Part shown: positions 1-64,000 of the stretch, piece by piece
How the letters are laid out: each line of letters begins with the position of its first letter
Numbering within the stretch: the stretch's first letter is position 1
NCBI GenBank assembly: GCA_950054255.1
Contig: CATLOR010000003.1
Coordinates: forward strand, 121,816 to 185,815
Source of the DNA: an uncultured Rickettsiales bacterium
GTDB lineage: Bacteria > Pseudomonadota > Alphaproteobacteria > Micavibrionales > GCA-2720935
Length of the DNA: 64,000 nt
Direction: 5' to 3'
Translations under genes and position numbers: made by a program
Notes under the pieces: generated by a model
What the model saw: the letters and a program-made list of their open reading frames with translations, nothing else
What the model was told of the DNA's origin: nothing
Databases searched by the model: none

Positions 1-251
1 TTACCAAAGACATGAGCCCATTCTAAAAATTCATCGGCTTCGATCATGGCTTTAAATTCTTCTTCTGTTTTAAAGAAATAATCAACACCTTCTTCTTCGC
101 CAGGGCGCATAGGACGTGTTGTTGCAGAAATCGATAAAGAAATACGAGGATCCTTACTTAAAACACTTCGACATATTGTTGTTTTACCAGCCCCCGATGG
201 AGATGATAAAATAAGCATAAATCCGCGTCTATTAAGTGATTTAAAATCCAT
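1..251 (-). CDS. gmk: Guanylate kinase, N-terminal part (gene runs off the left window edge)
   Basis: Absent from the ORF track because there is no stop in the window. My reverse-complement translation from the ATG at 251-249 gives MDFKSLNRRGFMLILSSPSGAGKTTICRSVL..ISATTRPMRPGEEEGVDYFF..EFLEWAHVFG. This shows a P-loop plus the SATTRxxRxGExxGxDYxF guanylate kinase signature. Confidence 0.85.
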   Translation of the reverse strand, partial: MDFKSLNRRGFMLILSSPSGAGKTTICRSVLSKDPRISLSISATTRPMRPGEEEGVDYFFKTEEEFKAMIEADEFLEWAHVFG

Positions 252-322
252 AAGAAAACCCTCTATATTGTTTCAAATGTTATAAATTTTATTCTTTCAC
301 AAATCAAGAAAAAGCTCTGCAC

Positions 323-562
323 TCATTTTTGTATCAAATGGATAATAATATGATCATGCTCTATGCATTCCAAATAGGTTACATTTTGCTCTGTACATAA
401 CAGAGGAATATCTTTTTTCGTTTTTGGATCTGTTGCCTCAACCGCCAAAACATCACCAACAGCAATTTCATTTAAAGCTTTACGGGCACGAAGTGCGGGT
501 ATAGGACATAAAAAGCCTTTTACATCTATCAAAAGTTTTGGTTTAGAAAAGTTAGATAACAT
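323..562 (-). CDS. TusA/SirA-family sulfur-carrier protein
   Basis: 79 aa. Contains the GFLCPIPALRARKAL motif (CPxP active-site cysteine) typical of the TusA family. Confidence 0.7.
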   Translation of the reverse strand: MLSNFSKPKLLIDVKGFLCPIPALRARKALNEIAVGDVLAVEATDPKTKKDIPLLCTEQNVTYLECIEHDHIIIHLIQK

Positions 563-1514
563 GCTGATCTTTAAATTGAATTTCTAAAGTTTCAACAACT
601 TCATCGACTGATAGCTCTTCCAAGTCATCACGCCTAATATGTTTCGCATGTGCTCCAATTGGTCGTGATTTAATAGGGTCTGAATCAATCGAAAAAAGCG
701 TCAATGTTGGACATCCAGAAAGCGCCAAGACATGTGTTGGCCCCGTATCATTTCCAACAGCAAAGGCTGAATGACGTCCCAATGTTGCCAAATCATAAAA
801 ACTTGTTTGCCCAATCAAATTAATCACCTCAGGAACAGCCTCTTGTAACTTCTCTCCAATAACAAGCTCTGCGGGGCCACCAACTAAAACAGGCGTAATC
901 CCTTTCTTTAACAAATATTTGGCCAAGCCAGCATAATGTTCTGCGGGCCATTTTTTTAAAGGACGTGTTGGCGCACAACCTGGCACCAAAACGGCATAAT
1001 GTTGTGGCAAATCAAAAAGCTCTATCGCACCTTTCATCCAATGAATATCTGGCAAGCCAACATCTTCGATACCTGCTACGCGCAAGATTTTCTTACCACG
1101 TTCATAGGCGTGAATATCTTTTTTGCGCTCATCAGGGGTATAAAAATCGCAAAAGCGCGCAGTCCCTGCCCATTCTGGAACACCCCTTCCTTTAAAAATA
1201 CAAGGGATTGCCCACATCACATAATAATATAGCGCCGTCCTTGTATTAGCTTGTAAATCATAGACACGGTCAAATGCTTGCTCTTTTAAAATATCACGCC
1301 AAGACAACACAGCTTTTAAGTCTTTTAATTTTGGACGTTCATCAATAATGATCGCATCAAAATACCCCGATGTTTCAGCTAAGTCTTTAAAGCTTTTCGT
1401 TGTAATTAAAGTAATATGATCCTCTTTATGGTGCTCTCTGATCGCTTTAAAATAGCCCATAGCCATCATAAAGTCACCAAAAGCACTCAACTTAATAACA
1501 CCAATCTTCTTCAT
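552..1514 (-). CDS. Glycosyltransferase family 9 (heptosyltransferase-like)
   Basis: GT9-like motifs LSAFGDFMMA and GNDTGPTHV. I prefer the start at M14 (MKKIGVIKL), which forms a TAATG stop/start junction with the upstream GT4 gene at 1514. The track ORF extends to 1553. Confidence 0.7.
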   Translation of the reverse strand: MKKIGVIKLSAFGDFMMAMGYFKAIREHHKEDHITLITTKSFKDLAETSGYFDAIIIDERPKLKDLKAVLSWRDILKEQAFDRVYDLQANTRTALYYYVMWAIPCIFKGRGVPEWAGTARFCDFYTPDERKKDIHAYERGKKILRVAGIEDVGLPDIHWMKGAIELFDLPQHYAVLVPGCAPTRPLKKWPAEHYAGLAKYLLKKGITPVLVGGPAELVIGEKLQEAVPEVINLIGQTSFYDLATLGRHSAFAVGNDTGPTHVLALSGCPTLTLFSIDSDPIKSRPIGAHAKHIRRDDLEELSVDEVVETLEIQFKDQHVI

Positions 1515-2650
1515 TACAACAACTCCTGATATGTACTTAAAACAACGTGACACATGTGTTCAACTGTGAAGTTATTGGCAACATGTGACATTGATGCTGT
1601 CGCTAAATAAGCGCGTTCCGCATTTGTCAAAGAAAGCGCTTGTTCAAGAGCCAAAACCAATTCATCAACATTGCCAGCTTCAACCAGCCAGCCAGTTTCA
1701 CCAGGTTTAATTGTTTCACCTGTTGCCCCATGGCTTGTTGCGATTGTTGCACGCCCCATTGCTTGCGCCTCAACAGGAACACGCCCAAAGCCTTCTGGCA
1801 CCATACTCGCACATACAGTCACCGTTGATAGCATATAAGCCGTTGGCATATCCTTACAGTGATTAACAATGCGCACACGCCCTGTCAGACCTTTTTCCTC
1901 AATTGTTTGATAGAGCTCTTCAACATACGCTTTGCGCCCTTGGTCTGAACCAACAAAGACACAAATAACATCTTCTCTTTTTAATTTGGCCATTGCGTCT
2001 ATTAAAAAATGATGTCCTTTAATACGAGATATTCTAGCTGGCATTAAGATAACGCTTGCTCCATCAGGAATACGCCATTCTTGAGCCAAACCAATCATGC
2101 GCTCAGGCGTTACAAGATTGGGATGGAATTTATTTAAATCAATGCCACGAAACGCCAATCGAATACGCGACTCATGAAGGCCGTAATTCTCTTTTAAATA
2201 ACCTGAAATAAAATTCGAGATCGAGATCACACGCTCGCCTTTAGCCATGATAGCGTTATAGCGCTTTTTCCACGCATTATCATACTTATAAGCCGCATGA
2301 CATGTCGTTACAAAAGGAATTCCTTCTGCCTTTGCTGCAAAATAACAACTCCACGCTGGTGCACGAGAGCGTGCATGAATAATATCAACTCGATGATCAC
2401 GAATAATTTTACGCAGACGCGCAACATTACGCCATAACGTCAGTGGATTCTTAGAATGTACCGGCAATGAGATATGATGCGTGCCACGTCGTGTAACTTC
2501 ATGAACACGGTTCCCTCCATTAGAAACCAAAATAGACTGCCAGCCTGCATCAATAATTGCATGAGCGACATCAATACAGCTTTGTTCCGCACCTCCAGCC
2601 CCTAACTCCGGAATAACTTGTAATATGGTTGGGATATTATTTTTTTTCAT
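1514..2650 (-). CDS. Glycosyltransferase family 4 (GT-B, group 1)
   Basis: 378 aa. C-terminal EGFGRVPVEAQAMGR motif (E-x7-E type) typical of group 1 glycosyltransferases. Confidence 0.7.
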   Translation of the reverse strand: MKKNNIPTILQVIPELGAGGAEQSCIDVAHAIIDAGWQSILVSNGGNRVHEVTRRGTHHISLPVHSKNPLTLWRNVARLRKIIRDHRVDIIHARSRAPAWSCYFAAKAEGIPFVTTCHAAYKYDNAWKKRYNAIMAKGERVISISNFISGYLKENYGLHESRIRLAFRGIDLNKFHPNLVTPERMIGLAQEWRIPDGASVILMPARISRIKGHHFLIDAMAKLKREDVICVFVGSDQGRKAYVEELYQTIEEKGLTGRVRIVNHCKDMPTAYMLSTVTVCASMVPEGFGRVPVEAQAMGRATIATSHGATGETIKPGETGWLVEAGNVDELVLALEQALSLTNAERAYLATASMSHVANNFTVEHMCHVVLSTYQELL

Positions 2651-2721
2651 TGACTTAACCTGAGTGACGCCCTAGCTTTTTATAAAGTAACAGTCACAAA
2701 CATAGAAGAAAAGACATCAAA

Positions 2722-3480
2722 ATGCCAGATTTTTTCACAAGTCATGACGGAACAAAACTTGCTTACGAGAAGCTTGAAGCGGTAGAAGGTAATACGCAAC
2801 CAGGCATTATCTTTTTATGCGGTTATCGTTCAGATATGAACGGATCAAAAGCAATGTATTTAAGAGAGCTTGCACATACCCAAGGCCGTGCTTTTATTCG
2901 CTTTGATTACTTCGCACACGGTGATAGCGAAGGTGATTTCTTAAATGGCACAATTTCTCATTGGAAAAAAGATGTCCTTCACATGATTGATCACCTAGCA
3001 GATCCAGATAGGCAACATGTGATTATTGGGTCCTCTATGGGAGGATGGCTTGCCCTGCTCGCAACATTAGAACGCCCTGAGCGCATTCATGGCTTAATCG
3101 GTATCGCCGCGGCACCTGATTTCACAGATAAACTCATGTATGCAAAAATGAATGAGGAACAGAAAAAAACACTTGAAGAGCAAGGCTATATCGAAGAGCC
3201 AACAGAATATAGTGACGAGCCTTATATTATCACAAAAAAATTAATTGAAGATGGCGCAGAGCATCTCTTACTTGATAAAGAATGTGAAATCACAGCTCAA
3301 GTCCACCTATTACAAGGAAAGAATGATCCTGACGTCCCTCATGAATGGGCCGAAAAAATCAAAAAAGCGCTTATAAAAACGGATACACATATCACTTATA
3401 TTGATGATGGTGACCACCGCCTATCACGTCCTCAAGATTTAATTGTCTTGCAAGAACTCATCGCTCATGTAAGTGAATAA
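2722..3480 (+). CDS. Alpha/beta-fold hydrolase
   Basis: 252 aa. Nucleophile elbow GSSMGG, with C-terminal DDGDH supplying a probable acid/His. Confidence 0.6.
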   Translation: MPDFFTSHDGTKLAYEKLEAVEGNTQPGIIFLCGYRSDMNGSKAMYLRELAHTQGRAFIRFDYFAHGDSEGDFLNGTISHWKKDVLHMIDHLADPDRQHVIIGSSMGGWLALLATLERPERIHGLIGIAAAPDFTDKLMYAKMNEEQKKTLEEQGYIEEPTEYSDEPYIITKKLIEDGAEHLLLDKECEITAQVHLLQGKNDPDVPHEWAEKIKKALIKTDTHITYIDDGDHRLSRPQDLIVLQELIAHVSE

Positions 3481-3482
3481 TT

Positions 3483-4346
3483 ATGCTGTGGGGATTATTT
3501 GCATTAGCCGCTGGCCTTACTTATTGTGGACAAGCTGAGATTAATAAACATTACAAATTATGTGGTTTTCAATTAAATACTGTAAGATCTCTATTTGCTT
3601 TTCTTTTTTTGATACCACTTATCCCTTTTATGGAATGGCCCTCTTACTATGAGTATTACATTGCTGTATTATTGGAAGCTTCTATAAGCGTTGTCTGTAT
3701 GATGGCTCAATACAATCTAGCAGCGAAGAGAAATGGTCGCATCGCATGCCTACATCAGCCAATCGCAATTGTGGTTACTTTTATCTTATGGCTTGGCTGG
3801 GATAATAGTCAACTGACTTTTCTGATGAATAACAAAGACAATTTAGGCGCTATATTAATTGGGTTTCTTGTCTTCATTGTAAGCATTCAATTTATGCGCA
3901 AGAATGATGCTGGATGGAGTGCTTTATTAAGCGTACTACCAATTGCTGTTTTATATTCAATTATGTCTGTCATTAGTAAAATAGCCCTAGAGCACGGAGA
4001 ATCATTATTACAAATCTCATTAAATTTTGTCTTTTTGTGCAATTTATTCATGTTTTTACTCTCTTTACCTGTATATCAAAAGAAAAAAGAAGCAATTTTA
4101 AATAAGAAAACCTTATACATAGGTTCTTTTTACATTTCTTTTTTCCACACTGTTTCTTGGATTTTATGTTGTATCGCAATCATATTAACTCCAAACCCCG
4201 CATATGTTGCTGTTATTACAGGTTTAGCACCAATATGGTTTATGATTTACTATAAATTGAAAAACATTCCTGATGATTCAAGTCCAGTCGCTGGCCTCTT
4301 TATGTCGATTGCCGCCATCATCGTGTTATTAGCCACAAACAACTAA
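3483..4346 (+). CDS. Polytopic inner-membrane protein (possibly DMT/EamA-like), function unknown
   Basis: 287 aa, almost entirely hydrophobic segments (about 8-10 TM by eye). Starts 3 nt after the hydrolase gene. Confidence 0.4.
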   Translation: MLWGLFALAAGLTYCGQAEINKHYKLCGFQLNTVRSLFAFLFLIPLIPFMEWPSYYEYYIAVLLEASISVVCMMAQYNLAAKRNGRIACLHQPIAIVVTFILWLGWDNSQLTFLMNNKDNLGAILIGFLVFIVSIQFMRKNDAGWSALLSVLPIAVLYSIMSVISKIALEHGESLLQISLNFVFLCNLFMFLLSLPVYQKKKEAILNKKTLYIGSFYISFFHTVSWILCCIAIILTPNPAYVAVITGLAPIWFMIYYKLKNIPDDSSPVAGLFMSIAAIIVLLATNN

Positions 4347-4348
4347 AC

Positions 4349-5185
4349 TTACAAGTTTTCCGCTAAGATATGAGCATGGCTTGAGATTAGACAATCAGCA
4401 CCCCATTGTTGTAAACGTTTAGCATGAAGCTGTGAATCGCTTGTAATAACAGCCAACGGCTTCTCATAGTCAACGAGCGTATTCGCTGTTTCTTCTGATA
4501 AAAGACGGTCTTCGATAATCAACGCTCCCACATTAATTGATGTGATAACTTCTTCCATATCTTGGAACTTCTGCTCTGCATGAATTTCGGTTAACACATA
4601 AGCTTTTTGAACCGTATTCATGATCTCTGTTGCCGTTGCTAAGACCACAGGTGATGAGCTTGCAACTACCAGTGGCGGACAATCCTCATCCCAAATACGA
4701 GATAGCTCATCCAAGATCGTGCCGACCGTTTCTGTTTCACCATCACTTTCGCTCTCTATACGTATGATAAGTCCCTTATTTGTTTCGAGCACGAAATCAA
4801 GGAAACCTTCAAAAGGTAAACGAGCAGGCATCGCGTCATCTTCCGCATCAGCAATACCTTCATTACCTAAAACCATTTCACCATCAATATCCAGTGAAGC
4901 CGTCACATAACACCATGGAACATCATCAAAATCTTTAAAAGCATTAAACAAAGCAGGACTATGTGCCGGTTCTACGCCGTCAAGGGACGCATCCAGAATA
5001 AATTCTGGTAACTCAATATATTGAGGTTCTGCTGCACCTTCTAGATTTTGCTTTTCATAGTGATAATGAAAAGGATAGTTAATCGATTGATCTTGATTCT
5101 CATGCGAATGGCCATCCTCATGAGAATGGCCACCACCGCAAGAACCATGATCGTGATCCCCAGAATTATCAGAGTGATCTGTCAT
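4349..5185 (-). CDS. Hypothetical acidic protein with His-rich N-terminus
   Basis: 278 aa. N-terminus is MTDHSDNSGDHDHGSCGGGHSHEDGHSHEN, followed by a strongly acidic body. I recognised no family. Confidence 0.3.
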   Translation of the reverse strand: MTDHSDNSGDHDHGSCGGGHSHEDGHSHENQDQSINYPFHYHYEKQNLEGAAEPQYIELPEFILDASLDGVEPAHSPALFNAFKDFDDVPWCYVTASLDIDGEMVLGNEGIADAEDDAMPARLPFEGFLDFVLETNKGLIIRIESESDGETETVGTILDELSRIWDEDCPPLVVASSSPVVLATATEIMNTVQKAYVLTEIHAEQKFQDMEEVITSINVGALIIEDRLLSEETANTLVDYEKPLAVITSDSQLHAKRLQQWGADCLISSHAHILAENL

Positions 5186-5208
5186 TGGTTTATTTCCTTG
5201 TTAATGTT

Positions 5209-7353
5209 TTAAGCAGATTCTTTTTCTGCTTTGTTCTTTTTACGCTCATCTTCCAAGATCTCACCTGTATCTTGGTCAACTAAACGCATTGTTAGTTTGA
5301 ATTTACCACGCTGGTCAACTTCCATAAGAAGAACTTTAACCATATCGCCTTCTTTTAGGTAATCATTCACATCTTGAACACGTTCATTCACAATTTCAGA
5401 AACATGCACAAGACCATCATTTTTACCCATGAAGTTTACAAACGCACCAAAGTCCATAATTTTCACAACTTTACCTTCGTAAACTGTGCCAACTTCTGGA
5501 TCATCAGCAATGCTTTTCACCCAATCAACAGCCGCTTGAACAGCTGCTTTATCAACAGCAGAAACACGAACAGAGCCATCATCTTCGATGTCAATCTTCG
5601 CACCTGTTGTTTCAATGATTTCACGGATAACTTTACCGCCAGTACCAATAACTTCGCGGATTTTATCTGTTGGGATCATCAATTGTTGCATTGTTGGTGC
5701 AAAATCACTTACGCCATCACGCGATGTGTCAATTGCTTTTGCCATCTCACCCAAGATATGAATACGGCCATCTTTCGCTTGATCAAGAGCCACTTCCATA
5801 ATTTCTTTTGTGATTGATGTGATTTTAATGTCCATTTGAAGCGCTGTGATACCTTCTTTTGTACCAGCAACTTTAAAGTCCATATCCCCTAAATGATCTT
5901 CATCACCTAAGATATCTGTTAAAACAGCGAAGTCATCGCCTTCCTTAATAAGACCCATCGCAATACCAGCTACAGGCTTTTTCAAAGGAACACCAGCATC
6001 CATCAAGGCCATTGATGTACCACAGACAGTTGCCATCGAAGAAGAACCATTAGATTCTAAGATCTCAGACACAACACGTAATGTGTATGGGAATTCTTCT
6101 TTTGTTGGTAAGATTGGATGGATCGCACGCCATGCTAATTTACCGTGACCAATTTCACGACGTCCTGGCGAGCCCATACGACCACATTCACCAACTGAGA
6201 ATGGAGGGAAGTTATAATGCAGAAGAAAGTTTTCTTTATACTCACCATCTAAAGCATCAATAATCTGCTCATCTTCACCAGTACCAAGTGTTGTAACAAC
6301 TAAGCCTTGTGTTTCACCACGTGTAAACAAAGCAGAGCCGTGTGTACGTGGTAAAATACCAACTTCAGCTGTAATCTGACGAACTGTTTTTGTATCACGT
6401 GCATCAATACGCTTGCCTGTTTTCAAAATATCGCCACGAACGATGTCCGCTTCAAGACCTTTGAAAATATCAGCAACCATTAATGGGTGGATTTCATCAT
6501 CTTCAGCATAAAGCTCAGCAACAGCTTCTTTAGCCGCTTTCAACGCATTGCTGCGTGCTTGCTTTTCAGTAATTGCATAAGCATCACGAATTGCTTTTTC
6601 AGCTGTCGCAATTACTTTTTCTTTTACTTCCTTGTAACGTGCATGCTCTTCTGGGAGTTCCCATGCATCTTTCGCACAGTCTTCAGCCATATCAATGATT
6701 GCATCAATAACTGGCTGGAACCCTTCCCAACCAAACATAACAGCTTCAAGCATTTTATCTTCAGGAAGCTCTTTAGCTTCTGATTCAACCATCAAAACGC
6801 CTTCTTTCGTACCCGCAACAATTAAGTCTAGACTTGATTCAGTCATCTCTTCTTCTGTTGGGTTTAATACGAATTCACCATCAATATAACCAACACGCGC
6901 CGCACCAACTGGCCCCATAAAAGGCATACCAGAAATTGTCAAAGCCGCAGATGCACCAACAAGCGCAACGATATCAGGGTTATTTGTAAAGTCATGTGTT
7001 AGAACTGTTGTAATCACTTGTACTTCATTTTTAAATTCTTTCGGGAAAAGAGGACGGATTGGACGGTCAATCAAACGTGATGTCAATGTCTCTTTTTCAG
7101 AAGGGCGTGCTTCACGCTTGAAAAAACCACCAGGAATTTTACCTGCTGCATATGTTTTTTCTTGGTAGTGAACACCTAATGGGAAGAAATCTTGGCCTTC
7201 TTTCATGCTTTTCGCACCACAGGCTGTGGCTAGAACCATTGTGTCGCCATATGTTACACGTACCGCACCATCTGCTTGACGTGCCATGTGGCCTGTTTCA
7301 AAAGTAAGCTCTCTACCAGCCCACTCAATTGTTTTTGTCGTAATATTAAACAT
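5209..7353 (-). CDS. pnp: Polyribonucleotide nucleotidyltransferase (PNPase)
   Basis: About 714 aa. Canonical MFNxxxKxxxWxGxxLxxETGxxAxQADGAV N-terminus, two RNase PH-like halves, and KH and S1 regions ([15 protein letters not shown]). The start at 7353 has better AGGA spacing than the one at 7359. Confidence 0.95.
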
Positions 7354-7490
7354 GTACATTTCCTTTCGTTAACATGCCGAAGCCACCGAATTGTAACTTC
7401 TTGTTATTTTCACCTTTTGGTTACGCCTCCCTTTTTACATTTTTTTACCCAGAAGTCAAAGAAAAGCTTGATTCATCTCGTATTTTTTTT

Positions 7491-8066
7491 ATGATAAAAT
7501 CCATGAGAACAGTTACATTAGTTAGACATGGTGAAACGGCGTATAATCGTAGTAAAATCATCACAGGCCAGCACAATCCGTCTTTAAACCAGACAGGTCG
7601 AGAACAAGCCAAAGCCTTATCTCAACATTTTAATGAAAAAGCGATCACTTTTGATTACGTTTACAGTTCAGATCTAAGACGCGCTTATGAAACAGCTTTA
7701 AGCGCCGTTGAACATCAAGACTTTGTTGCTTTTCAAATGAGTAAGCTTCTCCGTGAAAAAACCTGTGGTATTTATGATGGGAAAAGAAAAGCGGATCTTA
7801 TCAGTGCCATCGAATTAGGAAAACATCGTAACACGCCTGAGTATAAGCTTCCTCGTGGAGAATCTTTTTTATGCGTTGTCGAACGTGCAAAGAAATTTAT
7901 AAATGAAGATCTAAAATCATTGGATAGAAATAAAAAGAATATCTTAATTGTTTCTCACGCTGTCACGACAAGAGCGCTCCTTGTTGCCTTAGGTGAAATG
8001 AGTGTTGAAGAAGCCTTAAATCATAGAATTGATAATGCAACCCCTATCACATTAAAGATTGCGTAA
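7491..8066 (+). CDS. Histidine phosphatase family protein (PGAM-like), paralogue 1
   Basis: RHGETAYN catalytic motif and a C-terminal SHAVTTRAL His motif. The N-terminal 39 codons of the track ORF (from 7374) look like a non-coding extension. Confidence 0.7.
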   Translation: MIKSMRTVTLVRHGETAYNRSKIITGQHNPSLNQTGREQAKALSQHFNEKAITFDYVYSSDLRRAYETALSAVEHQDFVAFQMSKLLREKTCGIYDGKRKADLISAIELGKHRNTPEYKLPRGESFLCVVERAKKFINEDLKSLDRNKKNILIVSHAVTTRALLVALGEMSVEEALNHRIDNATPITLKIA

Positions 8067-8632
8067 TGAAAAAAATAACTTTGGCGCGTCATGGACAAAG
8101 CCTTTATAACGCAGAAAAACGCCTTGCTGGGCAAGCTGATATTGCCTTAACCGATATTGGTATTGACCAAGCAAAAAAACTTAATCGATACATAAAAGAC
8201 AAAGACATGGTATTTGACCATGCGTTCTCATCTGCCTTACAGCGCGCAGAACAAACAGCACGCCTAGCCCTAAATGGACTAAATACAAAACTTCGTTGCA
8301 CACCTTTACTCAATGAGCGTTGCGCGGGTCGTTTAACACACGCCCTTCATGCTGATGTTGCTGCTTCAAGTGATGCTCACATCCTAAACACGATCTATCA
8401 CACACCTGATCTCGCCTTCCCTGAGGGAGAATGTTTTTTAGATGTTTTAAACAGAGCCCAAGAATTTGTTGAGCTTTATATTACACCTTTAAAAGATCGT
8501 TGTTCCATTTTTATTGCTTCTCACGCTATTACAACACAAGGTCTACTCGTTGCTTTAAAGCAAAAAACAATCGAAGAAGCCATGGCCTTAAAAATTGAAA
8601 ATGCGACACCAATTATGTTTGAAATTGATTAA
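8066..8632 (+). CDS. Histidine phosphatase family protein (PGAM-like), paralogue 2
   Basis: RHGQSLYN motif and SHAITTQGL motif. The start abuts the stop of paralogue 1. Confidence 0.7.
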   Translation: MKKITLARHGQSLYNAEKRLAGQADIALTDIGIDQAKKLNRYIKDKDMVFDHAFSSALQRAEQTARLALNGLNTKLRCTPLLNERCAGRLTHALHADVAASSDAHILNTIYHTPDLAFPEGECFLDVLNRAQEFVELYITPLKDRCSIFIASHAITTQGLLVALKQKTIEEAMALKIENATPIMFEID

Positions 8633-8649
8633 CACACAAGGAGAAATAC

Positions 8650-9234
8650 ATGACAAATCTTGTATTAACACGCCACGGCGAAAGCGTTTGGAATAAACAA
8701 AATCTATTCACAGGATTTAAAGATGTCGAGTTAACCGAGCAAGGTATTCTTGAAGCAAAGCAAGCAGGCCTTGAAATCAAAGAAAAGAATATTCGCTTTG
8801 ATGCCGTTTTCACCTCAACTCTTAAACGCGCCTACACAACGGCTGAACTCCTTCTTAAAGAATCTGAGATCAACACTGATCTTGTTACAAAAATGATTAA
8901 GCATGATGATCTACGCGAGCGTGACTACGGTGATTTAACTGGCTTAAATAAGGCAGAAACAGCTGAGAAATACGGCAAAGATCAAGTGCACATCTGGCGT
9001 CGCTCGTACGATGTCCCACCTCCTGGTGGAGAATGTTTAAAAGACGTTGTTGAACGTGTTGAGCCTTATTACAGATCTCAAATCGAGCCTTTACTCAAAG
9101 AGGGAAAAACTATTTTAATTGCCGCTCATGGCAACAGTCTGCGTGCTTTGTTAATTATCTTAGGGATTAGAACACCAGAAGATATCAATGAATTCGAACT
9201 TGCAACAGGAAAGCCTCTTTATTTAGATATTTAA
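8650..9234 (+). CDS. gpmA: 2,3-bisphosphoglycerate-dependent phosphoglycerate mutase, short form
   Basis: RHGESVWNKQNLFTGFKDVELTEQG and WRRSYDVPPPGGE closely follow the dPGM consensus. AAHGNSLRAL provides the second catalytic His. Confidence 0.75.
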   Translation: MTNLVLTRHGESVWNKQNLFTGFKDVELTEQGILEAKQAGLEIKEKNIRFDAVFTSTLKRAYTTAELLLKESEINTDLVTKMIKHDDLRERDYGDLTGLNKAETAEKYGKDQVHIWRRSYDVPPPGGECLKDVVERVEPYYRSQIEPLLKEGKTILIAAHGNSLRALLIILGIRTPEDINEFELATGKPLYLDI

Positions 9235-10296
9235 TTTTGAGGCTTCCACCCCTAAAGATATACGTGGCACTGGTTTCTCATATCCTTTTGTAATCAATGA
9301 TTGATCTGAAAAAAGACCTGTATAAACATCATCCATATTTGATGTAACAACCAAATGTTTGCTCGCAACATTATCTAAAATTTCCATGATTTCTGGCTGA
9401 TAAGAGACATCATACCTTTCTGAAAGCTCTCCCATTACTGAGGCTAAAACACAAAGTGAGTTTTTAGTAATTTGCCCATCAGCAACATAGCGTGCTAATT
9501 CTTCTGCTTCCACCCAATCAAAAGAATCCACTTCGTCATAATCTGGAAAAAAAGGCAGATCCTCTTCTTTTTCAATCTCTACTAACGCAATATGATGCAC
9601 TTCATTTGCAACACTTGTTGTATTTAAATTTAACGTTGGGTTTGTTGTTGCATCTGCGTTAAAGCAAAATCGCACCGCTGGCAGTACATGTAAATTATCT
9701 GCATCAAGAGAATCCAGATCAATTTCAGCTTCTTCCATCGCTTCTTTTTTCATGCTCGTCATAACCGATATTGGTTCATGGTTGTCTGAAAATAAATGAG
9801 CCCCACCCCATGTTAAATCATAGAGTTGCTTACCATTTCCACTCGCTTTTTTCGAACGTTTTTGTAATAAAACAGTTTTGGTTTCCTTACAAAAAACCAA
9901 ACCGTAAACAGCATCCGTAGCAACCCCCATATGTCTAGAAAATTCACGCAATGTTCCAACAGACCTGTATTCTGATTTATATTTTTGTTCAGGAAACACT
10001 TTTTGATCAATCATGTAATGCGTAAAACGATCAAGCATCATGCGTCTAGCGTTTGCATTTTCTTTATATGTATCTTTAAAATGAACACTCACGTCATGAC
10101 ATTCAAATGCTTCCTTTCCATTGTGTGAAAAATTAGCATAGAAATCTAAATGCTCTTTAGGAACCCAGCCAACAATCTCGTTTTTTAACATTAACGGCAT
10201 ATGTTCATCCGCTGAAAAGTCGGAAAATCTATCCAATAAAGATTTGAAAATTTTTATTTGTGTTTGATTGATAATATCCATCCCTAAATTATACAT
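9223..10296 (-). CDS. Nudix-like hydrolase with DUF4743-type N-terminal domain (tentative)
   Basis: 357 aa. Degenerate Nudix box WGGAHLFSDNHEPISVMTSMKKEAMEEAEI. The layout before it resembles DUF4743-Nudix proteins. Confidence 0.4.
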   Translation of the reverse strand: MYNLGMDIINQTQIKIFKSLLDRFSDFSADEHMPLMLKNEIVGWVPKEHLDFYANFSHNGKEAFECHDVSVHFKDTYKENANARRMMLDRFTHYMIDQKVFPEQKYKSEYRSVGTLREFSRHMGVATDAVYGLVFCKETKTVLLQKRSKKASGNGKQLYDLTWGGAHLFSDNHEPISVMTSMKKEAMEEAEIDLDSLDADNLHVLPAVRFCFNADATTNPTLNLNTTSVANEVHHIALVEIEKEEDLPFFPDYDEVDSFDWVEAEELARYVADGQITKNSLCVLASVMGELSERYDVSYQPEIMEILDNVASKHLVVTSNMDDVYTGLFSDQSLITKGYEKPVPRISLGVEASKLNI

Positions 10297-10376
10297 AACA
10301 CAAGCACAATGTCAAGACAAGCAAGCAATTATTAAAACCCCTTTACATATTATGAAAAACATATTACTTTATATAA

Positions 10377-11159
10377 ATGATGAATTCTGATGTTATACAC
10401 GCCTTCACAAAAGATGTGCTTTATATCTCGGCGACGGCTATTCCTATTGCTTTGATTTCTGGAGCAACGCCCTTTGCTGTGCCGGCTTTTATTTACGCTG
10501 CCTCTGCACTTTTCTTTTTACAGCAAAAGCACTCTCCAAAATCAGATTTCAATCAAATACATAAAGAAGTGGCACAAATTCATTGCCCAATTTTCAATGA
10601 GTGCGCAAAAGCTATGGAATTAGATCATATTACCCTACATACAACATTCCCAAATGAAAAAGCTGTTGCTTCAGCACGCTTTAGATCTGTTCATATAGAT
10701 GAAAAGAAGATGCTTCTTTTAAACGTATCGGATGCGGAAAAGAGATCTATTTATGCTCATGAATTAAGCCATATCAAAAATGATGATTTAGCAAGAGAGG
10801 GACATATACGTGCAACACGTACAGCCTATAGATCTGCTTATCTAATGGGCGTATTTAGTCTAAATTTTGGTCTTGTTGGTCTTGCCTTAGCTGGATCATT
10901 ATTTGATGTTCTTATTAATCGTAAATATTCAAGATCCGTTGAAAAAAGAGCCGATCGCCATTCATTAGAAGCTACAAGAGATCTTCAACCAGCTATATCT
11001 TGGATGGAAAGATTAATCCCCATATCAAATAAGACAGACAAATCAATTAAAGATATGATGACCACAACGATTCTAAACGCTCTTGAAACACATCCTACAA
11101 AGGAAATACGTGTTCAAAATATTAAGAACCATGCGAAAAAACTAGGCTTAACCCAATAA
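10377..11159 (+). CDS. M48-family membrane metallopeptidase (HtpX-like)
   Basis: HELSH zinc motif, downstream EKRAD (third ligand ExxAD), and flanking hydrophobic segments. Confidence 0.6.
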   Translation: MMNSDVIHAFTKDVLYISATAIPIALISGATPFAVPAFIYAASALFFLQQKHSPKSDFNQIHKEVAQIHCPIFNECAKAMELDHITLHTTFPNEKAVASARFRSVHIDEKKMLLLNVSDAEKRSIYAHELSHIKNDDLAREGHIRATRTAYRSAYLMGVFSLNFGLVGLALAGSLFDVLINRKYSRSVEKRADRHSLEATRDLQPAISWMERLIPISNKTDKSIKDMMTTTILNALETHPTKEIRVQNIKNHAKKLGLTQ

Positions 11160-12413
11160 TTTTGCTTTTAAATCCGATAAAGGAACAAGGTGAGCGTCTT
11201 CACTTGTACGGTTTTTCCATTCGACACTATTTTCTTTTAATGTCTTATGGCTCATAACCAATCTAATCGGCATCCCCATTAAATCGGCATCCCCAAATTT
11301 TTGGCCTGCACGGATATCAAGACGATCATCATAAAAAACCTCAATGCCTGCGGCTGTTAATTCTTGATATAGATCATCCGCATCCTTACGCTCTGCTTCA
11401 TCACGCGCAAGTGTAATCAAATGCACTTTATAAGGCGTGGTCTCTTCTGGCCAAACAAGGCCTTTATCATCACATAAACATTCCGCAACAGCCCCCATAA
11501 CACGGCTCATACCAATACCGTAACATCCCATCAAAATAGAATGTGGCTTCCCATCAGAACCCGAAAAAGAAGCATCAAAGGCATCACTATATTTAGTGCC
11601 TAACTTAAAGATATTGCCAACCTCAATTGACTTGACCTTTTCAAACTCATATTGCATGCCAGATGTATAATTAGGGACAATCTCTTTTAGCGCCTCCTCA
11701 TCATCAATCACTTCTTCGTTGATCGCAATGTCTGTATTAGGAACTTTATAAACAAGATCTTCGCCATATTCTGTAATTGCCTGAAACTCATGTGAATATT
11801 TTGAGAAAACGCCACCTGAAGCAAACGTAACCAACGTCAAATCACCCAAGCCACAACGACGGTAAAAGTTCTTATACGCCTCAATTGAACGATCATAAAA
11901 CGCATCTAAATCCGATTGATCGATGTGAAAAGAATACATATCCTTCATACGAAATTCACGCCCACGCAATAACCCTGATTTCGCACGCGCTTCATTTCTA
12001 AATTTTGTCTGAACCTGATAGGTTGCCGTCGGTAAATCTCTGTATGATTGAACAAAGCTTGTTACAACAGGCGTTACCACCTCTTCATGTGTCGCCCCAA
12101 GTGCCAAGTCACGATCCCCTGCTCCTTTTAATTTGAACAAAACATCAACAGCATCCCAACGTCCTGTCTTGTCCCAAATATCACGCGGCTGAATAGCTGG
12201 CATTAACATTTCTGTCGCGCCTAGAGCATTCATCTCTTCACGAACAATATTTTCAATCTTTGTTAAAACACGCAAGCCAAGAGGCAGATAAGAATAAACC
12301 CCCGCCATTAATTTATGCACATAACCGGCTCTAATCAATAATTGTGCATTCAAGCTGACATCACTATCTTTGGCATCTTTAAGCGTTTTGCTATAAAGTT
12401 GTGAAAATTTCAT
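11148..12413 (-). CDS. proS: Prolyl-tRNA synthetase (short type, no editing insertion)
   Basis: 421 aa. Class II motifs (REFRMKDMYSFH, GCYGIGMSRVMG) and a C-terminal anticodon-binding region. Confidence 0.9.
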   Translation of the reverse strand: MKFSQLYSKTLKDAKDSDVSLNAQLLIRAGYVHKLMAGVYSYLPLGLRVLTKIENIVREEMNALGATEMLMPAIQPRDIWDKTGRWDAVDVLFKLKGAGDRDLALGATHEEVVTPVVTSFVQSYRDLPTATYQVQTKFRNEARAKSGLLRGREFRMKDMYSFHIDQSDLDAFYDRSIEAYKNFYRRCGLGDLTLVTFASGGVFSKYSHEFQAITEYGEDLVYKVPNTDIAINEEVIDDEEALKEIVPNYTSGMQYEFEKVKSIEVGNIFKLGTKYSDAFDASFSGSDGKPHSILMGCYGIGMSRVMGAVAECLCDDKGLVWPEETTPYKVHLITLARDEAERKDADDLYQELTAAGIEVFYDDRLDIRAGQKFGDADLMGMPIRLVMSHKTLKENSVEWKNRTSEDAHLVPLSDLKAKLLG

Positions 12414-12457
12414 GGCTTTTTATGTATCCTTTTTAGCTGTTTGTTTTGACCTTTATA

Positions 12458-12829
12458 CTAACTTGCTGCTAAAAAGGCAAAGAAAAATCCAACGGCAAAG
12501 AGAACCCATGACAGCGCGAGAACCCATTTACTCAAATGACGCATTCTTTGACATGCACGTGCCTTTTGGGGGTCTGCTGGACATGGAGCGTGCCTCATTT
12601 TCCAATGCAAAAACGTCGCGATACTCAACATAAATATAGCGATACCAAACACTTCTTTCTTATGTTCTGACAAAACAATAAGCCAAGGTAAATCGGATAC
12701 AAGTCCAGCTAAAACAGCCCCCATACCTAAGGAAACAAACAACGCGGGTAAAGCGCAACAAATCAAAGTCCCAAAGCTTGTGAACAAACTAAGTGTCGGC
12801 ACAATAATTTGTTTCCACATATCACTCAT
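12458..12829 (-). CDS. MerT/MerC-like heavy-metal transport membrane protein (tentative)
   Basis: First TM carries the CC pair in LICCALPALFVSLG. A second Cys pair is CPADPQKARAC. The preferred start MSDMWKQ forms an ATGAGTGA overlap with the upstream HMA gene. The track ORF extends to 12883. Confidence 0.45.
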   Translation of the reverse strand: MSDMWKQIIVPTLSLFTSFGTLICCALPALFVSLGMGAVLAGLVSDLPWLIVLSEHKKEVFGIAIFMLSIATFLHWKMRHAPCPADPQKARACQRMRHLSKWVLALSWVLFAVGFFFAFLAAS

Positions 12830-13130
12830 TTGACGAGGCCTCAGTATCTCTAATTGCGACGACATTATAGCCTGAATCTTCAATCAATTGCGTGATCTTT
12901 TCATTTTTCAAGCGCATATCATCTTTAAAATTAACTGTAATAACTTTTGTATCTAAATTAACGTTTACATTTTCTACAGCTTCTTCCTCACCAAACACTG
13001 CCTCTAAAGCGCGCGCACAAAAATCACAAACCAAGCCATTTACATCAACATAAGCCGTTTCCACGGCAGAGGCTGGAGCTGAAAAGAATAAAAACCCAAC
13101 CATTCCAAGTGCATATATAATTTTTCTCAT
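12822..13130 (-). CDS. Periplasmic heavy-metal-associated (HMA) domain protein, MerP/CopZ-like
   Basis: Signal peptide followed by the GLVCDFCARALE metal-binding motif (GMxCxxC type). Confidence 0.65.
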   Translation of the reverse strand: MRKIIYALGMVGFLFFSAPASAVETAYVDVNGLVCDFCARALEAVFGEEEAVENVNVNLDTKVITVNFKDDMRLKNEKITQLIEDSGYNVVAIRDTEASSNE

Positions 13131-13146
13131 TTTAAATTCTCCTTTT

Positions 13147-13782
13147 TTAATAACGAATAACCCAATTAAACAGAACTGAGCCTTGATTGTTTATACCGGC
13201 CTCGACTAAGTGGACGTCTTTAAAAAAACGCACCATCGGCATAACCGTAACAGCATGTTGATTTTCAGGTTGATGATCTACTTGTAGCATAAACCATGTG
13301 TGAAGATCTCCATAATCCCCAATATAAGGCGCCACCCCTACTCTTGCAGACTGCATATAAAAATCATCGACATCACTGACCTTCGTATACCTATTCTCAT
13401 AAGAGGTAAAGAAACGGCGATTTTCCCAATCTAAAGCAACACCAGAAAATCCTGCTAAACCATCATTTTCAGTATTGTCCGATATACCTAAGCCTGATTT
13501 TAAATAGATATTAGCTTGATAATCACGTCCATTCCAACGATTAAGCAAATTATTCATTTGTGCCATATGAAGCGTATAATCATCATCTCGCCAATGCTCT
13601 ATCTTATATCCAACAGAATATCGAGCTGTTGGAGAATAATGCGCATGAAATGAATTTGTATCTGGTGTATTCATGATCATTCCAGTCCATCCCCCTGGAT
13701 ATGAAACAGGGCGTGCCATTACTGTTTCAACACACCACAAAAAACCGATACAAAAAAGCGTAATAAAAAAAGCTATACGCAT
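13147..13782 (-). CDS. Putative outer-membrane beta-barrel protein
   Basis: Signal peptide, alternating aromatic/polar pattern, and a C-terminal aromatic residue (..NWVIRY). Confidence 0.4.
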   Translation of the reverse strand: MRIAFFITLFCIGFLWCVETVMARPVSYPGGWTGMIMNTPDTNSFHAHYSPTARYSVGYKIEHWRDDDYTLHMAQMNNLLNRWNGRDYQANIYLKSGLGISDNTENDGLAGFSGVALDWENRRFFTSYENRYTKVSDVDDFYMQSARVGVAPYIGDYGDLHTWFMLQVDHQPENQHAVTVMPMVRFFKDVHLVEAGINNQGSVLFNWVIRY

Positions 13783-13869
13783 ACTATATTCTCTTTTCTT
13801 TTAAGAGCATGTAACCATAGTTAACTATATATACTTCATGCCTTGTTTTTCAACGTTTTTAATACATCC

Positions 13870-13883
13870 TTGATATAGATCAA
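13870..13883. promoter_or_regulatory. FNR/FixK-type box TTGATATAGATCAA
   Basis: Perfect palindrome TTGAT-N4-ATCAA read directly in the sequence, 18 bp upstream of the annotated hemN ATG. Confidence 0.6.
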
Positions 13884-13900
13884 TACACCATAATTCATAA

Positions 13901-15304
13901 ATGTCTATACTTATAGATAAGATGCCCTGTTCAAAGTTAGACCATATACTCGACAACAATCAGGCTGTGCCTCGTTATACGAGTTACCCTACTACACCTC
14001 ATTTTCAACAAATGAGCCCAGAGAGTAATGATCTACATTTAAAATGGTTAAAGTCCCTTTCTTCTGAGAATAAGATTTCCCTCTATATTCATATTCCTTT
14101 TTGTAAAGAAATGTGCTGGTATTGTGGATGTAATACAAAAGCAACCCATTCCTATCGACCCGTTGAAAAATACGTAGAACATTTAATTCAAGAGATAGAG
14201 GTTCTCTCTAAGAACCTCGAAGCGAACCTTGAGATTTATAACCTTCATTTTGGTGGAGGATCACCAGGTTACCTAACAGCTGACGATTTCACAAGAATTG
14301 TAAATGTGATAAAAAAGCATTTTAAACTCTCTTTAATTGCAGAATTTTCAATTGAACTAGACCCCCGTCTTGTTACACAAGATCGAATTGAAGCTTACGC
14401 TAACGCAGGTGTTAATCGCGTGAGTATTGGTGTTCAAGATTTTAATCAAGATGTTTTAAATAGCGTGAATAGAGCGCAGCCCTATGAACTCACCCGTAAA
14501 ACGGTAGAATTATGTCGATGGAATCATATCCCTCATATCAGCTTTGATCTCTTATGTGGGTTACCTCATCAAAAAGTTGAAACAATGTTGGAAACAATTG
14601 ATAAAGCTTGTGATCTTGCTCCTGATAGAATTTCTTTCTTTAGCTATGCACATGTTCCATGGATGAAAAAGCACATGAAACTTATAGAAGAAGAATTCCT
14701 ACCAAATACAGAAGAACGCCTCAACCTATTTGAACAAGGAAAAAACAGATTACACACTCATGGTTATAAAATGATTGGTATTGACCATTTCGCAAAAGAA
14801 CAAGATCGTTTAATAATCGCAAAACAATATGGAACGCTCCGCCGTAACTTTCAAGGCTATACCACAGATCAATATGACACTTTAATAGGGCTTGGAACCT
14901 CTGCTATAAGTCAATTCAAAGAAGGCTATACGCAAAATGCGCATGATATCCCTATATACACAGAATCCCTAGATAAAGACGAATTACCAAGCAAAAAGAT
15001 TTATTCATTTAATAGTACCGATTACTCACATGCTGATATTATCGAAGATCTTATGTGTCACTTTCAAACTGATCTCTCTTTAATTTCAGAAAAATACGCC
15101 CTTCAACAAGATTATTTTATCCCTTATTTAGATGCTTTAGAAGAATATCATGAACAAGGCGTTATTCGACTATCAGGTGCCCCGGAGGCTCCTTTTATTG
15201 AAATTACTGAAAAACCATATATTTTCGCACGATTAGTCGCTTCTGTTTTTGATAAGCACAAAGCCAAGTCAGGCACAGAAAAAAAACATTCAAATGCCAT
15301 TTAA
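13901..15304 (+). CDS. hemN: Oxygen-independent coproporphyrinogen III oxidase (radical SAM)
   Basis: 467 aa. N-terminal PRYTSYPT motif, radical-SAM cluster CKEMCWYCGC, and GGGSPG. Confidence 0.9.
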   Translation: MSILIDKMPCSKLDHILDNNQAVPRYTSYPTTPHFQQMSPESNDLHLKWLKSLSSENKISLYIHIPFCKEMCWYCGCNTKATHSYRPVEKYVEHLIQEIEVLSKNLEANLEIYNLHFGGGSPGYLTADDFTRIVNVIKKHFKLSLIAEFSIELDPRLVTQDRIEAYANAGVNRVSIGVQDFNQDVLNSVNRAQPYELTRKTVELCRWNHIPHISFDLLCGLPHQKVETMLETIDKACDLAPDRISFFSYAHVPWMKKHMKLIEEEFLPNTEERLNLFEQGKNRLHTHGYKMIGIDHFAKEQDRLIIAKQYGTLRRNFQGYTTDQYDTLIGLGTSAISQFKEGYTQNAHDIPIYTESLDKDELPSKKIYSFNSTDYSHADIIEDLMCHFQTDLSLISEKYALQQDYFIPYLDALEEYHEQGVIRLSGAPEAPFIEITEKPYIFARLVASVFDKHKAKSGTEKKHSNAI

Positions 15305-15318
15305 GTTTCTCACTCAAC

Positions 15319-15356
15319 AAAAAAAAAGAGCGGAATTTCTTCCGCTCTTTTTTTTA
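15319..15356. terminator. Bidirectional rho-independent terminator between the convergent hemN and MCP genes
   Basis: A-run, then stem GAGCGGAA (15328-15335), loop TTTC, stem TTCCGCTC (15340-15347), then a T-run. Confidence 0.8.
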
Positions 15357-15376
15357 AGATAAAATCTATTTCATTC

Positions 15377-16897
15377 TTACATATCACGAACACTTTGTAA
15401 GAAAGCATCAACACGTGACTCAAGATCTTCAGAACGCTGAGATAGATCTTTCGCAACTTCTAGAACAGAAGATGATGATTGACCTGTTTCATTTGCAGCT
15501 GTTTGAACACCTAAAATATTTGATGAAACTTCGCTTGTTGCAGACGCTTGTTGTTCAATTGCCGTAGAAATCGATGTAGAAATCTCACTCACTTGTGAAA
15601 TCACATTTGTGATATTATTAATAGCATCGGCTGTTGAGCGCGACACTTCTTGAATATCTTTAATTTGAAGACCGATTTCCTCTGTCGCATTTGCTGTCTC
15701 AGCCGCCAATGATTTAACTTCACTCGCAACAACAGCAAAGCCTTTACCAGCTTCACCAGCGCGTGCTGCTTCAATCGTTGCATTCAATGCAAGTAGGTTT
15801 GTTTGATCCGCAATATCAGAAATAAGCGCTGTAACCTCACCAATCTTAGTCGCCGCTTCAATCAATCCAGCGACAAGTTGCTCTGATTTTTGCGCTTCAA
15901 CAACAGCTTCATTTACAATTTTGCTTGATGTCGTAACTTGTCTTGTAATCTCATCCACTGATGCCGATAGTTCCTCAGCAGCAGCCGCAACAGTATTTGC
16001 TTGAGAACTTGTTTCTTCAGCCGCAGCAGAGAGTGTTTGAGCTGTCGCCTCCATTTCCGTTGAAGAAGATGCAACTGTTTGTACAACAGACTTAACATTC
16101 GCTTCGAAATCATCCGCCAAAGCTCTGTTCTCTTCTTTACGAGGTGTCAAATCAATCGCAAATTTAGTTACTTTAAATGGGTTCCCCTTCATATCAAAGA
16201 TAGGGTTATAAGAAGCTTCAATCCATACTTCTTTGCCATTTTTGCCATAACGCTTATATTGTCCTGATTGGAATTCACCCGTATTAAGGATTGCCCAGAA
16301 ATCTTTATATTCTTGGCTATCCGCATATTCTTTATCAGCAAACATGCTGTGATGTCTTCCTTTAATCTCATCAAGGCTGTAGCCCATCACCGATAAAAAG
16401 TTTTCATTCGCAGAAATAATTGTGCCATCCATATTGAAATGAATAACCGCTTGAGATTTATTCATCGCAGCAACTTGTCCCGCATTATCCAAAATCTCTG
16501 TATCAGACCATTCAACCATTGTTCCAACACGTACGCCATCTGCACTTCTTAATGGCCTTGCTAATAAGCCAAAGACATTTGGCCCAACTTTAATACTTGT
16601 TTTAAATTCAGACGTTAGCTTATCTAACATACCTCTTTGATATTCAGGCTTTTTGTGGAAAATATCGATATTTTGACCAATTAAGTTACTCATATCAAAT
16701 GCAGGAAGTTCTTTTTTCAATTCTGCTTCAAAGCCAGATAGGAATTTAACCAAAGATTTATTCATATAAATAATGTTGTAATCAGCATCTGCAATCATTG
16801 TATTAACTGAACTTTGATCTAAGGCCTGAATCTGCGCTTCTACAGCAGCATTTAAAGCACTATCTTTTCCTAACTTAAATAGTTTTGTAACGGACAT
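15377..16897 (-). CDS. Soluble methyl-accepting chemotaxis protein with PAS domains
   Basis: 506 aa with no obvious TM. PAS-like regions lie in the N-terminal half. The C-terminal MCP signalling hairpin reads [37 protein letters not shown]. Confidence 0.85.
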
Positions 16898-17044
16898 AAC
16901 GAAAAAACCTTCCTAAAAGAGTTGAAACATACACTGGTGATGACCAATGTGAAAAGAATAACAAGACAATATTATCATTTCGTTAAGAAAATAACAGCGT
17001 TTATTTGAAAAAAAGCCCTTTATTTTTCTTATGAAAACAAGCAC

Positions 17045-19795
17045 TTACCCCGGCCCATCCCCCATATGAATCTCTATCTTTGATTCATATAGTTCCAAGC
17101 TTTCAAAATCGATTTCATCAAACTCATTACCAATATCAAGATACAGATTTTGACCGAATACATAGATATTATCTTCATTCACTGTAATGTAGTTTTTTAC
17201 TAATTCAACATTATGAATTTTATCTGCTTTTATTTCATAAAAACCGGGCGGTACAAATTCAAATAAATAATAGCCATCATATCCTGTTTCCGTTGTTTGC
17301 AAAACAACCCCCTCATGGTTCACCAATTCCAATGTCACACCTTCTGCTGGCGATTTTGTATCAAAGCTTCTATATAATGTACCTTCAATTGAGCCTGTCT
17401 CCATAATTGGAAACGACACATCAATCATTTGTCCTCTTGATAAAACAGCACTCACACCTTCTGTTGTTGGTACATAATAAGGATCAACCAGAGATGATCT
17501 ATCAACAGAAATATTAACGACTTCATTTGTTTTCCCTGTCGCCAGAATCAAACCATTGTCATTACTTTCAACCGCAGACCGAGATCCGCCGAAACGCAAT
17601 CTTGCTCCCGGTAAAGGAATATCACCTTCTGAGAAAACAGTATCATAATCCTTATCAACAAAAACTTTTGCTTTTACAGCGCCTGTATTACCACGCGCCC
17701 TTAATGTACTATCAATTTCATACCCCTCATCTTCAGTTTGAGGATGCAATGACGCAGAATATCTAAGCGTGATATTAACACCCGCATCTTTTGTATAACT
17801 TGTTTGGAACGTTCCTAAGAAATAATCAAAATCATACCCCATTTGCGTTCCAAGCGTATAGACACCTGTTTCAAAACTGTTTGATAAATTAACCGCTGCT
17901 TGGAAAGTGTTTTGAGGTTTATAACGCACTTCTGACGAAAATGAGGATAATTTCGAAATTGGATAATATTGATAGTTTAAATTCCCTCTATATTGCCAAT
18001 CACCATTACGGTACGTTGCTGTCATATTTCCAGTCGTTTGTTGTTGATCACCATTACTAATTCTTGTTCTCAAGACATTGGACAATCTCAGACCTGAATA
18101 ACTATAGTTTTGTGCAAAAAGATAATCTGTCGACGTTAAGCCATTTTCTCTCTTCACATAAGTTCCTTTAAAGCGCAGATCCAAAGGAAGTCCAAAAACA
18201 CTCACATTACTATTCAATTCTGTTTCAGCTTCAAATAATTTCTTAGATGTTGATAATCCTGAGATTTCACTTTCAAAATCATCATACCAAGCAAGTCTTG
18301 TATTTTCTCTAATCCCCCAAAAACGACCTAAATGATTCAAGCTCAGCGCTCGTCCACCATCTATTTGCTTATAAAGCTCCGTTTCTACCAAACCAAGTGG
18401 TGTAGACATCGCCGCTCCACCAGAAACATATTTTCGAACCTTATCGGAATTCGCATTTTGCCTATATGAACTAAATAATGTTAATTCCTCATTTATACCA
18501 TATGAGAACATACCATCGACAATTAAACCTTCTGGTGTTGTTGTATTATCATCATTTCCTGGTAATTCAATCAGACGTTCTTCATTCTCTAAAAAAGCAA
18601 ACTCATATTCAAAATCACCGTCTTTTAACATAGATGATCCAGCTGTATAACTTCTACTTTCTTCGCGAACCTCCCCTTGAGGACCAAAAAATAAAATTTT
18701 AATTTCGTTATTACCAAAAGAAAGAGCTATATCCTCGAACAAATAACGTCCATCTTCAGAAACTTCTCCGAAATCAACAAGTTGATCATTATTATACACC
18801 TCAATTTCCCAGCCAACAGGGCCTGTTCCATCTAGAGTAATTCTATCAAATTCACCACGTGAACCGGCTTCACTGCTTGAAATGGAAATACCGCGCCCGA
18901 ATGATGAGCTTGCAACATTATCTTTCTGTCTAATAACAATATCACCCGCCTCAATGCGTTTAAAACCAGGTATAAAACCAAGCTCTGTTCCTTTTTCAGC
19001 CTGTCTTGTGAATTTTAGACGCGCATTATCCGGTGATTTAATATCACTGTCTTCCATTCGAAAATTCAAAGAATAATCTGCAACGACTTTATCAAAACCT
19101 TGTACAGCAGAAACAGAAGAACGCGCATCTAAAGCACTGTCTTCTGTGTCATAGGCTAAAACGCCTTGTAAATCAAAAATCGGTTTTGTCGCTGCTTTAT
19201 ATTTCTGGTCTAAACGCGGCAGGATCTTTTCTTCTAACTCTTTCAACTCACGCCTTTTCTCAATCATATCATAACGATCTCGACGTTCTTTATTTCTCAT
19301 GAAAGAAAGATCTTCTTCTGCTTCAGAAAATATTTTCAAAGAAGCCAATTCCACACGCATACTAATTGGCCATATCTCATTTAAAATCTCTAATTGCACA
19401 TAAATATCATCATCAATTAAGTAATCCGATTTCAAGATGGCATTTGCATCTAATTCTCGACGTTCCCCTTTTACAATAATTTCATTACGAGCACCATCAA
19501 TTGTAAAACTATTTTCTTCTCGTGAAGCATAACCTTGGATATAAGAACTGGATTTATCAATATCCGTAACAGCAAATTCAAACCCTTGAGCTAAAGCTTC
19601 AATAGGTAAATAATACCGTCCTTGGCTTTCATAGGCAAAAAGTCCCGGTGAAATACGCCAACCCGGCAACAAAAACACTTCAAAAATATATTCATTGGGA
19701 ATGGCTTCTTCAGCATAAGAAGGCTTAGAAGGATAGATCAAATAAGAGAATACAAGAGATAAAGCACATAAGACAAATGCAGTTTTTTTTAGCAT
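17045..19795 (-). CDS. Large outer-membrane usher-like protein of the DUF4402 fimbrial cluster (tentative)
   Basis: About 916 aa from MLKKTAFVL, which is a signal peptide. It sits last in an operon after two pilin-like genes and a chaperone. The C-terminus carries a carboxypeptidase-regulatory-like segment (GSIEGTLY..GYDGYYLFEFVPPGFYEI). The usher call rests on gene context only. Confidence 0.4.
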   Translation of the reverse strand: MLKKTAFVLCALSLVFSYLIYPSKPSYAEEAIPNEYIFEVFLLPGWRISPGLFAYESQGRYYLPIEALAQGFEFAVTDIDKSSSYIQGYASREENSFTIDGARNEIIVKGERRELDANAILKSDYLIDDDIYVQLEILNEIWPISMRVELASLKIFSEAEEDLSFMRNKERRDRYDMIEKRRELKELEEKILPRLDQKYKAATKPIFDLQGVLAYDTEDSALDARSSVSAVQGFDKVVADYSLNFRMEDSDIKSPDNARLKFTRQAEKGTELGFIPGFKRIEAGDIVIRQKDNVASSSFGRGISISSSEAGSRGEFDRITLDGTGPVGWEIEVYNNDQLVDFGEVSEDGRYLFEDIALSFGNNEIKILFFGPQGEVREESRSYTAGSSMLKDGDFEYEFAFLENEERLIELPGNDDNTTTPEGLIVDGMFSYGINEELTLFSSYRQNANSDKVRKYVSGGAAMSTPLGLVETELYKQIDGGRALSLNHLGRFWGIRENTRLAWYDDFESEISGLSTSKKLFEAETELNSNVSVFGLPLDLRFKGTYVKRENGLTSTDYLFAQNYSYSGLRLSNVLRTRISNGDQQQTTGNMTATYRNGDWQYRGNLNYQYYPISKLSSFSSEVRYKPQNTFQAAVNLSNSFETGVYTLGTQMGYDFDYFLGTFQTSYTKDAGVNITLRYSASLHPQTEDEGYEIDSTLRARGNTGAVKAKVFVDKDYDTVFSEGDIPLPGARLRFGGSRSAVESNDNGLILATGKTNEVVNISVDRSSLVDPYYVPTTEGVSAVLSRGQMIDVSFPIMETGSIEGTLYRSFDTKSPAEGVTLELVNHEGVVLQTTETGYDGYYLFEFVPPGFYEIKADKIHNVELVKNYITVNEDNIYVFGQNLYLDIGNEFDEIDFESLELYESKIEIHMGDGPG

Positions 19796-19892
19796 GACCC
19801 CTCCTCTCCAAAAGTCTATTATAAACACAGTGGAACGACATGAACCACTCTATATATAATAGGCAAAATATATGCCAATTTATTCTTCGACC

Positions 19893-20729
19893 TTAGAAAG
19901 AGGCAGTTGTTTCTGCCATTACCGCACCTTTTAACTGAGGATCCTCAACATCTGCCTTAAATAGAATTTTTACATTCTGACAGCTATTGATTTCAACAGC
20001 ATCAAAAGGAACTTCGTAATCAAAATTACGCTTATTAATCTCTGTATAAACAGCAAGACCTTTAACTTGCTTCAATACAACATCTTGACCACCATCAACA
20101 CAGACAAGATCTAAATCACCATACAAACTTTTTGTCCCTTCTCTATTCAGAGTAAAAGAAGTATGCATCACACCTTCTTTTGTATAAAGACGTGCATTTG
20201 TAAGGTTAGCTTCCGCTGTTAAATTTCCGTTTCTAACAAAAACAGGAAGTGATAAAGCAGGTTGGATAGAAAGACGAATTGATTGCTGGTCATTATCTTG
20301 TTTTAAAACAAACTGATCAGGCTTCGCTTCAGAAACGATCCATAAGTGAGAACGATACTCAGCTTCTTTCAAATCCGCAGATCTTTTAAATAAAAGACGT
20401 ACTTGCTGAGATCCTCCAGCGGGAATTGATACACGACGTGGTGCAAAACGAACCATATCATCCGCCCATAAAATATCATCAGATGTTTCATCTTCAGCGA
20501 TTGCTTGTAAAGACTTATCCTCATCCATACGATATTTGCGCCAGCCTAAACGATATGTTTGTGGCTTTGCCGTATTATTAATGATGGTTAAAACTTCAAA
20601 ACGCTTATTCCCTTCAAACACAATACGCTTCAAGCTAACACGAACCGCACCAGCTTCGTGTGCTGTTACTAAAACAAACGCACAACTAACAAGCGCAAGT
20701 AAGAAAAACTTTTTAAATCGTGTGATCAT
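19893..20729 (-). CDS. Periplasmic fimbrial chaperone (PapD-like)
   Basis: Signal peptide, then VSLKRIVFEGNKRFEVLTIINNT and FAPRRVSIPAGGSQQVRLLFKR, which match PapD-fold chaperone patterns. Confidence 0.65.
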   Translation of the reverse strand: MITRFKKFFLLALVSCAFVLVTAHEAGAVRVSLKRIVFEGNKRFEVLTIINNTAKPQTYRLGWRKYRMDEDKSLQAIAEDETSDDILWADDMVRFAPRRVSIPAGGSQQVRLLFKRSADLKEAEYRSHLWIVSEAKPDQFVLKQDNDQQSIRLSIQPALSLPVFVRNGNLTAEANLTNARLYTKEGVMHTSFTLNREGTKSLYGDLDLVCVDGGQDVVLKQVKGLAVYTEINKRNFDYEVPFDAVEINSCQNVKILFKADVEDPQLKGAVMAETTASF

Positions 20730-20844
20730 GTATGAAATAACCTAGAATAGATTGATAGAATAAATATATCTTTGGTAATAGTATAAGATATTTTTGCGTT
20801 TGACAAACAAGAAATTCAATCTTTTCAATAAAATATGCATTTTT

Positions 20845-21378
20845 TTACTGAAAATTAGCAAATACACGTACACTTCCCGTATATGTGCCCTCTAATTGAC
20901 CTGGTTTTATGGATAATGATGCTCCCAATGGAATAAAAGAAGTCCTTTCACCTGCTCCTGGGACAATTGTTGCGTATGGTGCGCCACCGCCATCAACCAT
21001 TAAGTTAAAATCGCGGATTGTAATTGAACTCACCCCGTTTGTTAATTGAGCAACAGTTGATTCCAAACTGATATTAAAAGGGAAATCACCGCTGCGAACA
21101 GAAATACGCCCTAATTGAGGTGTACCACTCGCAGGAGAGATCGAGCCGTTTCCTTCAATAATAAGACTATTACGTTCATAATCGAAATAAACATCGCCAT
21201 AGGCATCATCTGTGATAGCGATTGTTCCGAAATCAAGAGAGGCCGCGACGGTTATGTCAACGGCCTTAATGATTCTTACAGAGATGGGGAGTGTTGCTGT
21301 GCTTGCGCCACCAGCTTTTATTCCTCCCAAACTAGCTAATAAGAGTGGTAAGAGGCCCGAGCAAACAAGCTTAACCAT
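20845..21378 (-). CDS. DUF4402/spore-coat-U-like secreted fimbrial subunit
   Basis: Signal peptide from MVKLVCSGLLPLLLA. Contains the LDFGTI motif and a C-terminal GTYTGSVRVFANFQ. The track ORF extends to 21438. Confidence 0.6.
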   Translation of the reverse strand: MVKLVCSGLLPLLLASLGGIKAGGASTATLPISVRIIKAVDITVAASLDFGTIAITDDAYGDVYFDYERNSLIIEGNGSISPASGTPQLGRISVRSGDFPFNISLESTVAQLTNGVSSITIRDFNLMVDGGGAPYATIVPGAGERTSFIPLGASLSIKPGQLEGTYTGSVRVFANFQ

Positions 21379-21565
21379 ACGGTTATCTTTGTTTTTATTT
21401 TGCTCACAACCATCATTATGTACAGACTTAACCGTCATATACGTTCACACTCTCCTTAACTAAAATTTTTGATACAAGCGGGAGCTAGCGTTAAAAGCCA
21501 TACTTAAGCCCCGCCAATCAGATCACATACAAAGTATGCATCTTTTTAAAATTAGTTATATCTTA

Positions 21566-22099
21566 TTACTGATAGTTTGCAGTTACTGTTACTGAACCAG
21601 TATATGTACCAGCAGCCTGACCTGCACCAACTGTCAATGTACCACCGAGGCGGAACCCTGTAACAGTCGCAGCTGTCAACGATGTTGTAAATGCTGTCGC
21701 GTTAATCGTACCGGCATTTCCATCAACTGTAAATGAACCAACCGCCATTGTTGCTGTACCATTTGATAGAGCCACAGTAGCCGGAGCTGTTACGTCAATC
21801 GCACGACCTGTACTTCCTTTAAGAGTGAAACCACCCGCTTGGATTGTACCGCCAATTGATGTTACCGCACCACCTGGTGTTGGTGAATCAGCATTATCAA
21901 CCGCTAATGTACCACCTGCACCTGATTCAGTTAATGAACCGAAGTTTAATGTACGTGTTTGTGTAATTTGAACTGGATCCAAGACAATCGCTTGAATCGG
22001 TACGCCTGTTGTCGCAGCTTCTACACTGTGTCCCGTGGCGCACATAGCTAGAATCGCAGCCGACCCTAGTAGTACTTTTTTAATTGTTTTATTTTCCAT
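21566..22099 (-). CDS. DUF4402/spore-coat-U-like secreted fimbrial subunit (probable major subunit)
   Basis: Signal peptide, LNFGSL motif, Gly/Thr/Ala-rich body, and C-terminal GTYTGSVTVTANYQ. Confidence 0.6.
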   Translation of the reverse strand: MENKTIKKVLLGSAAILAMCATGHSVEAATTGVPIQAIVLDPVQITQTRTLNFGSLTESGAGGTLAVDNADSPTPGGAVTSIGGTIQAGGFTLKGSTGRAIDVTAPATVALSNGTATMAVGSFTVDGNAGTINATAFTTSLTAATVTGFRLGGTLTVGAGQAAGTYTGSVTVTANYQ

Positions 22100-22170
22100 C
22101 TCTGTATCTCCTTACTAAAACAATAAACGAATGTTATCTATTAACTTAAATGGCATCTTCTGAATTACGA

Positions 22171-22200
22171 ATTGTATAAAGACTATTTGTATAAAGACTA
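22171..22200. repeat. Perfect tandem duplication of the 15-mer TTGTATAAAGACTAT
   Basis: Read directly: 22171-22185 and 22186-22200 are identical. The repeat lies 72-101 bp upstream of the fimbrial subunit start at 22099. Confidence 0.9.
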
Positions 22201-22288
22201 TACCACAGTATCTAATAATAGCGCAAGCAGGTAAAAGAAACGTTAACAGCTTATGTCAAAAATAATAAAAATCAATAGATTATGTACT

Positions 22289-23488
22289 TTAAATAATTTT
22301 TACAATCTCTTGATAGTTATTGATTTTATTTAAAACATTCTTTTTTAATTTTTTTATCGTTTCACATGCAATTCCACTCTGTGCCCCCTCGCAGAGGCGA
22401 TCAAAGTGGCGAAAATACAACAGATTTGTCTCTATAATTTTCGACTCGATGTCATATATATAAGCCAAACACCTCTCCTCACTAAGCGTCGAATCCATTT
22501 GTGTGATAACGAATCCCAATATTCGACGCAAAGAGAGCGGCGCCACTTCACTCGGTATAAACAAATGACTTAATGTTGCATTCTTTTTAACATGGTCAAT
22601 ATACATAGCTGGGAAATAGCGTCCTAAATCTCGATAGCCTTCTGGTATCTCACCCAAAGGGACTGCGACATGATGCGCCTTTAAAGAAACCCGACCGACA
22701 TCTCCCAAATCAAACTCCATAGGAACCGAACATAGAAAAGGAGCTTCTTGGTATAAAAACCCATATTGCATCAATAAATCCAGACCATCAAAATAGCCAT
22801 AGTTTGTACAGATCTCATCCATAGGCTCAAAAGAAGGCAACATACGAACCCCCATATGAGCGCCTCCTTTTTTATTGTATAAATTATCATACCCACTGCC
22901 ATAAGCATCATGGTTCAAGAATTCAATAAAAGGAACAATGCATTTAACGGGTTTCGTACCAATACGCCTATTTAATTTACAATCAATCAGGCGGGACATA
23001 AAAAACGTAATCAGCACCATTTCATCATAAAGCTCTTCATCGCCCCAAACTTTTTGAATAAAGGCTTGGTTCTCATAATCGCGCGCTTTCAATAAATGCT
23101 CAACCAACGGTCTATCCGCATCACCTTTCAATTGACACCAGACCATATCCTTTTTATGAGCGGCGATCTTTCCTGTTTCATTATATAAAGACAGTAAAAG
23201 CTCTATGATTTTATAATTTTGATGATCATAATTCCCTTTAAAGTCATCAAGAACTAGATCATCTCCCTGCAAATCAAACGCAATTTCCTTAAACGGCGTT
23301 AGCGCATTATGAGGGATCTTCATCCAAAAAGGCTTCTCAGCCTTCTGCTTTGCTGTCACAGAAAAATTACCACCCTCTTCTTTTAAAACCAAAGACGGAT
23401 CAAAGTAAGCCCCTCTCTCTTTTAAAAGAGAAACCAACTCATTCAATTTTGTTTCTATATATGTATTGTTTGTTTGTATTTCAAACAT
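22289..23488 (-). CDS. Hypothetical protein, possible SET-domain (LSMT-like) methyltransferase
   Basis: 399 aa. IVPFIEFLNHD resembles the SET (L/I)VPxxDxxNH motif. MDEICTNYGYF resembles the SET GEExxxxYG motif. Confidence 0.35.
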   Translation of the reverse strand: MFEIQTNNTYIETKLNELVSLLKERGAYFDPSLVLKEEGGNFSVTAKQKAEKPFWMKIPHNALTPFKEIAFDLQGDDLVLDDFKGNYDHQNYKIIELLLSLYNETGKIAAHKKDMVWCQLKGDADRPLVEHLLKARDYENQAFIQKVWGDEELYDEMVLITFFMSRLIDCKLNRRIGTKPVKCIVPFIEFLNHDAYGSGYDNLYNKKGGAHMGVRMLPSFEPMDEICTNYGYFDGLDLLMQYGFLYQEAPFLCSVPMEFDLGDVGRVSLKAHHVAVPLGEIPEGYRDLGRYFPAMYIDHVKKNATLSHLFIPSEVAPLSLRRILGFVITQMDSTLSEERCLAYIYDIESKIIETNLLYFRHFDRLCEGAQSGIACETIKKLKKNVLNKINNYQEIVKII

Positions 23489-23627
23489 GAAGATCTGTGT
23501 TTTTTGAGCTTATTGATACTGTTATGTGTGATTTTTACATGAAATGATTGATCAATATATAAATTTATATATGATTATAGATCAATATAATACGTCCACA
23601 CCCAACATACAACCTACTTTATATATC

Positions 23628-26030
23628 ATGTCCACATCTCAAGAAACAGAAGTCACCCTCGAAAAAGCTCTTAACATTGCCTCTGTGCATATGAACCAAC
23701 AAAATTATCGTGTCGCAGAGCTCGTGCTGACCGATATTTTAAAAGCATATCCAGATGAAGAAAACGCGCATTACATGCTTGGGCTTGCTTATTATTTCAT
23801 TGGTGACCTCAATAAAGCCTATACACATTTAGCAACCGCGATCAAAAACGGCCAAGAAACGCCTGCTGAATGGTATTGCAATTACGGCATTATCAGCCAT
23901 CAAGCTGGACATCCTTCTGTTTCTATTGATGCTTTTGACCAAGGGATAAAAGCTGATCCAAGCTATGCGAACAGCTATTGGAACAAATCCCACATCCTGT
24001 GGCTAGAAGAACGCTATCAAGAGGCCGAAGAAGCGGCACGCCAAGGGATCAAAGTCGATGACAGTGTGCCGGAGGCTTGGATCAATTTAGGAACAGCCCT
24101 TGTTAAACAAGATGATCGCAATCAAGAAGCCTTAGAGGCCTGGGAAAAAGCCTTAACTCTTGCTCCTGATATGCCAGAGATTTGGAATAATATGGGGAAT
24201 TTATTACGTGATATGGGGCAATTAGAAGCCGCTATTGAAAAATGTCGCAAAGCACTCGACTTAAACCCTAATTACGCAGAAGCTTTAAGTAACCTTGCCA
24301 ATGCTATGTTTGACCTTGGGGATACTGACGAAGCTGAAGCCACCTATAAACGCGCTATTGACTTAAAGCCCGACTATGTCGAAGCCCACAACAACTTGGC
24401 TATTTGCCACATTTACCAAAGTCGCTTTGATGAAGGGATTAAAGAAGCACGTATTGCTCTTTCATACAACCCAAATCACAGCCAAGCACTTTTAAACTTA
24501 AGTATCTGCTATCGTTCTCTTGGTCAAATTGAAGAAGCCGAGAAAGCTGTGGCTAAAGCTGCCTTAGTCACCCCTGATTCACCAGAAATCCATATTGAAC
24601 TTGCTGACACACTCTTCATGCAAGATCGATACGCCGAAGCTGAGGTGGAATTAGAAAAAGCAAAAGAACTCAAACCAGACTCTCCTCGTGTTTACATTCG
24701 CCTCGCCAACACATATGAGCGCGGCAATAAAATTGAACAAGCCTTAGAGGCCATTGACAAAGCGGTTGAACTTAACCCTGAAATGATGGAGGCCTATTTA
24801 AGAAAAGGCTCTATCTGTCACATTTCCAACAGAATCCCTGAAGCTAAAGAGCATTTTGCAAAAGCACTCGAGAGAAAACCAGACTCTCTCCCTGCCCTTA
24901 TGGCGTTAGCCGACCTTCATCTATCAATTGGTGAGATCGAAGAAGCGAAAGACTATATCGAGAAAGTTAGACAAGTTCCTAACCATGAAACACCTGCGCT
25001 CTTCTATATTATTGGTAAAACAAAAAAATACACATCCATTGATGATCCTGATTTCCAAAAAATGCTTGAGATGGAAGCCCATATTGAACGCAGCGGTATC
25101 GATCAAGCAAGTGTCTTGCACTATGCTCTTTTCGATGCTTACGAAAATATCGGAGATAACGCTAAAGCCTTTGAACATCTCGCCAAAGGAAATGAATATA
25201 AAAGACGCTCAGTCCCTTATGATGCGGAACAGCAAAGTAAAAACTTTGCCAATATCAGAAAAAAATACACAACATCTGTCATCGATAGCTTTAAAGACAA
25301 AGGATGCCAATCCAAAACGCCTATCTTTATCGTTGGAATGCCACGTTCAGGAACAACTTTAACAGAGCAAATCATTTCATCGCATCCTCAAATTCATGGA
25401 GCCGGTGAATTAATGGAACTCAGCATGCTTGATTTCCAATTTGGCCCTATCAATGATCAAAATGCAAAAGACCAAGGCCAATGGTATGTGGACCGCGTTG
25501 AAAAACTCGCCAAAAGCACACCAAACGCTCTTCATGTCAGTGACAAAATGCCTGGAAACTTTTCTCATCTTGGTAAGATTTTATCTATTTTACCAAATGC
25601 AAAAATCATCCATTGTCGCAGAAATCCTATTGATACGTGCCTTTCTTGCTTTAAACAAAATTTCGCCCGCGGACAATATTGGTCTTACAACCTCGAAGAA
25701 CTTGCCGATTACTACAATATGTATCTAGAAATGATGGAGTATTGGCGCGAACAAATTGGTGACCGTTTCATAGAGGTTGATTACGAAGAAACCGTATCAG
25801 ACCTTGAAACTCAAGCGCGTCGGATGATTGATTTTATCGGCTTAGAGTGGGATGAGGCTTGCTTAACACCTCACAAACAAAAACGAGCTATTCTAACAGC
25901 CTCTAAAATGCAGGTTATTAAGCCCGTTTACAAAAGCTCTGTGAAATCATGGCAAAAATATGAGAGCGAATTATCACCTCTCATTGACGGCTTAAGCAAA
26001 GGAAAAGCCAAAGATTTGCTCGATTTATAA
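23628..26030 (+). CDS. TPR-repeat protein with C-terminal sulfotransferase domain
   Basis: A long array of 34-aa TPR units (..AWxNLGxxxxxxGxxxEAxxxxxKALxLxPxxxEA..). The C-terminus has the PAPS-binding loop IVGMPRSGTTLTEQI. I prefer the start at MSTSQ (23628). Confidence 0.75.
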   Translation: MSTSQETEVTLEKALNIASVHMNQQNYRVAELVLTDILKAYPDEENAHYMLGLAYYFIGDLNKAYTHLATAIKNGQETPAEWYCNYGIISHQAGHPSVSIDAFDQGIKADPSYANSYWNKSHILWLEERYQEAEEAARQGIKVDDSVPEAWINLGTALVKQDDRNQEALEAWEKALTLAPDMPEIWNNMGNLLRDMGQLEAAIEKCRKALDLNPNYAEALSNLANAMFDLGDTDEAEATYKRAIDLKPDYVEAHNNLAICHIYQSRFDEGIKEARIALSYNPNHSQALLNLSICYRSLGQIEEAEKAVAKAALVTPDSPEIHIELADTLFMQDRYAEAEVELEKAKELKPDSPRVYIRLANTYERGNKIEQALEAIDKAVELNPEMMEAYLRKGSICHISNRIPEAKEHFAKALERKPDSLPALMALADLHLSIGEIEEAKDYIEKVRQVPNHETPALFYIIGKTKKYTSIDDPDFQKMLEMEAHIERSGIDQASVLHYALFDAYENIGDNAKAFEHLAKGNEYKRRSVPYDAEQQSKNFANIRKKYTTSVIDSFKDKGCQSKTPIFIVGMPRSGTTLTEQIISSHPQIHGAGELMELSMLDFQFGPINDQNAKDQGQWYVDRVEKLAKSTPNALHVSDKMPGNFSHLGKILSILPNAKIIHCRRNPIDTCLSCFKQNFARGQYWSYNLEELADYYNMYLEMMEYWREQIGDRFIEVDYEETVSDLETQARRMIDFIGLEWDEACLTPHKQKRAILTASKMQVIKPVYKSSVKSWQKYESELSPLIDGLSKGKAKDLLDL

Positions 26031-26252
26031 GAAAAGTCGCCTTATTACAAAAATTTAATGCTTCATTTGATCTCCAAATAAAGTTATCAAGAAGGTTATC
26101 CACAAGTGATTTCCTCCTACTCTTATGGCATATCCTTGAGGTTGTTGCGCTTTTCCCCAAATTAAAATGAGATTATTTATTGCCAGAATCACAAAACCCT
26201 GTTTAATATAGAGTTGGGTATTTGTACAAATTCTTTTGATTCGTTAGTTCTA

Positions 26253-27059
26253 ATGAAACTTTATAAATTTTTATCTCTTTTTGCGCCGTTGTTAGTGCTT
26301 GCACTGACCTTGTCCGCCTGTGCCCAAACAGAAATGGATAAAGAGCTCTCTGCCCAGAGCGACCAAATGGTCTCAATGAAGACCCTAATCACCCGAAATG
26401 AAACGAAAATCAAAATCCTAAATGAACGCCTAACCGAGGTGAATGACCGCGTTGTCGCTATGCAGCAACAGCTTGGAAGCCTCAGTAAAGTGCTCTCAAA
26501 AAGAACCACAACGAAGAAATGGAACAAACCCGTATCCACCCCACAACCAACCCCTCAACCAGAAAAGGAGAACATACCATCCACACCACCAAAACCAGCT
26601 GAAGACGCTGCCGCTGCACCTGTTGAGGCCGTTACTAAAGCCCCTATGGCCAAAGAAGATGAGCCGAAACCAACTCCTCAACCTCCTGAAACAGATCAAA
26701 AGACATATACCCCCGGACTTAACGTCGTTCAGGAAATGAGAATAGGACAACATGATGAAAAAACACGTCTTGTGCTCGATTTATCAAAAGGAAGTAATTT
26801 ACTTTATAGCGCTTACGCAGAAACAGATGAGCTCATGATCTTAGAGCTGCCCAAAACTGCATGGGATGCCAAAACGGAGATTACCCTTAAAGATAACCCT
26901 CTTATAAAACGCCTTGAGGCGCACACAGATAAGGAAACAACCTATTTAAATATTTATACAGCAGGTATTGAGATGGGTGTTTGGGTCTTTGACATCCCCG
27001 AAAAAGGACCAAAGAACCCGCGGATTGTTTTGGATTTTTCATTAGCTGACGATGAGTAA
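26253..27059 (+). CDS. Lipoprotein with coiled-coil, Pro-rich linker and C-terminal AMIN-like domain
   Basis: Lipobox LTLSAC after the signal peptide. PQPTPQP-rich linker. MRIGQHDEKTRLVLDLSKG resembles the start of an AMIN domain. Confidence 0.45.
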   Translation: MKLYKFLSLFAPLLVLALTLSACAQTEMDKELSAQSDQMVSMKTLITRNETKIKILNERLTEVNDRVVAMQQQLGSLSKVLSKRTTTKKWNKPVSTPQPTPQPEKENIPSTPPKPAEDAAAAPVEAVTKAPMAKEDEPKPTPQPPETDQKTYTPGLNVVQEMRIGQHDEKTRLVLDLSKGSNLLYSAYAETDELMILELPKTAWDAKTEITLKDNPLIKRLEAHTDKETTYLNIYTAGIEMGVWVFDIPEKGPKNPRIVLDFSLADDE

Positions 27060-27100
27060 TAAAGATAATCAAGATACCCCCCCTTTAATACACATCATTT

Positions 27101-27115
27101 GTTCACTTTTTGTTC
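27101..27115. promoter_or_regulatory. Alphaproteobacterial-type LexA (SOS) box GTTCACTTTTTGTTC
   Basis: GTTC-N7-GTTC direct repeat read in the sequence, 36 bp upstream of the Y-family polymerase ATG. Confidence 0.6.
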
Positions 27116-27150
27116 TTTATTTTTGAGAGGATTTGTGACATATTGCTCTC

Positions 27151-28425
27151 ATGTCACAAATATTTCAACCAGAACCAACTGTAAGATGGCTCTATTTAGA
27201 TTTAAATAGTTTCTTCGCCAGTGTTGAACAACAAGAAAATCCAGCCTACAGAGGCAAGCCACTTGCTGTGCTCCCTTCTTTAACAGACAGGACTTGCGCC
27301 ATTGCCACAAGCTATGAAGCCAAAGCTTACGGCATACACACAGGCACAAAAATTTTTGATGCAAAAAAACTATGCTCAGACCTCATTTGTGTTCCTGCGC
27401 GCCATAACCTCTATGTCGATTACCATCATCGTATTTTTGATGAAATAGAAAACCATATTCATATTGATAAAATATGCTCTATTGATGAGATTGCTTGCCG
27501 TCTAGACAAACCAAAGACAAATGAAATCACTGCTTATGAGTTCGCCCATCATTTAAAATCCATCATTCGTGAAAAAATTGGCGCCTCGTTAACCTGCTCC
27601 ATCGGTATTGCTCAGACACCTCTTTTGGCAAAAATAGCCGCCGAAATGAACAAACCTGATGGGTTGACGCTTTTCTCACCAAAAACATATACAAAACAGT
27701 TATTTGAATTAGACCTTCCTGACCTTCCAGGCATTAATATCAATATGAAACGACGCCTATTCAAGGCGCGCATTTATACCGTCGAACAGCTTTACAACAT
27801 AGCCCCTAAACATGCTCGCCGTATATGGAATAACGTTGCAGGAGAACGCTATTGGTATTCTTTACATGGCTACACAGTTCCAGACACACAAACTCAGAAA
27901 AGCGTCATAGGACACAGCCGTGTCCTTGCCCCTAATCTACGCACACCAGAAAAAGCTTATCTCATAACACGCCAATTGCTCACGAAAGCCGCTAGCCGCT
28001 TAAGACGATATGACCTCTATACAAAACGATTATCTCTCTCAGTCAGACACCCACGAACATATCATTCAAAATGGAAAACAGAATGCTCATTCCCCGCAAC
28101 TGATGATAATTTCGTATTATTAGCCCATCTCGACAATATGTGGAAAAATATGATCCAGCATTTTACGCCTGACACACTCATAAAAGTATCTATTTCTTTA
28201 TCAGACCTATATAGAAAGGAACACATAACATATGATTTATTTGAACAAGCCACCCCAGAAAAACACCTAAAAACAACGACTTTATCTCCCCTTTTAGATG
28301 CTCTAAATGCCCGTTATGGACGCGGTACAATTAGCATTGGGACAACCACACAAACACAAACAGGTTTTGTCGGTACAAAAATTGCCTTTAGTCGTGTCCC
28401 TGAAAGAGAAGAATTCCAAGAATAA
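27151..28425 (+). CDS. Y-family translesion DNA polymerase (UmuC/DinB-like)
   Basis: 424 aa. LDLNSFFASVEQQENPAYRGKPLAV N-terminus and the catalytic SIDE motif (CSIDEIA). Confidence 0.8.
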   Translation: MSQIFQPEPTVRWLYLDLNSFFASVEQQENPAYRGKPLAVLPSLTDRTCAIATSYEAKAYGIHTGTKIFDAKKLCSDLICVPARHNLYVDYHHRIFDEIENHIHIDKICSIDEIACRLDKPKTNEITAYEFAHHLKSIIREKIGASLTCSIGIAQTPLLAKIAAEMNKPDGLTLFSPKTYTKQLFELDLPDLPGININMKRRLFKARIYTVEQLYNIAPKHARRIWNNVAGERYWYSLHGYTVPDTQTQKSVIGHSRVLAPNLRTPEKAYLITRQLLTKAASRLRRYDLYTKRLSLSVRHPRTYHSKWKTECSFPATDDNFVLLAHLDNMWKNMIQHFTPDTLIKVSISLSDLYRKEHITYDLFEQATPEKHLKTTTLSPLLDALNARYGRGTISIGTTTQTQTGFVGTKIAFSRVPEREEFQE

Positions 28426-28574
28426 CCTGCACTCTTCTTTGTTAAAAAAGCTTTTTTATTTTCACTTTGGCTTAAAAATTGCTATAGTGAGAAAGTGTAT
28501 CTTTACACGCAACTCATTAAGTGCTCTCTCTTTCAAGAAATTCACGCACTTAACGTCCTAAAATGATTTAAAAT

Positions 28575-29885
28575 ATGAAGTTTTTTGTTTTTATATGCGC
28601 ATTCACCCTGATGGTTCAGGCTTACACATTTTCTTTTGCAGAAAATGGTACTTTAACATTACAAGAAGCTATTAGGATTGCGCTTGAAAATAACCCTAAT
28701 TACAGCCAAACACTCAACCAAGAAAAGGCATCTGATGCCCGCGTCACACAAGCAAAATCATTTTACCTTCCTTCTGTAAGCCTACAAGCATCGAGTGGCT
28801 ACTCAAATGTTGATACCCCCTTAATCGAAGAAGAAACAACAGACAGTCAAAATATTGCTGTCACAATGACACAAAGACTTTTTGATGGCTTTGAATCAAG
28901 CAATCTAATAGATGAACAAAAAGCGTTAAACACCTCATCAGAAAGACAAGTTGAAAATGTTCAAGAAACGCTTGGTGTCGAGGTTGCTTTTAACTATATC
29001 AATATTTTGCGTTTTAAAGATTTCATGGAGAAGGTAAATGAAAATGTTAAAGTTCATTATGATATCTATGAGAAAATCAAACGCAATGTAGATGCTGGCG
29101 CTCTTACAAAAGCTGATCTGTACCAAGTTGAGGCGCGTTTAAGTCGCGCTAAATCAACGCGAGAAAATATCCGCCGTGATTTAATTGATGCTCAAGCAAC
29201 CTTTAAACGACTAGCTGGGTTTGACGCACAGGGTGTCTTAGAAAAACCTGAATTAGCTGCCTCCATCTTAACTGAAGATTTGAATACATTTATTGATGAC
29301 TCTGTTCAAAACAACCCAAATATTAAAAGCCTTATGGCTGATCGCGATGCGTCTAAATTTTCAATGGATGCTTCATCAGGAAAGTATTATCCGACTGTCG
29401 ATCTTCAACTTCAACGCAGTCAAGGCAAGAACCTAAATGGTATTGAAGGCAGTGAGAAAAGAGATTCAGCGCTCATAACAATGAATTGGGATCTTTATAC
29501 TGGTGGCTCAGATACCGCGCGTGTAAAAGAGAAAACATATCAATATTACGAAGCGCAAGATCGCCTAGAAGCTGGAGTACGTGCTTTAGAAAATGATATC
29601 CGCAGCACATGGGCAACACGTGTAAGTGCAGGATACAGAGCCGAAGAACTCCTTGCTCAAATCGATGCCAATGACAAGGTCGTACAGGCTTATCAAGATC
29701 AATTCAAATTATCAAGACGAACACTCATTGATGTTTTAGACGCACAAAACGAGCTTTTTGTTTCCAAAATCAATTACGTAGATGCTGTCTATTCTGCACT
29801 CTTCTCATCTTTAAGATTATTACAGTTTCGTGGCTCTTTGCTACATGACATAGGGGTTTATGATGCCAATCGATCAGGAGAATAA
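28575..29885 (+). CDS. TolC-family outer-membrane efflux/secretion protein
   Basis: 436 aa. Signal peptide and two repeated coiled-coil/beta halves. First gene of the T1SS operon, overlapping the ABC gene by 26 nt. Confidence 0.8.
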   Translation: MKFFVFICAFTLMVQAYTFSFAENGTLTLQEAIRIALENNPNYSQTLNQEKASDARVTQAKSFYLPSVSLQASSGYSNVDTPLIEEETTDSQNIAVTMTQRLFDGFESSNLIDEQKALNTSSERQVENVQETLGVEVAFNYINILRFKDFMEKVNENVKVHYDIYEKIKRNVDAGALTKADLYQVEARLSRAKSTRENIRRDLIDAQATFKRLAGFDAQGVLEKPELAASILTEDLNTFIDDSVQNNPNIKSLMADRDASKFSMDASSGKYYPTVDLQLQRSQGKNLNGIEGSEKRDSALITMNWDLYTGGSDTARVKEKTYQYYEAQDRLEAGVRALENDIRSTWATRVSAGYRAEELLAQIDANDKVVQAYQDQFKLSRRTLIDVLDAQNELFVSKINYVDAVYSALFSSLRLLQFRGSLLHDIGVYDANRSGE

Positions 29886-32061
29886 TATAAAGATATCCAT
29901 TAAGGACGTATCTGATCTTGAGCGACAAAAACTCGCTATGAAAGATCCTCTTATAGAATGCTTAATTTTGCTTGCACAAGAGCAAGGACGCACCATCTCA
30001 ACATCAGCCCTGCTTGCAGGTTTCCCTCTTCCTCAAGATGGATCAATTGGTCCTGATCTTTTTATGCGCGCCGCGCAAAGATTAAACTTATCAGCGCGTA
30101 TTATAAAAAGACCGCTTAATACACTTGCTCGATCCCCTGCTCTCCCTTGTATTCTGGTGTTAAAAGATCAACAAGCTTGTATTTTAAAATCTTGTAAAAA
30201 TGGTGTCTTGGAAACAGTTTTCCCTGAAACACCGAACGCGCCTACAAACATGACTGTAGAGGAACTCGAAAAACTCTATATTGGTTACAGCTTTTTTGTA
30301 AAAGGTCAAATGGAGCTTGATAAAAGAACAGGCCCACCGCCTATTTTAGAGAAACAAAACTGGTTTTGGGGTGCTATAAAAAAACATAAACGCATCTATT
30401 ATGATGTTTTTATCGCTGCTTTTATTACGAATATCCTTGCCTTAGCAAACCCGATCTTCATCATGAATGTTTATGATCGTGTTCTTCCCAATAATGCTTT
30501 TGATACACTTTGGGGGTTATCGATTGGTGTTTTTGTCGCTTTCTTTTTTGATTTCTTACTCAAAAATCTGAAATCTCATTTCTTGGATGTCGCAGGGCGT
30601 AAAGCTGATATTCAAATTTCATCCTCTATTTTTGAGCGTATCTTGGGAATGAAAATGATTGCACGCCCCCCAAGTGCAGGGGCACTTGCTTCTCATGTTC
30701 GAGAATTTGAAACGCTACGTGATTTCTTTACCTCTGCAACACTTGTGAGCATCATTGACTTCCCTTTTATTCTACTTTTCATTGCTATTATTTGGATCAT
30801 CGGTGGTTCTCTTGCTTTTGTTCCTTTGGTAATTGTGGCTCTCGTTATCTTAGCAGGCTATCTATTACAAAAGCCGTTATCAAAAGTTATTCATGAAAAT
30901 ATTTATGAGAATTCATACAAAAACAGCCTCTTCATTGAAGCTGTGAGTGGCTTGGAAACAATCAAAGCACAAGCTGCAGAAGGTCACAAACAACGTAAAT
31001 GGGAAGAAGCTGTTGAACAAACGTCTTTAACAGGTATTAAAGCTCGTGCTATTTCCGCCTTAAGCGTCAATCTATCAACCTTCGCAGCCAACATCTCTTC
31101 TGTTGGGATTGTTATTCTAGGTGCTTATCTTATTGCTGATGGATCGTTATCAACAGGTGCTTTAATTGCTTGTATTATTCTCTCCAGCCGTATTATGGGG
31201 CCTTTAACCCAGATTGCAGCTCTTTTAACTAAATATAATCAATCAAAAACAGCCTTGGAACAATTAGAAGAGCTGATGTCTGCGCCCGTTGAGAAAGAAG
31301 TGGGTGAAACCCTGATTTCAAAAATGGTATTCAAAGGAGATATTTCTTTTAGAAATGTGTCTTTCCGCTACCCTGAACAACAATCTGACCTGTTAAAAAA
31401 TGTTTCTTTTTCGATCAAAGCTGGAGAAAGTATTGCCGTGATTGGGGCTGTTGGCTCAGGAAAAACCACCTTGCAACGCTTGCTTTTAAACATCTATCAG
31501 CCAAGTGATGGCTCTGTTGAAATTGATGGCCTTGATGTACGCCAAATCGAATATGCCGACTTAAGACGCAATATTGGTGTGACACAACAAGATTCTTATT
31601 TCTTTTATGGATCGGTTAAAGACAATATTAAATTTGGCTATGAATTCGTTTCTGATGAAGCTGTCTTAAGAGCCGCGGCCTTGTCTGGTGTGATGGATTT
31701 TATGAAACATTCACCTCACGGATTAGACACTCAAATCGGAGAACGTGCTGAACGCCTATCAGGAGGGCAAAAGCAAGCGATCTCAATTGCACGTGCACTT
31801 TTATATGATCCACCTATTATGATTTTAGATGAACCAACAACCGCGATGGATCCTGGTTCTGAGCGTCGCTTGATTACACGTTTAAAATCTATTTTAAAAA
31901 CAAAAACGACGATTTTAATTACTCATAAAGGCACATTACTTGATCTTGTTGATAAAGTCCTCCTTCTAGATCAAGGACATGTCATTGCTTTTGGGGATAA
32001 AGATGACGTCATAAAAAAGCTACAAGGACAACAATTTAAATCCAAAGAGAAAAAAGAATGA
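29860..32061 (+). CDS. Type I secretion ABC transporter permease/ATPase with N-terminal C39-like domain (LssB type)
   Basis: 733 aa. N-terminal DPLIECLILLAQEQGRTISTSALLAGFPL, a six-TM domain, Walker A GAVGSGKTT, signature LSGGQKQ, and Walker B ILDEPT. Confidence 0.85.
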   Translation: MMPIDQENNIKISIKDVSDLERQKLAMKDPLIECLILLAQEQGRTISTSALLAGFPLPQDGSIGPDLFMRAAQRLNLSARIIKRPLNTLARSPALPCILVLKDQQACILKSCKNGVLETVFPETPNAPTNMTVEELEKLYIGYSFFVKGQMELDKRTGPPPILEKQNWFWGAIKKHKRIYYDVFIAAFITNILALANPIFIMNVYDRVLPNNAFDTLWGLSIGVFVAFFFDFLLKNLKSHFLDVAGRKADIQISSSIFERILGMKMIARPPSAGALASHVREFETLRDFFTSATLVSIIDFPFILLFIAIIWIIGGSLAFVPLVIVALVILAGYLLQKPLSKVIHENIYENSYKNSLFIEAVSGLETIKAQAAEGHKQRKWEEAVEQTSLTGIKARAISALSVNLSTFAANISSVGIVILGAYLIADGSLSTGALIACIILSSRIMGPLTQIAALLTKYNQSKTALEQLEELMSAPVEKEVGETLISKMVFKGDISFRNVSFRYPEQQSDLLKNVSFSIKAGESIAVIGAVGSGKTTLQRLLLNIYQPSDGSVEIDGLDVRQIEYADLRRNIGVTQQDSYFFYGSVKDNIKFGYEFVSDEAVLRAAALSGVMDFMKHSPHGLDTQIGERAERLSGGQKQAISIARALLYDPPIMILDEPTTAMDPGSERRLITRLKSILKTKTTILITHKGTLLDLVDKVLLLDQGHVIAFGDKDDVIKKLQGQQFKSKEKKE

Positions 32062-33401
32062 TCAAATTTGATTGGCGTAATTTTAATCTAGGAACCCTAG
32101 ATTTAACACGGAAGAATGATGAAGAAATCATTCATGATGGTCATGCGCGCTGGACTGATCGTCTTCTCTTATACACATCTGGTGTTGTTCTCCTCTTCTT
32201 TATTATTTGGGCTAATTTCACAACGGTTGACGAACTCATTAGAGGAGAGGGTCAAGTCATCCCTTCTTCTGAAATTCAAATTGTTCAAAACCTTGAAGGT
32301 GGGATCGTAGAAGAATTTCTGGTCAATGAAAATGACGTTGTTGAACAAAATCAATTGCTTTTAAAAATGAGCAACATTCAATATAGCGCTGAATACCAGT
32401 CACAGCTCTCTCTGTATTTAAACCTTCAGGCAAAATTAGTACGTTTAAAAGCAGAAGCAGAGAGAAAAGAACCGCTCTTCCCAGAAGATCTATTGCGTCT
32501 TGCCCCTGATATCGTTCAACGTGAAATTGAGGCATTCAAATCAAATGTCGCCAGTTTTATAGGACGAAAAACTGTTCTAGAAAAACAACTTGAGCAAAAA
32601 CAACAGCAAGTTAAAGAAGTCGACGAACGTTTAAGAGGATTAACAAAACTGTTGGCGCTCAGCAAAGAAGAGCTTGCAATGATGCAGCCTCTCTTTGAAA
32701 CGGGTTCTGTTTCAAGACGCGATTTAATTGCCTTAGAAGGTAAAGTAACAGAGCATCAAACATCTTATAATAACCTTAAAATTGAAAAAGAAAGAACAAA
32801 AGCAGCGGTTCATGAGGCTCAACAAAAGCTTTTCGAATTAACCAACTCTTACACGGCGCAAACACGAGAAGAATTAAACAGTGTTTCAAGCGAGGTTGAA
32901 AGCCTTAAAAAAGCACTTACCGCTTATCGTGACAGAGAAAGAAGAACTGAAGTCAGATCCCCTGTTCATGGTATTGTAAAAGACATTAAAATCAAAACCA
33001 TTGGTGGCGTCGTCCAGCCTGGTGAGCCTTTGATAGAAGTCGTTCCTTTAGAAGATCAACTCATTGTTGAAGCCTCTGTGTCCCCTTCTGATATCGCCTT
33101 CTTAAAGCCTAACATGACCGCCAAAATAAAGCTCACAGCCTATGATTATACAATTTATGGAAGCCTCGATGGCGAAGTCATCGAAATCAGCGCTGATACA
33201 TTGAAAAATCATGATGGAGCTTCCTTCTATCGCGTCAAAGTCAAAAGTAATGAACAAGCTCTCACTTACGAAGGCAAACGCCTAGAAATCATCCCTGGTA
33301 TGGTTGCGCAAATTGATATCTTAACAGGTAAGAAAACCATTATGAGCTACTTATTAAAGCCATTTAAAAAGACATTTGATAACGCTTTCCACGAAAGATA
33401 A
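32058..33401 (+). CDS. HlyD-family type I secretion membrane fusion protein
   Basis: 447 aa. Single N-terminal TM, long coiled-coil and C-terminal beta-barrel region. Overlaps the ABC gene by 4 nt. Confidence 0.85.
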   Translation: MIKFDWRNFNLGTLDLTRKNDEEIIHDGHARWTDRLLLYTSGVVLLFFIIWANFTTVDELIRGEGQVIPSSEIQIVQNLEGGIVEEFLVNENDVVEQNQLLLKMSNIQYSAEYQSQLSLYLNLQAKLVRLKAEAERKEPLFPEDLLRLAPDIVQREIEAFKSNVASFIGRKTVLEKQLEQKQQQVKEVDERLRGLTKLLALSKEELAMMQPLFETGSVSRRDLIALEGKVTEHQTSYNNLKIEKERTKAAVHEAQQKLFELTNSYTAQTREELNSVSSEVESLKKALTAYRDRERRTEVRSPVHGIVKDIKIKTIGGVVQPGEPLIEVVPLEDQLIVEASVSPSDIAFLKPNMTAKIKLTAYDYTIYGSLDGEVIEISADTLKNHDGASFYRVKVKSNEQALTYEGKRLEIIPGMVAQIDILTGKKTIMSYLLKPFKKTFDNAFHER

Positions 33402-33501
33402 GAGCATTTCTTTTCATTTATTATTTTGATAAAGTATTATTTAAATCTAAAGTAAATGATGTTATGATGAAAATAATCAACCTTTTAAGGCAGACGTTAT
33501 T

Positions 33502-33975
33502 TTGTTTAAAAACAAATTAAAAACACTCTTATTCGCACTCACCTTAACACTTTCGACAACAGTGTTGAGCGTGCAGTCTATGGCGCAAAACTTAAACTGC
33601 GTCCAGCCGCTCCTTTTTGGAGAGATTGCCCGCTGTGGCAGTACAGGAACGGTAACGATCCACCCTGATGGGACATACACATCCTCGTGTGTTGATGTTG
33701 TTTTCCCACCAACAGAGGCCTTATGTGTCGTAACACAGTTTTTAGGGTTGCAAAATATCGTGATAAGCGTTGATACAACGAGCGTTTCTATTTCAAATGG
33801 CTCTGACAATATGACTGTGGATGATTTTAATATTGTTTCAAACGGCAACGGCCCAACTTTTGTGACAAATTCAACAAATACAGAAGTGCCAATTGGTGCA
33901 ACGGTTACACTTTCCTCATCTCAAGGTGCAGGTAACTATTCTGGGACTTTTACCATATCCGCCAACTACGAATAA
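33502..33975 (+). CDS. DUF4402/spore-coat-U-like secreted protein, third paralogue
   Basis: TTG start, signal peptide MFKNKLKTLLFALTLTLSTTVLSVQSMA, LLFGEI motif, and C-terminal GNYSGTFTISANYE. Confidence 0.55.
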   Translation: MFKNKLKTLLFALTLTLSTTVLSVQSMAQNLNCVQPLLFGEIARCGSTGTVTIHPDGTYTSSCVDVVFPPTEALCVVTQFLGLQNIVISVDTTSVSISNGSDNMTVDDFNIVSNGNGPTFVTNSTNTEVPIGATVTLSSSQGAGNYSGTFTISANYE

Positions 33976-33978
33976 TAT

Positions 33979-33992
33979 TTGACAAAAGTCAA
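33979..33992. promoter_or_regulatory. FixK/FNR-like palindrome TTGACAAAAGTCAA
   Basis: TTGA-N6-TCAA read in the sequence, centred about 113 bp upstream of the RTX-like gene ATG. Confidence 0.35.
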
Positions 33993-34098
33993 AAATATTA
34001 ATTCTAACTTAACCTGAATATAGTATTATCTATTATATGTAGAAGTGTATCTACATACACCCGAATTGCGGGAGAATACAGAGGAAAGATTATAAATA

Positions 34099-37000
34099 AT
34101 GGCAGGAGCTTTTCATTTGTCATTTGCGGCGTTAGCAGATGTCAATGGGTCCAACCCAATCAGTCTTGAAGTTGTAGTCAACGGTGTCGTCTTGGCAACC
34201 GTATCCCCTCTTGATGGTTCTAACAATTTCGAACTTCTTTTAGATTATTCAGGTCTTCAGCCCTCATCTGTTTCTTTCCGATTTGCCTCTGGATCAGGAA
34301 ATAGCGGTGATAGCGTTACATTTACCGATGTTGAGATCAATCGAAATGACCTAAATACGAGCACTGAACTAAGCTCTTCTTCTATCTCTGTTGGACAAAG
34401 CGCCCTTTTAACACTCACATCTTCTGATTTTTATTCTACGCCTCCCACATTAGGGGCTGCGACTATTTCAGGAACAGCAAGTGATGATGAAACCCTCAAT
34501 GGGGGTAAACTCGCCGATATTATTGATGGGATGGCTGGTGATGACCGCATTCGTGGACGCGCTGGCTCAGATGAAATCACTGGCGGTGATGGAAATGATT
34601 TAATTTTCGGAGAAGATGGCGATGACACCATTCTTGGTGGTGATGGGAATGATACGCTGTTTGGTAATAATAACGATGATATCCTCTATGGTGAAGACGG
34701 GAATGACAACCTCATTGGAGGTGATGGTGATGATATTCTGGTCGGTGGGAATGGCACAGATTTTATCCTAGGGAATGCTGGAAATGACATTCTATTTGGT
34801 GATGAAGGCAATGATATGCTCATTGGAGATACAGGCGACGATATTTTAATCGGTGGTATTGGTGATGATCTTCTTATTGGTGGTTCAGGTGATGATGCTA
34901 TTTCAGGTGGTGATGGCAATGATCAAGTATTGGGCGATGATGGCAATGACTTAATTGACACTGGTGCGGGCGATGACCAAATTCTTGGCGGCGCTGGAAA
35001 TGACACAATTGCTTCTGGTACTGGGGAAGATATCATCTTTGCTGGAAGCGGTAATGATGAAATCTATTCTGGCGATGATGACGATACCGTTTATGGCGAA
35101 GATGGCAATGATGTCATTTATGGCGAAGATGGCGTTGATATCATTCATGGTGGCGGCGGATCAGACACAATTTATGGCGGTGAAGGCAATGATATTATAC
35201 ATGGTCACGGATTAGACTATGACGGCATTTTCTCTCTTCTCGCGGCTAATCCTAATGTTTCTTATTCTCTCGAAACAGGCAGTTTTTATCAATATGTGAA
35301 TACAGGTGGCTTTATAACACATGACGCCGCACAGACTGCTGCTGAGAGTGCGACATTAAATGGTATGAATGGACATTTAACCGTAATCACGTCGCAGTCA
35401 GAACAAGACTTCCTTGACGGCATATGGGATAATGCAAATGCTTGGATTGCTGGATCAGATAGCGCAATCGAAGGCACATGGGCTTGGGACACAGGGATTG
35501 AAACAGGAATCTATTTCAGTAACAGCTCGGGCAGCTCTCTTTTCAATATGTATGAAAACTGGCAATCAGGTCAGCCTGATGGCGGTGCTTCAGAAAATCA
35601 AATTTATATGCTTAATAGTGGCGGTTCTGTTTGGGCTGATCGCGGAGCAAGTGCTTCAGGCGTAACAGGCTATTTCATTGAATGGGAAGCTGGGGCTATG
35701 TCTGATGATTTAGGGGCAGACGTGATCGATGGCGGTAATGGAAATGACATTATATATAGTTATGGCGGCAATGACACAATAACGGGCGGCGCTGGTGATG
35801 ACTTTATTAGTGCGGGTGATGGCAATAACGATATCGATGGTGGCTTTGGTGTAAGCGTTATCTCAGCTGGTGATGGTAATAACACGATCGTCACAAGTAC
35901 CCAAGCCGATTTTATTTATGTAGGGACAGGGACAAATACAATTGATGCTAATTCTGGTAACAATGTTATTTATTCTGGTGATGGCGCAGACACAATCGAT
36001 ACTGGCAATGGTGATGATTATATAAGTGCAGGTGGCGGTAATAACATCATTGATGCGAGCACTGGAAATAATACAATTTATACAGGTACTGGGAGCAGTA
36101 CAATTACTACAGGAAACGGTATTGATTATATTGAGGCTGGTGACGGGAATAATAATATCAATGCCGGAGATGGTGACAACACAATTTACTCGGGTAATGG
36201 AGATAGCACTATTACTACAGGCACTGGTATAGATTATATAGATGTTGGTGACGGTGACCACACAATTAATGCCGGCACGGGGAATAATACAATTTACGCA
36301 GGAACAGGTATCAACGACATTACGACCGGTGATGGTATTGATTATATCGAAGCTGCAGATGGAACAAATACAATTGATGCTGGAAATGGCAATAATGACA
36401 TCTATTCAGGCTCTGGCGATGATACAATTGATGCTGGCACAGGTGATGACTATATCGAGGCTGGTGATGGCGACAACACCATTAATGCGAGCAGCGGTCA
36501 AAATGAAATCTATAGCGGTTCAGGACATGATAACATCACAGCCGGTAATGGAAGTGACTATATCGAAGCTGGCGATGGGAATAACACAATTAATGCAGGC
36601 ACTGGCGAAAATGAAATTTACAGTGGCGAAGGTAATGACCTCATCACGACTGGTGACTCAAATGATTATATTGAAGCTGGAAACGGAAACAACACGATTA
36701 CCGCTGGGGCTGGAGAAAATGAGATTTACTCAGGTTCAGGCTTAGACATTATCACAACAGGAAACAGCAATGATATTATCGACGCTGGCGATGGCGACAA
36801 CGAGATTGAAGCTGGAGCTGGCACAAATATAATTACAACAGGCTCAGGCAATGATGACATTGATACGGGTGATGGCAATGACACCATCAATGCCGGTGAT
36901 GGAAATAATACAATCATCGCTGGAGCTGGCACGAACTTTATCTATTCGGGTGTTGGCAATGACAATATCTACACTGAAGACAATAATGACTATATCGAAG

Positions 37001-39111
37001 CTGGTGATGGTGACAATGATATTAGTGCTGGTGGTGGTACAAACGAGATTTATTCTGGTGCTGGTAATGACACGATTGATACAGGAAACAATAATGACAC
37101 GATTGATGCTGGGAACGGGAATAACACAATTAATGCTGGTGATGGACTAAATGATATTACATCAGGCTCAGGTAATGACATTATTAATACCGGGTCAGGT
37201 AATGATACGATTGAGGCTGGTGATGGTGATAATCAAATAAATGCCGGTGCGGGTCAAAACGAGATTTATTCCGGTTCTGGAAGTGACACAATCGATACAG
37301 GTGATGGGAATGATTACATTGAATCTGGCAATGGTGGTGACACTATTAATGCAGGCAATGGACAGAACCAAATCTATACAGGAAGCGGATCAGACACAAT
37401 TACAAGTGGCTTAGGAAACGATACGATTGAAACTGGTGATGGTGATGATTTTGTCGATGCTGGCTTTGGCAATGATACCGTTGCTGCGGGAGCAGGAAAT
37501 GACACAATCACCTATGAAAATGCAAGCTCTGCGGTAACTGTCGATTTAAATGTCACAACGATGCAAAACACAGGTGGGTATGGACAAGACACCATTAGTG
37601 GCTTCGAAAATATTATTGGCTCAATTTATAATGACATTTTAACTGGAACAGCCGTTGCTAATATTATCTATGGACTTGACGGTGACGATACAATTAATGC
37701 GGGCAATGGAAATAATACAATTTATGGTGGATCAGGGACAAATAATGTGATTTCTGGTACAGGAGATGACTTTATTAATACTGGAAATAATTCAGATACC
37801 ATTAATGCTGGTGATGGTGATAACACAATCGAAGCTGGCAATGGCACAAATAATATAACATCTGGCTCAGGCAATGATAACATCACTTCTGGAAGTGGTG
37901 GTGATACAATCGTCGCGGGGGATGGAAATAATACAATCGAAGCGGGCTCTGGCGCGAATAACATTACTTCTGGCTCTGGCAATGATGACATCACTTCTGG
38001 TAATGCAAATGATATTATCGACGCAGGTGATGGAAATAACACAATCGCTGCAGGTAACGGCACGAATAACATTACATCAGGTAGCGGTAATGACGACATT
38101 ACCACTGGAAACGGAAATGATACAATCACAGCCGGTGATGGAGATAACACAATCGTTGCTGGAAACGGAACAAATATCATCACAACAGGATCTGGCACAG
38201 ATATTATAACATCTGGTAGTGGCAATGATACAATTGTTACAGGAAATGGCGATGATACGATCACCAGTGGGGCTGGCAATGATACAATTACCGTTGGTAC
38301 ACAAACAGTACCTGTTGTAAACGCAACAACATTTACAGAAGATTTCGGTTTCTTCCAAGGTGGTAACGGAACCATTATTGAATTAGGAGATGATATCGGG
38401 ATCACGATTGATGGGAACTTATGGACGAGATCTCTTTTTGATTACACAATCACCGCGAATACTGTCATTGAGTTTGATTTTAGAAGCACCCTTCAATCTG
38501 AAATCTCCGCAATTGGGTTTGCCGATGATGATGGCAACAATTATGGGCAAATGTTTAATATATATGGTACTGAGGACAGAGCCTATGCCGATGAGTTTGC
38601 CTATGACGGCTCTGGGAATTGGACTCATTACGAAATCAATGTAGGTGCATATTACACAGGCACATATTCTAGATTATTTATCGTCAATGATGATGATGGC
38701 ATTTTTAGCACAGATGGTAACAGCTCATGGAAAAATATTATAATTCATGAAGGTGATTCAGGTGATAGCATTATCAATGCGGGTACTGGCCTAGATACAA
38801 TCTATGCTGATGGTGGTATGGATACTTTTATCTTCGACAATATAAATAATACAGATGTCATTCATAATTATAATGCCCAAGATGGCGATGTCCTTGATAT
38901 CTCTGATATTCTTATCGGATATACAGGATCTTCGGATATCAATGACTTTGTGAATTTCACAAATTCTGGCAATGAACATACAATTATGTCTGTTGATGTC
39001 GATGGAACAGTTGGCGGTGCTAACTTTGTTAATATCGCAGAACTACGTGGACAGGCAGACATGCTGGATGAAACAACCCTTCTTGCAAATGGCAATATTG
39101 TTGTCTTTTAA
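34099..39111 (+). CDS. Giant secreted RTX-like repeat protein with embedded C-type-lectin-like domain and T1SS C-terminal target domain
   Basis: 1670 aa. Classical GGxGxDxUx repeats occupy about 34500-35210. A CTLD-like segment at 35281-35690 contains WIAGSD..EGTWAWDTG..WQSGQPDG..VWAD. About 90 variant nonapeptides occupy about 35710-38295. The C-terminal GDVLDISDIL..VDVDG..LLANGNIVVF resembles the VC_A0849-class T1SS signal. Confidence 0.85.
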   Translation: MAGAFHLSFAALADVNGSNPISLEVVVNGVVLATVSPLDGSNNFELLLDYSGLQPSSVSFRFASGSGNSGDSVTFTDVEINRNDLNTSTELSSSSISVGQSALLTLTSSDFYSTPPTLGAATISGTASDDETLNGGKLADIIDGMAGDDRIRGRAGSDEITGGDGNDLIFGEDGDDTILGGDGNDTLFGNNNDDILYGEDGNDNLIGGDGDDILVGGNGTDFILGNAGNDILFGDEGNDMLIGDTGDDILIGGIGDDLLIGGSGDDAISGGDGNDQVLGDDGNDLIDTGAGDDQILGGAGNDTIASGTGEDIIFAGSGNDEIYSGDDDDTVYGEDGNDVIYGEDGVDIIHGGGGSDTIYGGEGNDIIHGHGLDYDGIFSLLAANPNVSYSLETGSFYQYVNTGGFITHDAAQTAAESATLNGMNGHLTVITSQSEQDFLDGIWDNANAWIAGSDSAIEGTWAWDTGIETGIYFSNSSGSSLFNMYENWQSGQPDGGASENQIYMLNSGGSVWADRGASASGVTGYFIEWEAGAMSDDLGADVIDGGNGNDIIYSYGGNDTITGGAGDDFISAGDGNNDIDGGFGVSVISAGDGNNTIVTSTQADFIYVGTGTNTIDANSGNNVIYSGDGADTIDTGNGDDYISAGGGNNIIDASTGNNTIYTGTGSSTITTGNGIDYIEAGDGNNNINAGDGDNTIYSGNGDSTITTGTGIDYIDVGDGDHTINAGTGNNTIYAGTGINDITTGDGIDYIEAADGTNTIDAGNGNNDIYSGSGDDTIDAGTGDDYIEAGDGDNTINASSGQNEIYSGSGHDNITAGNGSDYIEAGDGNNTINAGTGENEIYSGEGNDLITTGDSNDYIEAGNGNNTITAGAGENEIYSGSGLDIITTGNSNDIIDAGDGDNEIEAGAGTNIITTGSGNDDIDTGDGNDTINAGDGNNTIIAGAGTNFIYSGVGNDNIYTEDNNDYIEAGDGDNDISAGGGTNEIYSGAGNDTIDTGNNNDTIDAGNGNNTINAGDGLNDITSGSGNDIINTGSGNDTIEAGDGDNQINAGAGQNEIYSGSGSDTIDTGDGNDYIESGNGGDTINAGNGQNQIYTGSGSDTITSGLGNDTIETGDGDDFVDAGFGNDTVAAGAGNDTITYENASSAVTVDLNVTTMQNTGGYGQDTISGFENIIGSIYNDILTGTAVANIIYGLDGDDTINAGNGNNTIYGGSGTNNVISGTGDDFINTGNNSDTINAGDGDNTIEAGNGTNNITSGSGNDNITSGSGGDTIVAGDGNNTIEAGSGANNITSGSGNDDITSGNANDIIDAGDGNNTIAAGNGTNNITSGSGNDDITTGNGNDTITAGDGDNTIVAGNGTNIITTGSGTDIITSGSGNDTIVTGNGDDTITSGAGNDTITVGTQTVPVVNATTFTEDFGFFQGGNGTIIELGDDIGITIDGNLWTRSLFDYTITANTVIEFDFRSTLQSEISAIGFADDDGNNYGQMFNIYGTEDRAYADEFAYDGSGNWTHYEINVGAYYTGTYSRLFIVNDDDGIFSTDGNSSWKNIIIHEGDSGDSIINAGTGLDTIYADGGMDTFIFDNINNTDVIHNYNAQDGDVLDISDILIGYTGSSDINDFVNFTNSGNEHTIMSVDVDGTVGGANFVNIAELRGQADMLDETTLLANGNIVVF
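35710..38295 (+). repeat. Intragenic array of 27-nt (nonapeptide) repeats, consensus I-x-(A/S/T)-G-x-G-x-(N/D)-x
   Basis: Visible 9-aa periodicity in the translation (IDAGNGNNDIYSGSGDDTIDAGTGDDYIEAGDGDNT...). It is interrupted at about 37500-37690. Confidence 0.85.
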
Positions 39112-39135
39112 AATAAGCCTATCCCGATACAAAGG

Positions 39136-39588
39136 TTAACTTGTTAAGCGACGCAGCCTCTCAATTTCTTCTTCTTTCTTTTCAAGCTCACGGATCAAAT
39201 CATCACGATCTTTCAAGTAATTATAAACACTCTCTAAAGCTTCGATACGTAATACATAGCGCCATGTATAAAAATTTAATCCCGCTAAAAACACCATATA
39301 CAGCCTCCATGCAGGCCAAATTGATTCAAGAATAACCCACAAGTAACCACAACACGCACAGAAGATAAAGATCCATTTCAAATCATTAAGCGCTTGCTTT
39401 GCCTGACTTTCAGGTGCAGAGGCTGCCGCCTTGTACCAGCGATAAGCAATGATTAAATAGCCAGTAAAAACGCCCAGACACAATAAAATAGCAATCGTTA
39501 TACTCACCAAGTCATGATCCATACAATGAATCAAGTTATGATAGTTATAATGTTCGCCACCTGTAAACCATTTAAAAAAACTATCCAT
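39136..39588 (-). CDS. Hypothetical membrane protein with C-terminal coiled-coil
   Basis: 150 aa. About 3 TM segments, then DDLIRELEKKEEEIERLRRL. Confidence 0.35.
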   Translation of the reverse strand: MDSFFKWFTGGEHYNYHNLIHCMDHDLVSITIAILLCLGVFTGYLIIAYRWYKAAASAPESQAKQALNDLKWIFIFCACCGYLWVILESIWPAWRLYMVFLAGLNFYTWRYVLRIEALESVYNYLKDRDDLIRELEKKEEEIERLRRLTS

Positions 39589-39692
39589 CTTTTACTTACC
39601 TTTTATACTTTTATTGATACAATTAACTCTTTAAATAATAATTACTGATTAATTATTAGCACAACGAAACAAGGTAAGCTATAAATTTGACT

Positions 39693-41327
39693 ATGATAGA
39701 AGATAAAAATACAGATAGCTTCCGCTGGCTTTGGATTGCCGTCGGTTGCTTTTTATTAAGCGCTATTTTTCTAGCCTACTACATTGATAAGGAACAAAAT
39801 ATATGGCTTTCAAAACTTTTCCAAACTCAAACTCAAAATTTTCTTGATAATAGTCTTACAAACAAAAATCTGAAGGCTCTTACAAATTTAATCACAAATC
39901 ATTCATATCATGATCTTCATATCAGCCTTTATAAAGGAGAGTCTCTTACTCCAGACACATTGATCGTTTCAAATATAAATAATGAGATTGCGACAGAGTT
40001 CTCTAATTATCCGACAAACTTGTCTTACATCAAAACTTTCACGTCAAAAAACAATGAAGTAAAAACAATAGCCTTAAAACCAGGGCTAACTTTTTTAAAA
40101 GAACAAAATAGAGCGTTACCAATTTTTATAATTATTGGGGGATTTGTCTTATCTATTTTTAGCTTTTTAAATCTTATCATCTTACGCAGGTCAAAGGTCA
40201 ATGCTGAATTAATCGCTTTTGAAAAGACAGCAGGCCTCTTAAGAAGTGAAGCCTATTTTAGAACCGCTATGGAAGCCTCCAGCATTGGTATGGCGATTGT
40301 TGGAACGGATGGAAGCTGGCTTAAAGTCAATTCTGCTCTTTGTCGCATATTAAAATACTCACCTAAAGAATTATTGAATATGGACTTCCAAACAATCACA
40401 CACCCAGATGACATTGATAAAGATTTGCAATTGGTGAATAAATTACTCAATGGCGATATGGATACGTATCAAATGGAAAAACGCTATTTTCGCAAAGATA
40501 AAAAAATTATATGGGCGTTATTATCTGTTGCAATTATACGTAATGATGATGGGACGCCTCGCCATTTCATCTCACAAATTCACGACATTACCACGGTTAA
40601 AAAAACACAAGAGAAATTACAAACAGCTAATGCGGAATTAGAAGAATTTTCTTACAGGACATCTCATGATTTAAGATCCCCTCTTGTGTCATCAATCACG
40701 CTTCTAGATATTGCTAAAAAATCTTTAGAGACCAATAAAATAGAAAAAACTCTTAAAAGTATTAATCTAACCCAAAATTCTTTAGTTAAACTAGAGGCTC
40801 TCGTGCAAGATATTCTTCTTTTAACACAGACAAAGAATATGCAAGAAGACCGAAAAGAAATTGATGTTTCTAATTTCATAGAAGAATCTCTGAAAAAGTT
40901 CTCTCATATGACAGATTTTGATCGTCTAGACATTCAAAAGAACCTACAATTCACAGACCCATTAAATGTTAAAGTAAGTCGCTTTAGGTTAATTATCGAG
41001 AACTTAATATCAAATGCCATAAAGTATCAAGACACTGAAAAAGAGCATTCTTTTATCAAAATCACCACACATGACGATAACCAATTTTTTATTCTAAGCA
41101 TTGAAGATAATGGATTAGGTATTCCCGAAAAACATCACAAACAACTTTTTTCTATGTTCAAACGGTTCCACACGAAAGTCGCATTTGGCTCTGGGCTAGG
41201 CTTATATATGGTGAAAAAAAGTGCAGATATTATTGATGCTGAATTAACATTTAAAGACTCAGGAAATGGGTGTATATTCGAATTAAAGTTACCTTTAAAC
41301 AGGAGGAAAGTAACGCATGAACATTAA
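39693..41327 (+). CDS. Sensor histidine kinase with PAS domain
   Basis: Two TM segments flanking a periplasmic region, a PAS domain (SIGMAIVGTDGSWLKVN), the H-box TSHDLRSPL, and HATPase motifs DNGLGIP and GSGLGL. Confidence 0.85.
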   Translation: MIEDKNTDSFRWLWIAVGCFLLSAIFLAYYIDKEQNIWLSKLFQTQTQNFLDNSLTNKNLKALTNLITNHSYHDLHISLYKGESLTPDTLIVSNINNEIATEFSNYPTNLSYIKTFTSKNNEVKTIALKPGLTFLKEQNRALPIFIIIGGFVLSIFSFLNLIILRRSKVNAELIAFEKTAGLLRSEAYFRTAMEASSIGMAIVGTDGSWLKVNSALCRILKYSPKELLNMDFQTITHPDDIDKDLQLVNKLLNGDMDTYQMEKRYFRKDKKIIWALLSVAIIRNDDGTPRHFISQIHDITTVKKTQEKLQTANAELEEFSYRTSHDLRSPLVSSITLLDIAKKSLETNKIEKTLKSINLTQNSLVKLEALVQDILLLTQTKNMQEDRKEIDVSNFIEESLKKFSHMTDFDRLDIQKNLQFTDPLNVKVSRFRLIIENLISNAIKYQDTEKEHSFIKITTHDDNQFFILSIEDNGLGIPEKHHKQLFSMFKRFHTKVAFGSGLGLYMVKKSADIIDAELTFKDSGNGCIFELKLPLNRRKVTHEH

Positions 41328-41700
41328 ACAAGTTTTAATCATTGATGATTCTGATGCTGATCAATTTATGGCCGCAGAAGCGATTGAAGAATTCGACCTT
41401 CAAATAGAAATTCTCCAAGCTTTTGACGGACAGGAGGCCTTGGAATTGTTAGACACGCTCGAAAAACAGCCCGATCTCATATTCCTAGATATCAATATGC
41501 CTCGTTTAAATGGTTTTGAATTTCTTGCTGAATATAGCACGAAAGAAGATCGCACATCGATCGTTGTCATGCTCACCTCTTCAAACCAAGAAAAGGATAA
41601 AGAAACAGCACGCTCCTATGGATGTGTAAAAGGCTATATAGAAAAACCCCTCATCATTCAAAAAATAGAAGAGATAACAAAAGCTCTCGAAACCCTCTAA
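41317..41700 (+). CDS. Single-domain response regulator (CheY-like receiver)
   Basis: 127 aa. Acidic DDSDAD pocket, phospho-acceptor in LIFLDINMP, and a conserved T/K (MLTSS..EKP). Overlaps the kinase gene by 11 nt. Confidence 0.85.
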   Translation: MNIKQVLIIDDSDADQFMAAEAIEEFDLQIEILQAFDGQEALELLDTLEKQPDLIFLDINMPRLNGFEFLAEYSTKEDRTSIVVMLTSSNQEKDKETARSYGCVKGYIEKPLIIQKIEEITKALETL

Positions 41701-41843
41701 GCTTGTAACCAACCTTAAAACTATACAAAAACACTTAAAAAAATTGGTTGTGTATGTGTGATATTTTCCCTGCCAAAAAAATGATGCATACCTCTATTTC
41801 ATAGCGTCAAAATAAAGAGGTCAAAAGAGAAAAAATTTTCTCT

Positions 41844-42431
41844 CTATTCGTCCGCAACAAACTCCATCTTTTCAGGATAAAGATCCTTGGATGGCAGCAT
41901 ATACATCCGCGTTTTAACACTGAAAAAATTTGGCCCCGAACAATATGTACCGCTAATCTCACGTGCGATGGTTGTCAGGGTTCTATATTTGCGCCTGCTG
42001 TACTCGTAATATCCTTGACGGCAATAAACCACATATACCTCTCCATGATATTCCCGCTCAAGAACGGTTCCAGGGATAAGTTTTGTAATCGCGCCTCTCG
42101 AGCTATTTTTTAATGCATCACTATTAAAGTCGATAGGATGGATGTGTCGCGGCAAATGCATATCAGGATTAATCGGCTTCTTCGATTCCTCATGATATTT
42201 TTCCATGATTTTCATCACGATTTGGTCAAAGGTAAAGTTGATGGAACAATCCTCACCGAATTCCATTTTATAATCATGGCGCACCTGTTTCATGCTGGAC
42301 AATCTCAGTCGCGCATATTGCTTGATCAGATACAAATCATCTTCATCTTGACCTTCCGAGCGTGGTTCTTGAAACCCTTGAAGCGTTTCCAGCCATTGGC
42401 TCAAATTAAATCTTAATCTGTCGTTACTCAT
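41844..42431 (-). CDS. DUF2924-like protein, paralogue 2
   Basis: The C-terminus GTVLEREYHGEVYVVYCRQGYYEYSRRKYRTLTTIAREISGTYCSGPNFFSVK matches the DUF2924 pattern (G-T-x-L-x-R-x-(Y/W)-x-G..Y-x-S-L-(S/T)-x-I-A-x-x-I-(S/T)-G-x-x-x-(N/S)-G-x-x-F-F). The preferred start MSNDRL forms an ATGAGTAA overlap with the upstream paralogue. The track ORF extends to 42617. Confidence 0.55.
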   Translation of the reverse strand: MSNDRLRFNLSQWLETLQGFQEPRSEGQDEDDLYLIKQYARLRLSSMKQVRHDYKMEFGEDCSINFTFDQIVMKIMEKYHEESKKPINPDMHLPRHIHPIDFNSDALKNSSRGAITKLIPGTVLEREYHGEVYVVYCRQGYYEYSRRKYRTLTTIAREISGTYCSGPNFFSVKTRMYMLPSKDLYPEKMEFVADE

Positions 42432-42972
42432 CAGCGCCTCCATACGTAATGGTGGTCTTTGATTTGAAAAACCGGACGCCAGAACAATTCGTTTGAGAAA
42501 TATGCCGCGCCACGGCAGTGATATTCTTGAACTTGATATTCCTGTAAGAAAACCCACCGTTGATACATTCAATGATGTGATCCTCGCCTTTGTATCTTTT
42601 CGTGATGATCGTGCCATCTGGGAACTTTGTGTTTGAGCCTTGGGATGCCTTTTCCAAAGGATTGTTTGGTTCGCCCTTGGTATAATGATCCATTAATCGG
42701 CTGATTATGGCTTCTCGGTAAATATTGTGCGGACAGGACTTCTTAAAGATGTGCTTATATTCTGCGCGCAGCAAATCCACATCGCACAGACGCAGCCGCG
42801 CATATTGCCGTACCAGATACAAATCCAAGCTCTGCGGCTGGCTATCAGCCAGTAAATGCGATAAAAATTGCCATGTTTGATCTTCTTTCATAAAACTACC
42901 TCCTGAAGGCATACACGCTTCAGAACCGTTCTTTATCAAGTTGTTTTCTCTGTATTTCTTCTCTTTCGACAT
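42424..42972 (-). CDS. DUF2924-like protein, paralogue 1
   Basis: GTIITKRYKGEDHIIECINGGFSYRNIKFKNITAVARHISQTNCSGVRFFKSK, plus a shared LYL(V/I)(R/K)QYARLRL motif. The preferred start MSKEKK has an AGGAA RBS. Confidence 0.55.
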   Translation of the reverse strand: MSKEKKYRENNLIKNGSEACMPSGGSFMKEDQTWQFLSHLLADSQPQSLDLYLVRQYARLRLCDVDLLRAEYKHIFKKSCPHNIYREAIISRLMDHYTKGEPNNPLEKASQGSNTKFPDGTIITKRYKGEDHIIECINGGFSYRNIKFKNITAVARHISQTNCSGVRFFKSKTTITYGGADE

Positions 42973-43344
42973 TTCATAATTTCCTTTCGGTTTTGCCTGT
43001 ATTGAATAGGTCTGCAAACCTCTCCAAAAACGACGACGTAAATTGCAACTTTCTTGTCGTTATTTTTCTGGTACGGGGTTTGCTCGCAAAAAACCGATGG
43101 AATGTGAAAAAATTTGATTTTGTTTAAAATGAACCAGATTTAGGTAGTATTAGTCCCCTTAGAGCGACCAAAATAAACAGAAAGCGCCCCCGAAGAGGAC
43201 GCTTTTTGTATCTGACATTTAATTGGTTTGGCTGTTGTTCTAGTCTTCTGCCTTATTAAATGTATCTATGTATCTGATTATGTGTGTAAGCGATACCCCG
43301 AAACGAACTCTTGAACTATTGCCCTTCGCGAACAGAAATATGAC

Positions 43345-43707
43345 CTAACGAATATCGAGATTTTCGTCAATTTCTGGATCAGGATCATCCCACGATCCAG
43401 TGCATTGTTCGTAATAATCAACATGCTTTTGGAAGCGCGGATCTTCACCTTGAATGAAATAAGTATAAAGACGATTTACTATTTTCTTCATTAGAGACTT
43501 CATCTCAGGGTTTGTAATTCTAAAGGCTTCGTTCCAAGGAATCTCGTTCCCTTCGGCGTCAATGATTTTAACATCTGAATAATCACCAACTTTTGTCACA
43601 GGTGTTGTGCCAGCATGAATATTTTCAAGTTCAGTATGACGTACACACATCGCTGTTAGCGTTTTAGCAAATCTACCTGCCATTTTTTGTTCTGTTTTTG
43701 AATTCAT
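43345..43707 (-). CDS. Hypothetical 120-aa protein, last gene of the minus-strand trio
   Basis: ORF with a 3-nt gap to the upstream AlbA_2 gene. I recognised no family. Confidence 0.35.
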   Translation of the reverse strand: MNSKTEQKMAGRFAKTLTAMCVRHTELENIHAGTTPVTKVGDYSDVKIIDAEGNEIPWNEAFRITNPEMKSLMKKIVNRLYTYFIQGEDPRFQKHVDYYEQCTGSWDDPDPEIDENLDIR

Positions 43708-43710
43708 AGC

Positions 43711-44328
43711 TTACTCATCGTCTGTTTTAAAATTATTGTACTCTTTTGTTGTGAGAGATCTTGTGGCGTTTCCATCCCTAATATAAAAATCGCCCCTCTG
43801 GTTTGTGAATACATGCTTTGCTGATTTCTCAATCTCAATTCTTAGGACTTCTTTATCATCCACCCGCTCAAACTTTATGCGGTACAGTCGATCAACTGCG
43901 CCATCTATATTGCTTCGGATTGCGCTCCTTAGGGCTAACTCAAACTTATCTTTGTTACGCTCACGTTTAATTAGGGTCTCTATTCCAACTACAGTGGAGT
44001 TATCGGCAACTCCCAATATAATTTCACCGCCGTCAGAGTTTGCAAAAGCGACAATGGTCTTAACCAGACCATCGTAAGGGGATTTTCTTTTGCTGTCCTC
44101 ACTAAGCGTTTCTTTAAATTCTAATCGGCCATGCTCCTTCTCGTTTAGAAGTTCTTGAATGTCACGCCATGGCTTTTCTCCTTTTGGGAATTGTTTGTCA
44201 CCGATTAAATAGCCAGCTCCAGCTGCTAGTAATGCCGGTACCCATCCACCTAAAGGCAGTGCTACCAATGCCAGCCCTGCCGATATGCTGCCGACTTTAA
44301 TTTTTCTATCCATATTACGTTGCTCCAT
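43711..44328 (-). CDS. Membrane-anchored AlbA_2 (Schlafen-like, divergent-AAA) domain protein
   Basis: N-terminal hydrophobic segments (GSISAGLALVALPLGGWVPALLAAGAGYLIG), then LEFKETLS..IVAFANSDGGEIILGV, which is typical of AlbA_2. Confidence 0.6.
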   Translation of the reverse strand: MEQRNMDRKIKVGSISAGLALVALPLGGWVPALLAAGAGYLIGDKQFPKGEKPWRDIQELLNEKEHGRLEFKETLSEDSKRKSPYDGLVKTIVAFANSDGGEIILGVADNSTVVGIETLIKRERNKDKFELALRSAIRSNIDGAVDRLYRIKFERVDDKEVLRIEIEKSAKHVFTNQRGDFYIRDGNATRSLTTKEYNNFKTDDE

Positions 44329-45802
44329 ATTTTCTTAGTACATCCAATAGTAAAACCATCGCATAAGTATCCTGCTTACAATATTCGATAAGGTTGTCCC
44401 ATAAGGCTGGTTGTTCAGTTTCTGGCAAGATTCCATTTATGAACGCATTGTATTGCAGCATAGCATCACCACCGTGAGATATTTCTAGATCATCATAGCT
44501 GAGATCAGTAAAAGCAGGTAATACGGCTTTAATCGATGCTGAGCTTTTTTGGTTTGGATTATAGAGCCAGCGTTTTCTAAATGGCTCGAGCAAATCAATT
44601 ACCCTAGAATTAATGGCGTTTAAGGCAGGTGCATATTCAGGAAAATCACTGGCCAGATCATTGTTGCGGGCAATCTCAAAAGACTGGTTATAAACTATGA
44701 CGTGACCGTCCACGCCACATAGCTCGATAAGTTTCTCAGCAAAAAGTCGGCGCGGGTCGGTCTGCTCTTTATGCAAATATTCATGATGCACCAATTCTGC
44801 GTCTGGACTTTCTTGTATATGAACGGAGAATTGAAACGGTATCTGTTGATATGGCCTCGTTCCATCAAAAAGAGGAATGGCTGGATTAATCGTCTCATAA
44901 TCCAAAAAATACAGCGGATATTGTAGATGGTCTAGAAAGCCTTTTACGTTGGCGCGATCAATGATGGTCTCCCCGCTTAAATAGCTTTCGACATCCAAAC
45001 TCTTTACACCGCCCGGGCGAATATGATCAGGTAGTTTTTCAATAGCTACACCGTGCTGACGCGACAGATCTTCGGCTTTCTTCTTTTGAAAGACATCATA
45101 CACAGAATAATCCGGTACATGCTTCCAGCAATGATCACGGTAATCACACTCAAACGGTGCGAAACACCGCGCACCGATTGATACGTCTGGCTCTTTTTTG
45201 CGCTCGAGAACATAGCCAAGCTGTCCAGCGACAGCCTCAACTTCAGCTTGCCTAGAAAAGACGTCACCAGATATATCTTCAAGTTTAAACAAAAGCTTTG
45301 GATCAATATCCCCAGCGCGGATATAGCTATTATCCAACACCATCATAAAGCACTTGCGGATTTTGTACCCAGCGCCGTTAAAGACATGATATTGAAACGC
45401 CATGTCATCGAGGTGATAATCTTTGACACTGGTAGAGCTTTTAACCTCGATCAAATCCCATTCATTACTCCCGCTGACGCGCTTTAAAATGTCAATGCGG
45501 GAATAGCCACCATCAATCGGGTGCATTGCTGTAGCTTCAAAAATAATATCATGACCGTCTTTGATAAATTGCTGTGTAGATTCAATCGCGCCTTTCACAT
45601 CCCAATAGGCATTTTTGACCTCAGCCCCACCGTCAAAATAGGACATAGCCAGCGCACCAATCTCATTCCCCGCATCAAACCGCGCTTGCGTCTGCGCATC
45701 AATCTCTGGGGCAAGGTCTTTACGATGGCGATACAACCACAAAGCCTTCGGGCATTGAAGACCCTTTACGTACTGAGATTTTGAGATTGTATGCTTATCC
45801 AT
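44315..45802 (-). CDS. DUF2779-like protein: Cas4/RecB-type nuclease with Cys cluster plus DnaQ-like exonuclease region
   Basis: N-terminal ISKSQYVKGLQCPKALWLY, a Cys triad CFAPFECDYRDHCW, then YFLDYETINPAIP (DxE) and CKQDTYAMV (late Asp). Confidence 0.55.
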   Translation of the reverse strand: MDKHTISKSQYVKGLQCPKALWLYRHRKDLAPEIDAQTQARFDAGNEIGALAMSYFDGGAEVKNAYWDVKGAIESTQQFIKDGHDIIFEATAMHPIDGGYSRIDILKRVSGSNEWDLIEVKSSTSVKDYHLDDMAFQYHVFNGAGYKIRKCFMMVLDNSYIRAGDIDPKLLFKLEDISGDVFSRQAEVEAVAGQLGYVLERKKEPDVSIGARCFAPFECDYRDHCWKHVPDYSVYDVFQKKKAEDLSRQHGVAIEKLPDHIRPGGVKSLDVESYLSGETIIDRANVKGFLDHLQYPLYFLDYETINPAIPLFDGTRPYQQIPFQFSVHIQESPDAELVHHEYLHKEQTDPRRLFAEKLIELCGVDGHVIVYNQSFEIARNNDLASDFPEYAPALNAINSRVIDLLEPFRKRWLYNPNQKSSASIKAVLPAFTDLSYDDLEISHGGDAMLQYNAFINGILPETEQPALWDNLIEYCKQDTYAMVLLLDVLRKYGAT

Positions 45803-45883
45803 GAATAGAAAGTTACTTGATTATTCTTAAATTTTCCACTATTTTCTCATTACTACCCATTTACACCAAAGATCAGGAAAGTC

Positions 45884-46075
45884 ATGGATAACGACATAAT
45901 GACAATGAAAGAGGTCGCTGAGTACCTCAAATTAAATGAAAAGACAGCCTATCGTTTAACCTCAGACGGTAAGCTTCCAGCATTTAAAGTTGGCGGTAGC
46001 TGGCGTTTTCGTAAATCAGAGATTGACGAATGGACAAAAAAGCAAAGCAATATGCAGAACCAGCAGGATAAATAG
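45884..46075 (+). CDS. Excisionase/MerR-type helix-turn-helix DNA-binding protein
   Basis: 63 aa. MTMKEVAEYLKLNEKTAYRLTSDGKLPAFKVGGSWRFRKSEIDEW fits the HTH_17 pattern. Confidence 0.7.
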   Translation: MDNDIMTMKEVAEYLKLNEKTAYRLTSDGKLPAFKVGGSWRFRKSEIDEWTKKQSNMQNQQDK

Positions 46076-46078
46076 ACC

Positions 46079-48745
46079 ATGAGAATAGCGCAGATCGAAA
46101 AAAATCTTTCAGAACTGGTGAAAAGCATTTCACCAGATGAATTTGTTTACGATCTCTTGCTGGCTTACGGCACGCCAAAAACGACTGTCACGTTGCTTAA
46201 AAAGGGTAATCGAAACCTTTCCAAAAAAGACGGACAAATCATCCTTAAGCGCAAATTATTCTTTCAAGAAACACAAGAGCAAGATCTGCACGGTCTGATT
46301 GACAGCTTAAAAAATGATGATGCCACCCACCGCCATGACCCACGCTTTATTGTGGTAACGGATTATAAAACCTTACTAGCCATTGATACAAAAACGGATG
46401 ACACGCTCGATATAAAAGTTAACGAGATTAACAAACACCCGTTCTTTTTCGGGCCGTGGGCAAAAATTGAGAAAAACACCCATTACAACGAGCAAGAAGC
46501 CGATGTTAAAGCCGCCGAGAAGATGGCGAAGATCTATGATGAGATTTTAAAAGATAACGCATTTGAAACAAAAGAAGATCTACATGGCCTTAATATTTTC
46601 CTCTCGCGCCTGTTATTCTGTTTCTTTGCTGAAGATACAGGTATTTTTAGAGGCGAGAATGTTTTCACAAACTATGTCAGCACTTCTCAAGAAGACGGTA
46701 GCGATCTTGATGATTACTTGAACAAACTGTTCGAGGTCTTAAACACTGCCGATCATTCCGCTTATCCCGATTACCTCTCAAAATTCCCGTACGTAAATGG
46801 CGGATTATTTGGTGATCGATATTTCGCACCAAAATTCTCGCGTAAAGCACGCCGCATGATTATCGAATGTGGTGAGCTGGACTGGGCAACCATCAACCCT
46901 GATATTTTCGGGTCAATGTTCCAAGCTGTGGTTCATACAGACCAGCGCAGTAGCATGGGGCAGCATTACACCTCCGTACCGAATATCATGAAAGTGATTG
47001 AGCCACTTTTCCTAAACGAGCTGCGTGAAGAGTTTGATAAATATTACGAGAATCAGAAAAAACTGGAACAGCTTCTTGCTCGCCTTGAAAAACTCCGCAT
47101 CTTTGACCCGGCTTGTGGATCGGGTAATTTTCTAATTATTGCCTATAAGGAAATCCGCGAACTGGAGATGGAGATATTCCAGCGCATTCAGGAGGTAACA
47201 ACCAACCCATCACTGCCGTTCTCCCGTATTCAGCTTTCACAATTTTACGGGATTGAGCTGGATGATTTCGCGCATGAAGTTGCCATTCTTTCCTTGTGGC
47301 TAACCGAACACCAAATGAATGTGAAATTTGAGGAAGTCTTTGGTCAGACAAACCCAACGTTGCCATTGAAAGAAGGTGGAAACATCGTTTGTGACAACGC
47401 TACCCGCATTTCATGGGAAGACGTATGTCCAAAAGATAAAAATGCTGAAATTTATATCTTAGGCAATCCGCCTTACCAAGGAGCAAGAAGGCAAGATGAG
47501 CAGCAAAAGGCTGATTTGTCGCATGTGTTTTCAGAGTTTAAAACATACAAAAACCTTGATTATATATCCTGCTGGTTTTGGCTTGGTGCGGAGTACATTC
47601 AAGGAAATAACAGTAAAATCGGCTTAGTAAGTACCAACTCAATATGTCAGGGGGAACAGGTTTCTTTGTTGTGGCCTTTTATATTTAATAAAGAGGTTGA
47701 AATTGGGTTTTGTCACCAATCTTTTAAGTGGACAAATAACGCAAGAAACAACGCAGGAGTAACTTGCGTGATCGTTGGTTTGCAAAGCCAAAAAGAGAAA
47801 CTGAAGGAAATATATTCCGATGGTATTTGCAAAAAAGTTAAATCAATCAATGCTTACCTCACAGAAGGAAACCAGACTATTGTTGGAAGACGCAACAAGC
47901 CATTGTCTAGCAACCTAAATCATATGCCAAAAGGTAATATGCCGTACGATGGTGGGCATTTAATTTTAGATGAAACAGAAAAAAATGATCTAATATCCAA
48001 CTATCCTACTGCTAAAAAGTTTATAAAAAAGTTGGTTGGGGCAAAAGAATTTATACATTCATTAAAACGTTACTGTCTTTGGATTGAAGATAATTCTTTA
48101 AATGAAGCACTTGCAATAAGCCCCATAAAAGAACGTATTGAGAAAGTTAAAAAAATGCGTTTGGATAGTTCTGATACTGCTGCAAACAGATTGGCAGAAA
48201 GAGCGCATCAATTTAGAGAGATAAATCAGACAAAAACAAGCTCTATTGTAGTTCCATCTGCAACATCGGAGCGTAGAAAATATATCCCGATGGGCTTTGT
48301 GAATGATGATACTATCGTTAGTAATCTTGCCTTTGTTATTTATGATGCTGAACCGTATTTGTTTGGTATTCTTTCATCAAAAATTCACCTTGCGTGGGTT
48401 AAAAGCGTTTCAGGGCAGCTAGAAACTCGAATCAGATATTCGTCTGCCCTATGTTACAACACATTCCCTGTGCCAGATCTCACAGAAAAGCAAAAAGAAA
48501 CGATTACCACGCATGTTTACAATGTGCTGGAAGAGCGTGAAAAACATTCCGAAAAAACAATGGCGGAGCTGTATGACCCCGACAAAATGCCGGACGGGTT
48601 AAGAGAGGCACACCACCACCTCGACCTCGCCGTTGAGCGTTGCTATCGCTCAAAACCATTCACCAGCGATGAAGAACGCCTTGAATACCTTTTCAAACTC
48701 TACGAAGACATGACCGCCAAAGAAAAATCAGGAGGTCTGCTTTGA
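46079..48745 (+). CDS. MmeI-family (type IIL/IIG-like, YeeA-like) N6-adenine DNA methyltransferase
   Basis: 888 aa. SAM motif DPACGSGNF (47105-47131) and catalytic NPPY (47465-47476). LDYISCWFW..VSTNSICQGEQVSLLW is typical of MmeI/YeeA-like enzymes. N-terminal D95-x7-D103-T-K105 may be a PD-(D/E)XK motif. Confidence 0.8.
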   Translation: MRIAQIEKNLSELVKSISPDEFVYDLLLAYGTPKTTVTLLKKGNRNLSKKDGQIILKRKLFFQETQEQDLHGLIDSLKNDDATHRHDPRFIVVTDYKTLLAIDTKTDDTLDIKVNEINKHPFFFGPWAKIEKNTHYNEQEADVKAAEKMAKIYDEILKDNAFETKEDLHGLNIFLSRLLFCFFAEDTGIFRGENVFTNYVSTSQEDGSDLDDYLNKLFEVLNTADHSAYPDYLSKFPYVNGGLFGDRYFAPKFSRKARRMIIECGELDWATINPDIFGSMFQAVVHTDQRSSMGQHYTSVPNIMKVIEPLFLNELREEFDKYYENQKKLEQLLARLEKLRIFDPACGSGNFLIIAYKEIRELEMEIFQRIQEVTTNPSLPFSRIQLSQFYGIELDDFAHEVAILSLWLTEHQMNVKFEEVFGQTNPTLPLKEGGNIVCDNATRISWEDVCPKDKNAEIYILGNPPYQGARRQDEQQKADLSHVFSEFKTYKNLDYISCWFWLGAEYIQGNNSKIGLVSTNSICQGEQVSLLWPFIFNKEVEIGFCHQSFKWTNNARNNAGVTCVIVGLQSQKEKLKEIYSDGICKKVKSINAYLTEGNQTIVGRRNKPLSSNLNHMPKGNMPYDGGHLILDETEKNDLISNYPTAKKFIKKLVGAKEFIHSLKRYCLWIEDNSLNEALAISPIKERIEKVKKMRLDSSDTAANRLAERAHQFREINQTKTSSIVVPSATSERRKYIPMGFVNDDTIVSNLAFVIYDAEPYLFGILSSKIHLAWVKSVSGQLETRIRYSSALCYNTFPVPDLTEKQKETITTHVYNVLEEREKHSEKTMAELYDPDKMPDGLREAHHHLDLAVERCYRSKPFTSDEERLEYLFKLYEDMTAKEKSGGLL

Positions 48746-49773
48746 GTGACCTGCTTGATTTAACCGTTGATACAAAGTCTTTGCGAGTTAGTAATCGCGA
48801 AGGTGATCGAAGAGAGTTCAAAGCTCTATTCGACAACAATGCTCTCTGGAAGTACGCAAAAACTATGGTTTCATTCGCAAACAGGGATGGCGGGGTGATA
48901 TTTTTTGGCGTAAAGGATCGCCCCAGAGAATTGGTAGGATTAACGGGCAATAACCCCGATGAGCTTGTTTTTGCTCATTTTTTAAAAGAATATTTTGAAC
49001 CAGAGATACGCTTCACTCTCGATACGCTTAAAATAGCGGGAAAAGACCTTCTTTATGTTCTAATCGAGGCTTCTCCAAATAAACCAGTCATTTGTAAAAA
49101 ACGAAAAGTATCCAAAAATAAAGAATCTGGGAAAACGGATAAGGAGCTACTTCGCGAAGGCGCTATTTATTATCGTTATTCATCTTCAACAGAAGAAATT
49201 AAATATCCGGAGCTTACAAAAATTTTAGAGGAGAAAGTGCAGAAAGTCTTTCATTCTATGGTCGATAACATAACCCTTCTCAATAAAGTTGGCTATGATC
49301 GTGCCGCTGTTGTAGATGCCAGCGAGTTGAGTGGAAACGATAAAAGCACATCCGTCTATATAACAACAGAAACAGCAAAAAATATTAATTGGATTCAAAA
49401 AGGGCGTTTTTCTGAAACAGAAGACCAGTCAGAAAAAGCATATTATGTGACTCGTGAAATTGAAGTTAGGCATGGCGTTGAAATTTCCAACCCAGTGCCC
49501 ACAGACCCAGGTTTAACGCATACCCTTACACAGACAGCATTAAGACAAGCTATTTCTTTATCAGGAAATCATCTTGATGCAGTTTTATGGAAGTTGGGGC
49601 TGTTAAATAACCCGAAATATCATTTGTCTGGCCAGCATGGAAAAAACAAATGGCATAAATTCACTGAAGCTACAAAAGACAAAGTTTTAGAAGCCTACCC
49701 TTTAGACCTTACTGGTAGACTTAATAAGGTCAAAGATGTGGTGAATGAATATCTACAAAGCCAAAGGAAATAA
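48742..49773 (+). CDS. AlbA_2 (Schlafen-like) domain protein
   Basis: TTG start preceded by AGGAGG, with a 4-nt overlap with the MTase stop. REFKALFDNNALWKYAKTMVSFANRDGGVIFFGVKD is the AlbA_2 pattern. Confidence 0.6.
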   Translation: MSDLLDLTVDTKSLRVSNREGDRREFKALFDNNALWKYAKTMVSFANRDGGVIFFGVKDRPRELVGLTGNNPDELVFAHFLKEYFEPEIRFTLDTLKIAGKDLLYVLIEASPNKPVICKKRKVSKNKESGKTDKELLREGAIYYRYSSSTEEIKYPELTKILEEKVQKVFHSMVDNITLLNKVGYDRAAVVDASELSGNDKSTSVYITTETAKNINWIQKGRFSETEDQSEKAYYVTREIEVRHGVEISNPVPTDPGLTHTLTQTALRQAISLSGNHLDAVLWKLGLLNNPKYHLSGQHGKNKWHKFTEATKDKVLEAYPLDLTGRLNKVKDVVNEYLQSQRK

Positions 49774-49784
49774 AGGAATAAATA

Positions 49785-51704
49785 ATGCCAAATATAGTAG
49801 ACGTCACATATGCCCAAACAGGGGAAAGCACCAAAACCAACTCAATGGGTATGCGTGAAATGCAAGAGCGTGCTTACTCTGCACGTGACGCTCAATATCT
49901 TCTTCTGAAAGCACCTCCTGCTTCAGGTAAATCTCGTGCGTTGATGTTTATTGCCTTGGATAAGCTGATTAACCAAGGCTTGAAAAAAGTGATTGTGGCC
50001 GTCCCTGAAAAATCTATCGGTGGTTCATTTGGAAATACTGATCTTAAAGAATACGGCTTCTATGCAAACTGGGAACCTAATGAGAAATACAACCTCTGCA
50101 CTCCGGGAGGCGATAAAAGCAAAGTGGATGCCTTTATGCGCTTTATGGAAGGTGACGAAAAAATTCTAATTTGTACGCATGCAACATTACGCTTTGCCTT
50201 TGAGCAGATCGATGAGAGCAAGTTTGATAATTGCCTACTTGCGATTGATGAATTTCACCATGTATCCGCAGATAAAGAAAACAGTCGCTTGGGTGGATTG
50301 CTACATTCGATAATGACTAAATCCAGCGCTCACGTGGTAGCGATGACAGGTTCATATTTCCGTGGCGATGGCGTTCCAGTACTTACACCAGAAGACGAAA
50401 AGAAATTTATACCAGTTACCTATAATTACTATGAGCAGTTGAATGGCTATACGCACCTGAAATCCTTGGGGATTGGATATCACTTTTATCAAGGTCGCTA
50501 CACTACAGCAATTGCCGAGGTTCTAGATACTGATAAAAAAACAATTCTACATATTCCCAGCGTGAATTCAGGTGAGTCAACAAAAGAGAAATATGACGAA
50601 GTTGACACAGTATTAGGCATTCTTGGCGAGGTTGATTATCAGGATGCTGAAACAGGTATTATATACCTAAAACGTCATACAGATGGGAAAACACTAAAAA
50701 TTGCAAACTTGGTAGAGGAATATCAAAGAGATCGCGTGCAGGAATACCTGCGTAATATTAAATCAGCTGATGATATTGATTTAATTATCGCTCTTGGCAT
50801 GGCAAAGGAAGGCTTTGACTGGCCGTATTGTGAGCATGCCTTAACGGTCGGTTACAGAGGGTCTTTGACTGAGGTTATTCAAATTATAGGGCGTTGTACG
50901 CGTGATAGCGATAACAAAACCCACGCGCAATTTACTAATCTGATTGCGCAACCCGATGCGGAAGATGGCTTAGTTACATTATCCGTTAATAATATGCTCA
51001 AGGCCATTACATGCTCACTTCTGATGGAGCAAGTGTTAGCACCTAATTTCAAATTCAAAACAAAGCTCTCAGATGACGATGAAGCAAAACCCGGAGAATT
51101 CAAAATTCGTGGTTTCAAAGAGCCTTCATCGAAAAGAGTAAAAGAGATTGTTGAATCTGATTTAAATGATCTAAAGGCAAGAATTCTTCAGGATGATAAA
51201 ATGATTAAGGCGCTGCCGGGTAATGTTGATCCAGAAGTGATTAACAAGGTGATGATTCCGAAGATTATCAAGATCAAATATCCAGAGCTATCAGATGCAG
51301 AAGTGGAAGAAGTACGCCAACATGTGGTCGTTGATTCCGTCATCAAGAATGGAGAAATCAAGGAAACTGGTGATAAACGCTTTATTCGGATGGCAGGTAA
51401 ATTTGTCAATATTGATGACCTGCACGTCGATCTGATTGATAGCGTTAATCCGTTCCAAGCCGCCTTTGAAATCCTATCTAAATCTGTAACAGCACAGGTC
51501 TTCCGAGTAATTCAGGAGGCAATTGAAGCCACCCGTATTCAAATGACGGATGAAGAAGCCATGCTGCTATGGCCAAAGATTAAGAGCTTTGTTCAAAACA
51601 ATAATGGTCAGCAACCAAATATCAATGCCGTTGACCCATTGGAACAACGATTAGCTGAGGCTCTGATATATATTCAAAACCAGCGCAGACAACAAAATTT
51701 ATAA
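49785..51704 (+). CDS. SF2 DExH-box helicase (YeeB-like / type III res-like)
   Basis: Motif I APPASGKSRA, motif II DEFHH, motif III MTGS, and motif VI QIIGRCTRD. Confidence 0.8.
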   Translation: MPNIVDVTYAQTGESTKTNSMGMREMQERAYSARDAQYLLLKAPPASGKSRALMFIALDKLINQGLKKVIVAVPEKSIGGSFGNTDLKEYGFYANWEPNEKYNLCTPGGDKSKVDAFMRFMEGDEKILICTHATLRFAFEQIDESKFDNCLLAIDEFHHVSADKENSRLGGLLHSIMTKSSAHVVAMTGSYFRGDGVPVLTPEDEKKFIPVTYNYYEQLNGYTHLKSLGIGYHFYQGRYTTAIAEVLDTDKKTILHIPSVNSGESTKEKYDEVDTVLGILGEVDYQDAETGIIYLKRHTDGKTLKIANLVEEYQRDRVQEYLRNIKSADDIDLIIALGMAKEGFDWPYCEHALTVGYRGSLTEVIQIIGRCTRDSDNKTHAQFTNLIAQPDAEDGLVTLSVNNMLKAITCSLLMEQVLAPNFKFKTKLSDDDEAKPGEFKIRGFKEPSSKRVKEIVESDLNDLKARILQDDKMIKALPGNVDPEVINKVMIPKIIKIKYPELSDAEVEEVRQHVVVDSVIKNGEIKETGDKRFIRMAGKFVNIDDLHVDLIDSVNPFQAAFEILSKSVTAQVFRVIQEAIEATRIQMTDEEAMLLWPKIKSFVQNNNGQQPNINAVDPLEQRLAEALIYIQNQRRQQNL

Positions 51705-51715
51705 GGTGTGATTGA

Positions 51716-52870
51716 GTGGATAAGGACGATTTATTAAAACTGATAAACGATGATGATTTAGGGCTATTAAATGTTAAGCCTAAGCAATCTGCTATTGTCA
51801 CTGCAGATGAGCGCCTTATTGCATCCTTTACTCAAATCAATCAGTTTGTTGCAGACAATGGACGAGAACCTGAAAGTGGTAAAGGCATTCAGGAACACCA
51901 ACTCTATGCTCGTCTTAACGGTATTCGTGAGAGTGCTGAGAAGATGGAAGCGCTTGCAAGCCTTGATGGACATGGCTTACTCAATGTCCAACGCACAGAA
52001 ATAAGCTCTATTGAAGATATTTTTGACGATGATGATTTGGGTATTTTGGGTAACGAAGCGGAGAGCATCTTTACGCTGAAGCACATCTCAAAAGAAACAA
52101 CGATGCCTGATTATGTTGCCAGTCGTAAGCCGTGTAAAGATTTTGAAATATTCGAGGCTAAATTCACTCAATGCCAGGCAGACCTGACAGCTGGAAAAAG
52201 AAAGCTATGGCCGTTTAAGAACGAACAACAAATCCAAAAGGGTTATTTCTTTGTTCTTAAAGGTGTTCTACTTTATGTGGCTGATGTTGGTGAAGTTGAG
52301 AAAAGTAACGGTAAAAAGAATGCTAGGTTACGCTGTATTTTTGAGAATGGAACAGAATCCGACATGTTGTTACGTTCATTGGCAGCCGAGCTTTATAAGG
52401 ATGGCCGTCGCGTAACTGAGCACGAAGATCAGTTGCTGGATGGCTTTAGCAATATTAACGAAGAAGACGAAGCAACAGGTTATATCTACGTCTTGCGCTC
52501 GTTAAGCACAAAGACTGATATTCAGGAACTTAACAACCTCTATAAAATTGGTTTCTCAACTGTTCCTGTAGAACAACGCATTAAGAATGCGGAAAACGAA
52601 CCAACATATTTAATGGCACCGGTTCATATTGTGGAGGCTTACCAGTGCTACAATATGAACCCACAAAAATTGGAACAGTTGCTTCACACATTCTTTGGGT
52701 CATCCTGTTTGAATATTGATATTTTCGATGGTAATGGCCAACGCCACACACCTCGTGAATGGTTCATTGCACCATTAGATATAATTGAACAAACGATACA
52801 TTTCGTGCTGAACGGCGACATTGTGAATTATCGTTATGATTCAGATAAACAAGAAATTGTGGGGAGGTAA
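51716..52870 (+). CDS. T5orf172 / GIY-YIG-superfamily (Mug113-like) protein, YeeC-like
   Basis: GTG start. The C-terminal half reads GYIYVLRS..LYKIGFSTVPVEQRIKN..EQLLHTFF..REWFIAPLDIIEQTI, which is the T5orf172 pattern. Confidence 0.65.
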   Translation: MDKDDLLKLINDDDLGLLNVKPKQSAIVTADERLIASFTQINQFVADNGREPESGKGIQEHQLYARLNGIRESAEKMEALASLDGHGLLNVQRTEISSIEDIFDDDDLGILGNEAESIFTLKHISKETTMPDYVASRKPCKDFEIFEAKFTQCQADLTAGKRKLWPFKNEQQIQKGYFFVLKGVLLYVADVGEVEKSNGKKNARLRCIFENGTESDMLLRSLAAELYKDGRRVTEHEDQLLDGFSNINEEDEATGYIYVLRSLSTKTDIQELNNLYKIGFSTVPVEQRIKNAENEPTYLMAPVHIVEAYQCYNMNPQKLEQLLHTFFGSSCLNIDIFDGNGQRHTPREWFIAPLDIIEQTIHFVLNGDIVNYRYDSDKQEIVGR

Positions 52871-52873
52871 AGA

Positions 52874-54256
52874 ATGCTTGATCAATCCTTCTCTGCTGAA
52901 AATTTCCGTAAAATTTTTGACTACGAAAACAGGAAAGGTAATTATCTTGCCGGGAGTTTCTTTCCAGACGCGAATGAAAAATCAAGAAAAATCAAACGAT
53001 GTAATGATGAGTTAAAGGAGCTCAAGAAACCCTCTGATGAAGATAAAGTTGATGCATATACTCAAAAGAAACAGGAGTTGGTTGAAAAGAAGACAAATTT
53101 AGAGCAGGAAAAAGAACAAATACTCGAAGATGCTTTTAAGAAGGTTAGCGATACAGCAACTCAAAAAAACTTTTCTTTAGATCTCGAAGATAGAGATATC
53201 AACGGCAAGAAAGTTTATGTTGCAGCGAATTCATCTGGAGACTATTCGGGGCTCGCTAAAGAGAAACGACTAAATTTAGCAGCCCAATTTTTTGCATTAA
53301 AACAGACACAGAAAAATATCAGTAAATTATATAAAGTTAAGCAAGCGGATCGTTATAATATAGTTTGCCAATTGAGAGAGGCTCTAAGAGGTCGTTTTCC
53401 TAAATATATTATTAGAACCGATATTTCGAGCTTTTATGAGAGCATTCCAAGGGTTGAATTAATAAAAAAAATCAATGAGGACAATCTTCTAACTTATAAT
53501 TCTAAGAAAACAATAAAACAGATCCTATATAAATATGGAACACTCCCTGGGGGGAGTTTCAAGGGCATCCCAAGAGGTGTTGGAATAAGCGCGTACCTCT
53601 CAGAATTACACATGCGCGAATTGGATGAAGAGATGCGAAACGCACCAAATGTTTTATATTACGCAAGGTATGTCGACGACATAATAATCATATACACTAA
53701 CGCCAACCCTAGCGTGAAATCATTGCGAGCATTCTGTAGAAACATTATTGAAAAGGGGCTGAAAAGAAACCGTCAAAAAACCTCTCTTATAAAGGCGAAT
53801 GGAAGTACACCGCACACCATTGATTATCTAGGCTATAGTTTTAGATTCGGCACCGGTGACGTTAAAGTAAACATAACAAAATCCAAAGTTGATCGGTATA
53901 AAAGTAAGATTGATCTATCTTTTTATGATTATGAAAAAAAATTAAAATATAATGAGAAAAAAGCTCGACGACTGCTAATAAAGCGAATTAAGTTTCTAAC
54001 TGGAAATACACGCTTAATTGGCAATAAGAAAAATATTCGAGTGGGGATATACTTTTCTAATAAGATTCTCACCGATCATTCTTATTTAAAGGGGATGGAC
54101 TGTTATCTAACTCACAAAGTATCTTCATTGCAAAATGAGCGAGCAAAAAACAGACTTAGTAAGCTGTCCTTTCAAAAAGGGTTCGTCGAGAAAACCTTTT
54201 ATAAATTTTCAAAGGCAGATTTAGAAAACATTATGGAGGCTTGGAAATATGCCTAA
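52874..54256 (+). CDS. Reverse transcriptase 1 (UG3/Drt3a-like, tentative class)
   Basis: 460 aa. RT motifs DISSFYESI, GIPRGVGISAYLSELHM, YARYVDDIIIIY (YVDD at 53669-53680), RNRQKTS and IDYLGYSF. There is an N-terminal charged coiled-coil and a GGGAGG RBS. Confidence 0.8.
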   Translation: MLDQSFSAENFRKIFDYENRKGNYLAGSFFPDANEKSRKIKRCNDELKELKKPSDEDKVDAYTQKKQELVEKKTNLEQEKEQILEDAFKKVSDTATQKNFSLDLEDRDINGKKVYVAANSSGDYSGLAKEKRLNLAAQFFALKQTQKNISKLYKVKQADRYNIVCQLREALRGRFPKYIIRTDISSFYESIPRVELIKKINEDNLLTYNSKKTIKQILYKYGTLPGGSFKGIPRGVGISAYLSELHMRELDEEMRNAPNVLYYARYVDDIIIIYTNANPSVKSLRAFCRNIIEKGLKRNRQKTSLIKANGSTPHTIDYLGYSFRFGTGDVKVNITKSKVDRYKSKIDLSFYDYEKKLKYNEKKARRLLIKRIKFLTGNTRLIGNKKNIRVGIYFSNKILTDHSYLKGMDCYLTHKVSSLQNERAKNRLSKLSFQKGFVEKTFYKFSKADLENIMEAWKYA

Positions 54257-56375
54257 GCGTCTTAAAATCAGATATAAAAAAGAGCGTGCCATCTTAGCGG
54301 ATGTCTTACCTTATGAAACCCCAGTGACTTTTACGAATCGTCATGTTTATGACTTTATAGAAAAGTTTAAGGTTACCATTAGTGATGACACGCTATCATG
54401 GAAGTCAAATAACAATGATGCATTAGATAAAATCATTCATATCTTATTTGCATTGCCAGAGAACCCAAGTCGTCTGTCCACCCAAAATGGCGGCATTAAG
54501 TCTTATGATTTCAATAACGGTGGCCAACCTAGGCCAGAGTACCCATTAATACCATTTGGCTATAAAATAAGTCACAAGCAAAAGGAGTTTCGTGAACTCA
54601 ATGTTCCTCATACCCGTAGTCAGCTACTCGTAGCCAACTTTTATGAACAGTATAAAGAAAGCATTATCTATTATTGTTCGCAAAGCTCTTTTTCAATACG
54701 CGCACCTCGAAAAATAGCCACACATAAGTTCTACAAGGACAATTTGCACAAATCAAAATTATCTGATGATGCTTCAATCATTGAAGAAAATGATAAGGAG
54801 TACAAGAACCAGAAATCTTTCTTTTCATACAAAGACTACAGCAATATCCATAAATTCTATGAGTCTCCACGATACCACCGTTGCGAGAAAAAATATAACA
54901 AACTCCTGAAGCTAGATATCTCCAAATGCTTTGATAGCATCTACACACATTCAATTGCATGGGCTCTTCTCGGAAAGCAAGAGGTCAAAGAAAACCTTAA
55001 AACCGTGGATAATACTTTTGCAGGCCAATTTGATAGGTTAATGCAGAATATTAACTATGGGGAAACGAATGGCATCATAATAGGTCCAGAACTATCCAGA
55101 ATCTTTGCTGAGATTATTTTGCAGGCTGCAGACAAAAAGGTCGAATTTCTTCTGAAAACAGAGCATGGCCTTAAAAACAAAGTAGATTTCGAGATGCTTC
55201 GTTATGTGGATGATTATTTTATCTTTTACAATGAGGAAGATGATAAAAGTACAATTGTAGAAACCGCCCAGCATGTTCTTAAAGAGTATAAGTTACACCT
55301 TAATTCGGCCAAAGAAGTTGAATATGAGAAGCCTCTCATAACAGAAATGTCTATCGCCAAAGAACGAATATCCAAACTCTTAGAAAACGAACTAAAATAT
55401 AGATTAGAGACAGTAGAGGAGGAAAGCGACGAAGGGCCTATTGAATACGAAAAGGGCAGCATCTACGTTAACAGCAAGAAGCTAATTATAGACTTCAAGA
55501 CTATTATCAAGGAGTGCCAGGTCGAATACAAAGATATGCTTAATTACTCCTTTTCAATTATTGAAAGGAAGTGTCATCAAATCATCAATGATTTCACAAA
55601 AGCCCACCCAGATCATCGATCAGAAGAAGGTTTTATAAAAGCGATCGTTGCCCTTCTGCAGTTTATATTTTTTATTTATTCAGTATCCCCAAGGGTCAAT
55701 ACCACAATAAAGCTTTGTATAATCTTAAAGACATTCCTGTCCTATTTGAAGGGCTCAAAATTCTGTCCTGAGAAAAATACACAAACTTCTAATATCAAGA
55801 ATTCTGAGAACAAGCACAGAGTTTTTAAATGCATCTACGACAATATTACTCTTGTTATGAAGAAGAATAAATGTAGCGATGCAACGCAAGTTGAAACTTT
55901 ATATTTGTTGATTGCACTGGCAGAGTTAGGAAAAGAATATTGGTTGGATGAAGATATTTTAGCGGAATACTTTGGTATAGAGGACTTGGAGAGTGAAAAT
56001 CCAAGAAAGAATAGCTGCCTAAATTATTTCTCCTTAACGGTACTTTTATATTATATGAGAGAAAAAGCCAAATACCGTAATTTGCGGAATTTAGTTGAAA
56101 AAATGGTGATTGAAAAGTTTCAGTGTGATGAAAAGATTCGAAGAAAGAGCTCCGAGCATACGATGTTGTTTTTTGATATGCTTTCGTGCCCTTTTATAAA
56201 AACTGAGACTAAGAAAAAAATTCTGCAGGCATATAATATAAACGATGCAAATCTGCAGAATGACCTGATTAATTTTCAAGTGGCTAACACTCCCAAACAA
56301 TTATGGTTCACAACTTGGGAAGGCTTCAATTTTAGTAAAGAGCTTGACGCAAAGCGTAGCCAAGAAGTATATTAA
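54249..56375 (+). CDS. Reverse transcriptase 2 (UG8/Drt3b-like, tentative class) with long C-terminal extension
   Basis: 708 aa. RT motifs LDISKCFDSIYTHSI, GIIIGPELSRIFAEI, LRYVDDYFIFY (YVDD at 55203-55214) and LNSAKE. Overlaps RT1 by 8 nt (ATGCCTAA). Confidence 0.8.
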   Translation: MPKRLKIRYKKERAILADVLPYETPVTFTNRHVYDFIEKFKVTISDDTLSWKSNNNDALDKIIHILFALPENPSRLSTQNGGIKSYDFNNGGQPRPEYPLIPFGYKISHKQKEFRELNVPHTRSQLLVANFYEQYKESIIYYCSQSSFSIRAPRKIATHKFYKDNLHKSKLSDDASIIEENDKEYKNQKSFFSYKDYSNIHKFYESPRYHRCEKKYNKLLKLDISKCFDSIYTHSIAWALLGKQEVKENLKTVDNTFAGQFDRLMQNINYGETNGIIIGPELSRIFAEIILQAADKKVEFLLKTEHGLKNKVDFEMLRYVDDYFIFYNEEDDKSTIVETAQHVLKEYKLHLNSAKEVEYEKPLITEMSIAKERISKLLENELKYRLETVEEESDEGPIEYEKGSIYVNSKKLIIDFKTIIKECQVEYKDMLNYSFSIIERKCHQIINDFTKAHPDHRSEEGFIKAIVALLQFIFFIYSVSPRVNTTIKLCIILKTFLSYLKGSKFCPEKNTQTSNIKNSENKHRVFKCIYDNITLVMKKNKCSDATQVETLYLLIALAELGKEYWLDEDILAEYFGIEDLESENPRKNSCLNYFSLTVLLYYMREKAKYRNLRNLVEKMVIEKFQCDEKIRRKSSEHTMLFFDMLSCPFIKTETKKKILQAYNINDANLQNDLINFQVANTPKQLWFTTWEGFNFSKELDAKRSQEVY

Positions 56376-56470
56376 ATATGCGCTTCACTCAAATTATTAA
56401 CACACACATGCGCACGTTAGTCTTTCTGAAAAAGTTAGTATAACATTGGCACCACTGGAGAGTGGTGCCT
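56376..56470 (+). ncRNA. Candidate RT-associated structured non-coding RNA (hypothesis)
   Basis: The non-coding tail directly after RT2 has a TGCGC (56379-56383)/GCGCA (56410-56414) stem. This stem encloses a loop with ACACACACA (56400-56408). A perfect 9-bp hairpin follows at 56448-56469. There are no expression data. Confidence 0.3.
56448..56469. terminator. GC-rich hairpin GGCACCACT-GGAG-AGTGGTGCC between the convergent RT2 and lysozyme genes
   Basis: Perfect 9-bp inverted repeat read in the sequence. No adjacent U-run on the plus strand, so it may be structural rather than an intrinsic terminator. Confidence 0.45.
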
Positions 56471-56523
56471 AAATGTTTCCGATCTTCTTCTCTATTTTTT
56501 AAGGCATAATCTAAAAATACTAC

Positions 56524-56958
56524 TTATAAAGTGTAAACCTTAGTCTCTGCCTCCCTGCGCCTTACAAGCCCTCTTAACTTACGGCCACCAGCCCAGACCC
56601 AGCGCATAAGCTGAGCCGGAACATTCTGGTGGTTCTTACGATTAATGACGCGGCGTAGGGTTGAGCGTTGTAGTGCGCCTGATCCTAAATTGTAGGTAAA
56701 TGACACCAGTGCATCAAACTGCCCGTCCGTTAATGGCACTGTAATTAAGCGCAGGACGGCACGTTCTGCTATTTGAGCATCTAAGCGCAGTAACTCTTCA
56801 GCCTCACCTTGAGTGATCCCGCCAGAGAAATCCTCACCCTTTTTAACGACGTGGCCGTAGCCGATTGTTGGGTATCCTGCAGGGCAAAAATAAACGGTTG
56901 GAGAGAAGCCCTCGAACCGTTTGATTAAATCTATACCTTCTTGTGTAATATGACGCAT
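56524..56958 (-). CDS. Phage endolysin, GH24 lysozyme
   Basis: 144 aa. LIKRFEGFSPTVYFCPAGYPTIGYGH contains the catalytic Glu and the T4/lambda-R-like motif. Confidence 0.85.
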   Translation of the reverse strand: MRHITQEGIDLIKRFEGFSPTVYFCPAGYPTIGYGHVVKKGEDFSGGITQGEAEELLRLDAQIAERAVLRLITVPLTDGQFDALVSFTYNLGSGALQRSTLRRVINRKNHQNVPAQLMRWVWAGGRKLRGLVRRREAETKVYTL

Positions 56959-56976
56959 ATTAGCCTCCGTTAAATA

Positions 56977-57267
56977 TTAATGTTTCTCCAGCGTTGCAAT
57001 GACCGTTAGTTTTTTATCGCCGCTCGTAAATACGCCCCAAAATTGCTCTTGGTCTAAGACCATTTTGCGGTCAATTTTCAGCTTAAATTTATCGACCTTA
57101 TATTTTAGGGCTAAGGGGAAGTCGGCCAGATCATAAAATGCTGTTCTGGCCAATCCAACTTGCTTCACCACCGCTTGATAATGATCCAGCAAACATTCAA
57201 TTTCACGATCCGAACATTGATCGCTCGTCATGTCCTCAATCATGGCTTTGTAGTAAATTTTTGACAT
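56977..57267 (-). CDS. Hypothetical phage protein
   Basis: 96-aa ORF between the holin and the endolysin. No family recognised. Confidence 0.3.
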   Translation of the reverse strand: MSKIYYKAMIEDMTSDQCSDREIECLLDHYQAVVKQVGLARTAFYDLADFPLALKYKVDKFKLKIDRKMVLDQEQFWGVFTSGDKKLTVIATLEKH

Positions 57268-57340
57268 TGTTCATCCTTTCTTTTGTTCTATCAGTAACGC
57301 TTCGTTTCGGAACTTAATCAACTGAATAAGATGTTATTAT

Positions 57341-57799
57341 TCAGCTATTTGAACGAAACTTTGAAAGCGCTCTCTGACCAAACCAAAACGACATAACCGC
57401 AGCAAAAAGAGCCTGTGTTTCAATATCCCAAATGGCAATTAAGCTGTCGGTGATGGGTGCGCCACTATCGAGTAGATTGAGCAATGCTGATATTTTGACG
57501 GTCGCAAATAAAGCGAAGAATGCGTATGTCAAAATCGGGCGGACAGATGCTCTTAAGGCTTCAACCCAGCGCACACCACTAGGCTGGCTTGCGTGTTTGT
57601 AAAGAGCTTGGCTTTCTGAAATATCAGCCTGCACATGGATTTCTTCCGAGCGTTGATTATGCCCTTGCTTTTGTGCCTCCATCTGCCGATCAAGAATGGC
57701 AAGCTCATGTTTTTTGTCGCTGCGATCCTGCCAAATATTCAGAAAGTCTGGGAACGCAGATGAAATAAAGCCGATCAGGCTTCCAAGTAATGTAAGCAT
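57341..57799 (-). CDS. Putative 3-TM holin (GTA_holin_3TM/DUF3154-like)
   Basis: 152 aa. One N-terminal TM, a charged central region, two C-terminal TMs and an ending FGQRALSKF. It lies just upstream of the endolysin. Confidence 0.5.
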   Translation of the reverse strand: MLTLLGSLIGFISSAFPDFLNIWQDRSDKKHELAILDRQMEAQKQGHNQRSEEIHVQADISESQALYKHASQPSGVRWVEALRASVRPILTYAFFALFATVKISALLNLLDSGAPITDSLIAIWDIETQALFAAVMSFWFGQRALSKFRSNS

Positions 57800-57832
57800 A
57801 GTATTTTCTCCTTTTTGAGTTGTTGAAATTGA

Positions 57833-58093
57833 TTATTTAGGGGTACGTAAAAATTTGAGATCGTCGCGGATATCAATGATCTGCACTTTTATGGCGGCAA
57901 GATCTTCGCGCATTTCACCGACAACTTTGCGTCCCGTGATATCGTTATTGACGAGGGTTTCGACGGTGTTTAGACGAGCATTTAAAATGGCTAGGCGTGA
58001 GCTGATCCATGAGGTCAGCTTTACGAGCGCAACAAGTATGGCCAAACTGTGAGCGATAATGCCCACAGCCAAGCCCCATTCTGCAGGGGTCAT
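57833..58093 (-). CDS. Small membrane protein with coiled-coil (lysis-cassette accessory?)
   Basis: 86 aa. One TM (GLAVGIIAHSLAILVALV), then a helical region. Confidence 0.3.
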   Translation of the reverse strand: MTPAEWGLAVGIIAHSLAILVALVKLTSWISSRLAILNARLNTVETLVNNDITGRKVVGEMREDLAAIKVQIIDIRDDLKFLRTPK

Positions 58094-58121
58094 GCTTTTT
58101 CTCCTTAGTTAGTTTTGTTTT

Positions 58122-60377
58122 TTAGATATCGGCGGTATGCACCAGCGGATTTTCAACGACAGAGGCAATCTCAATAAGATCGCCACGTGGCTTGATGGCT
58201 GTGACACGCGCCAGCACAGCCCAATCCTCTCCAATACCAAAGGAAAAGTGCGTGCGTTCTTCTGCACTGCCTGTGTAGGGCGCAAAATCAATTTCATCGA
58301 GCAGTTCGACTTGCGTTTCCCTTCCAGTAGTGACGACTTCCCACGGACCACTGATCGAACCATCACGCTTGCGCAAGGCGATGTAATGGCTATTGCCATC
58401 TTTAAATGTCACTGGCTCAGACAAAATCAGGATAGGATGCTCATACGCGACCACGTCGCCAGCTTCACCCCAGCGCGGCATATCATGAGAGATGGCGATC
58501 AGATCACCATAGGTCGGGATCAAGCCCTCCAGCTCTGTTCTAAAATTAACCATGCGCCGACGATAACGATTAGCCGCCGCCATATACAGACCTTCACGCA
58601 TAGCATGATCTTTATTCGTACAGCCGAAAAGCGAAACAGTGGCTGGTTGCTCTGCATTGCTATCTGGAAGGCTGGCGGTCACTTCATCTGGCTTCCATGT
58701 CTTTTGATTAAAAAACTCAACGGTGACGCTATCTGCCGTATCTTCGCCTGGCATCACATAGTCGATTTTAAAACTGCTCTTTACGATATTGCGCGGGGAG
58801 AACAAGGCAACAGGTAGCGTCTTCGGCTCATCCCGCACAAATCGAACCAGTCCACCTTGTAAAAACGGAATAGCGCGACCACACCGCGCCACTTGCGTTA
58901 AAGCGTCCCAGACTGTGCGCTTACTATCAAAAACACCGTTAAATGTATCGCCGCGCGTTTGCCAAATCATATCCAGCGCCACCAGCGCCTGCAGATCAAT
59001 CCGGCTATCTTCTAAATCCGCGCCATAGCTTGCCTTTAAAATATCAGCCATCGCCCACGCGATAGATTGTGTGACTTGAACACTGCTCCAGCCATTTTGA
59101 TCATCCCAAATTGATAATTTGCGCGTTACGATACAATTCACCATCCGCGATGAGCGCTGAGATAAATTATCCGTTGCCCGCATTTTCATGGCCAGCAATG
59201 TTACATTCCCAAAATTAGGGGTATGAATTAAATGGGCTTTCAGCGCGTTCCAATTTAAATCATTGCCAGCTCTGGCAGAATTATCTTTGGCATTGGTGCG
59301 GATCGCTTGAACCTCATACCGCCCCGCCGCCACAGAATATTTATAGGTATTGCGAATGGCTGTATTGGTGTTTGCCGTATGTGTTTCTGTTCCCAGCGTG
59401 ATCCATGAGCCTAAAGCCGCGCCATCATCATCGATAAGGCGTGCTTGCACTTCCCATGTAACCGTTCGATTGTTTAAAGAGCCGCTGTCATTCGCGTAAT
59501 ACAGCCCCTTGGGCATAATAATATCAAGGCTGATCAGATCCGTTGTTGTCTCAGCAGGGTTTACAACAAACGGTCCAATCCAATCCCCACCATCGGCAAT
59601 ATTTAGAAGCTCTTGCCCTGCAACCTCTGGCGCAGTGACGACATCCGTATCAAACAAGCTGACTGCGCCATTGGGCTGAATGACTTCATACACAATCTCC
59701 TCAAAGGAGCTGATCGGCGTATCCTCGATGCGGATTTGCTCAATATCATATTCACCTTGACCAATCACATGGAGCTGGAAAAGGAATTGATCATTGCCCT
59801 CAAATTCTGCATAAGGCGTTGCACCAAAATCGGGATACACAACGTGCCGACCGTACACAACAGGTATTGGCTCACCAAGGCGGGCTTGGTTGCCTTGCGC
59901 CTGCAGGGAATATGTTGGACTGGGGCTAGTGGCGTTATAATTACTGATCGCAGAGCTTGGCATTGGCGGCGGAATAAGCGCATTAACCAGCGCTGAGCCA
60001 GCCAAAGCAATCCCAGCGGTAATAAGCGATGTACCAATAGCGCTCGTTACGCCCAGCGTGCCTGCAAGCGCCGCACCCGCATAAGGCGCAGCCACCATGA
60101 CGGCAATGGTTAAAACCGTCCGCAGGATTTTACCGCCACCACCGCCGCCTTGAGGAAGCGTGATGAAACTGATCACCGTATCTTTGGCAATAACCACCAG
60201 TGCCCAGTTTTTTTTAAGCACAGGTTCACCATCAACAAGACACAATGTTGGCTTTGTGAATTCTACGATGCCGCGTTCATCAAGCCAGCCACGTATTGTT
60301 TGCCCGAGTTTCGGGGTGAACAAATCAACGTTTAGATGCAGATGAAATGGGTTATGATGAATGGCAATTTGAGCCAT
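58122..60377 (-). CDS. Phage host-specificity / tail-tip protein (lambda J-like, Phage-tail_3-like)
   Basis: 751 aa. Follows an NlpC/P60 gene as in L-K-I-J-type modules. Has an N-terminal Gly-rich hydrophobic region (GGGGGGKILRTVLTIAVMVAAPYAGAALAG). Confidence 0.6.
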   Translation of the reverse strand: MAQIAIHHNPFHLHLNVDLFTPKLGQTIRGWLDERGIVEFTKPTLCLVDGEPVLKKNWALVVIAKDTVISFITLPQGGGGGGKILRTVLTIAVMVAAPYAGAALAGTLGVTSAIGTSLITAGIALAGSALVNALIPPPMPSSAISNYNATSPSPTYSLQAQGNQARLGEPIPVVYGRHVVYPDFGATPYAEFEGNDQFLFQLHVIGQGEYDIEQIRIEDTPISSFEEIVYEVIQPNGAVSLFDTDVVTAPEVAGQELLNIADGGDWIGPFVVNPAETTTDLISLDIIMPKGLYYANDSGSLNNRTVTWEVQARLIDDDGAALGSWITLGTETHTANTNTAIRNTYKYSVAAGRYEVQAIRTNAKDNSARAGNDLNWNALKAHLIHTPNFGNVTLLAMKMRATDNLSQRSSRMVNCIVTRKLSIWDDQNGWSSVQVTQSIAWAMADILKASYGADLEDSRIDLQALVALDMIWQTRGDTFNGVFDSKRTVWDALTQVARCGRAIPFLQGGLVRFVRDEPKTLPVALFSPRNIVKSSFKIDYVMPGEDTADSVTVEFFNQKTWKPDEVTASLPDSNAEQPATVSLFGCTNKDHAMREGLYMAAANRYRRRMVNFRTELEGLIPTYGDLIAISHDMPRWGEAGDVVAYEHPILILSEPVTFKDGNSHYIALRKRDGSISGPWEVVTTGRETQVELLDEIDFAPYTGSAEERTHFSFGIGEDWAVLARVTAIKPRGDLIEIASVVENPLVHTADI

Positions 60378-60786
60378 CGCTCATTTCTCCTTTGTAACGA
60401 TAATAATTTTCAATTTTCCAACCTGTTAGGCTGAGGCTTTGGAGGTTTTGAAACACCACGCCAGCGCCTTGCATGCAGTGAAGTAGCCCACCGCCATCAA
60501 CATCGAGCCACACGCCAACGTGAATGGGATGTCGGCTTTGACGCATGAGGGCAATATCACCCTCTATCGGATTTTTAACAGTATCCCAGTTTTGCTTTTC
60601 AGGATGCGCATCAAAGGTTTTGATCAGCTGACGCAGATTGCTTTCCTCAACGGGGATAATCTCAAGCTCAAGGCCATAAAATCGGCGATGAATATCAACA
60701 ACCAGTCCCCAGCAATCAAAGTCTTCAGGACCATCTGATGCCACCTTCCAAGGCTTGCCAATATAATCTGTTGCCCAATGTGTCAT
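60352..60786 (-). CDS. Phage NlpC/P60 (C40) peptidase, lambda K-like
   Basis: 144 aa. Catalytic Cys context FDCWGLV and a downstream His (HPIHVGVWL). Confidence 0.7.
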   Translation of the reverse strand: MTHWATDYIGKPWKVASDGPEDFDCWGLVVDIHRRFYGLELEIIPVEESNLRQLIKTFDAHPEKQNWDTVKNPIEGDIALMRQSRHPIHVGVWLDVDGGGLLHCMQGAGVVFQNLQSLSLTGWKIENYYRYKGEMSDGSNCHSS

Positions 60787-60795
60787 CTCGCCTCC

Positions 60796-61365
60796 TTATC
60801 TTGTTAAGCCCGCAAAACGTAATGCATTGTAAGTTTCTGACGGAAAGGCTTTATTCCCGACATCAAGCATGCGGGCTTTGCCGGTCACGCGTGATGCATC
60901 CGCGCTGACTTCCGTTAATACCAGCGTAAATGGTGGGTCCATTTGAGGCCCTTCAAAATCATCTGATAAATATGGGCGATAGGTGATCTCAATTTTATCC
61001 TGACTTTCAGCAGCGCGATCCAGATGCGTGACAATCTCACGGCTAACATTATCCAGCGTAATGCTGATTTCAGGCACAGGCGCAGTATCAACAGGCGGTA
61101 ATTCCAAATCAAAACCCATCGCGATAAAATCAACCATCGCACCGCCATCTAAAGGCGCAGAAGATTCAAGCCGTGCTGTTAGCTCTTGGTTATCGCGCAC
61201 CACCCGAATGGCAATGGATTTCCCATCATCATCGATAAAAGATGGATGGCGTAATTCTAGCGTGTGCAAAATAACAACATCACTCGGCGCAGAAGCATAG
61301 GCTTCCCGCAGGGCTTCTGATAATGCGTTATTCGGCATCTTTGGCATCCTCCCACGCTTTGTCAT
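60796..61365 (-). CDS. Phage minor tail protein (DUF1833-like, tentative)
   Basis: 189 aa. The call rests on its position upstream of the K-like and J-like genes and on ALREAYASAPSDVVILHTLELRHP. Confidence 0.4.
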   Translation of the reverse strand: MTKRGRMPKMPNNALSEALREAYASAPSDVVILHTLELRHPSFIDDDGKSIAIRVVRDNQELTARLESSAPLDGGAMVDFIAMGFDLELPPVDTAPVPEISITLDNVSREIVTHLDRAAESQDKIEITYRPYLSDDFEGPQMDPPFTLVLTEVSADASRVTGKARMLDVGNKAFPSETYNALRFAGLTR

Positions 61366-61786
61366 TCAGATAATCTAGCGCCACACCATCAATGAATGAA
61401 TTTTCAATCTCATCAGAACGCTTGCGGATCTCTTTCACACGAGCAAGCAGGTCTTGGGCTTCGATAAGGTCTTGTTTTTCATCATCGCCTAGATCATCTC
61501 TGCCATCCAAAAGATACAAATCTGCCAGCGCATTTTGTTGTTTCCATGAAGGTGCAACGGCATTAATACGGCGACCAGCTTCTTCCTTGATTTGCTGAAT
61601 AAGCAGGCTGGATTTAATAACGTCTTCCAGCTCACTGTCTTCAACATTCTTGCTACCTTTGGCGGGCTTCACCCCTTTAGCAAAAGCGTAATAGTGCCGA
61701 TCATCTAAATCACCTAAGTGAATAGGCGCGACTTCGCTTTCAGCAAAGCTGGGTGCTTTGCTGATTAAATATGATTTAATTTTCAT
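61328..61786 (-). CDS. Putative tail-fibre assembly/chaperone-like protein (DUF4376-like, tentative)
   Basis: 152 aa, directly downstream of the fibre gene. Contains the APSWKQQNALADL motif. Confidence 0.3.
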   Translation of the reverse strand: MKIKSYLISKAPSFAESEVAPIHLGDLDDRHYYAFAKGVKPAKGSKNVEDSELEDVIKSSLLIQQIKEEAGRRINAVAPSWKQQNALADLYLLDGRDDLGDDEKQDLIEAQDLLARVKEIRKRSDEIENSFIDGVALDYLNDKAWEDAKDAE

Positions 61787-61796
61787 GATTTTCTCC

Positions 61797-63458
61797 TTAA
61801 AAGATTACATTTTTGAGGGTTTTAACGTCGTGCAAATTGCCCGTTTGTGTACCGGTTTCTCCGTAGGAGTTATTATCTCCAGAGGCATCGACGCGTCCAT
61901 CGTCATATAAAACACCCAACCCCCAAGAGGCTGTGCCATGCCCATAACAATTCCAATCTTCGATAACACCTGATTGACCTAACACACATTTGAACGTGTT
62001 ATTCGTGCCTGCTGTTGAGTCTATGCCAAGATTGCCATTGCCTGAATAACCAGCGGCCCACAGTTCATCACCAGATTGGATAATGCACCCGTCATAACTG
62101 GCCCCGCCGCCTATACGCACGCGGGAAACATTGCCTTGAAAAGAGCCGTTAGGTTTAAAGGGTGAGAGCTGGTTCGTCGTATTGCCGGTGCCAAGCTGCC
62201 CATAGCCATTATTACCCCATAGGTAGACTTCATCCTGATCAGTAATTCCACCTGATACGGGATAGCGACCATCACCTGCAAAAATGTCAATAAAGCTCTC
62301 GCTATGGCTTATTTGTGAAAAGCTCGTGCGGTTGGTGGTATCGCCATGCCCCAGTTGGCCATAGCCATTATACCCAGCGCTCCATATTGAACCGTCGGAA
62401 AGAAGAACTAAGCCATGCCCAGTTGGGCCAGCTCCTGCCGTGTTGTAGCCACATGATGCGACAGCTTTCACAGCAGTATTAATGGATGAGTGTAAAATAG
62501 GTGTTTGACGATTGGTGGTATCACCAAGTCCTAATTGACCTTGAGCATTATATCCCCAGACCCATAATGCGCCATTATCTTGAATGGCATAAACCGTATG
62601 GGGAAGCCCAGAGACTGAAACATCAACAATATCAATTAAAGACCCACATCGCACAGGTGTGTATTGATTGGCTGATGTACCGTTGCCCAAGTTACCGTTT
62701 GAATTTATACCGCAAGCATAAACCTTTCCGTCGGTCGTTAAGAAATACGCACACGCATGATCATAATAATTAGGACGACCCGGGATAATCTTTGCAATCT
62801 GAATATTATTTTGAACAAAAAATTCTATCCGTTTGGCAACAGCGCGATTGGCAGTATCACCATGACCGAGCTGGCCATAATTATTATATCCCCATGACCA
62901 GACCTCACCATTAGCGGTTAAACCGTAATGCTGCATCCCGCCTGAAAACACATCGACAAAACGCACATCAGGATCTTCCGTCGCCACGCGATTTGGCAGA
63001 TAAATATGCGATCCATTAGGATCACCATTTGAATAGTTGCCGCCATATCCGCAAGCCTTAATCGTACCATCGGCCATGAGGTAAACACGTGTGTACCAAC
63101 CGCCCATGCCATTGACTTTGGCGATTTTCCAAACACGGCGTGACGGATTTAAAGATTGATCGCGCCATGCCGGTTGATTGCCAACCATCTGCAAAACTTG
63201 TGCATTGCTACCTCTAGCTAACCGCGCAGGAATAGCACCATCATGAATCAATAAATCACCTTCTTGGCTTAGCTGATCCGTGCCAGCGGCAAGAACTCCC
63301 CAGTCGTTTCCTTCAACGGGAATTGAATTCAAAACTTCCTGTAACGCTATAAAGCTCGAGCCTTGATAAGATACGGCATCGTCTTTGACGTAGGTTGTGC
63401 CTGCATCATACGCACCGCGCCAATTAATACGAATATTTCCAAGATCAATAACAGCCAT
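61797..63458 (-). CDS. Phage tail fibre/receptor-binding protein with seven RCC1-like repeats
   Basis: 553 aa. Repeats are GYNNYGQLGHGDTANR, GINSNGNLGNGTSANQ, GYNAQGQLGLGDTTNR, GYNGYGQLGHGDTTNR and GNNGYGQLGTGNTTNQ, plus two degenerate copies. The N-terminus NWRGAYDAGTTYVKDDAVSYQGSSFIAL resembles a fibre N-terminal motif. Confidence 0.7.
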   Translation of the reverse strand: MAVIDLGNIRINWRGAYDAGTTYVKDDAVSYQGSSFIALQEVLNSIPVEGNDWGVLAAGTDQLSQEGDLLIHDGAIPARLARGSNAQVLQMVGNQPAWRDQSLNPSRRVWKIAKVNGMGGWYTRVYLMADGTIKACGYGGNYSNGDPNGSHIYLPNRVATEDPDVRFVDVFSGGMQHYGLTANGEVWSWGYNNYGQLGHGDTANRAVAKRIEFFVQNNIQIAKIIPGRPNYYDHACAYFLTTDGKVYACGINSNGNLGNGTSANQYTPVRCGSLIDIVDVSVSGLPHTVYAIQDNGALWVWGYNAQGQLGLGDTTNRQTPILHSSINTAVKAVASCGYNTAGAGPTGHGLVLLSDGSIWSAGYNGYGQLGHGDTTNRTSFSQISHSESFIDIFAGDGRYPVSGGITDQDEVYLWGNNGYGQLGTGNTTNQLSPFKPNGSFQGNVSRVRIGGGASYDGCIIQSGDELWAAGYSGNGNLGIDSTAGTNNTFKCVLGQSGVIEDWNCYGHGTASWGLGVLYDDGRVDASGDNNSYGETGTQTGNLHDVKTLKNVIF

Positions 63459-63470
63459 AATGTTCTCCTT

Positions 63471-63995
63471 TTAAATGTTAATAAGTAAATGGCCGTTTTC
63501 GTTAACGGCGTAATTCATTCCGGGTAATCCAATCATCCATACTGGGAATTCACTGGCATCAAATGTGCCTTCACCAGATACGGCGATCAGCTTCGCACCA
63601 TCTTTTCTCAAGCCGTAAAACACGGCCTTAGACTCAATCGGCTCATAACCATCTTCTGTTTCGTTAATGGCTAATAATTGGCCTGCACGGCCATTTAAAT
63701 CCGTGGGAAGGTTTAAGCTATTTGCTACAGTTTGCGCTGTTTGCGCATGTGTTTCAGCTTCATCGGCTTTTTGCGAAACGGTATCGACGGCATCTGCCAG
63801 TTGATCCGCCGTCGCTTCAAGGTCTGTTAAACCTGCTTGAATGGTAGCTTCAATATCTTTGATGGCTTTGGCAGGCGTTTTAACATTGCCACCCTCGGTA
63901 GGCACTTCTGTTTGGTCATCACCGTGAATAATATTATGCAGAATTTGACTGTCACTCTCCACGCGTGCAACAGCATCCTGCAGATCAGTCTGCAA
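63471..63995 (-). CDS. Phage fibrous/coiled-coil structural protein (may continue beyond the window)
   Basis: 174 aa from the first Met in the window. The N-terminal half is helical and Ala/Gln/Asp-rich. The open frame reaches the right edge. Confidence 0.35.
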   Translation of the reverse strand: MQTDLQDAVARVESDSQILHNIIHGDDQTEVPTEGGNVKTPAKAIKDIEATIQAGLTDLEATADQLADAVDTVSQKADEAETHAQTAQTVANSLNLPTDLNGRAGQLLAINETEDGYEPIESKAVFYGLRKDGAKLIAVSGEGTFDASEFPVWMIGLPGMNYAVNENGHLLINI

Positions 63996-64000
63996 GGTCA

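Follow-up and report, generated by a model that had tools for sequence, protein, structure and literature searches.

A cysteine-free C-type lectin-like domain between the RTX arrays of a predicted type I-secreted alphaproteobacterial protein

An RTX gene of an uncultured alphaproteobacterium contains a segment that resembles an animal C-type lectin domain, which raises the question of whether the resemblance reflects homology and what such a domain might bind. The first-pass annotation had proposed a galactose-type lectin domain in an adhesin or toxin, possibly aimed at a eukaryotic surface. The gene lies in a 64,000-nucleotide stretch of DNA, called the window here. An Rfam scan returned no RNA genes, and the alphaproteobacterial assignment is based on PNPase similarity. 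[quoted passage not shown] The gene and its parts are the following.

34099..39111, + strand: RTX-CTLD gene, 1670 aa (ORF list and translation; Pfam HemolysinCabind 4e-161 plus Lectin_C)
34099..34488, + strand: N-terminal domain of ~130 aa (phmmer)
34489..35223, + strand: first RTX nonapeptide array, aa ~131-375 (Pfam HemolysinCabind; motif counts per 50-aa bin)
35224..35691, + strand: CTLD of the cysteine-free bacterial subtype, aa ~376-531 (Pfam Lectin_C, PDB hits, AlphaFold2, Foldseek)
35719..38358, + strand: second, long RTX-type array, aa ~541-1420 (translation, Pfam HemolysinCabind, motif bins)
38371..38763, + strand: C-proximal conserved domain of ~130 aa, aa ~1425-1555, common to five relatives (phmmer 1e-23 to 6e-40)
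38854..39051, + strand: C-terminal type I secretion target domain, VCA0849 subclass, aa 1586-1651 (TIGR03661, 38.5 bits; cutoff 17.6)

The start codon is confirmed by about 20 relatives that align from N-terminal residue ~3-4 in phmmer. Translation of 35281-35690 on the + strand gave exactly the peptide quoted in the first-pass annotation, in frame within this ORF. Pfam detected 37 HemolysinCabind stretches (E = 4e-161) made of tandem GGxGxDxUx nonapeptides. These fill aa ~150-375 and ~540-1400, so the lectin-like segment does lie between two calcium-repeat arrays, the second of which is broken briefly by a nonrepeat stretch near aa 1100-1150. Neither the N-terminal domain nor the C-proximal domain matched a Pfam family, and a PDB profile search with the latter gave no match outside the RTX tail of its alignment. 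The C-terminal secretion target domain is common to 23 relatives, as determined by phmmer against the retrieved relatives. Metagenome assemblies contain the identical 1670-aa protein, on contigs from 41 blocks. For the window, the resulting annotation is an RTX protein that is predicted to be type I secreted and has a single lectin-like module plus two domains without a family.

The segment scored above the gathering score of Pfam Lectin_C (PF00059; 22.6 bits) both within the whole protein (25.7 bits) and in isolation (30.7 bits; E = 5.6e-7). When it was searched against the PDB with phmmer, C-type lectin-like domains accounted for the 30 best matches and for almost all of the 60 matches listed. 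They comprised lectin carbohydrate-recognition domains (CRDs), tetranectin, and type II antifreeze proteins, with CLEC4F as the top match (5e-5). The family profile matched DEC-205 (6e-18), CD23 (9e-15), and CEL-I (5e-14) in the same database. AlphaFold2 (AF2), supplied with a 41-sequence alignment, returned an ion-free model with a pLDDT of 94 and a pTM of 0.89, compared with a pLDDT of 32 from the single sequence; the elements of the model follow the order H-E-E-H-H-E-E-E-E-E-E. The model agrees with the CTLD fold, which has two helices, two antiparallel sheets, a long loop region and, in long-form domains, a hairpin at the N-terminus. The best 50 Foldseek matches of this model in the PDB were all animal C-type lectin-like domains, mostly CRDs (probability of 1.00; target-normalised TM up to 0.84). 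The Foldseek matches included the QPD-type lectins CEL-I and MGL as well as type II antifreeze CTLDs. Profile and model thus bear out the earlier domain call. The limits given for it, 35281-35690, fall within the domain, but its true start is ~18 residues earlier, at aa ~377 (nt ~35227); the additional residues form a helix and a strand that are kept across the bacterial family, as seen in the family alignment and the AF2 model. We conclude that this segment of an RTX protein is truly a CTLD of the long form and is homologous to the C-type lectin domains of animals.

Disulfides C1-C4 and C2-C3 are a hallmark of animal CTLDs, although the Lectin_C profile does not demand them. The cysteines that would form them are missing, as the first-pass annotation had noted: there is no Cys in the CTLD, and a composition count over the full-length protein gave 0 Cys, 2 Lys, and a net charge of -265. 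An exhaustive search of cluster representatives returned 3202 with a domain of this family; the members are mostly cysteine-free and often carry several copies per protein. Residues were counted in 280 CTLD instances from the best 150 of the 3202 representatives, and Cys was absent from 224 of the 280. Because the domain studied here also has none, we filed it under a cysteine-free bacterial branch and not with the animal groups.

The proteins that contain this domain are of the RTX, cadherin-like, SLH, dockerin, and PEP-CTERM types, and the additional modules found in other family members (cadherin-like, Big_9, SLH, dockerin, and PEP-CTERM) are all extracellular. The full architecture, with an N-terminal domain, RTX repeats, a CTLD at aa ~380-540, further RTX repeats, and the C-terminal signal, is common to ~20 of the best 150 representatives. 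Relatives pair RTX repeats with one or two Lectin_C domains, and one (P0035) also has PA14. A word-indexed homologue search with the CTLD alone gave no matches, and with the profile it gave only 16 short proteins; a genome contig scan with the single CTLD found one Rhodospirillales MAG at 47% identity. The literature searched, with incomplete coverage, yielded no characterized canonical CTLD in an RTX protein, and the broader literature, likewise incompletely covered, yielded no description of the bacterial Lectin_C family; no experimentally characterized member of this bacterial group came up in the literature covered. The CTLD is not rare, and Pfam already recognizes the large bacterial family of which it is one member; as a single instance, it adds little beyond automated Pfam annotation. 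The family shows that the C-type lectin domain and its Ca2+-site motifs, described as "animal" in textbooks, also occur in a large bacterial branch without disulfides.

The motif register of the predicted Ca2+/sugar site was obtained from alignments to CD23 and from the secondary structure of the AF2 model. It comprises three elements.

35572..35580, + strand: QPD tripeptide (Q492-P493-D494), in the loop before strand beta3; the positional equivalent of the CD23 EPN
35593..35598, + strand: E499-N500, the equivalent of E-D in the animal E(D/N)C motif (CD23 GEDC), with Gln at the Cys position
35632..35640, + strand: WAD (W512-A513-D514), on strand beta4; the WND equivalent, with the Asn ligand replaced by Ala

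QPD (aa 492-494) and WAD (aa 512-514) are located exactly where the first-pass annotation had placed them. Of the five site-2 ligands of a galactose-type CRD, four are present (Q492, D494, E499, and D514) and the Asn position is Ala513. The WND Asn of animal lectins both ligates Ca2+ at site 2 and hydrogen-bonds the sugar. In the alignment, the loop from QPD to the Glu has one residue fewer than its CD23 counterpart. QPD is followed by GGASEN, without an aromatic residue; 203 of the 280 family instances likewise have none, and an aromatic residue could come from another loop. In the galactose-type CRDs of ASGPR and CEL-I, a Trp near QPD stacks on the sugar.

Across the 280 instances, the tripeptide is EPD in 61, EPN in 61, QPN in 35, and QPD in 29, with others besides, and the W-x-D motif is WND in 126, WDD in 29, WAD in 21, and FAD in 4. 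The Pro of the tripeptide (position 493) is kept in 272 instances (97%). Position 492 is E or Q in 86% and position 494 is N or D in 74%; position 499 is E in 169 and Q in 48 (78% together), position 500 is D in 201 and N in 36, and position 514 is D in 90%. Oxygen-donor residues thus predominate at the five site-2 positions, and their maintenance across the family argues for a functional Ca2+ site. Even proteins of the same architecture differ from one another at the tripeptide and W-x-D motif (QPQ/WHD, NPN/WSD, DPN/VYD, and others). In animal lectins, EPN denotes mannose, fucose, or glucose and QPD denotes galactose (PMC7618208). Since the tripeptide varies freely here, the WND Asn is Ala, and QPD lacks a following aromatic residue, galactose specificity is not established, and the earlier reading of QPD as specifying galactose-type ligands is not supported in the form given. 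QPD does not predict the ligand of this putative lectin, whose site is short of one canonical ligand (WND to WAD), and the EPN/QPD rule should not be extended to the bacterial CTLD branch without experiment.

Immediately upstream of the RTX-CTLD gene are genes for a type I secretion system and one further small gene.

28575..29885, + strand: TolC-family outer-membrane component (Pfam OEP 8e-52; TIGR01844 type_I_sec_TolC, 266.5 bits, cutoff 225)
29860..32061, + strand: ABC permease/ATPase of the LssB family with an N-terminal C39-like domain (TIGR03375 type_I_sec_LssB, 894 bits, cutoff 693)
32058..33401, + strand: HlyD-family periplasmic adaptor (TIGR01843 type_I_hlyD, 378 bits, cutoff 209)
33502..33975, + strand: DUF4402 protein, encoded after the secretion genes and before the RTX gene (Pfam DUF4402 2e-21)

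In Pfam, the ABC gene product contains ABC_membrane, ABC_tran, and Peptidase_C39 (25.6 bits). The RTX-CTLD protein has the features of a type I secretion substrate, with the TIGR03661 C-terminal signal and TolC, LssB-type ABC, and HlyD genes upstream. It is probably exported by this particular adjacent system, presumably unfolded, through its VCA0849-type C-terminal signal, and it would fold outside the cell, where Ca2+ is abundant. A disulfide-free CTLD would suit such secretion and extracellular folding. The CTLD, inserted between two Ca2+-binding RTX beta-roll arrays, would then serve as a glycan-binding module outside the cell, for which the arrays may provide a rigid, disulfide-free scaffold.

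The tests for a toxin gave no evidence of one. A Kyte-Doolittle scan of the RTX-CTLD protein found no hydrophobic pore-forming region (top 19-residue mean of 1.58, in the N-terminal domain) and no cluster of hydrophobic helices. NF033943 RTX_toxin scored 379 bits, relative to a cutoff of 1000, and no acyltransferase (HlyC/RtxC) gene was found among the ORFs scanned across the window. With no hydrophobic stretch, only 2 Lys, and no neighboring acyltransferase, a cytolysin role is disfavored, and the toxin proposal of the first-pass annotation found no support. The apparatus of LapA/MpIBP-type RTX adhesins was sought as well. No recognizable N-terminal retention module was found in the protein, and a LapG cleavage site, (T/A/P)AA(G/V), was not seen by eye in the N-terminal domain, where LGAAT does not fit. 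The BTLCP protease (LapG) and GGDEF-EAL protein (LapD) were not found among the scanned window ORFs and could lie elsewhere in the genome. Adhesins of that type have a long array of Ig-like extender domains and ligand-binding domains close to the C-terminus. In the RTX-CTLD protein, Pfam detected only RTX repeats and Lectin_C, with no Ig-like extender array, and the CTLD falls within the first third of the sequence.

The surroundings of the gene and of its orthologues were also compared. Orthologue loci repeatedly contain DUF4402 genes, a large CarboxypepD_reg-like protein, and TPR-sulfotransferase or polysaccharide genes. A DUF4402 gene adjoins the RTX-CTLD orthologue in two more loci, L005 and L007. 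A TPR-sulfotransferase is encoded near the window locus (23544-26030) and in L007, and a similar TPR protein is encoded in L005. L004 lies amid GT2, PMT_2, deacetylase, sulfotransferase, and GT4 genes, and L003 adjoins a YjbH exopolysaccharide gene and a GT4. The evidence consists of gene association at five loci, and it makes a role as an adhesin or surface lectin plausible. Diversity-generating retroelement (DGR) activity was considered as an origin of the CTLD variability and rejected: the window holds no template-repeat copy (the best off-target blastn match was 19 nt), and the nearby reverse transcriptases are Drt3a/Drt3b (DRT3) defence genes.

Together, these findings led us to an explanation that we hold with moderate confidence as the most likely one: a CTLD of the cysteine-free Lectin_C branch, placed between RTX beta-rolls and exported by type I secretion, acts as the Ca2+-dependent glycan-binding module of a noncytolytic surface or matrix protein. 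The analysis establishes the fold, the homology, the motif register, the secretion genes, and the recurrent architecture, whereas Ca2+-dependent sugar binding, an adhesive or surface role, and export by this particular system are inferred. We regard the RTX-CTLD protein as a probable glycan binder of the surface or matrix, not as a toxin. One variant of this explanation, differing on the target, is possible, and we put it forward tentatively: by analogy with RsaA, the CTLD may recognize a surface polysaccharide of its own cell or of a neighbor, possibly sulfated, and so tether the RTX protein to the cell envelope or to the matrix of a biofilm. The TPR-sulfotransferase and polysaccharide genes at the window and orthologue loci, an association seen at five loci, point this way, as does an uncultured alphaproteobacterial source for which host association is not indicated.

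It is unlikely that the CTLD is not a lectin at all, with a decayed sugar site, and instead attaches to a protein, to a mineral, or to ice, or simply serves the flanking beta-rolls as a spacer or folding unit. Many CTLDs bind proteins, ice, or minerals instead of sugars, and type II antifreeze CTLDs are among the PDB matches. The replacement of WND by WAD, the shortened QPD-to-Glu loop, and the wide variation of site residues within the same architecture, which could mean relaxed constraint, are consistent with decay. However, oxygen donors still occupy four of the five site-2 positions, the cis-Pro is retained, and these positions are mostly E/Q, N/D, E, and D family-wide. In addition, WAD and FAD together occur in 25 of the 280 instances, often with QP(N/D), which looks like a subtype and not like random decay.

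We give little credence to a broader proposal, in which the widespread cysteine-free bacterial CTLDs would be Ca2+-dependent lectins whose site 2 (xPx, E-x, and W-x-D) has diversified between orthologues, retuning glycan specificity; in this alphaproteobacterial lineage, the RTX-CTLD protein would work with a conserved cluster of DUF4402, PapD-like, and large beta-sandwich proteins and the TPR-sulfotransferase, for example by docking onto or cross-linking a surface glycan or fibre that the cell itself makes and perhaps sulfates. The first proposal, of an adhesin or toxin that would bind galactose/GalNAc on eukaryotic cell surfaces in a Ca2+-dependent manner, is very improbable: the canonical position of QPD, the animal rule, and the QPD lectins CEL-I and MGL among the structural neighbors favor it, but the tripeptide is hypervariable in this bacterial family, no aromatic residue follows QPD, the WND Asn is missing, no pore-forming region, acyltransferase, or effector domain was found, and nothing links the uncultured alphaproteobacterium to a eukaryotic host. 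The CTLD family would be a reasonable glycan-array target, and its cysteine-free scaffold might suit lectin engineering.

Compared with animal CRDs (CD23, SRCL, CEL-I, MGL/CLEC10A, MBP, and SP-D; PF00059), the CTLD has the same fold and significant sequence homology. It shares the WIG-type core (AWIAGSD), EGxWxW, xNW..G-QPD, E-N, and W-x-D in the same register, with the same secondary-structure elements. In contrast to the animal domains, which have two or three disulfides, it lacks Cys; the stretch from the WxWxxG strand to the YxNW segment is ~16 residues longer, Ala stands in for the WND Asn, the QPD-to-Glu loop is shorter than that of CD23, and the protein around the domain is a prokaryotic RTX protein instead of a collectin or membrane receptor. 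Bacterial Lectin_C proteins (MCB1532175.1, [quoted passage not shown] and "Ca2+-binding RTX toxin-like protein") have the same domain at 40-50% identity. Many of these relatives have two CTLDs, whereas the protein studied here has one, together with an unusually long second RTX array and the combination QPD/EN/WAD.

PA14 is a Ca2+-dependent lectin domain of RTX adhesins such as MpIBP of Marinomonas primoryensis and MhLap of Marinobacter (PMC8092209, PMC6650083). Like these adhesins, the RTX-CTLD protein would be type I secreted and Ca2+ dependent, a giant repetitive protein in which one module is predicted to bind sugar in a Ca2+-dependent way. Unlike them, it has a CTLD as its lectin fold and no tandem Ig-like extender domains, and neither a recognizable retention module in the protein nor LapG/LapD partners in the window were found. 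The C-type-lectin-like (CLec) fold is also shared with the tip domains of intimin/invasin and with the DGR variable proteins Mtd/TvpA, in which it serves as a ligand-binding tip. As in those bacterial and phage proteins, binding-site residues differ between relatives; unlike the case of the DGR variable proteins, no template repeat of the CTLD is present in the window. To our knowledge, the intimin/invasin and Mtd/TvpA families lack the Ca2+/EPN-WND site and are undetected by PF00059. The model for the envelope-anchored variant, RsaA of Caulobacter, is reportedly a type I-secreted, RTX-containing S-layer protein that binds the LPS O-antigen.

Translation of positions 35281-35690 (+) reproduced the peptide reported in the first-pass annotation, and the segment lies in frame within a 1670-codon open reading frame at 34099-39111. 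The start codon of this gene is supported, since the N-termini of ~20 homologues align from residue 3-4 of its product, the RTX-CTLD protein. The product contains 308 Gly, 220 Asp, 193 Asn, 2 Lys and no Cys, giving a net charge of -265; the lack of disulfide cysteines first noticed in the segment holds throughout the protein. Pfam assigned 37 HemolysinCabind stretches (E 4e-161) on either side of the segment, placing it, as proposed, between two calcium-repeat arrays. The motifs also lie where they had been located: QPD at aa 492-494 (nt 35572-35580) and WAD at aa 512-514 (nt 35632-35640). Three secretion genes and one DUF4402 gene directly precede the RTX-CTLD gene. These genes and the remaining domains of the protein are as follows.

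28575-29885, +, TolC (TIGR01844)
29860-32061, +, LssB-family ABC transporter with a C39-like N-terminal domain (TIGR03375, 894 bits)
32058-33401, +, HlyD (TIGR01843)
33502-33975, +, DUF4402 protein (Pfam DUF4402)
34099-34488, +, N-terminal ~130-aa domain of the RTX-CTLD protein (aa 1-130), common to ~20 same-architecture cluster representatives
38371-38763, +, conserved ~130-aa domain (GNLWKK..DYTITANTVLEFDFRS..EISGIGFD..; aa ~1425-1555), common to five relatives
aa 1586-1651, C-terminal end of the RTX-CTLD protein, VCA0849-type secretion target domain (TIGR03661)

The N-terminal domain has no Pfam family and no Sec-type signal peptide. The domain at aa ~1425-1555, which has neither a Pfam family nor a PDB sequence match, could be a second binding module.

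[quoted passage not shown] Pfam called a single Lectin_C domain (PF00059) at 25.7 bits in the whole protein and at 30.7 bits (E 5.6e-7) in the isolated segment, above the gathering score of 22.6. Against all PDB sequences, the 30 best matches of the segment, and nearly all of the 60 listed, were C-type lectin-like domains, including CLEC4F (5e-5), CD23, Mincle, langerin, MGL, tetranectin and type II antifreeze proteins; a profile of 41 bacterial relatives matched DEC-205 (6e-18), CD23 (9e-15) and CEL-I (5e-14). AlphaFold2 predicted a CTLD fold with a pLDDT of 94 and a pTM of 0.89 when given a 41-sequence alignment (pLDDT 32 without one). Each of the 50 best Foldseek matches of this model in the PDB was an animal C-type lectin-like domain, in most cases a carbohydrate-recognition domain, with a probability of 1.00; cow CD23 ranked first (6pwr, E 1.7e-9, target-normalised TM 0.79), and the QPD-type lectins CEL-I and MGL were among the 50. 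HMMER alignments with CD23 directly establish the motif register, placing QPD on EPN, E499-N500-Q501 on E-D-C and WAD on WND. In the model, the loop before strand beta3 holds QPD, beta4 holds WAD and GYFIEWE forms beta5, so that the predicted topology is canonical. These data establish fold and homology: the segment is a genuine CTLD.

The putative binding site was compared across 280 full-length CTLD instances from the 150 best proteins, 224 of which have no cysteine at all. The tripeptide was EPD in 61, EPN in 61, QPN in 35 and QPD in 29, among others, and the WND position read WND (126), WDD (29), WAD (21), WSD (14), WYD (12), FAD (4) or others. The positions of Ca2+ site 2 were mostly oxygen donors (E/Q 86%, P 97%, N/D 74%, E/Q 78%, D 90%), which suggests that a metal site is maintained across the bacterial family. 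The RTX CTLD itself keeps four of the five canonical ligands (Q492, D494, E499 and D514), with Asn replaced by Ala. Proteins of the same architecture differ at these positions (QPN/DN/WDD, EPN/ED/WND, NPN/EN/WSD, QPQ/E/WHD and NPD/WED), and such variation could reflect diversified specificity or relaxed constraint. Within aa 485-516, the presumed Ca2+/sugar-site residues differ between nearly every same-architecture pair, and the core is conserved. A decayed, non-lectin CTLD would fit the change to WAD and the variability of the site, yet WAD recurs as a subtype and the oxygen-donor positions are conserved, leaving decay an unlikely account. In animal lectins, EPN specifies Man/Fuc/Glc and QPD specifies Gal, and the role of WND is likewise established (PMC7618208). 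We found no test of the EPN/QPD rule for the bacterial CTLD branch, so that QPD gives no more than a weak prior for galactose specificity.

The secretion genes and the C-terminal signal are likewise directly established. We infer a calcium-dependent route in which the unfolded, disulfide-free polypeptide would leave C terminus first through the adjacent secretion system and fold upon extracellular Ca2+ binding, the RTX arrays becoming rigid beta-rolls; the CTLD would then bind a glycan via Ca2+ held by Q492, D494, E499 and D514. No hydrophobic pore-forming region and, by Pfam, no enzymatic or effector domain were detected in the protein, nor was an acyltransferase gene found in the 64-kb window; on these grounds, the protein resembles neither a cytolysin nor a MARTX-type toxin. 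The first-pass reading of a galactose-specific adhesin or toxin directed against eukaryotic cells has the QPD motif as its one argument; the motif varies freely in the family, Asn is replaced by Ala and QPD is not followed by an aromatic residue. We consider that reading highly improbable. A DGR-diversified CLec domain was rejected because the window holds no template repeat.

A recurring gene set is common to the window and four other loci carrying RTX-CTLD relatives.

Window, upstream of the secretion genes: 927-aa CarboxypepD_reg-like protein, 278-aa protein, two DUF4402 genes, 399-aa protein, TPR-sulfotransferase, AMIN protein
L005 (NCBI Alphaproteobacteria MAG): DUF4402, RTX-CTLD gene, TPR protein, 395-aa protein; further, two DUF4402 genes, 278-aa protein and a >1058-aa protein of the CarboxypepD_reg-like kind
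L007: secretion genes, two tandem RTX-CTLD paralogues, DUF4402, 270-aa protein, TPR-sulfotransferase
L008: large beta-sandwich protein, 273-aa protein with a faint PapD_N hit, AMIN protein
L004: polysaccharide genes, a sulfotransferase among them

A further locus, L003, adjoins the exopolysaccharide gene YjbH and GT4; another, L009, has neither gene set. By association only, this context points to a role at the cell surface or in a matrix, with a self-made glycan as a possible ligand. For the calcium-dependent lectin proposed here, the cell's own or a neighbouring microbial polysaccharide would be at least as likely a target as a eukaryotic surface.

Two parts of this neighbourhood merit separate mention. 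The three DUF4402 genes, the 278-aa protein and the 927-aa CarboxypepD_reg-like protein (17045-23488, -, and 33502-33975, +) recur beside RTX-CTLD orthologues in alphaproteobacterial contigs L005, L007 and L008, the 273-aa protein of L008 with the faint PapD_N hit being the counterpart of the 278-aa protein. They may constitute a fibre locus of chaperone-usher-like type, hitherto undescribed, with a link to the RTX-lectin. Near the RTX-CTLD gene, 23544-26030 (+) encodes an 828-aa protein that combines a TPR array with a sulfotransferase domain. (TPR-)sulfotransferase genes recur at L007 15060-17423 and L004 16383-17573, a hint that the pathway includes a sulfated glycan.

When 1.84 billion cluster representatives were searched exhaustively with HMMER, the CTLD was matched in 3202 proteins at E<=1e-3, of which 806 reached <=1e-10 and 63 reached <=1e-30. 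Among the best 150, median length was 1292 aa; 128 had at least two CTLD copies (18-27 in one protein, depending on the count used) and 67 had at least three RTX nonapeptides. The C-terminal secretion domain was shared by 23 representatives. In other proteins, the CTLD is accompanied by cadherin-like, Big_9, SLH, dockerin, PEP-CTERM or bacterial TSP3 modules, all extracellular, and Pfam called Lectin_C in every one of these. The CTLD is already within reach of Pfam, and the whole architecture recurs in ~20 of the best 150 representatives; many representatives hold the CTLD at aa ~380-540, its place in the RTX-CTLD protein. Architecture-sharing relatives that were scanned carry HemolysinCabind with one or two Lectin_C domains, and PA14 once; public names include [quoted passage not shown] (MCB1532175.1) and "Ca2+-binding RTX toxin-like protein." The family swaps accessory binding domains. 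Laminin_G_3 occurs in relative P0022 (L004) and PA14 in relative P0035, and one of two tandem paralogues at L007 5498-13597 has an added Laminin_G_3. In the part of the literature that we covered, we found no description of an RTX protein containing a canonical CTLD or of a bacterial Lectin_C family, so the bacterial family may be experimentally unexplored.

Contigs with an identical RTX-CTLD protein occur in 41 blocks of metagenome assemblies. The bacterium is an uncultured alphaproteobacterium. GC content of the window is ~39%, and its PNPase is <=71% identical to named relatives, all Alphaproteobacteria or Rhodospirillales MAGs; three tandem His_Phos_1 (histidine phosphatase superfamily) paralogues (7374-9234, +) adjoin PNPase. 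Elsewhere, a defence island (43711-56375) encodes two SLFN/AlbA_2 proteins, a DUF2779 protein, a DEAD/ResIII helicase, a T5orf172/MUG113 protein, an MmeI-type restriction-modification enzyme (46079-48745) and a DRT3 pair, the RVT_1 protein (52874-54256) and Drt3b (54249-56375; 752 bits). At 57341-63995 (-), GC rises from ~0.36-0.42 to 0.47-0.49, and the genes, among them a TipJ-family host-specificity protein (58122-60377), DUF1833 and a 552-aa RCC1-repeat protein with a CBM_5_12 match, resemble those of a phage tail module or of a prophage remnant.

Compared with LapA/MpIBP-type adhesins, the RTX-CTLD protein lacks an Ig-like extender array and a recognisable retention module, and the window has no LapG or LapD gene. 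In contrast to animal CTLDs, the RTX CTLD is free of disulfides and has ~16 residues inserted behind the WxWxxG strand; its loop between QPD and Glu is shorter by one residue than that of CD23. It also has a conserved helix-plus-strand extension beginning at aa ~377, and the domain therefore starts ~18 residues before the start first assigned to it.

Follow-up and report, generated by a model that had tools for sequence, protein, structure and literature searches.

Three minus-strand open reading frames that almost abut one another span positions 43345-45802 of the window (the whole stretch of 64,000 nucleotides that was analysed) and diverge from an HTH_17/MmeI operon. They encode a 495-aa DUF2779 protein, a 205-aa protein with an AlbA_2 domain and a 120-aa protein (here p120), and the initial annotation had proposed that they form one defence system. 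The question is whether this cluster is such a system or a set of neighbours. We consider it likely that the cluster represents the leftward arm of a prophage defence hotspot, made of independent cassettes that lie between a phage lysozyme gene and p120 in a host resembling a marine alphaproteobacterium. It is read here as something other than a new three-gene system because its three parts are independent of one another and sit at the edge of a site of defence-gene exchange.

Layout and transcription of the cluster

All three are real genes, with more than 5400 homologue clusters for DUF2779, about 25 for the 205-aa protein and about 128 for p120 (Table 1). Their tight spacing is as first described, including the 3 nt between the 205-aa gene and p120 and the 81-bp gap that separates DUF2779 from the HTH_17 gene (45884). 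The reported 14-nt overlap between DUF2779 and the 205-aa gene, however, hinges on the start codon that is picked. Since most homologues of the 205-aa protein begin at the residue matching M6, and an ATG at 44313 has GGAG 9 nt upstream, the protein probably comprises 200 aa and starts 1 nt past the DUF2779 stop codon. A strong terminator downstream of p120 closes the transcription unit, and transcription probably runs from the divergent region through all three genes to this point. Gaps of 1-3 nt and a common terminator are what would be expected of a true operon-encoded system, which is a counterpoint to the cassette reading.

Within the divergent region, TTGATT (45817-45822) and TATTTT (45840-45845), separated by a 17-nt spacer, face the HTH_17 gene. 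Eight loci whose leftward genes differ all share the TTG and CTATT-TC blocks without change, and it is this conservation alone that suggests a promoter-like element; a generic promoter scan, which returned fewer sites than shuffled controls, did not call the element at 45817-45845.

Table 1. Positions of the features discussed, in window coordinates.
Feature	Position	Strand	Basis
Intrinsic terminator	43205-43181	-	11-bp stem, 6 G-C pairs, then T-run
p120, 120 aa	43345-43707	-	ORF list
TM-anchored Schlafen/AlbA_2 gene, 205 aa as listed	43711-44328	-	ORF list
DUF2779 protein, 495 aa	44315-45802	-	ORF list
Divergent intergenic region with promoter-like element	45803-45883	.	sequence and conservation
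Hotspot insertion, 12.8 kb	43708-56523	.	empty site in L115
Phage lysozyme gene, far flank of hotspot	56524-56958	-	

A variable site between lysozyme and p120

Tail genes and the lysozyme gene lie at 56.5-64 kb of the window, and an MmeI type IIG RM gene and DRT3 are next door to the cluster, in agreement with the earlier description of a defence island inside a prophage. The leftward arm of the hotspot consists of the DUF2779 and Schlafen genes, and the rightward arm carries HTH_17, the MmeI-type IIG RM gene, a second Schlafen gene (343 aa), a helicase, T5orf172, DRT3a and DRT3b. A related phage (L115), which is collinear with the window across the tail genes (69-75% nucleotide identity), has 44 nt and no cargo between the stop codon of lysozyme and the start of p120; the corresponding interval in the window is therefore an insertion.

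Other relatives differ in what this site holds. DUF2779 is accompanied by a GmrSD-like gene, matching PADLOC HEC-05 over its full length, in L001, L002 and L025, and by a 137-aa lipoprotein-like ORF in L010. An OLD/AriA-like ATPase occupies the site in L009, proteins of 588-707 aa without a family match occupy it in L011, L113 and L114, and in L020 the site is empty. A Schlafen gene, a 783-aa gene and a VRR_NUC gene are present without DUF2779 in L102, whose lysozyme gene is 90% identical to that of the window at the nucleotide level and which also has p120. Taken across relatives, the genes found directly upstream of p120 include BrxL, HEC-05/GmrSD-like and OLD/AriA-like genes.

The nucleotide breakpoints locate the exchange to a single gene. 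Comparison of the window with L010 (blastn) gave 88% identity at 43283-43737 and 44349-46051 and none across the Schlafen gene, and comparison with L102 gave matches at 43690-44309 (87%), lysozyme and p120 and nothing else. On the basis of these breakpoints, the Schlafen gene is a discrete cassette of about 0.6 kb that has been swapped between DUF2779 and p120, and collinear relatives hold a GmrSD-like or small lipoprotein gene in its place. No convincing recombination sites were found among repeats around the cassette borders, and the window contains no tRNA gene that could serve as an attachment site.

The hotspots of P2 and P4 (Rousset et al., Cell Host Microbe 2022, PMC9122126) likewise combine a fixed site with variable defence cargo in related prophages, empty sites and cassette-wise exchange. 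The present site, in contrast, belongs to another phage family, has other flanking genes (lysozyme and p120) and occurs in Alphaproteobacteria-like hosts of marine or aquatic origin. Its cargo forms two operons, transcribed divergently around a small HTH_17 gene that has a conserved promoter-like element. The lysozyme/p120 junction could serve as a marker when prophages of marine Alphaproteobacteria are searched for defence cargo, and this cargo already includes several large proteins without a family match.

The gene that borders the site, p120, had no match in Pfam, NCBIfam, PHROGs or PADLOC, and a profile search of the PDB returned noise only. An AF2 model (pLDDT 75) had no fold match in the PDB or BFVD. 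The protein carries GDYSD and WD..P motifs, and its family extends to 346 genome loci, 55 IMG/VR viral contigs and 1326 clusters at 50% identity; among ten longer members the one fusion found was to an Xre-type HTH. Tail, fibre and lysozyme genes precede p120 on the same strand, and from this placement we take it to be a phage backbone gene that ends the late/lysis arm, bounds the hotspot on the left and does no more than border the insertion site. As a partner of any upstream gene p120 was ruled out, as it mostly follows tail-fibre or lysis genes. DUF2779 was near p120 in 2 of 80 genome loci and 0 of 55 viral loci, and an AlbA_2 gene in none of either set.

Two predicted nucleases of the leftward arm

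The 495-aa protein matches DUF2779 (PF11074, E 5e-45, scoring 153 bits where the cut-off is 23.3) and RNase_H_2 (PF13482, E 4e-6) in Pfam. Residues 10-227 match Cas4 in PADLOC (E 2e-6), and Pfam Cas_Cas4 reaches only E 0.015, under its threshold. Throughout 31 homologues the cysteines C17, C213, C219 and C225, D104 and E119-x-K121 are invariant, as are the exonuclease residues D301-x-E303, D403, Y474 and D478; the initial call of a Cas4/AddB-like cysteine cluster combined with a DnaQ-like exonuclease signature is right. By these motifs the N-terminal half is a predicted Cas4-like PD-(D/E)XK nuclease with four cysteines, and the C-terminal half a predicted DEDDy-type 3'-5' exonuclease. The DUF2779 profile found no match among PDB sequences.

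This architecture, a Cas4-like domain joined to a DEDD exonuclease, has already been published (PMC3985635, PMC13621843). The Mycoplasma protein MMSYN1_0389 (PMC13621843) and the RNase H-like family F.17 (PMC3985635) have the same two domains as the DUF2779 protein described here, with the conserved D/E/K and DEDD residues in common. They differ in that the present clade keeps four Fe-S cysteines, whereas MMSYN1_0389 has two, and in that the present clade lies within defence islands and, in the window, a prophage hotspot, whereas MMSYN1_0389 is chromosomal and (quasi-)essential. As a whole, then, the DUF2779 family, which includes a quasi-essential Mycoplasma gene, is not specific to defence. 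Solo Cas4 is a further close comparison. Unlike CRISPR-associated Cas4, the protein here stands without cas1/cas2 or CRISPR context, in that a search for cas genes found none among ten island proteins scanned and none in eight DUF2779 contexts.

The eight contexts, which are all that were sampled for DUF2779, differ from one another, and in each of them it is a solo gene. Seven are defence or mobile-element islands, and RM or DNA-methyltransferase genes are nearby in all eight. They include a Dnd/type I RM island, a type III RM/HipA/GmrSD island and an integrase island with type I RM and TIR; elsewhere the gene adjoins HsdM and a DUF4011 helicase or lies ahead of a Dcm-HATPase-Z1-DUF4420-AIPR operon. 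An AlbA_2 gene is present in one context, that of the window. Judged from this sample, DUF2779 is an independent solo cargo gene: a widespread two-nuclease protein whose gene stands by itself here, beside restriction systems in defence islands, and a candidate defence gene.

The 205-aa protein matches SLFN_AlbA_2 (PF04326, E 2.4e-23) over residues 66-192, a domain of more than 100 aa, which upholds the first call of an AlbA_2 domain. Its description as nucleic-acid-binding, however, undersells a Schlafen-type nuclease with an intact catalytic motif. The Ex4(E/D)xK motif is present as E65-HGRL-E70-F-K72, with E65, E70 and K72 invariant in 21 homologues. Profile matches in the PDB were to SLFN12/5/14/13, and an AF2 model (pLDDT above 80 for residues 50-205, below 50 in the N-terminal segment) gave DIP2311, SLFN11/13/5/14 and the SAMD9 tRNase domain as top Foldseek matches with a probability of 1.00. 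Motif and model together identify the protein as a predicted prokaryotic Schlafen nuclease with the fold of the Schlafen nuclease C-lobe.

The Schlafen/AlbA_2 domain covers approximately residues 57-205 and follows a hydrophobic hairpin at approximately residues 12-42, in which P25-x-G27-G28 is invariant. The membrane anchor proposed at first agrees with the hydrophobic N-terminus (Kyte-Doolittle 19-residue maximum of 1.84, residues 17-37); its topology as a hairpin is conjecture, based on hydropathy, the distribution of charges and the invariant P-x-G-G. Short peptide-pattern scans of IMG/VR, in which absence is weak evidence, returned nothing for this membrane-anchored family, and a JGI metagenome scan with its profile returned distant relatives only. 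Six distinct contexts were sampled for the family, and DUF2779 is present in one, the window. Elsewhere the gene adjoins type I RM and an AAA_21 ATPase, adjoins SIR2_2 and an integrase, stands alone between ahpC-like and lplA-like genes, or is divergent from HTH_17 and type I RM.

Both the Ex4(E/D)xK motif and single-gene defence have been published for bacterial Schlafens (PMC13056530, PMC13552941). With the pSlfn tRNases (Perez Taboada et al., Nat Microbiol 2026, PMC13056530) the 205-aa protein has in common PF04326, Ex4ExK, the Schlafen C-lobe fold and its occurrence as a single gene in defence islands or hotspots. It differs in being very small (about 200 aa) and in carrying an N-terminal hydrophobic hairpin instead of the soluble sensors of pSlfn (histidine kinase-like, HTH, Ig-like or DUF262). 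The main text of that paper does not mention membrane-anchored forms, and its 558 unannotated clusters could still hold the family. A minimal, membrane-anchored Schlafen of this size could reveal what gates a Schlafen RNase that lacks a soluble sensor domain.

Function and partnership of the cargo

How might the two enzymes act as independent cassettes? DUF2779 travels alone through defence islands, always near RM or DNA-methyltransferase genes, and may degrade the free DNA ends of invaders, such as linear phage DNA or restriction fragments. The Schlafen ribonuclease would be tethered through its N-terminal hairpin to the inner face of the membrane. By analogy with the bacterial Schlafens that have been tested, it may, as a single gene, bring about abortive infection by cutting tRNA once triggered, and the membrane segment may be its sensor or regulator. 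A bolder proposal, in which the DUF2779 clade is a standalone anti-phage or anti-plasmid nuclease that destroys RM-made ends and the 200-aa Schlafen represents a new class of membrane-gated tRNase effector, is put forward tentatively and may well prove wrong. If true, DUF2779 would be a portable RecBCD-like function on mobile elements, cooperating with neighbouring RM.

Several alternatives to independent defence cassettes can be weighed. Cas4-like nucleases serve phage recombination, and DUF2779 could have a non-defensive role in repair, recombination or counter-defence on mobile elements, with the Schlafen alone being defensive. The quasi-essential member in minimal Mycoplasma (PMC13621843) is compatible with such a role, PADLOC has no DUF2779 model, and we found no paper naming DUF2779 as a defence system. 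However, RM, Dnd, TIR, GmrSD and AIPR genes surround it in every sampled context, its slot holds recognised defence genes in relatives, and scans of IMG/VR viral contigs returned nothing for the clade (by short peptide patterns, so that absence is weak evidence); we regard a non-defensive DUF2779 as unlikely. As one example of a non-defence function, DUF2779 could process DNA ends for its own element.

Another possibility is a series of two-gene systems in which a constant DUF2779 nuclease is combined with an exchangeable partner (Schlafen, GmrSD-like or lipoprotein), as in effector-swapping systems. In the window, L001/L002/L025 and L010, DUF2779 (approximately 85-93% identical) is indeed followed directly by one variable gene, and in the closest lineage exactly one gene always separates it from p120. 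However, the partners work by themselves: the GmrSD-like HEC-05 is known as a candidate that acts as a single gene, and bacterial Schlafens provide defence on their own (PMC13056530). In five other contexts DUF2779 is followed by an unrelated gene or by one on the opposite strand, and five contexts of the Schlafen gene lack DUF2779. Such pairing is quite improbable.

Finally, one new system of a nuclease effector, a membrane AlbA_2 sensor or anchor and a 120-aa accessory factor, which tight spacing, a single terminator, a divergent promoter region and a common place in a defence hotspot would favour, is very improbable given that the genes do not co-occur outside this genome (80 genome and 55 viral p120 loci, six and eight contexts), an outcome that the initial annotation itself had named as refuting, that the middle gene is exchanged as a cassette in collinear relatives and that p120 is kept in related phages with an empty site. 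The initial statement that no described defence system has this composition of DUF2779, AlbA_2 and a 120-aa protein stands, and the independence of the cassettes removes a false lead, namely the cloning of the three-gene "system" as a unit.

The insertion site

The product of the p120 gene (120 aa) found no match in four family libraries. Its family (about 128 clusters at 90% identity; 1326 at 50% identity) is present in 346 loci of reference genomes, mostly Alphaproteobacteria, and on 55 viral contigs of IMG/VR, where it often sits near the contig end, and the same-strand genes upstream of it are usually tail, fibre, holin-like or lysozyme genes. One of these viral contigs, L115, matches the window collinearly across the tail genes and lysozyme (69-75% nucleotide identity), with its p120 start 44 nt downstream of the lysozyme stop. 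Because L115 joins lysozyme to p120 across so short a distance, the 12.8 kb between them in the window is, judged from this comparison, an insertion between two phage backbone genes (see the table). p120 itself could be a regulator-associated domain, the one hint being P0394, a 370-aa family member with an N-terminal Xre-type HTH fusion.

The cargo at this site is exchanged among relatives. At the nucleotide level the window is 88% identical to L010, a locus from a Nitrosomonadaceae MAG, in two segments, 43283-43737 (p120) and 44349-46051 (DUF2779 and HTH_17); in place of the AlbA_2 interval L010 has a 137-aa lipoprotein-like ORF, and L001, L002 and L025 have a 569-aa GmrSD-like gene that matches the PADLOC single-gene candidate HEC-05 over its full length. 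L102 has in common with the window only the AlbA_2 gene (43690-44309, 87%), plus lysozyme (90%) and p120 (74%). Directly upstream of p120 lie an OLD/AriA-like ATPase in L009, BrxL in L072 and proteins of 588-707 aa in L011 (7868-9991), L113 (7938-9992) and L114 (32-1798); the latter, without Pfam or PADLOC match, are candidate hotspot cargo. L020 has no gene between HTH_17 and p120. Such swapping of cargo at one site marks a prophage defence hotspot, as described for P2 and P4 (PMC9122126), rather than a fixed multi-gene system. The interval adds a new case of a known phenomenon, and the remaining leads are two single genes of moderate interest.

Positions of features in the window
Feature	Position	Strand	Remark
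RTX protein (1670 aa)	34099-39111	+	36 HemolysinCabind repeat matches, C-type lectin-like segment; host-like flank
Tandem DUF2924 pair	41844-43017	-	after the terminator
Strong terminator	43205-43181	-	downstream of p120
p120 gene (120 aa)	43345-43707	-	ORF call
TM-AlbA_2 (Schlafen) gene (205 aa)	43711-44328	-	ORF call
DUF2779 gene (495 aa)	44315-45802	-	ORF call
Insertion	43708-56523		between lysozyme and p120
Promoter-like element	45817-45845		TTGATT, 17-nt spacer, TATTTT; upstream of HTH_17; conserved blocks
Small HTH_17 gene	from 45884	+	divergent from DUF2779
MmeI stretch without detectable homology to L001 (~500 bp)	47781-48277
Second Schlafen/AlbA_2 gene (343 aa)	48742-49773	+	within MmeI operon
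Helicase (639 aa) and T5orf172 (384 aa)	49785-52870	+
DRT3a/DRT3b	52874-56375	+	end of rightward operon
Phage lysozyme	56524-56958	-	beyond rightward arm

Layout and co-occurrence of the three genes

The ORF call bears out three minus-strand genes divergent from HTH_17 across 81 bp. The 14-nt overlap between the DUF2779 and AlbA_2 genes exists with the listed start; the true start of the 205-aa ORF is probably its sixth codon, which is the start in most homologues and has GGAG 9 nt upstream, and with that start the overlap turns into a 1-nt gap. Given the tight layout and the strong terminator after p120, the three genes plausibly form a single transcript in the window.

The initial annotation had proposed them as a good candidate for one new defence system, a reading that it tied to conserved co-occurrence elsewhere. 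DUF2779 was found near p120 in two of 80 genome loci and none of 55 viral loci, and the TM-AlbA_2 gene near p120 in none of either set. The three genes do not travel together in the sampled loci, and their interpretation as one system was rejected, being refuted on its own terms. When the upstream regions of HTH_17 were aligned for eight loci that differ in their leftward genes, the TTG and CTATT-TC blocks, which in the window make up the promoter-like element of the table, were invariant. The conserved element, as read from this alignment, belongs to HTH_17-led cassettes and is not a control region specifically common to the three leftward genes.

The DUF2779 and Schlafen proteins

The Cys cluster and exonuclease signature attributed to the 495-aa protein are confirmed by family matches (DUF2779, PF11074, E 5e-45; RNase_H_2; PADLOC Cas4 models over the N-terminal half, E 2e-6) and by residues invariant in 31 homologues (C17, C213, C219, C225; D104, E119, K121; D301, E303, D403, Y474, D478), and from this invariance both nuclease centres look intact. 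This dual-nuclease architecture is already published (PMC3985635, PMC13621843). The family is large (>5400 clusters), and its contexts, drawn from homologues at 56-66% identity, include a position flanked by Dnd genes and type I RM, a type III RM/HipA/SocA/GmrSD island, an integrase/AlpA island that has a TIR gene and adjoins type I RM, a site adjoining HsdM and a DUF4011 helicase, and one just ahead of a Dcm-HATPase-Z1-DUF4420-AIPR operon in a serine-recombinase element. No partner gene recurs across the contexts sampled. From this solo distribution in defence islands, always a few genes at most from RM or methyltransferase genes, we infer with moderate confidence that DUF2779 degrades DNA ends, as defence or as an aid to defence. 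In L010 (8006-9491) the gene is broken into two overlapping ORFs of 217 and 316 aa, which reflects either a frameshift that made it a pseudogene or a fault in the assembly.

The membrane-anchor-like N-terminus and AlbA_2 domain proposed for the 205-aa protein are likewise supported, by a 31-residue hydrophobic segment and a match to SLFN_AlbA_2 (E 2e-23). Its family profile matches the C-lobe of SLFN12, SLFN5, SLFN14 and SLFN13, and the folds closest to its AF2 model, confident at residues 50-205, are DIP2311, SLFN11/13/5/14 and the SAMD9 tRNase domain. The catalytic motif of bacterial Schlafens, Ex4(E/D)xK (PMC13056530), is present as E65-HGRL-E70-F-K72 and invariant within the family; profile, model and motif indicate that the protein is most likely a prokaryotic Schlafen nuclease. 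Two experimental papers show single-gene defence by bacterial Schlafens, in one case through phage-triggered tRNA cleavage (PMC13056530, PMC13552941). Basic residues flanking both sides of the N-terminal segment, where the AF2 model is unreliable, and an invariant P25-x-G27-G28 in its middle point to a putative re-entrant hairpin, which would leave the nuclease cytoplasmic. Members of this small family (~25 clusters) lie beside type I RM and an AAA_21 ATPase (L003-L008), in this phage hotspot with a 783-aa gene and a VRR_NUC gene downstream and no DUF2779 (L102/L103), beside a SIR2_2 protein and integrase (L104/L105), and alone among housekeeping genes (L106); a 41%-identical relative is divergent from HTH_17 and type I RM (L089).

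Neighbouring cargo

The placement in a defence island inside a prophage was correct. The rightward arm, on the plus strand, comprises HTH_17, the MmeI-type enzyme (IIG restriction-modification), a second AlbA_2 protein, the helicase and T5orf172 proteins, and DRT3a with DRT3b; beyond it lie the lysozyme and minus-strand tail genes (gpJ-like protein, NlpC/P60, DUF1833, RCC1-repeat protein). To the left are two DUF2924 genes, then host-like genes (a histidine kinase, a response regulator and the RTX protein). The DUF2924 pair also follows p120 in L001 and L009. DUF2924 is the usual companion of large serine recombinases, and lies alongside one in L171; the DUF2924 end of the prophage shows neither a recombinase nor a tRNA gene.

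In L102 (1264-7681), a related prophage, the HTH_17-led arm holds a 304-aa gene, HSP70, TerB, an M48 peptidase and a 462-aa gene, and the other arm the 783-aa gene and the VRR_NUC gene (583 aa), possibly uncharacterised defence cargo. The window and L001 versions of the MmeI-type enzyme are 88% identical in DNA outside a stretch of ~500 bp without detectable homology; this stretch lies where the methyltransferase domain meets the target-recognition domain, which suggests a specificity swap. The second Schlafen protein has the catalytic motif E20-GDRR-E25-F-K27, and its gene is replaced in L001 and L002 by a 158-aa gene and an Mrr_cat gene, which marks another exchangeable slot. The helicase and T5orf172 proteins are 100% and 97% identical in L001 (2651-5736) and recur beside p120 in Roseovarius autotrophicus (L081, 12147-15345; 47% and 39% identity); PADLOC gives them only partial PbeA and PDC-S57 matches, and together they are possibly a conserved candidate system of two genes. 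The DRT3a/DRT3b reverse-transcriptase defence pair is complete (PADLOC E 5e-116 and 2e-203), and its position is occupied in L002 by an 1836-aa DUF4011 helicase.

Follow-up and report, generated by a model that had tools for sequence, protein, structure and literature searches.

Two described systems are the closest relatives of the locus analysed here. The genes dnmA (yeeA), yeeB and yeeC of Bacillus subtilis, set 2 of the MmeI homologues of Morgan et al. 2009 (PMC2731913), form a cluster already described as conserved (PMC2731913, PMC9973331). The class to which they belong consists of MmeI homologues that lack a nuclease and are always flanked by a helicase gene and a GIY-YIG gene (PMC2731913). 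Members of this group differ in what they do in tests: the B. subtilis version did not defend, whereas in Vibrio crassostreae phage resistance depends on yeeAB and the system is reported to work alone (bioRxiv 10.1101/2021.05.05.442762). Because B. subtilis dnmA-yeeB-yeeC gave no phage protection, activity of a Yee module cannot be assumed.

The second relative is the reverse transcriptase system DRT type 3 (DRT3), represented by EcoDRT3 (Gao et al. 2020; Mestre et al. 2022, PMC9226505; PMC13174585), whose mechanism was worked out only in 2026. The DRT3 RNA and its template have been placed downstream of drt3b, and EcoDRT3 is reported to work alone in E. coli. In that host the DRT3 duplex is held low by a double-strand exonuclease; when a phage inhibits the exonuclease, the duplex accumulates and growth stops. 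Guards of RecBCD such as retron Ec48 have been cited as parallels (PMC13174585).

Here we describe a 10.6-kb cluster in which a Yee-type module and a DRT3 system, both of known kinds, follow each other head to tail. All positions refer to the window, that is, the whole 64,000-nt stretch of DNA that was analysed. The cluster makes up the variable defence region of a prophage, with the prophage end on one side and the lysis and tail genes on the other.

Organization of the cluster

Seven same-strand genes make up the cluster (Table 1). Their junctions of +3, -4, +11, +11, +3 and -8 nt, as given in the initial annotation, match the ORF coordinates exactly, and the Shine-Dalgarno sequences quoted there were found as well (AGGAGG before the TTG at 48742, GGGGAGG before 52874 and GGAGG before 54249); the remaining genes have weaker AGGA-type sites upstream of their starts. 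The proposed gene content was likewise recovered by Pfam and PADLOC, namely HTH_17, all five MmeI-family domains, AlbA_2, DEAD/ResIII/Helicase_C, T5orf172/MUG113, Drt3a and Drt3b. The right end needed correction: the last ORF had been taken to run to 56470, and it ends at 56375, with 56376-56470 being the DRT3 non-coding RNA.

The GC content is 0.40-0.41 in the Yee-type genes and 0.35-0.36 in the reverse transcriptase genes, with the drop at the Yee/DRT3 junction. The step along the operon that had been noticed is real, albeit smaller than the 45 versus 30-35 percent then estimated, and the mosaic origin proposed from it is correct. Identical proteins with the same neighbours recur on more than 20 metagenome contigs, and the operon is therefore not an assembly artefact.

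Table 1. Features of the defence cluster and its flanks
Feature	Position	Strand	Basis
Divergent three-gene unit outside the operon: DUF2779 (495 aa), AlbA_2 (205 aa), 120-aa protein	43345..45802	-	Pfam
Divergent intergenic region, 81 nt, between DUF2779 gene (-) and HTH gene (+)	45803..45883	.	presumed promoter/operator
HTH_17 (MerR/AlpA-type) small DNA-binding protein, 63 aa	45884..46075	+	Pfam HTH_17, E = 3.8e-19
MmeI-family N6-adenine methylase/specificity subunit, YeeA/DnmA class, 888 aa	46079..48745	+	Pfam, PADLOC
AlbA_2 (Schlafen-like) accessory gene, 343 aa	48742..49773	+	Pfam AlbA_2, E = 1e-18
YeeB-like SF2 (DEAD/ResIII) helicase, 639 aa	49785..51704	+	Pfam DEAD, ResIII, Helicase_C
YeeC-like T5orf172/MUG113 (GIY-YIG superfamily) nuclease, 384 aa	51716..52870	+	Pfam
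Drt3a (UG3, class 2 reverse transcriptase), 460 aa	52874..54256	+	PADLOC Drt3a, 386.6 bits; YVDD at 266
Drt3b (UG8, class 1 protein-primed reverse transcriptase, alpha-repeat domain), 708 aa	54249..56375	+	PADLOC, 675.5 bits
DRT3 non-coding RNA	56378..56469	+	sequence, fold, conservation
Conserved T-rich tail, right end of the DRT3 cassette	56470..56510	+	alignment with L085

The divergent intergenic region is the sole sizeable non-coding gap upstream of the seven genes and presumably holds the operon promoter and operator. The HTH_17 protein is the presumed controller of the operon, and the sister elements L256, L258, L259 and L008 have the same HTH gene, with 3 nt separating it from the methylase downstream. 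The three-gene unit on the other side of the gap probably represents one more defence module in this island; its DUF2779 protein combines Cas4-like PD-(D/E)XK and RNase H-like domains. DUF2779 also occurs in the sister element L256, which has no DRT3.

A Yee-type restriction-like module

The likeness of the methylase, helicase and T5orf172 genes to B. subtilis yeeABC, suspected from the beginning, is correct: both clusters encode a nuclease-less MmeI-family methylase, an SF2 helicase and a T5orf172/GIY-YIG protein, in the same order, on one strand and with similar sizes. As a described conserved cluster, the module is not in itself new. It differs from the B. subtilis cluster in that an HTH_17 gene leads, the methylase-helicase slot is taken by an AlbA_2 gene, and a DRT3 cassette stands at the 3' end.

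The methylase carries five MmeI Pfam domains and scores 1043.7 bits with the PADLOC model REase_MTase_IIG. When aligned to MmeI itself (type IIL/IIG, PDB 5HR4; E = 3.7e-186), its helicase-spacer, methylase, target-recognition and C-terminal domains match along their whole length, the alignment beginning at residue 83 on MmeI residue 103. The first ~100 residues, which in MmeI hold D70/E80/K82 (PD-ExK), are unaligned here, and no E-x-K triplet was seen in residues 1-100 on reading the translation. We therefore rejected a bifunctional MmeI-type IIG/IIL enzyme, in view of the 82 N-terminal residues unaligned to MmeI 1-102 and the missing E-x-K; by its alignment, the protein belongs to the nuclease-less YeeA/DnmA class, and cutting must then fall to separate subunits. 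Between sister elements the target-recognition domain is 40-48% identical and the N- and C-terminal domains of the methylase 89-100%; to judge from these sequences, this is the pattern of a restriction-modification specificity subunit under diversifying selection, and it indirectly supports the predicted site-specific m6A methylation and methylation-sensitive restriction.

The YeeB-like helicase is 61-95% identical in loci showing the full gene, and a T5orf172 gene (7597 homologues) is always next downstream. The same-strand order methylase-helicase-nuclease is kept in those of the 80 related Yee loci that have enough upstream sequence, except L065, where, unlike in the others, the methylase lies downstream. 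Assignment to the PADLOC Hma/DMS classes or to MADS, the methylation-associated defence system, was rejected: none of the seven proteins matched an Hma model at E <= 0.01, the HTH protein and the methylase match mad1 and mad2 only weakly (35.7 and 56.3 bits, against 1043.7 bits for the methylase on the MmeI-type model), and PADLOC found no other mad gene in the cluster. The helicase has only partial PADLOC matches, to PbeA and Cas3 models.

The AlbA_2 gene between methylase and helicase had been considered a novelty. This did not hold, for the slot is filled in 31/51 loci and AlbA_2 is its commonest occupant family. One copy, 96% identical to ours, sits in the same slot of L006, and sister elements have Mrr_cat, RhuM-like or other genes there. 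The AlbA_2 gene is an optional passenger in a usual variable slot, much as type I loci draw on the RhuM, Fic, AlbA_2, Mrr and PDDEXK accessory families that likewise occupy Yee slots.

A complete DRT3 with its non-coding RNA

The two reverse transcriptases were rightly recognised as a DRT type 3 pair: both PADLOC models match with high scores and the RNA lies downstream. Drt3a has 2551 homologues, some of them named 'antiviral reverse transcriptase Drt3a' by NCBI. Drt3b matches the solved Drt3b structures 9z6y/9z6z (E = 2.7e-71; 9z6y covers residues 100-707) and 26cz (E = 1.8e-78). It has YVDD at 319, E23 (in LPYE), R284 and a C-terminal Tyr708, which we equate with E22, R241, YVDD and Y666 of the E. 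coli protein by spacing and motif, not structure; R284 stands 35 residues before YVDD, the same spacing as R241 in EcoDRT3b. The genes run drt3a then drt3b with an 8-nt overlap (54249-54256), and this order is kept in all surveyed loci where drt3b was found (76/83).

Downstream of drt3b we identified the DRT3 non-coding RNA, which the initial annotation had missed. Stem P1 (56379-56383 paired with 56410-56414) surrounds the template loop, in which the template ACACACACA occupies 56400-56408; a weak middle hairpin and a terminal hairpin (56448-56456 with 56461-56469) follow. The fold energy is -29.5 kcal/mol (z = -3.8). In the DRT3 relatives L085 and L086 the RNA is near-identical, though the proteins are only 78-84% identical, and the terminal hairpin shows a compensatory one-base-pair deletion in this comparison. 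Across the family, ACACAC was found downstream of drt3b in 51/52 loci, 89% of cells are paired versus at most 48% in slid controls, and compensatory changes occur in 16 pairs. The comparison with L085 and L086 shows the RNA to be under strong purifying selection. A search of Rfam returned no matching family. Compared with many DRT3 relatives the RNA is short and has no extra hairpin in the template loop. Homology to L085 fades at ~56505-56510, just ahead of the lysozyme stop codon at 56524.

The segment from 52874 to ~56510 is therefore a complete DRT3, made of Drt3a, Drt3b and the RNA. It shares with EcoDRT3 the overlapping genes in the order a-b, YVDD in both proteins, Drt3b counterparts of E22, R241 and the priming C-terminal Tyr, and a downstream RNA with its ACACAC template in an exposed loop. 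It differs in its host, a marine alphaproteobacterial lineage, and in sequence, the proteins being only ~40% identical to an E. coli plasmid homologue. Also unlike EcoDRT3, it lacks a recognisable promoter region of its own and begins 3 nt past the stop codon of a restriction-type gene.

DRT3 is one of several interchangeable add-ons

The last codons of the YeeC-like gene, GTG GGG AGG TAA, provide the Shine-Dalgarno sequence for whichever gene comes next. In sister prophages, which keep the HTH-methylase-helicase-T5orf172 core with YeeC-like genes 86-97% identical to ours, homology breaks exactly at the YeeC-like stop codon in the junction alignment. In the four sister elements with an add-on, the add-on gene begins 3-5 nt after the stop and uses the same Shine-Dalgarno. 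What stands in the DRT3 position varies: a 1836-1850-aa DUF4011 helicase-nuclease in L256 (97%) and L008 (86%), an SMC-like ATPase in L258 (93%), and nothing coupled in L259 (91%). None of five sister elements carries DRT3. In L004/L005 (helicase 94%, T5orf172 95% identical) a lysozyme gene follows 5 nt on, again with no DRT3. Other defence genes (OLD, PDDEXK, KAP, GmrSD, Shedu, SIR2) are coupled at the same 3' position in 21/63 Yee loci. DRT3 is thus one of several interchangeable add-ons behind a Yee-type core.

DRT3 was present in 0/80 species-representative Yee loci, 53 of which had at least 3.6 kb of downstream sequence, and in 0/6 sampled plasmid loci of a divergent Yee clade. Starting from DRT3, the Drt3a proteins most similar to ours (78%, 78% and 62% identical) are encoded either after type III Res genes or in housekeeping surroundings. 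The two do occur together elsewhere, in 7-8 of 87 other DRT3 loci, all divergent (5-6 of the 57 with at least 1.2 kb upstream), so that the possibility raised initially, that the pair never co-occurs outside this locus, does not apply. In L089, L090, L133, L140, L145, L149 and L158, Drt3a is immediately preceded by Yee-type genes, and Yee-type modules were joined to DRT3 at least 3 separate times, in independent lineages. The helicases of L089 and L133 are 80% identical and their Drt3a proteins only 40%, indicating that the junction arose more than once. We accordingly rejected an obligate fused methylase-helicase-nuclease-RT system, because co-occurrence is not conserved and the link is recurrent but optional.

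More generally, restriction-type genes immediately precede DRT3 in at least 23 of the 87 other loci, about one third of those that could be judged, and these upstream operons are of Yee, type III Res, type I hsdS/hsdR or type IIG type. Coupling of restriction to DRT3 is therefore recurrent, arose independently more than once and is optional.

Transcription of the cluster

No terminator-like and no strong promoter-like site was found at the junction 52870/52874. Promoter-like sites were seen at 52917-52945 (weak, and downstream of the drt3a start codon) and at 56344-56373, the latter of which might drive the RNA separately; the window as a whole has 18 such sites versus 33.5 in shuffled controls. 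Up to the junction the sequence is native yeeC, as also found in elements without DRT3, and the cassette thus brought no promoter. Since DRT3 starts 3 nt past the yeeC-like stop with no recognisable promoter, its expression most likely comes from upstream read-through. Given that yeeC and drt3a lie 3 nt apart, that yeeC contains the Shine-Dalgarno and that the junction has no terminator-like or strong promoter-like site, we infer that the seven genes are probably one transcript, although the 3' end of yeeC may contain a promoter that a consensus scan would overlook.

Probably two stacked systems rather than one machine

The initial annotation offered two readings, one integrated system or two stacked systems sharing a promoter, and it is the latter that the evidence backs. 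The swaps among sister elements, the break at the stop codon, the 0/80 Yee loci and the contexts of the DRT3 relatives all argue that two separable known systems are stacked head to tail, most probably on one transcript, rather than fused into one machine (probability about 0.78). An integrated system, with mutual dependence of DRT3 and the Yee helicase-nuclease (perhaps joined by the DUF2779 nuclease), appears unlikely. YeeB/YeeC or DUF2779 might for example process or clear the poly(GT/AC) duplex where RecBCD is absent, or be the effector that this duplex switches on, with the methylase providing self-marking. Such dependence would fit EcoDRT3, which has no identified terminal effector and is tolerated only with a double-strand exonuclease; it would also fit DUF2779 and PDDEXK_1 being the commonest DRT3 neighbours, and the seven loci from L089 to L158 with Yee-type genes directly upstream of Drt3a. 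L089 in particular is a compact operon with overlapping junctions (methylase-helicase-T5orf172-Drt3a-Drt3b-RNA-DUF2779), and together with L133 it implies repeated origin of the junction; this recurrent joining hints at more than accidental stacking. However, the sisters exchange DRT3 for unrelated genes while their Yee core stays 86-97% identical, L256 has DUF2779 and no DRT3, DRT3 is missing from the 80 and the 6 Yee loci, most DRT3 loci, among them those of the closest Drt3a relatives, have no Yee genes, and EcoDRT3 is active alone in E. coli.

That the locus is a decayed or domesticated relic, its methylase an orphan epigenetic regulator (as proposed for B. subtilis DnmA) and its other genes not defending, we consider highly improbable. 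The B. subtilis dnmA-yeeB-yeeC cluster was indeed unprotective against three phages and was termed a restriction-modification relic, but here all seven ORFs are intact with their catalytic motifs kept, identical proteins occur on the >20 contigs, the target-recognition domain has been swapped between sisters in an otherwise 89-100% identical protein, the RNA is under strong purifying selection, and the locus belongs to a prophage defence hotspot where add-on genes are actively turned over. Least credible of all is the notion of adjacent, independently transcribed defence-island neighbours whose tight spacing has no regulatory meaning. Defence genes do cluster generally, and two promoter-like sites are present; yet 3 nt separate yeeC from drt3a, whose Shine-Dalgarno falls within yeeC, native yeeC precedes the cassette so that no promoter came with it, the 52917 site is downstream of the drt3a start codon, and promoter-like sites in the window are fewer than in shuffled sequence.

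For the two stacked systems we propose the following model, in which every biochemical activity is predicted from relatives. System 1 (45884-52870) would be an HTH-controlled, DnmA/YeeA-YeeB-YeeC-type restriction-like system, as modelled on Morgan et al. 2009 and on the yeeAB-dependent phage resistance of V. crassostreae. Its MmeI-family subunit would recognise a short asymmetric site through an exchangeable target-recognition domain and mark host DNA by adenine methylation; where DNA is unmarked, the methylase would bring in the SF2 helicase together with the T5orf172/GIY-YIG nuclease for cutting. System 2 is modelled on its homology to EcoDRT3: Drt3a, working with the downstream RNA, would use the ACACAC template to synthesise poly(dT-dG), and Drt3b would produce the complementary poly(dC-dA) by protein priming, with no nucleic-acid template. 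Restriction would then act first and abortive infection as a back-up. As with the RecBCD guards, inhibition of the host double-strand exonuclease by a phage is the trigger for DRT3 that the E. coli work predicts, although this logic may fail to transfer to the present host.

A possible layered defence from exchangeable parts

An abortive-infection gene embedded in a restriction-modification operon is known from the EcoprrI type Ic locus, where PrrC binds the restriction enzyme until a phage anti-restriction peptide releases it. The present cluster resembles this arrangement in that an abortive-infection module is probably transcriptionally tied to restriction, as a second layer if the phage beats the first; the Yee-DRT3 association differs in being one of gene arrangement. 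The recurrent position of DRT3 behind restriction genes suggests, as far as gene order can tell, a selected layering of restriction and abortive infection. Taken at face value, prophages assemble layered immunity from exchangeable parts, here a restriction-like core with two cassette slots, and the docking point at the second slot is exact enough for each add-on to take its ribosome-binding site from the final codons of the core.

We put forward, as a doubtful but specific idea, that DRT3 cassettes are preferentially recruited, promoterless, to the 3' ends of restriction-type operons because the pair works as a unit. Restriction would make DNA ends that the host double-strand exonuclease destroys, and phages would evolve exonuclease inhibitors; these inhibitors would also cause the DRT3 poly(GT/AC) duplex to accumulate, which would abort the infection. 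Under a stronger version of the idea, linked nucleases (YeeB/YeeC, DUF2779, small PD-(D/E)XK proteins) would replace product clearing by RecBCD where it is absent. If the coupling is selected, restriction, phage exonuclease inhibitors and DRT3 firing would be joined by a testable link, and DUF2779, which elsewhere is the commonest family beside DRT3, would with the small PD-(D/E)XK proteins be a candidate partner nuclease.

Gene layout and prophage setting

The seven genes lie on one strand (see table) with junctions of +3, -4, +11, +11, +3 and -8 nt, in full agreement with the initial annotation, and every Shine-Dalgarno sequence that it quoted is found at the start to which it was assigned. 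Pfam and PADLOC searches also bore out its reading of the gene content, with PADLOC scores of 1043.7 bits for REase_MTase_IIG, 386.6 bits for Drt3a and 675.5 bits for Drt3b. The end of the last ORF, which had been set at 56470, has to be moved to 56375. A GC step had also been claimed along the cluster; it is real and smaller than described, a fall of five points (0.40-0.41 to 0.35-0.36) at the junction between the Yee module (HTH, methylase, AlbA_2, helicase and T5orf172 genes) and the DRT3 cassette.

Features of the seven-gene cluster and its surroundings (window positions)
Feature	Position	Strand	Remarks
Type I secretion cluster	29860-39111		C39-peptidase ABC exporter, HlyD protein, 1670-aa RTX protein
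DUF2924 gene, then divergent DUF2779 / AlbA_2 / 120-aa unit	from 41844 onward		5' of the seven genes
DUF2924 region	41844-43017		at prophage end; two overlapping ORFs on other contigs, may be a frameshift
Three-gene unit headed by DUF2779	43345-45802	-	divergent; Cas4-like PD-(D/E)XK and RNase H-like domains
Proposed promoter region	45803-45883
HTH gene	45884-46075	+	HTH_17
Methylase gene	46079-48745	+	five MmeI-family domains
Target-recognition domain	47867-48481	+	methylase residues 597-801; GC 0.364
Slot gene	48742-49773	+	AlbA_2
YeeB-like helicase gene	49785-51704	+	DEAD/ResIII/Helicase_C
YeeC-like nuclease gene	51716-52870	+	T5orf172/MUG113
Docking point	52859-52876	+	GTG GGG AGG TAA
drt3a	52874-54256	+	Drt3a
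drt3b	54249-56375	+	Drt3b
Promoter-like site	56344-56373	+	TTGACG, 18 nt, TATATT; 10/12 matches
DRT3 RNA	92 nt, directly after drt3b stop	+	P1 stem, weak hairpin, terminal hairpin
P1 stem	56379-56383 with 56410-56414	+	encloses a loop ending in ACACACACA (56400-56408)
Terminal hairpin	56448-56456 with 56461-56469	+	strong; preceded by the weak hairpin
Phage lysozyme, GpJ-like tail protein, NlpC/P60, DUF1833	3' of the seven genes	-

Upstream of about 41700 the sequence is ordinary chromosome (with the type I secretion/RTX genes and a two-component system), and lysozyme and tail genes follow on the other side; the cluster therefore lies in the accessory part of a prophage, at one of its ends. 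When the whole window was scanned for a tRNA that might mark an attachment site, none was found, and the window contains no integrase gene. On more than 20 metagenome contigs the identical YeeC-like protein has the same neighbours, and related elements occur in genome bins of marine alphaproteobacteria that carry the label Micavibrio sp.; DNA nearly identical to the cluster or to either flank was absent from the plasmid, E. coli genome and phage collections. In the neighbouring secretion cluster, the 1670-aa RTX protein has 29 stretches matching the RTX calcium-binding repeat family, and the ATPase domain of the ABC exporter gives spurious PADLOC matches to mad3, mad8 and AriA.

The Yee module

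The methylase was correctly placed in the MmeI family, and its class can now be specified as the nuclease-less one: it aligns to MmeI (PDB 5HR4, E = 3.7e-186) only from residue 83 onward, at MmeI residue 103, and reading the translation of residues 1-100 by eye revealed no E-x-K triplet. Morgan et al. (2009, PMC2731913) described a second set of MmeI homologues without PD-ExK and with divergent first 100 residues, which 'invariably' have a helicase gene and a GIY-YIG gene beside them, as in YeeA/YeeB/YeeC; the window methylase matches this set. YeeA has been renamed DnmA, and its cluster is conserved, with no defence found in B. subtilis (PMC9973331); in Vibrio crassostreae, yeeAB protects against some phages (bioRxiv 10.1101/2021.05.05.442762). 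The PADLOC Hma and MADS systems were also considered, a comparison with the Hma/DMS classes having been proposed in the initial annotation; Hma gave no matches and MADS only weak partial ones.

Scanning one genome per species with a YeeC-like alignment yielded 80 loci, 53-95% identical. The order methylase-helicase-T5orf172 on the same strand is kept in all of those with enough upstream sequence except one (L065), where the methylase lies downstream instead. Among sister elements, which carry related modules at the same prophage position, the target-recognition domain is only 40-48% identical, and the N- and C-terminal domains of the same methylases are 89-100% identical; in the window the target-recognition domain is also of lower GC (0.364). 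This pattern looks like domain swapping that would alter the recognition sequence; it is what is expected of a restriction-modification specificity subunit under diversifying selection, which argues against a dead relic.

DRT3 proteins and RNA

The two reverse transcriptases had been likened to DRT type 3, and they indeed form a complete DRT3 system of Drt3a, Drt3b and RNA. Drt3b matches the solved Drt3b structures (9z6y/9z6z, E = 2.7e-71; 26cz, E = 1.8e-78) and has YVDD at residue 319, R284 35 residues earlier, the LPYE glutamate E23 and a C-terminal Y708; the EcoDRT3b counterparts are R241, 35 residues before Y276, E22 and the priming Y666 (PMC13174585). In Drt3a, YVDD is at residue 266.

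The RNA folds with an energy of -29.5 kcal/mol (z = -3.8), and the literature places a DRT3 RNA with an ACACAC template at the same position (PMC13174585, PMC13314766); in 51 of 52 loci, ACACAC follows the drt3b stop at a distance of 24-65 nt. In two close relatives (L085 and L086) the RNA region is almost base-for-base identical, with a compensatory one-base-pair deletion in the terminal hairpin, while the proteins are only 78-84% identical. An alignment of 15 sequences supports three hairpins and a loop-loop helix, with 89% of cells paired, versus 48% or less with slid partners, and 16 pairs showing compensatory change. RNAalifold on this alignment returned the long-range helix only, the window and L085 rows being misaligned in P1, and the three-hairpin structure was derived from single-sequence folds and the 13 rows that aligned well. 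No Rfam family matched 40000-64000 at a permissive threshold.

In most DRT3 RNAs, a CUCCGUCC stretch of the template loop is able to pair with AGGGACGG in the terminal hairpin loop (columns 17-22 with 97-102 of the RNA alignment; 91% of cells paired, three pairs compensatory), a possible pseudoknot. The match in the window is weaker, at about 56384-56390 with 56457-56465 (CUUC/CACUC with GGAG/GAGUG). The RNA might also have its own start at the promoter-like site, which ends 6 nt before the first paired RNA base; since the site overlaps the last drt3b codons, its conservation is not separable from coding constraint.

Exchange of genes behind the YeeC-like gene

The Yee module and DRT3 each belong to a known kind of system, and the point of interest is their organisation: a precise docking point for cassettes, and a recurrent placement of DRT3 behind restriction-type operons that arose independently. 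The initial annotation had weighed one fused methylase-helicase-nuclease-reverse transcriptase system against two stacked systems sharing a promoter, and sister elements allow a direct comparison. At the same prophage position these share with the window the HTH-methylase-slot-helicase-T5orf172 core as well as the lysozyme and tail genes, and differ 3' of T5orf172. L004/L005 (T5orf172 95% identical) have nothing added, with the lysozyme gene 5 nt later; L256/L257 (97%) have a 1836-aa DUF4011 / AAA_11/12 / MTES_1575 / GreA-B protein (L256 11160-16670), and L008 (86%) a 1850-aa version of it (11121-16673); L258 (93%) has a 68-aa gene and an SMC-like ATPase; and in L259/L260 (91%), where the core lies inside an integrative mobilisable element, nothing is coupled.

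When six junctions were aligned (window, L256, L258, L008, L004 and L259), homology ran through the T5orf172 stop and then ended. In the window, L256, L258 and L008 the add-on gene starts 3-5 nt after this stop, behind a conserved GGGGAGG that falls within the last YeeC-like codons; these codons act as a shared docking point for add-on genes. Only short chance repeats were found when direct repeats flanking the DRT3 cassette were sought as a target-site duplication.

The single fused system fails this comparison: sister elements replace DRT3 with other genes, and no Drt3a or Drt3b homologue occurs in any of the 80 Yee loci, 53 of which have at least 3.6 kb downstream. Another co-oriented gene lies within 60 nt 3' in 21 of 63 Yee loci, namely OLD-type ATPases, PDDEXK_1, KAP, GmrSD, Shedu and SIR2. 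DRT3 is found in other company as well, its closest Drt3a relatives (L085 and L086, 78%) lying behind the 3' fragment of a Res gene, a further one (L087, 62%) among lptD/pepA genes, and two others (L252, 53%; L253, 50%) 11 and 3 nt behind the Res of a SNF2-DUF4391-Mod-Fic-Res operon. By these comparisons, and by the five-point GC fall at their junction, the Yee module and DRT3 are separable here, and the initial interpretation is partly supported, in its version with two stacked systems.

The DUF4011 protein at the DRT3 position carries an Upf1-like AAA_11/AAA_12 helicase, an MTES_1575 nuclease and, at its C terminus, a GreA/GreB domain. Host GreA is required for EcoDRT3 defence (PMC13174585), and this likeness may be a coincidence.

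Recurrent placement of DRT3 behind restriction genes

Scanning metagenomes with a Drt3a alignment brought in 80 loci, and L085-L087 raise the set to 83; 53 of these extend 1.2 kb or more upstream; on viral contigs, a single-protein Drt3a scan gave no matches and alignment scans added few informative loci. Whether the two modules co-occur elsewhere, a check named in the initial annotation, was answered by seven loci in which Yee-type genes 37-48% identical to those of the window lie directly 5' of Drt3a (L089, L090, L133, L140, L145, L149 and L158); in L167 an MmeI-family methylase does so. L089 packs methylase-helicase-T5orf172-Drt3a-Drt3b-RNA-DUF2779 into a compact operon whose junctions overlap. 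Its helicase and nuclease are 80% and 63% identical to those of L133, and its Drt3a only 40%. Since Drt3a diverges despite such similar helicases, and the Yee genes of the window belong to a further clade, the Yee-DRT3 junction arose at least three times.

Other restriction genes also precede DRT3: type I hsdS or hsdR (L120, L146, L116, L110 and, more weakly, L117 and L100), type III-like Res or SNF2 (L252, L253, L085, L086, L125, L126, L128), an Eco57I-type enzyme (L123) and DUF499 (L088). Of 87 DRT3 loci (L085-L167 and L252-L255), at least 23 have a co-oriented restriction-type gene immediately 5', about a third of those with enough upstream sequence; this is a raw count, to which the general clustering of defence genes may contribute; the gap is often only -8 to +13 nt. 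The pattern is not mentioned in PMC9226505, PMC13174585, PMC13314766 or PMC9973331.

We considered whether the divergent Yee clade seen next to DRT3 is always accompanied by it, and this was ruled out by six plasmid loci (nucleases 63-73% identical) that have none. The surroundings of DRT3 vary among three plasmid loci: a type I system lies downstream in one, Hachiman-like genes (DUF1837 with a DEAD-box helicase) adjoin it in another, and the third has no defence neighbours. Judged by these two sets of plasmid loci, the link is optional. In L160 (22-1327) and L161, a group II intron reverse transcriptase/maturase fragment lies just 5' of a small gene that shares 8 nt with drt3a.

Proposed mechanism

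We propose a layered defence in which two separable systems would be expressed from one promoter region. In the first layer, as Morgan et al. and the Vibrio genetics suggest, the methylase/specificity subunit would mark host DNA, and the helicase and GIY-YIG nuclease would attack unmarked DNA. In the second, the predicted product of Drt3a with its RNA is poly(dT-dG), and that of Drt3b is poly(dC-dA). RecBCD clears the duplex in E. coli, and when phage Gam blocks RecBCD the duplex accumulates and growth stops (PMC13174585); the predicted trigger here is taken from E. coli, and the host may use RecBCD or AddAB.

The DUF2779 unit and the methylase-helicase slot

DUF2779 and PDDEXK_1 tie as the commonest Pfam families among 149 DRT3 neighbours, with 6 each, and DUF2779 adjoins DRT3 in five Drt3a clusters (loci L088, L089, L090, L095, L096 and L146); by tblastn it is absent from all 80 Yee loci. 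Joint gain or loss of DUF2779 and DRT3 in the prophage family was considered, both being in the window and neither in L008, and was rejected on L256, which carries DUF2779 without DRT3; any link between them is therefore optional.

The AlbA_2 gene between methylase and helicase had been thought undescribed, and turns out to be a common variant. In 51 loci that show where the methylase ends and where the helicase begins, the two abut in 20, and 0.6-5.1 kb of same-strand genes separate them in 31. AlbA_2 is the most frequent family among the 63 slot ORFs, with 7 occurrences; the others include HATPase_c_4, RhuM, YhcG/DUF1016, Mrr_cat, PDDEXK_3, Fic and TIR. Sister elements carry Mrr_cat, a RhuM-like gene or small unknown genes in the slot, and in one further locus (L006) the slot is filled by an AlbA_2 gene 96% identical to that of the window.
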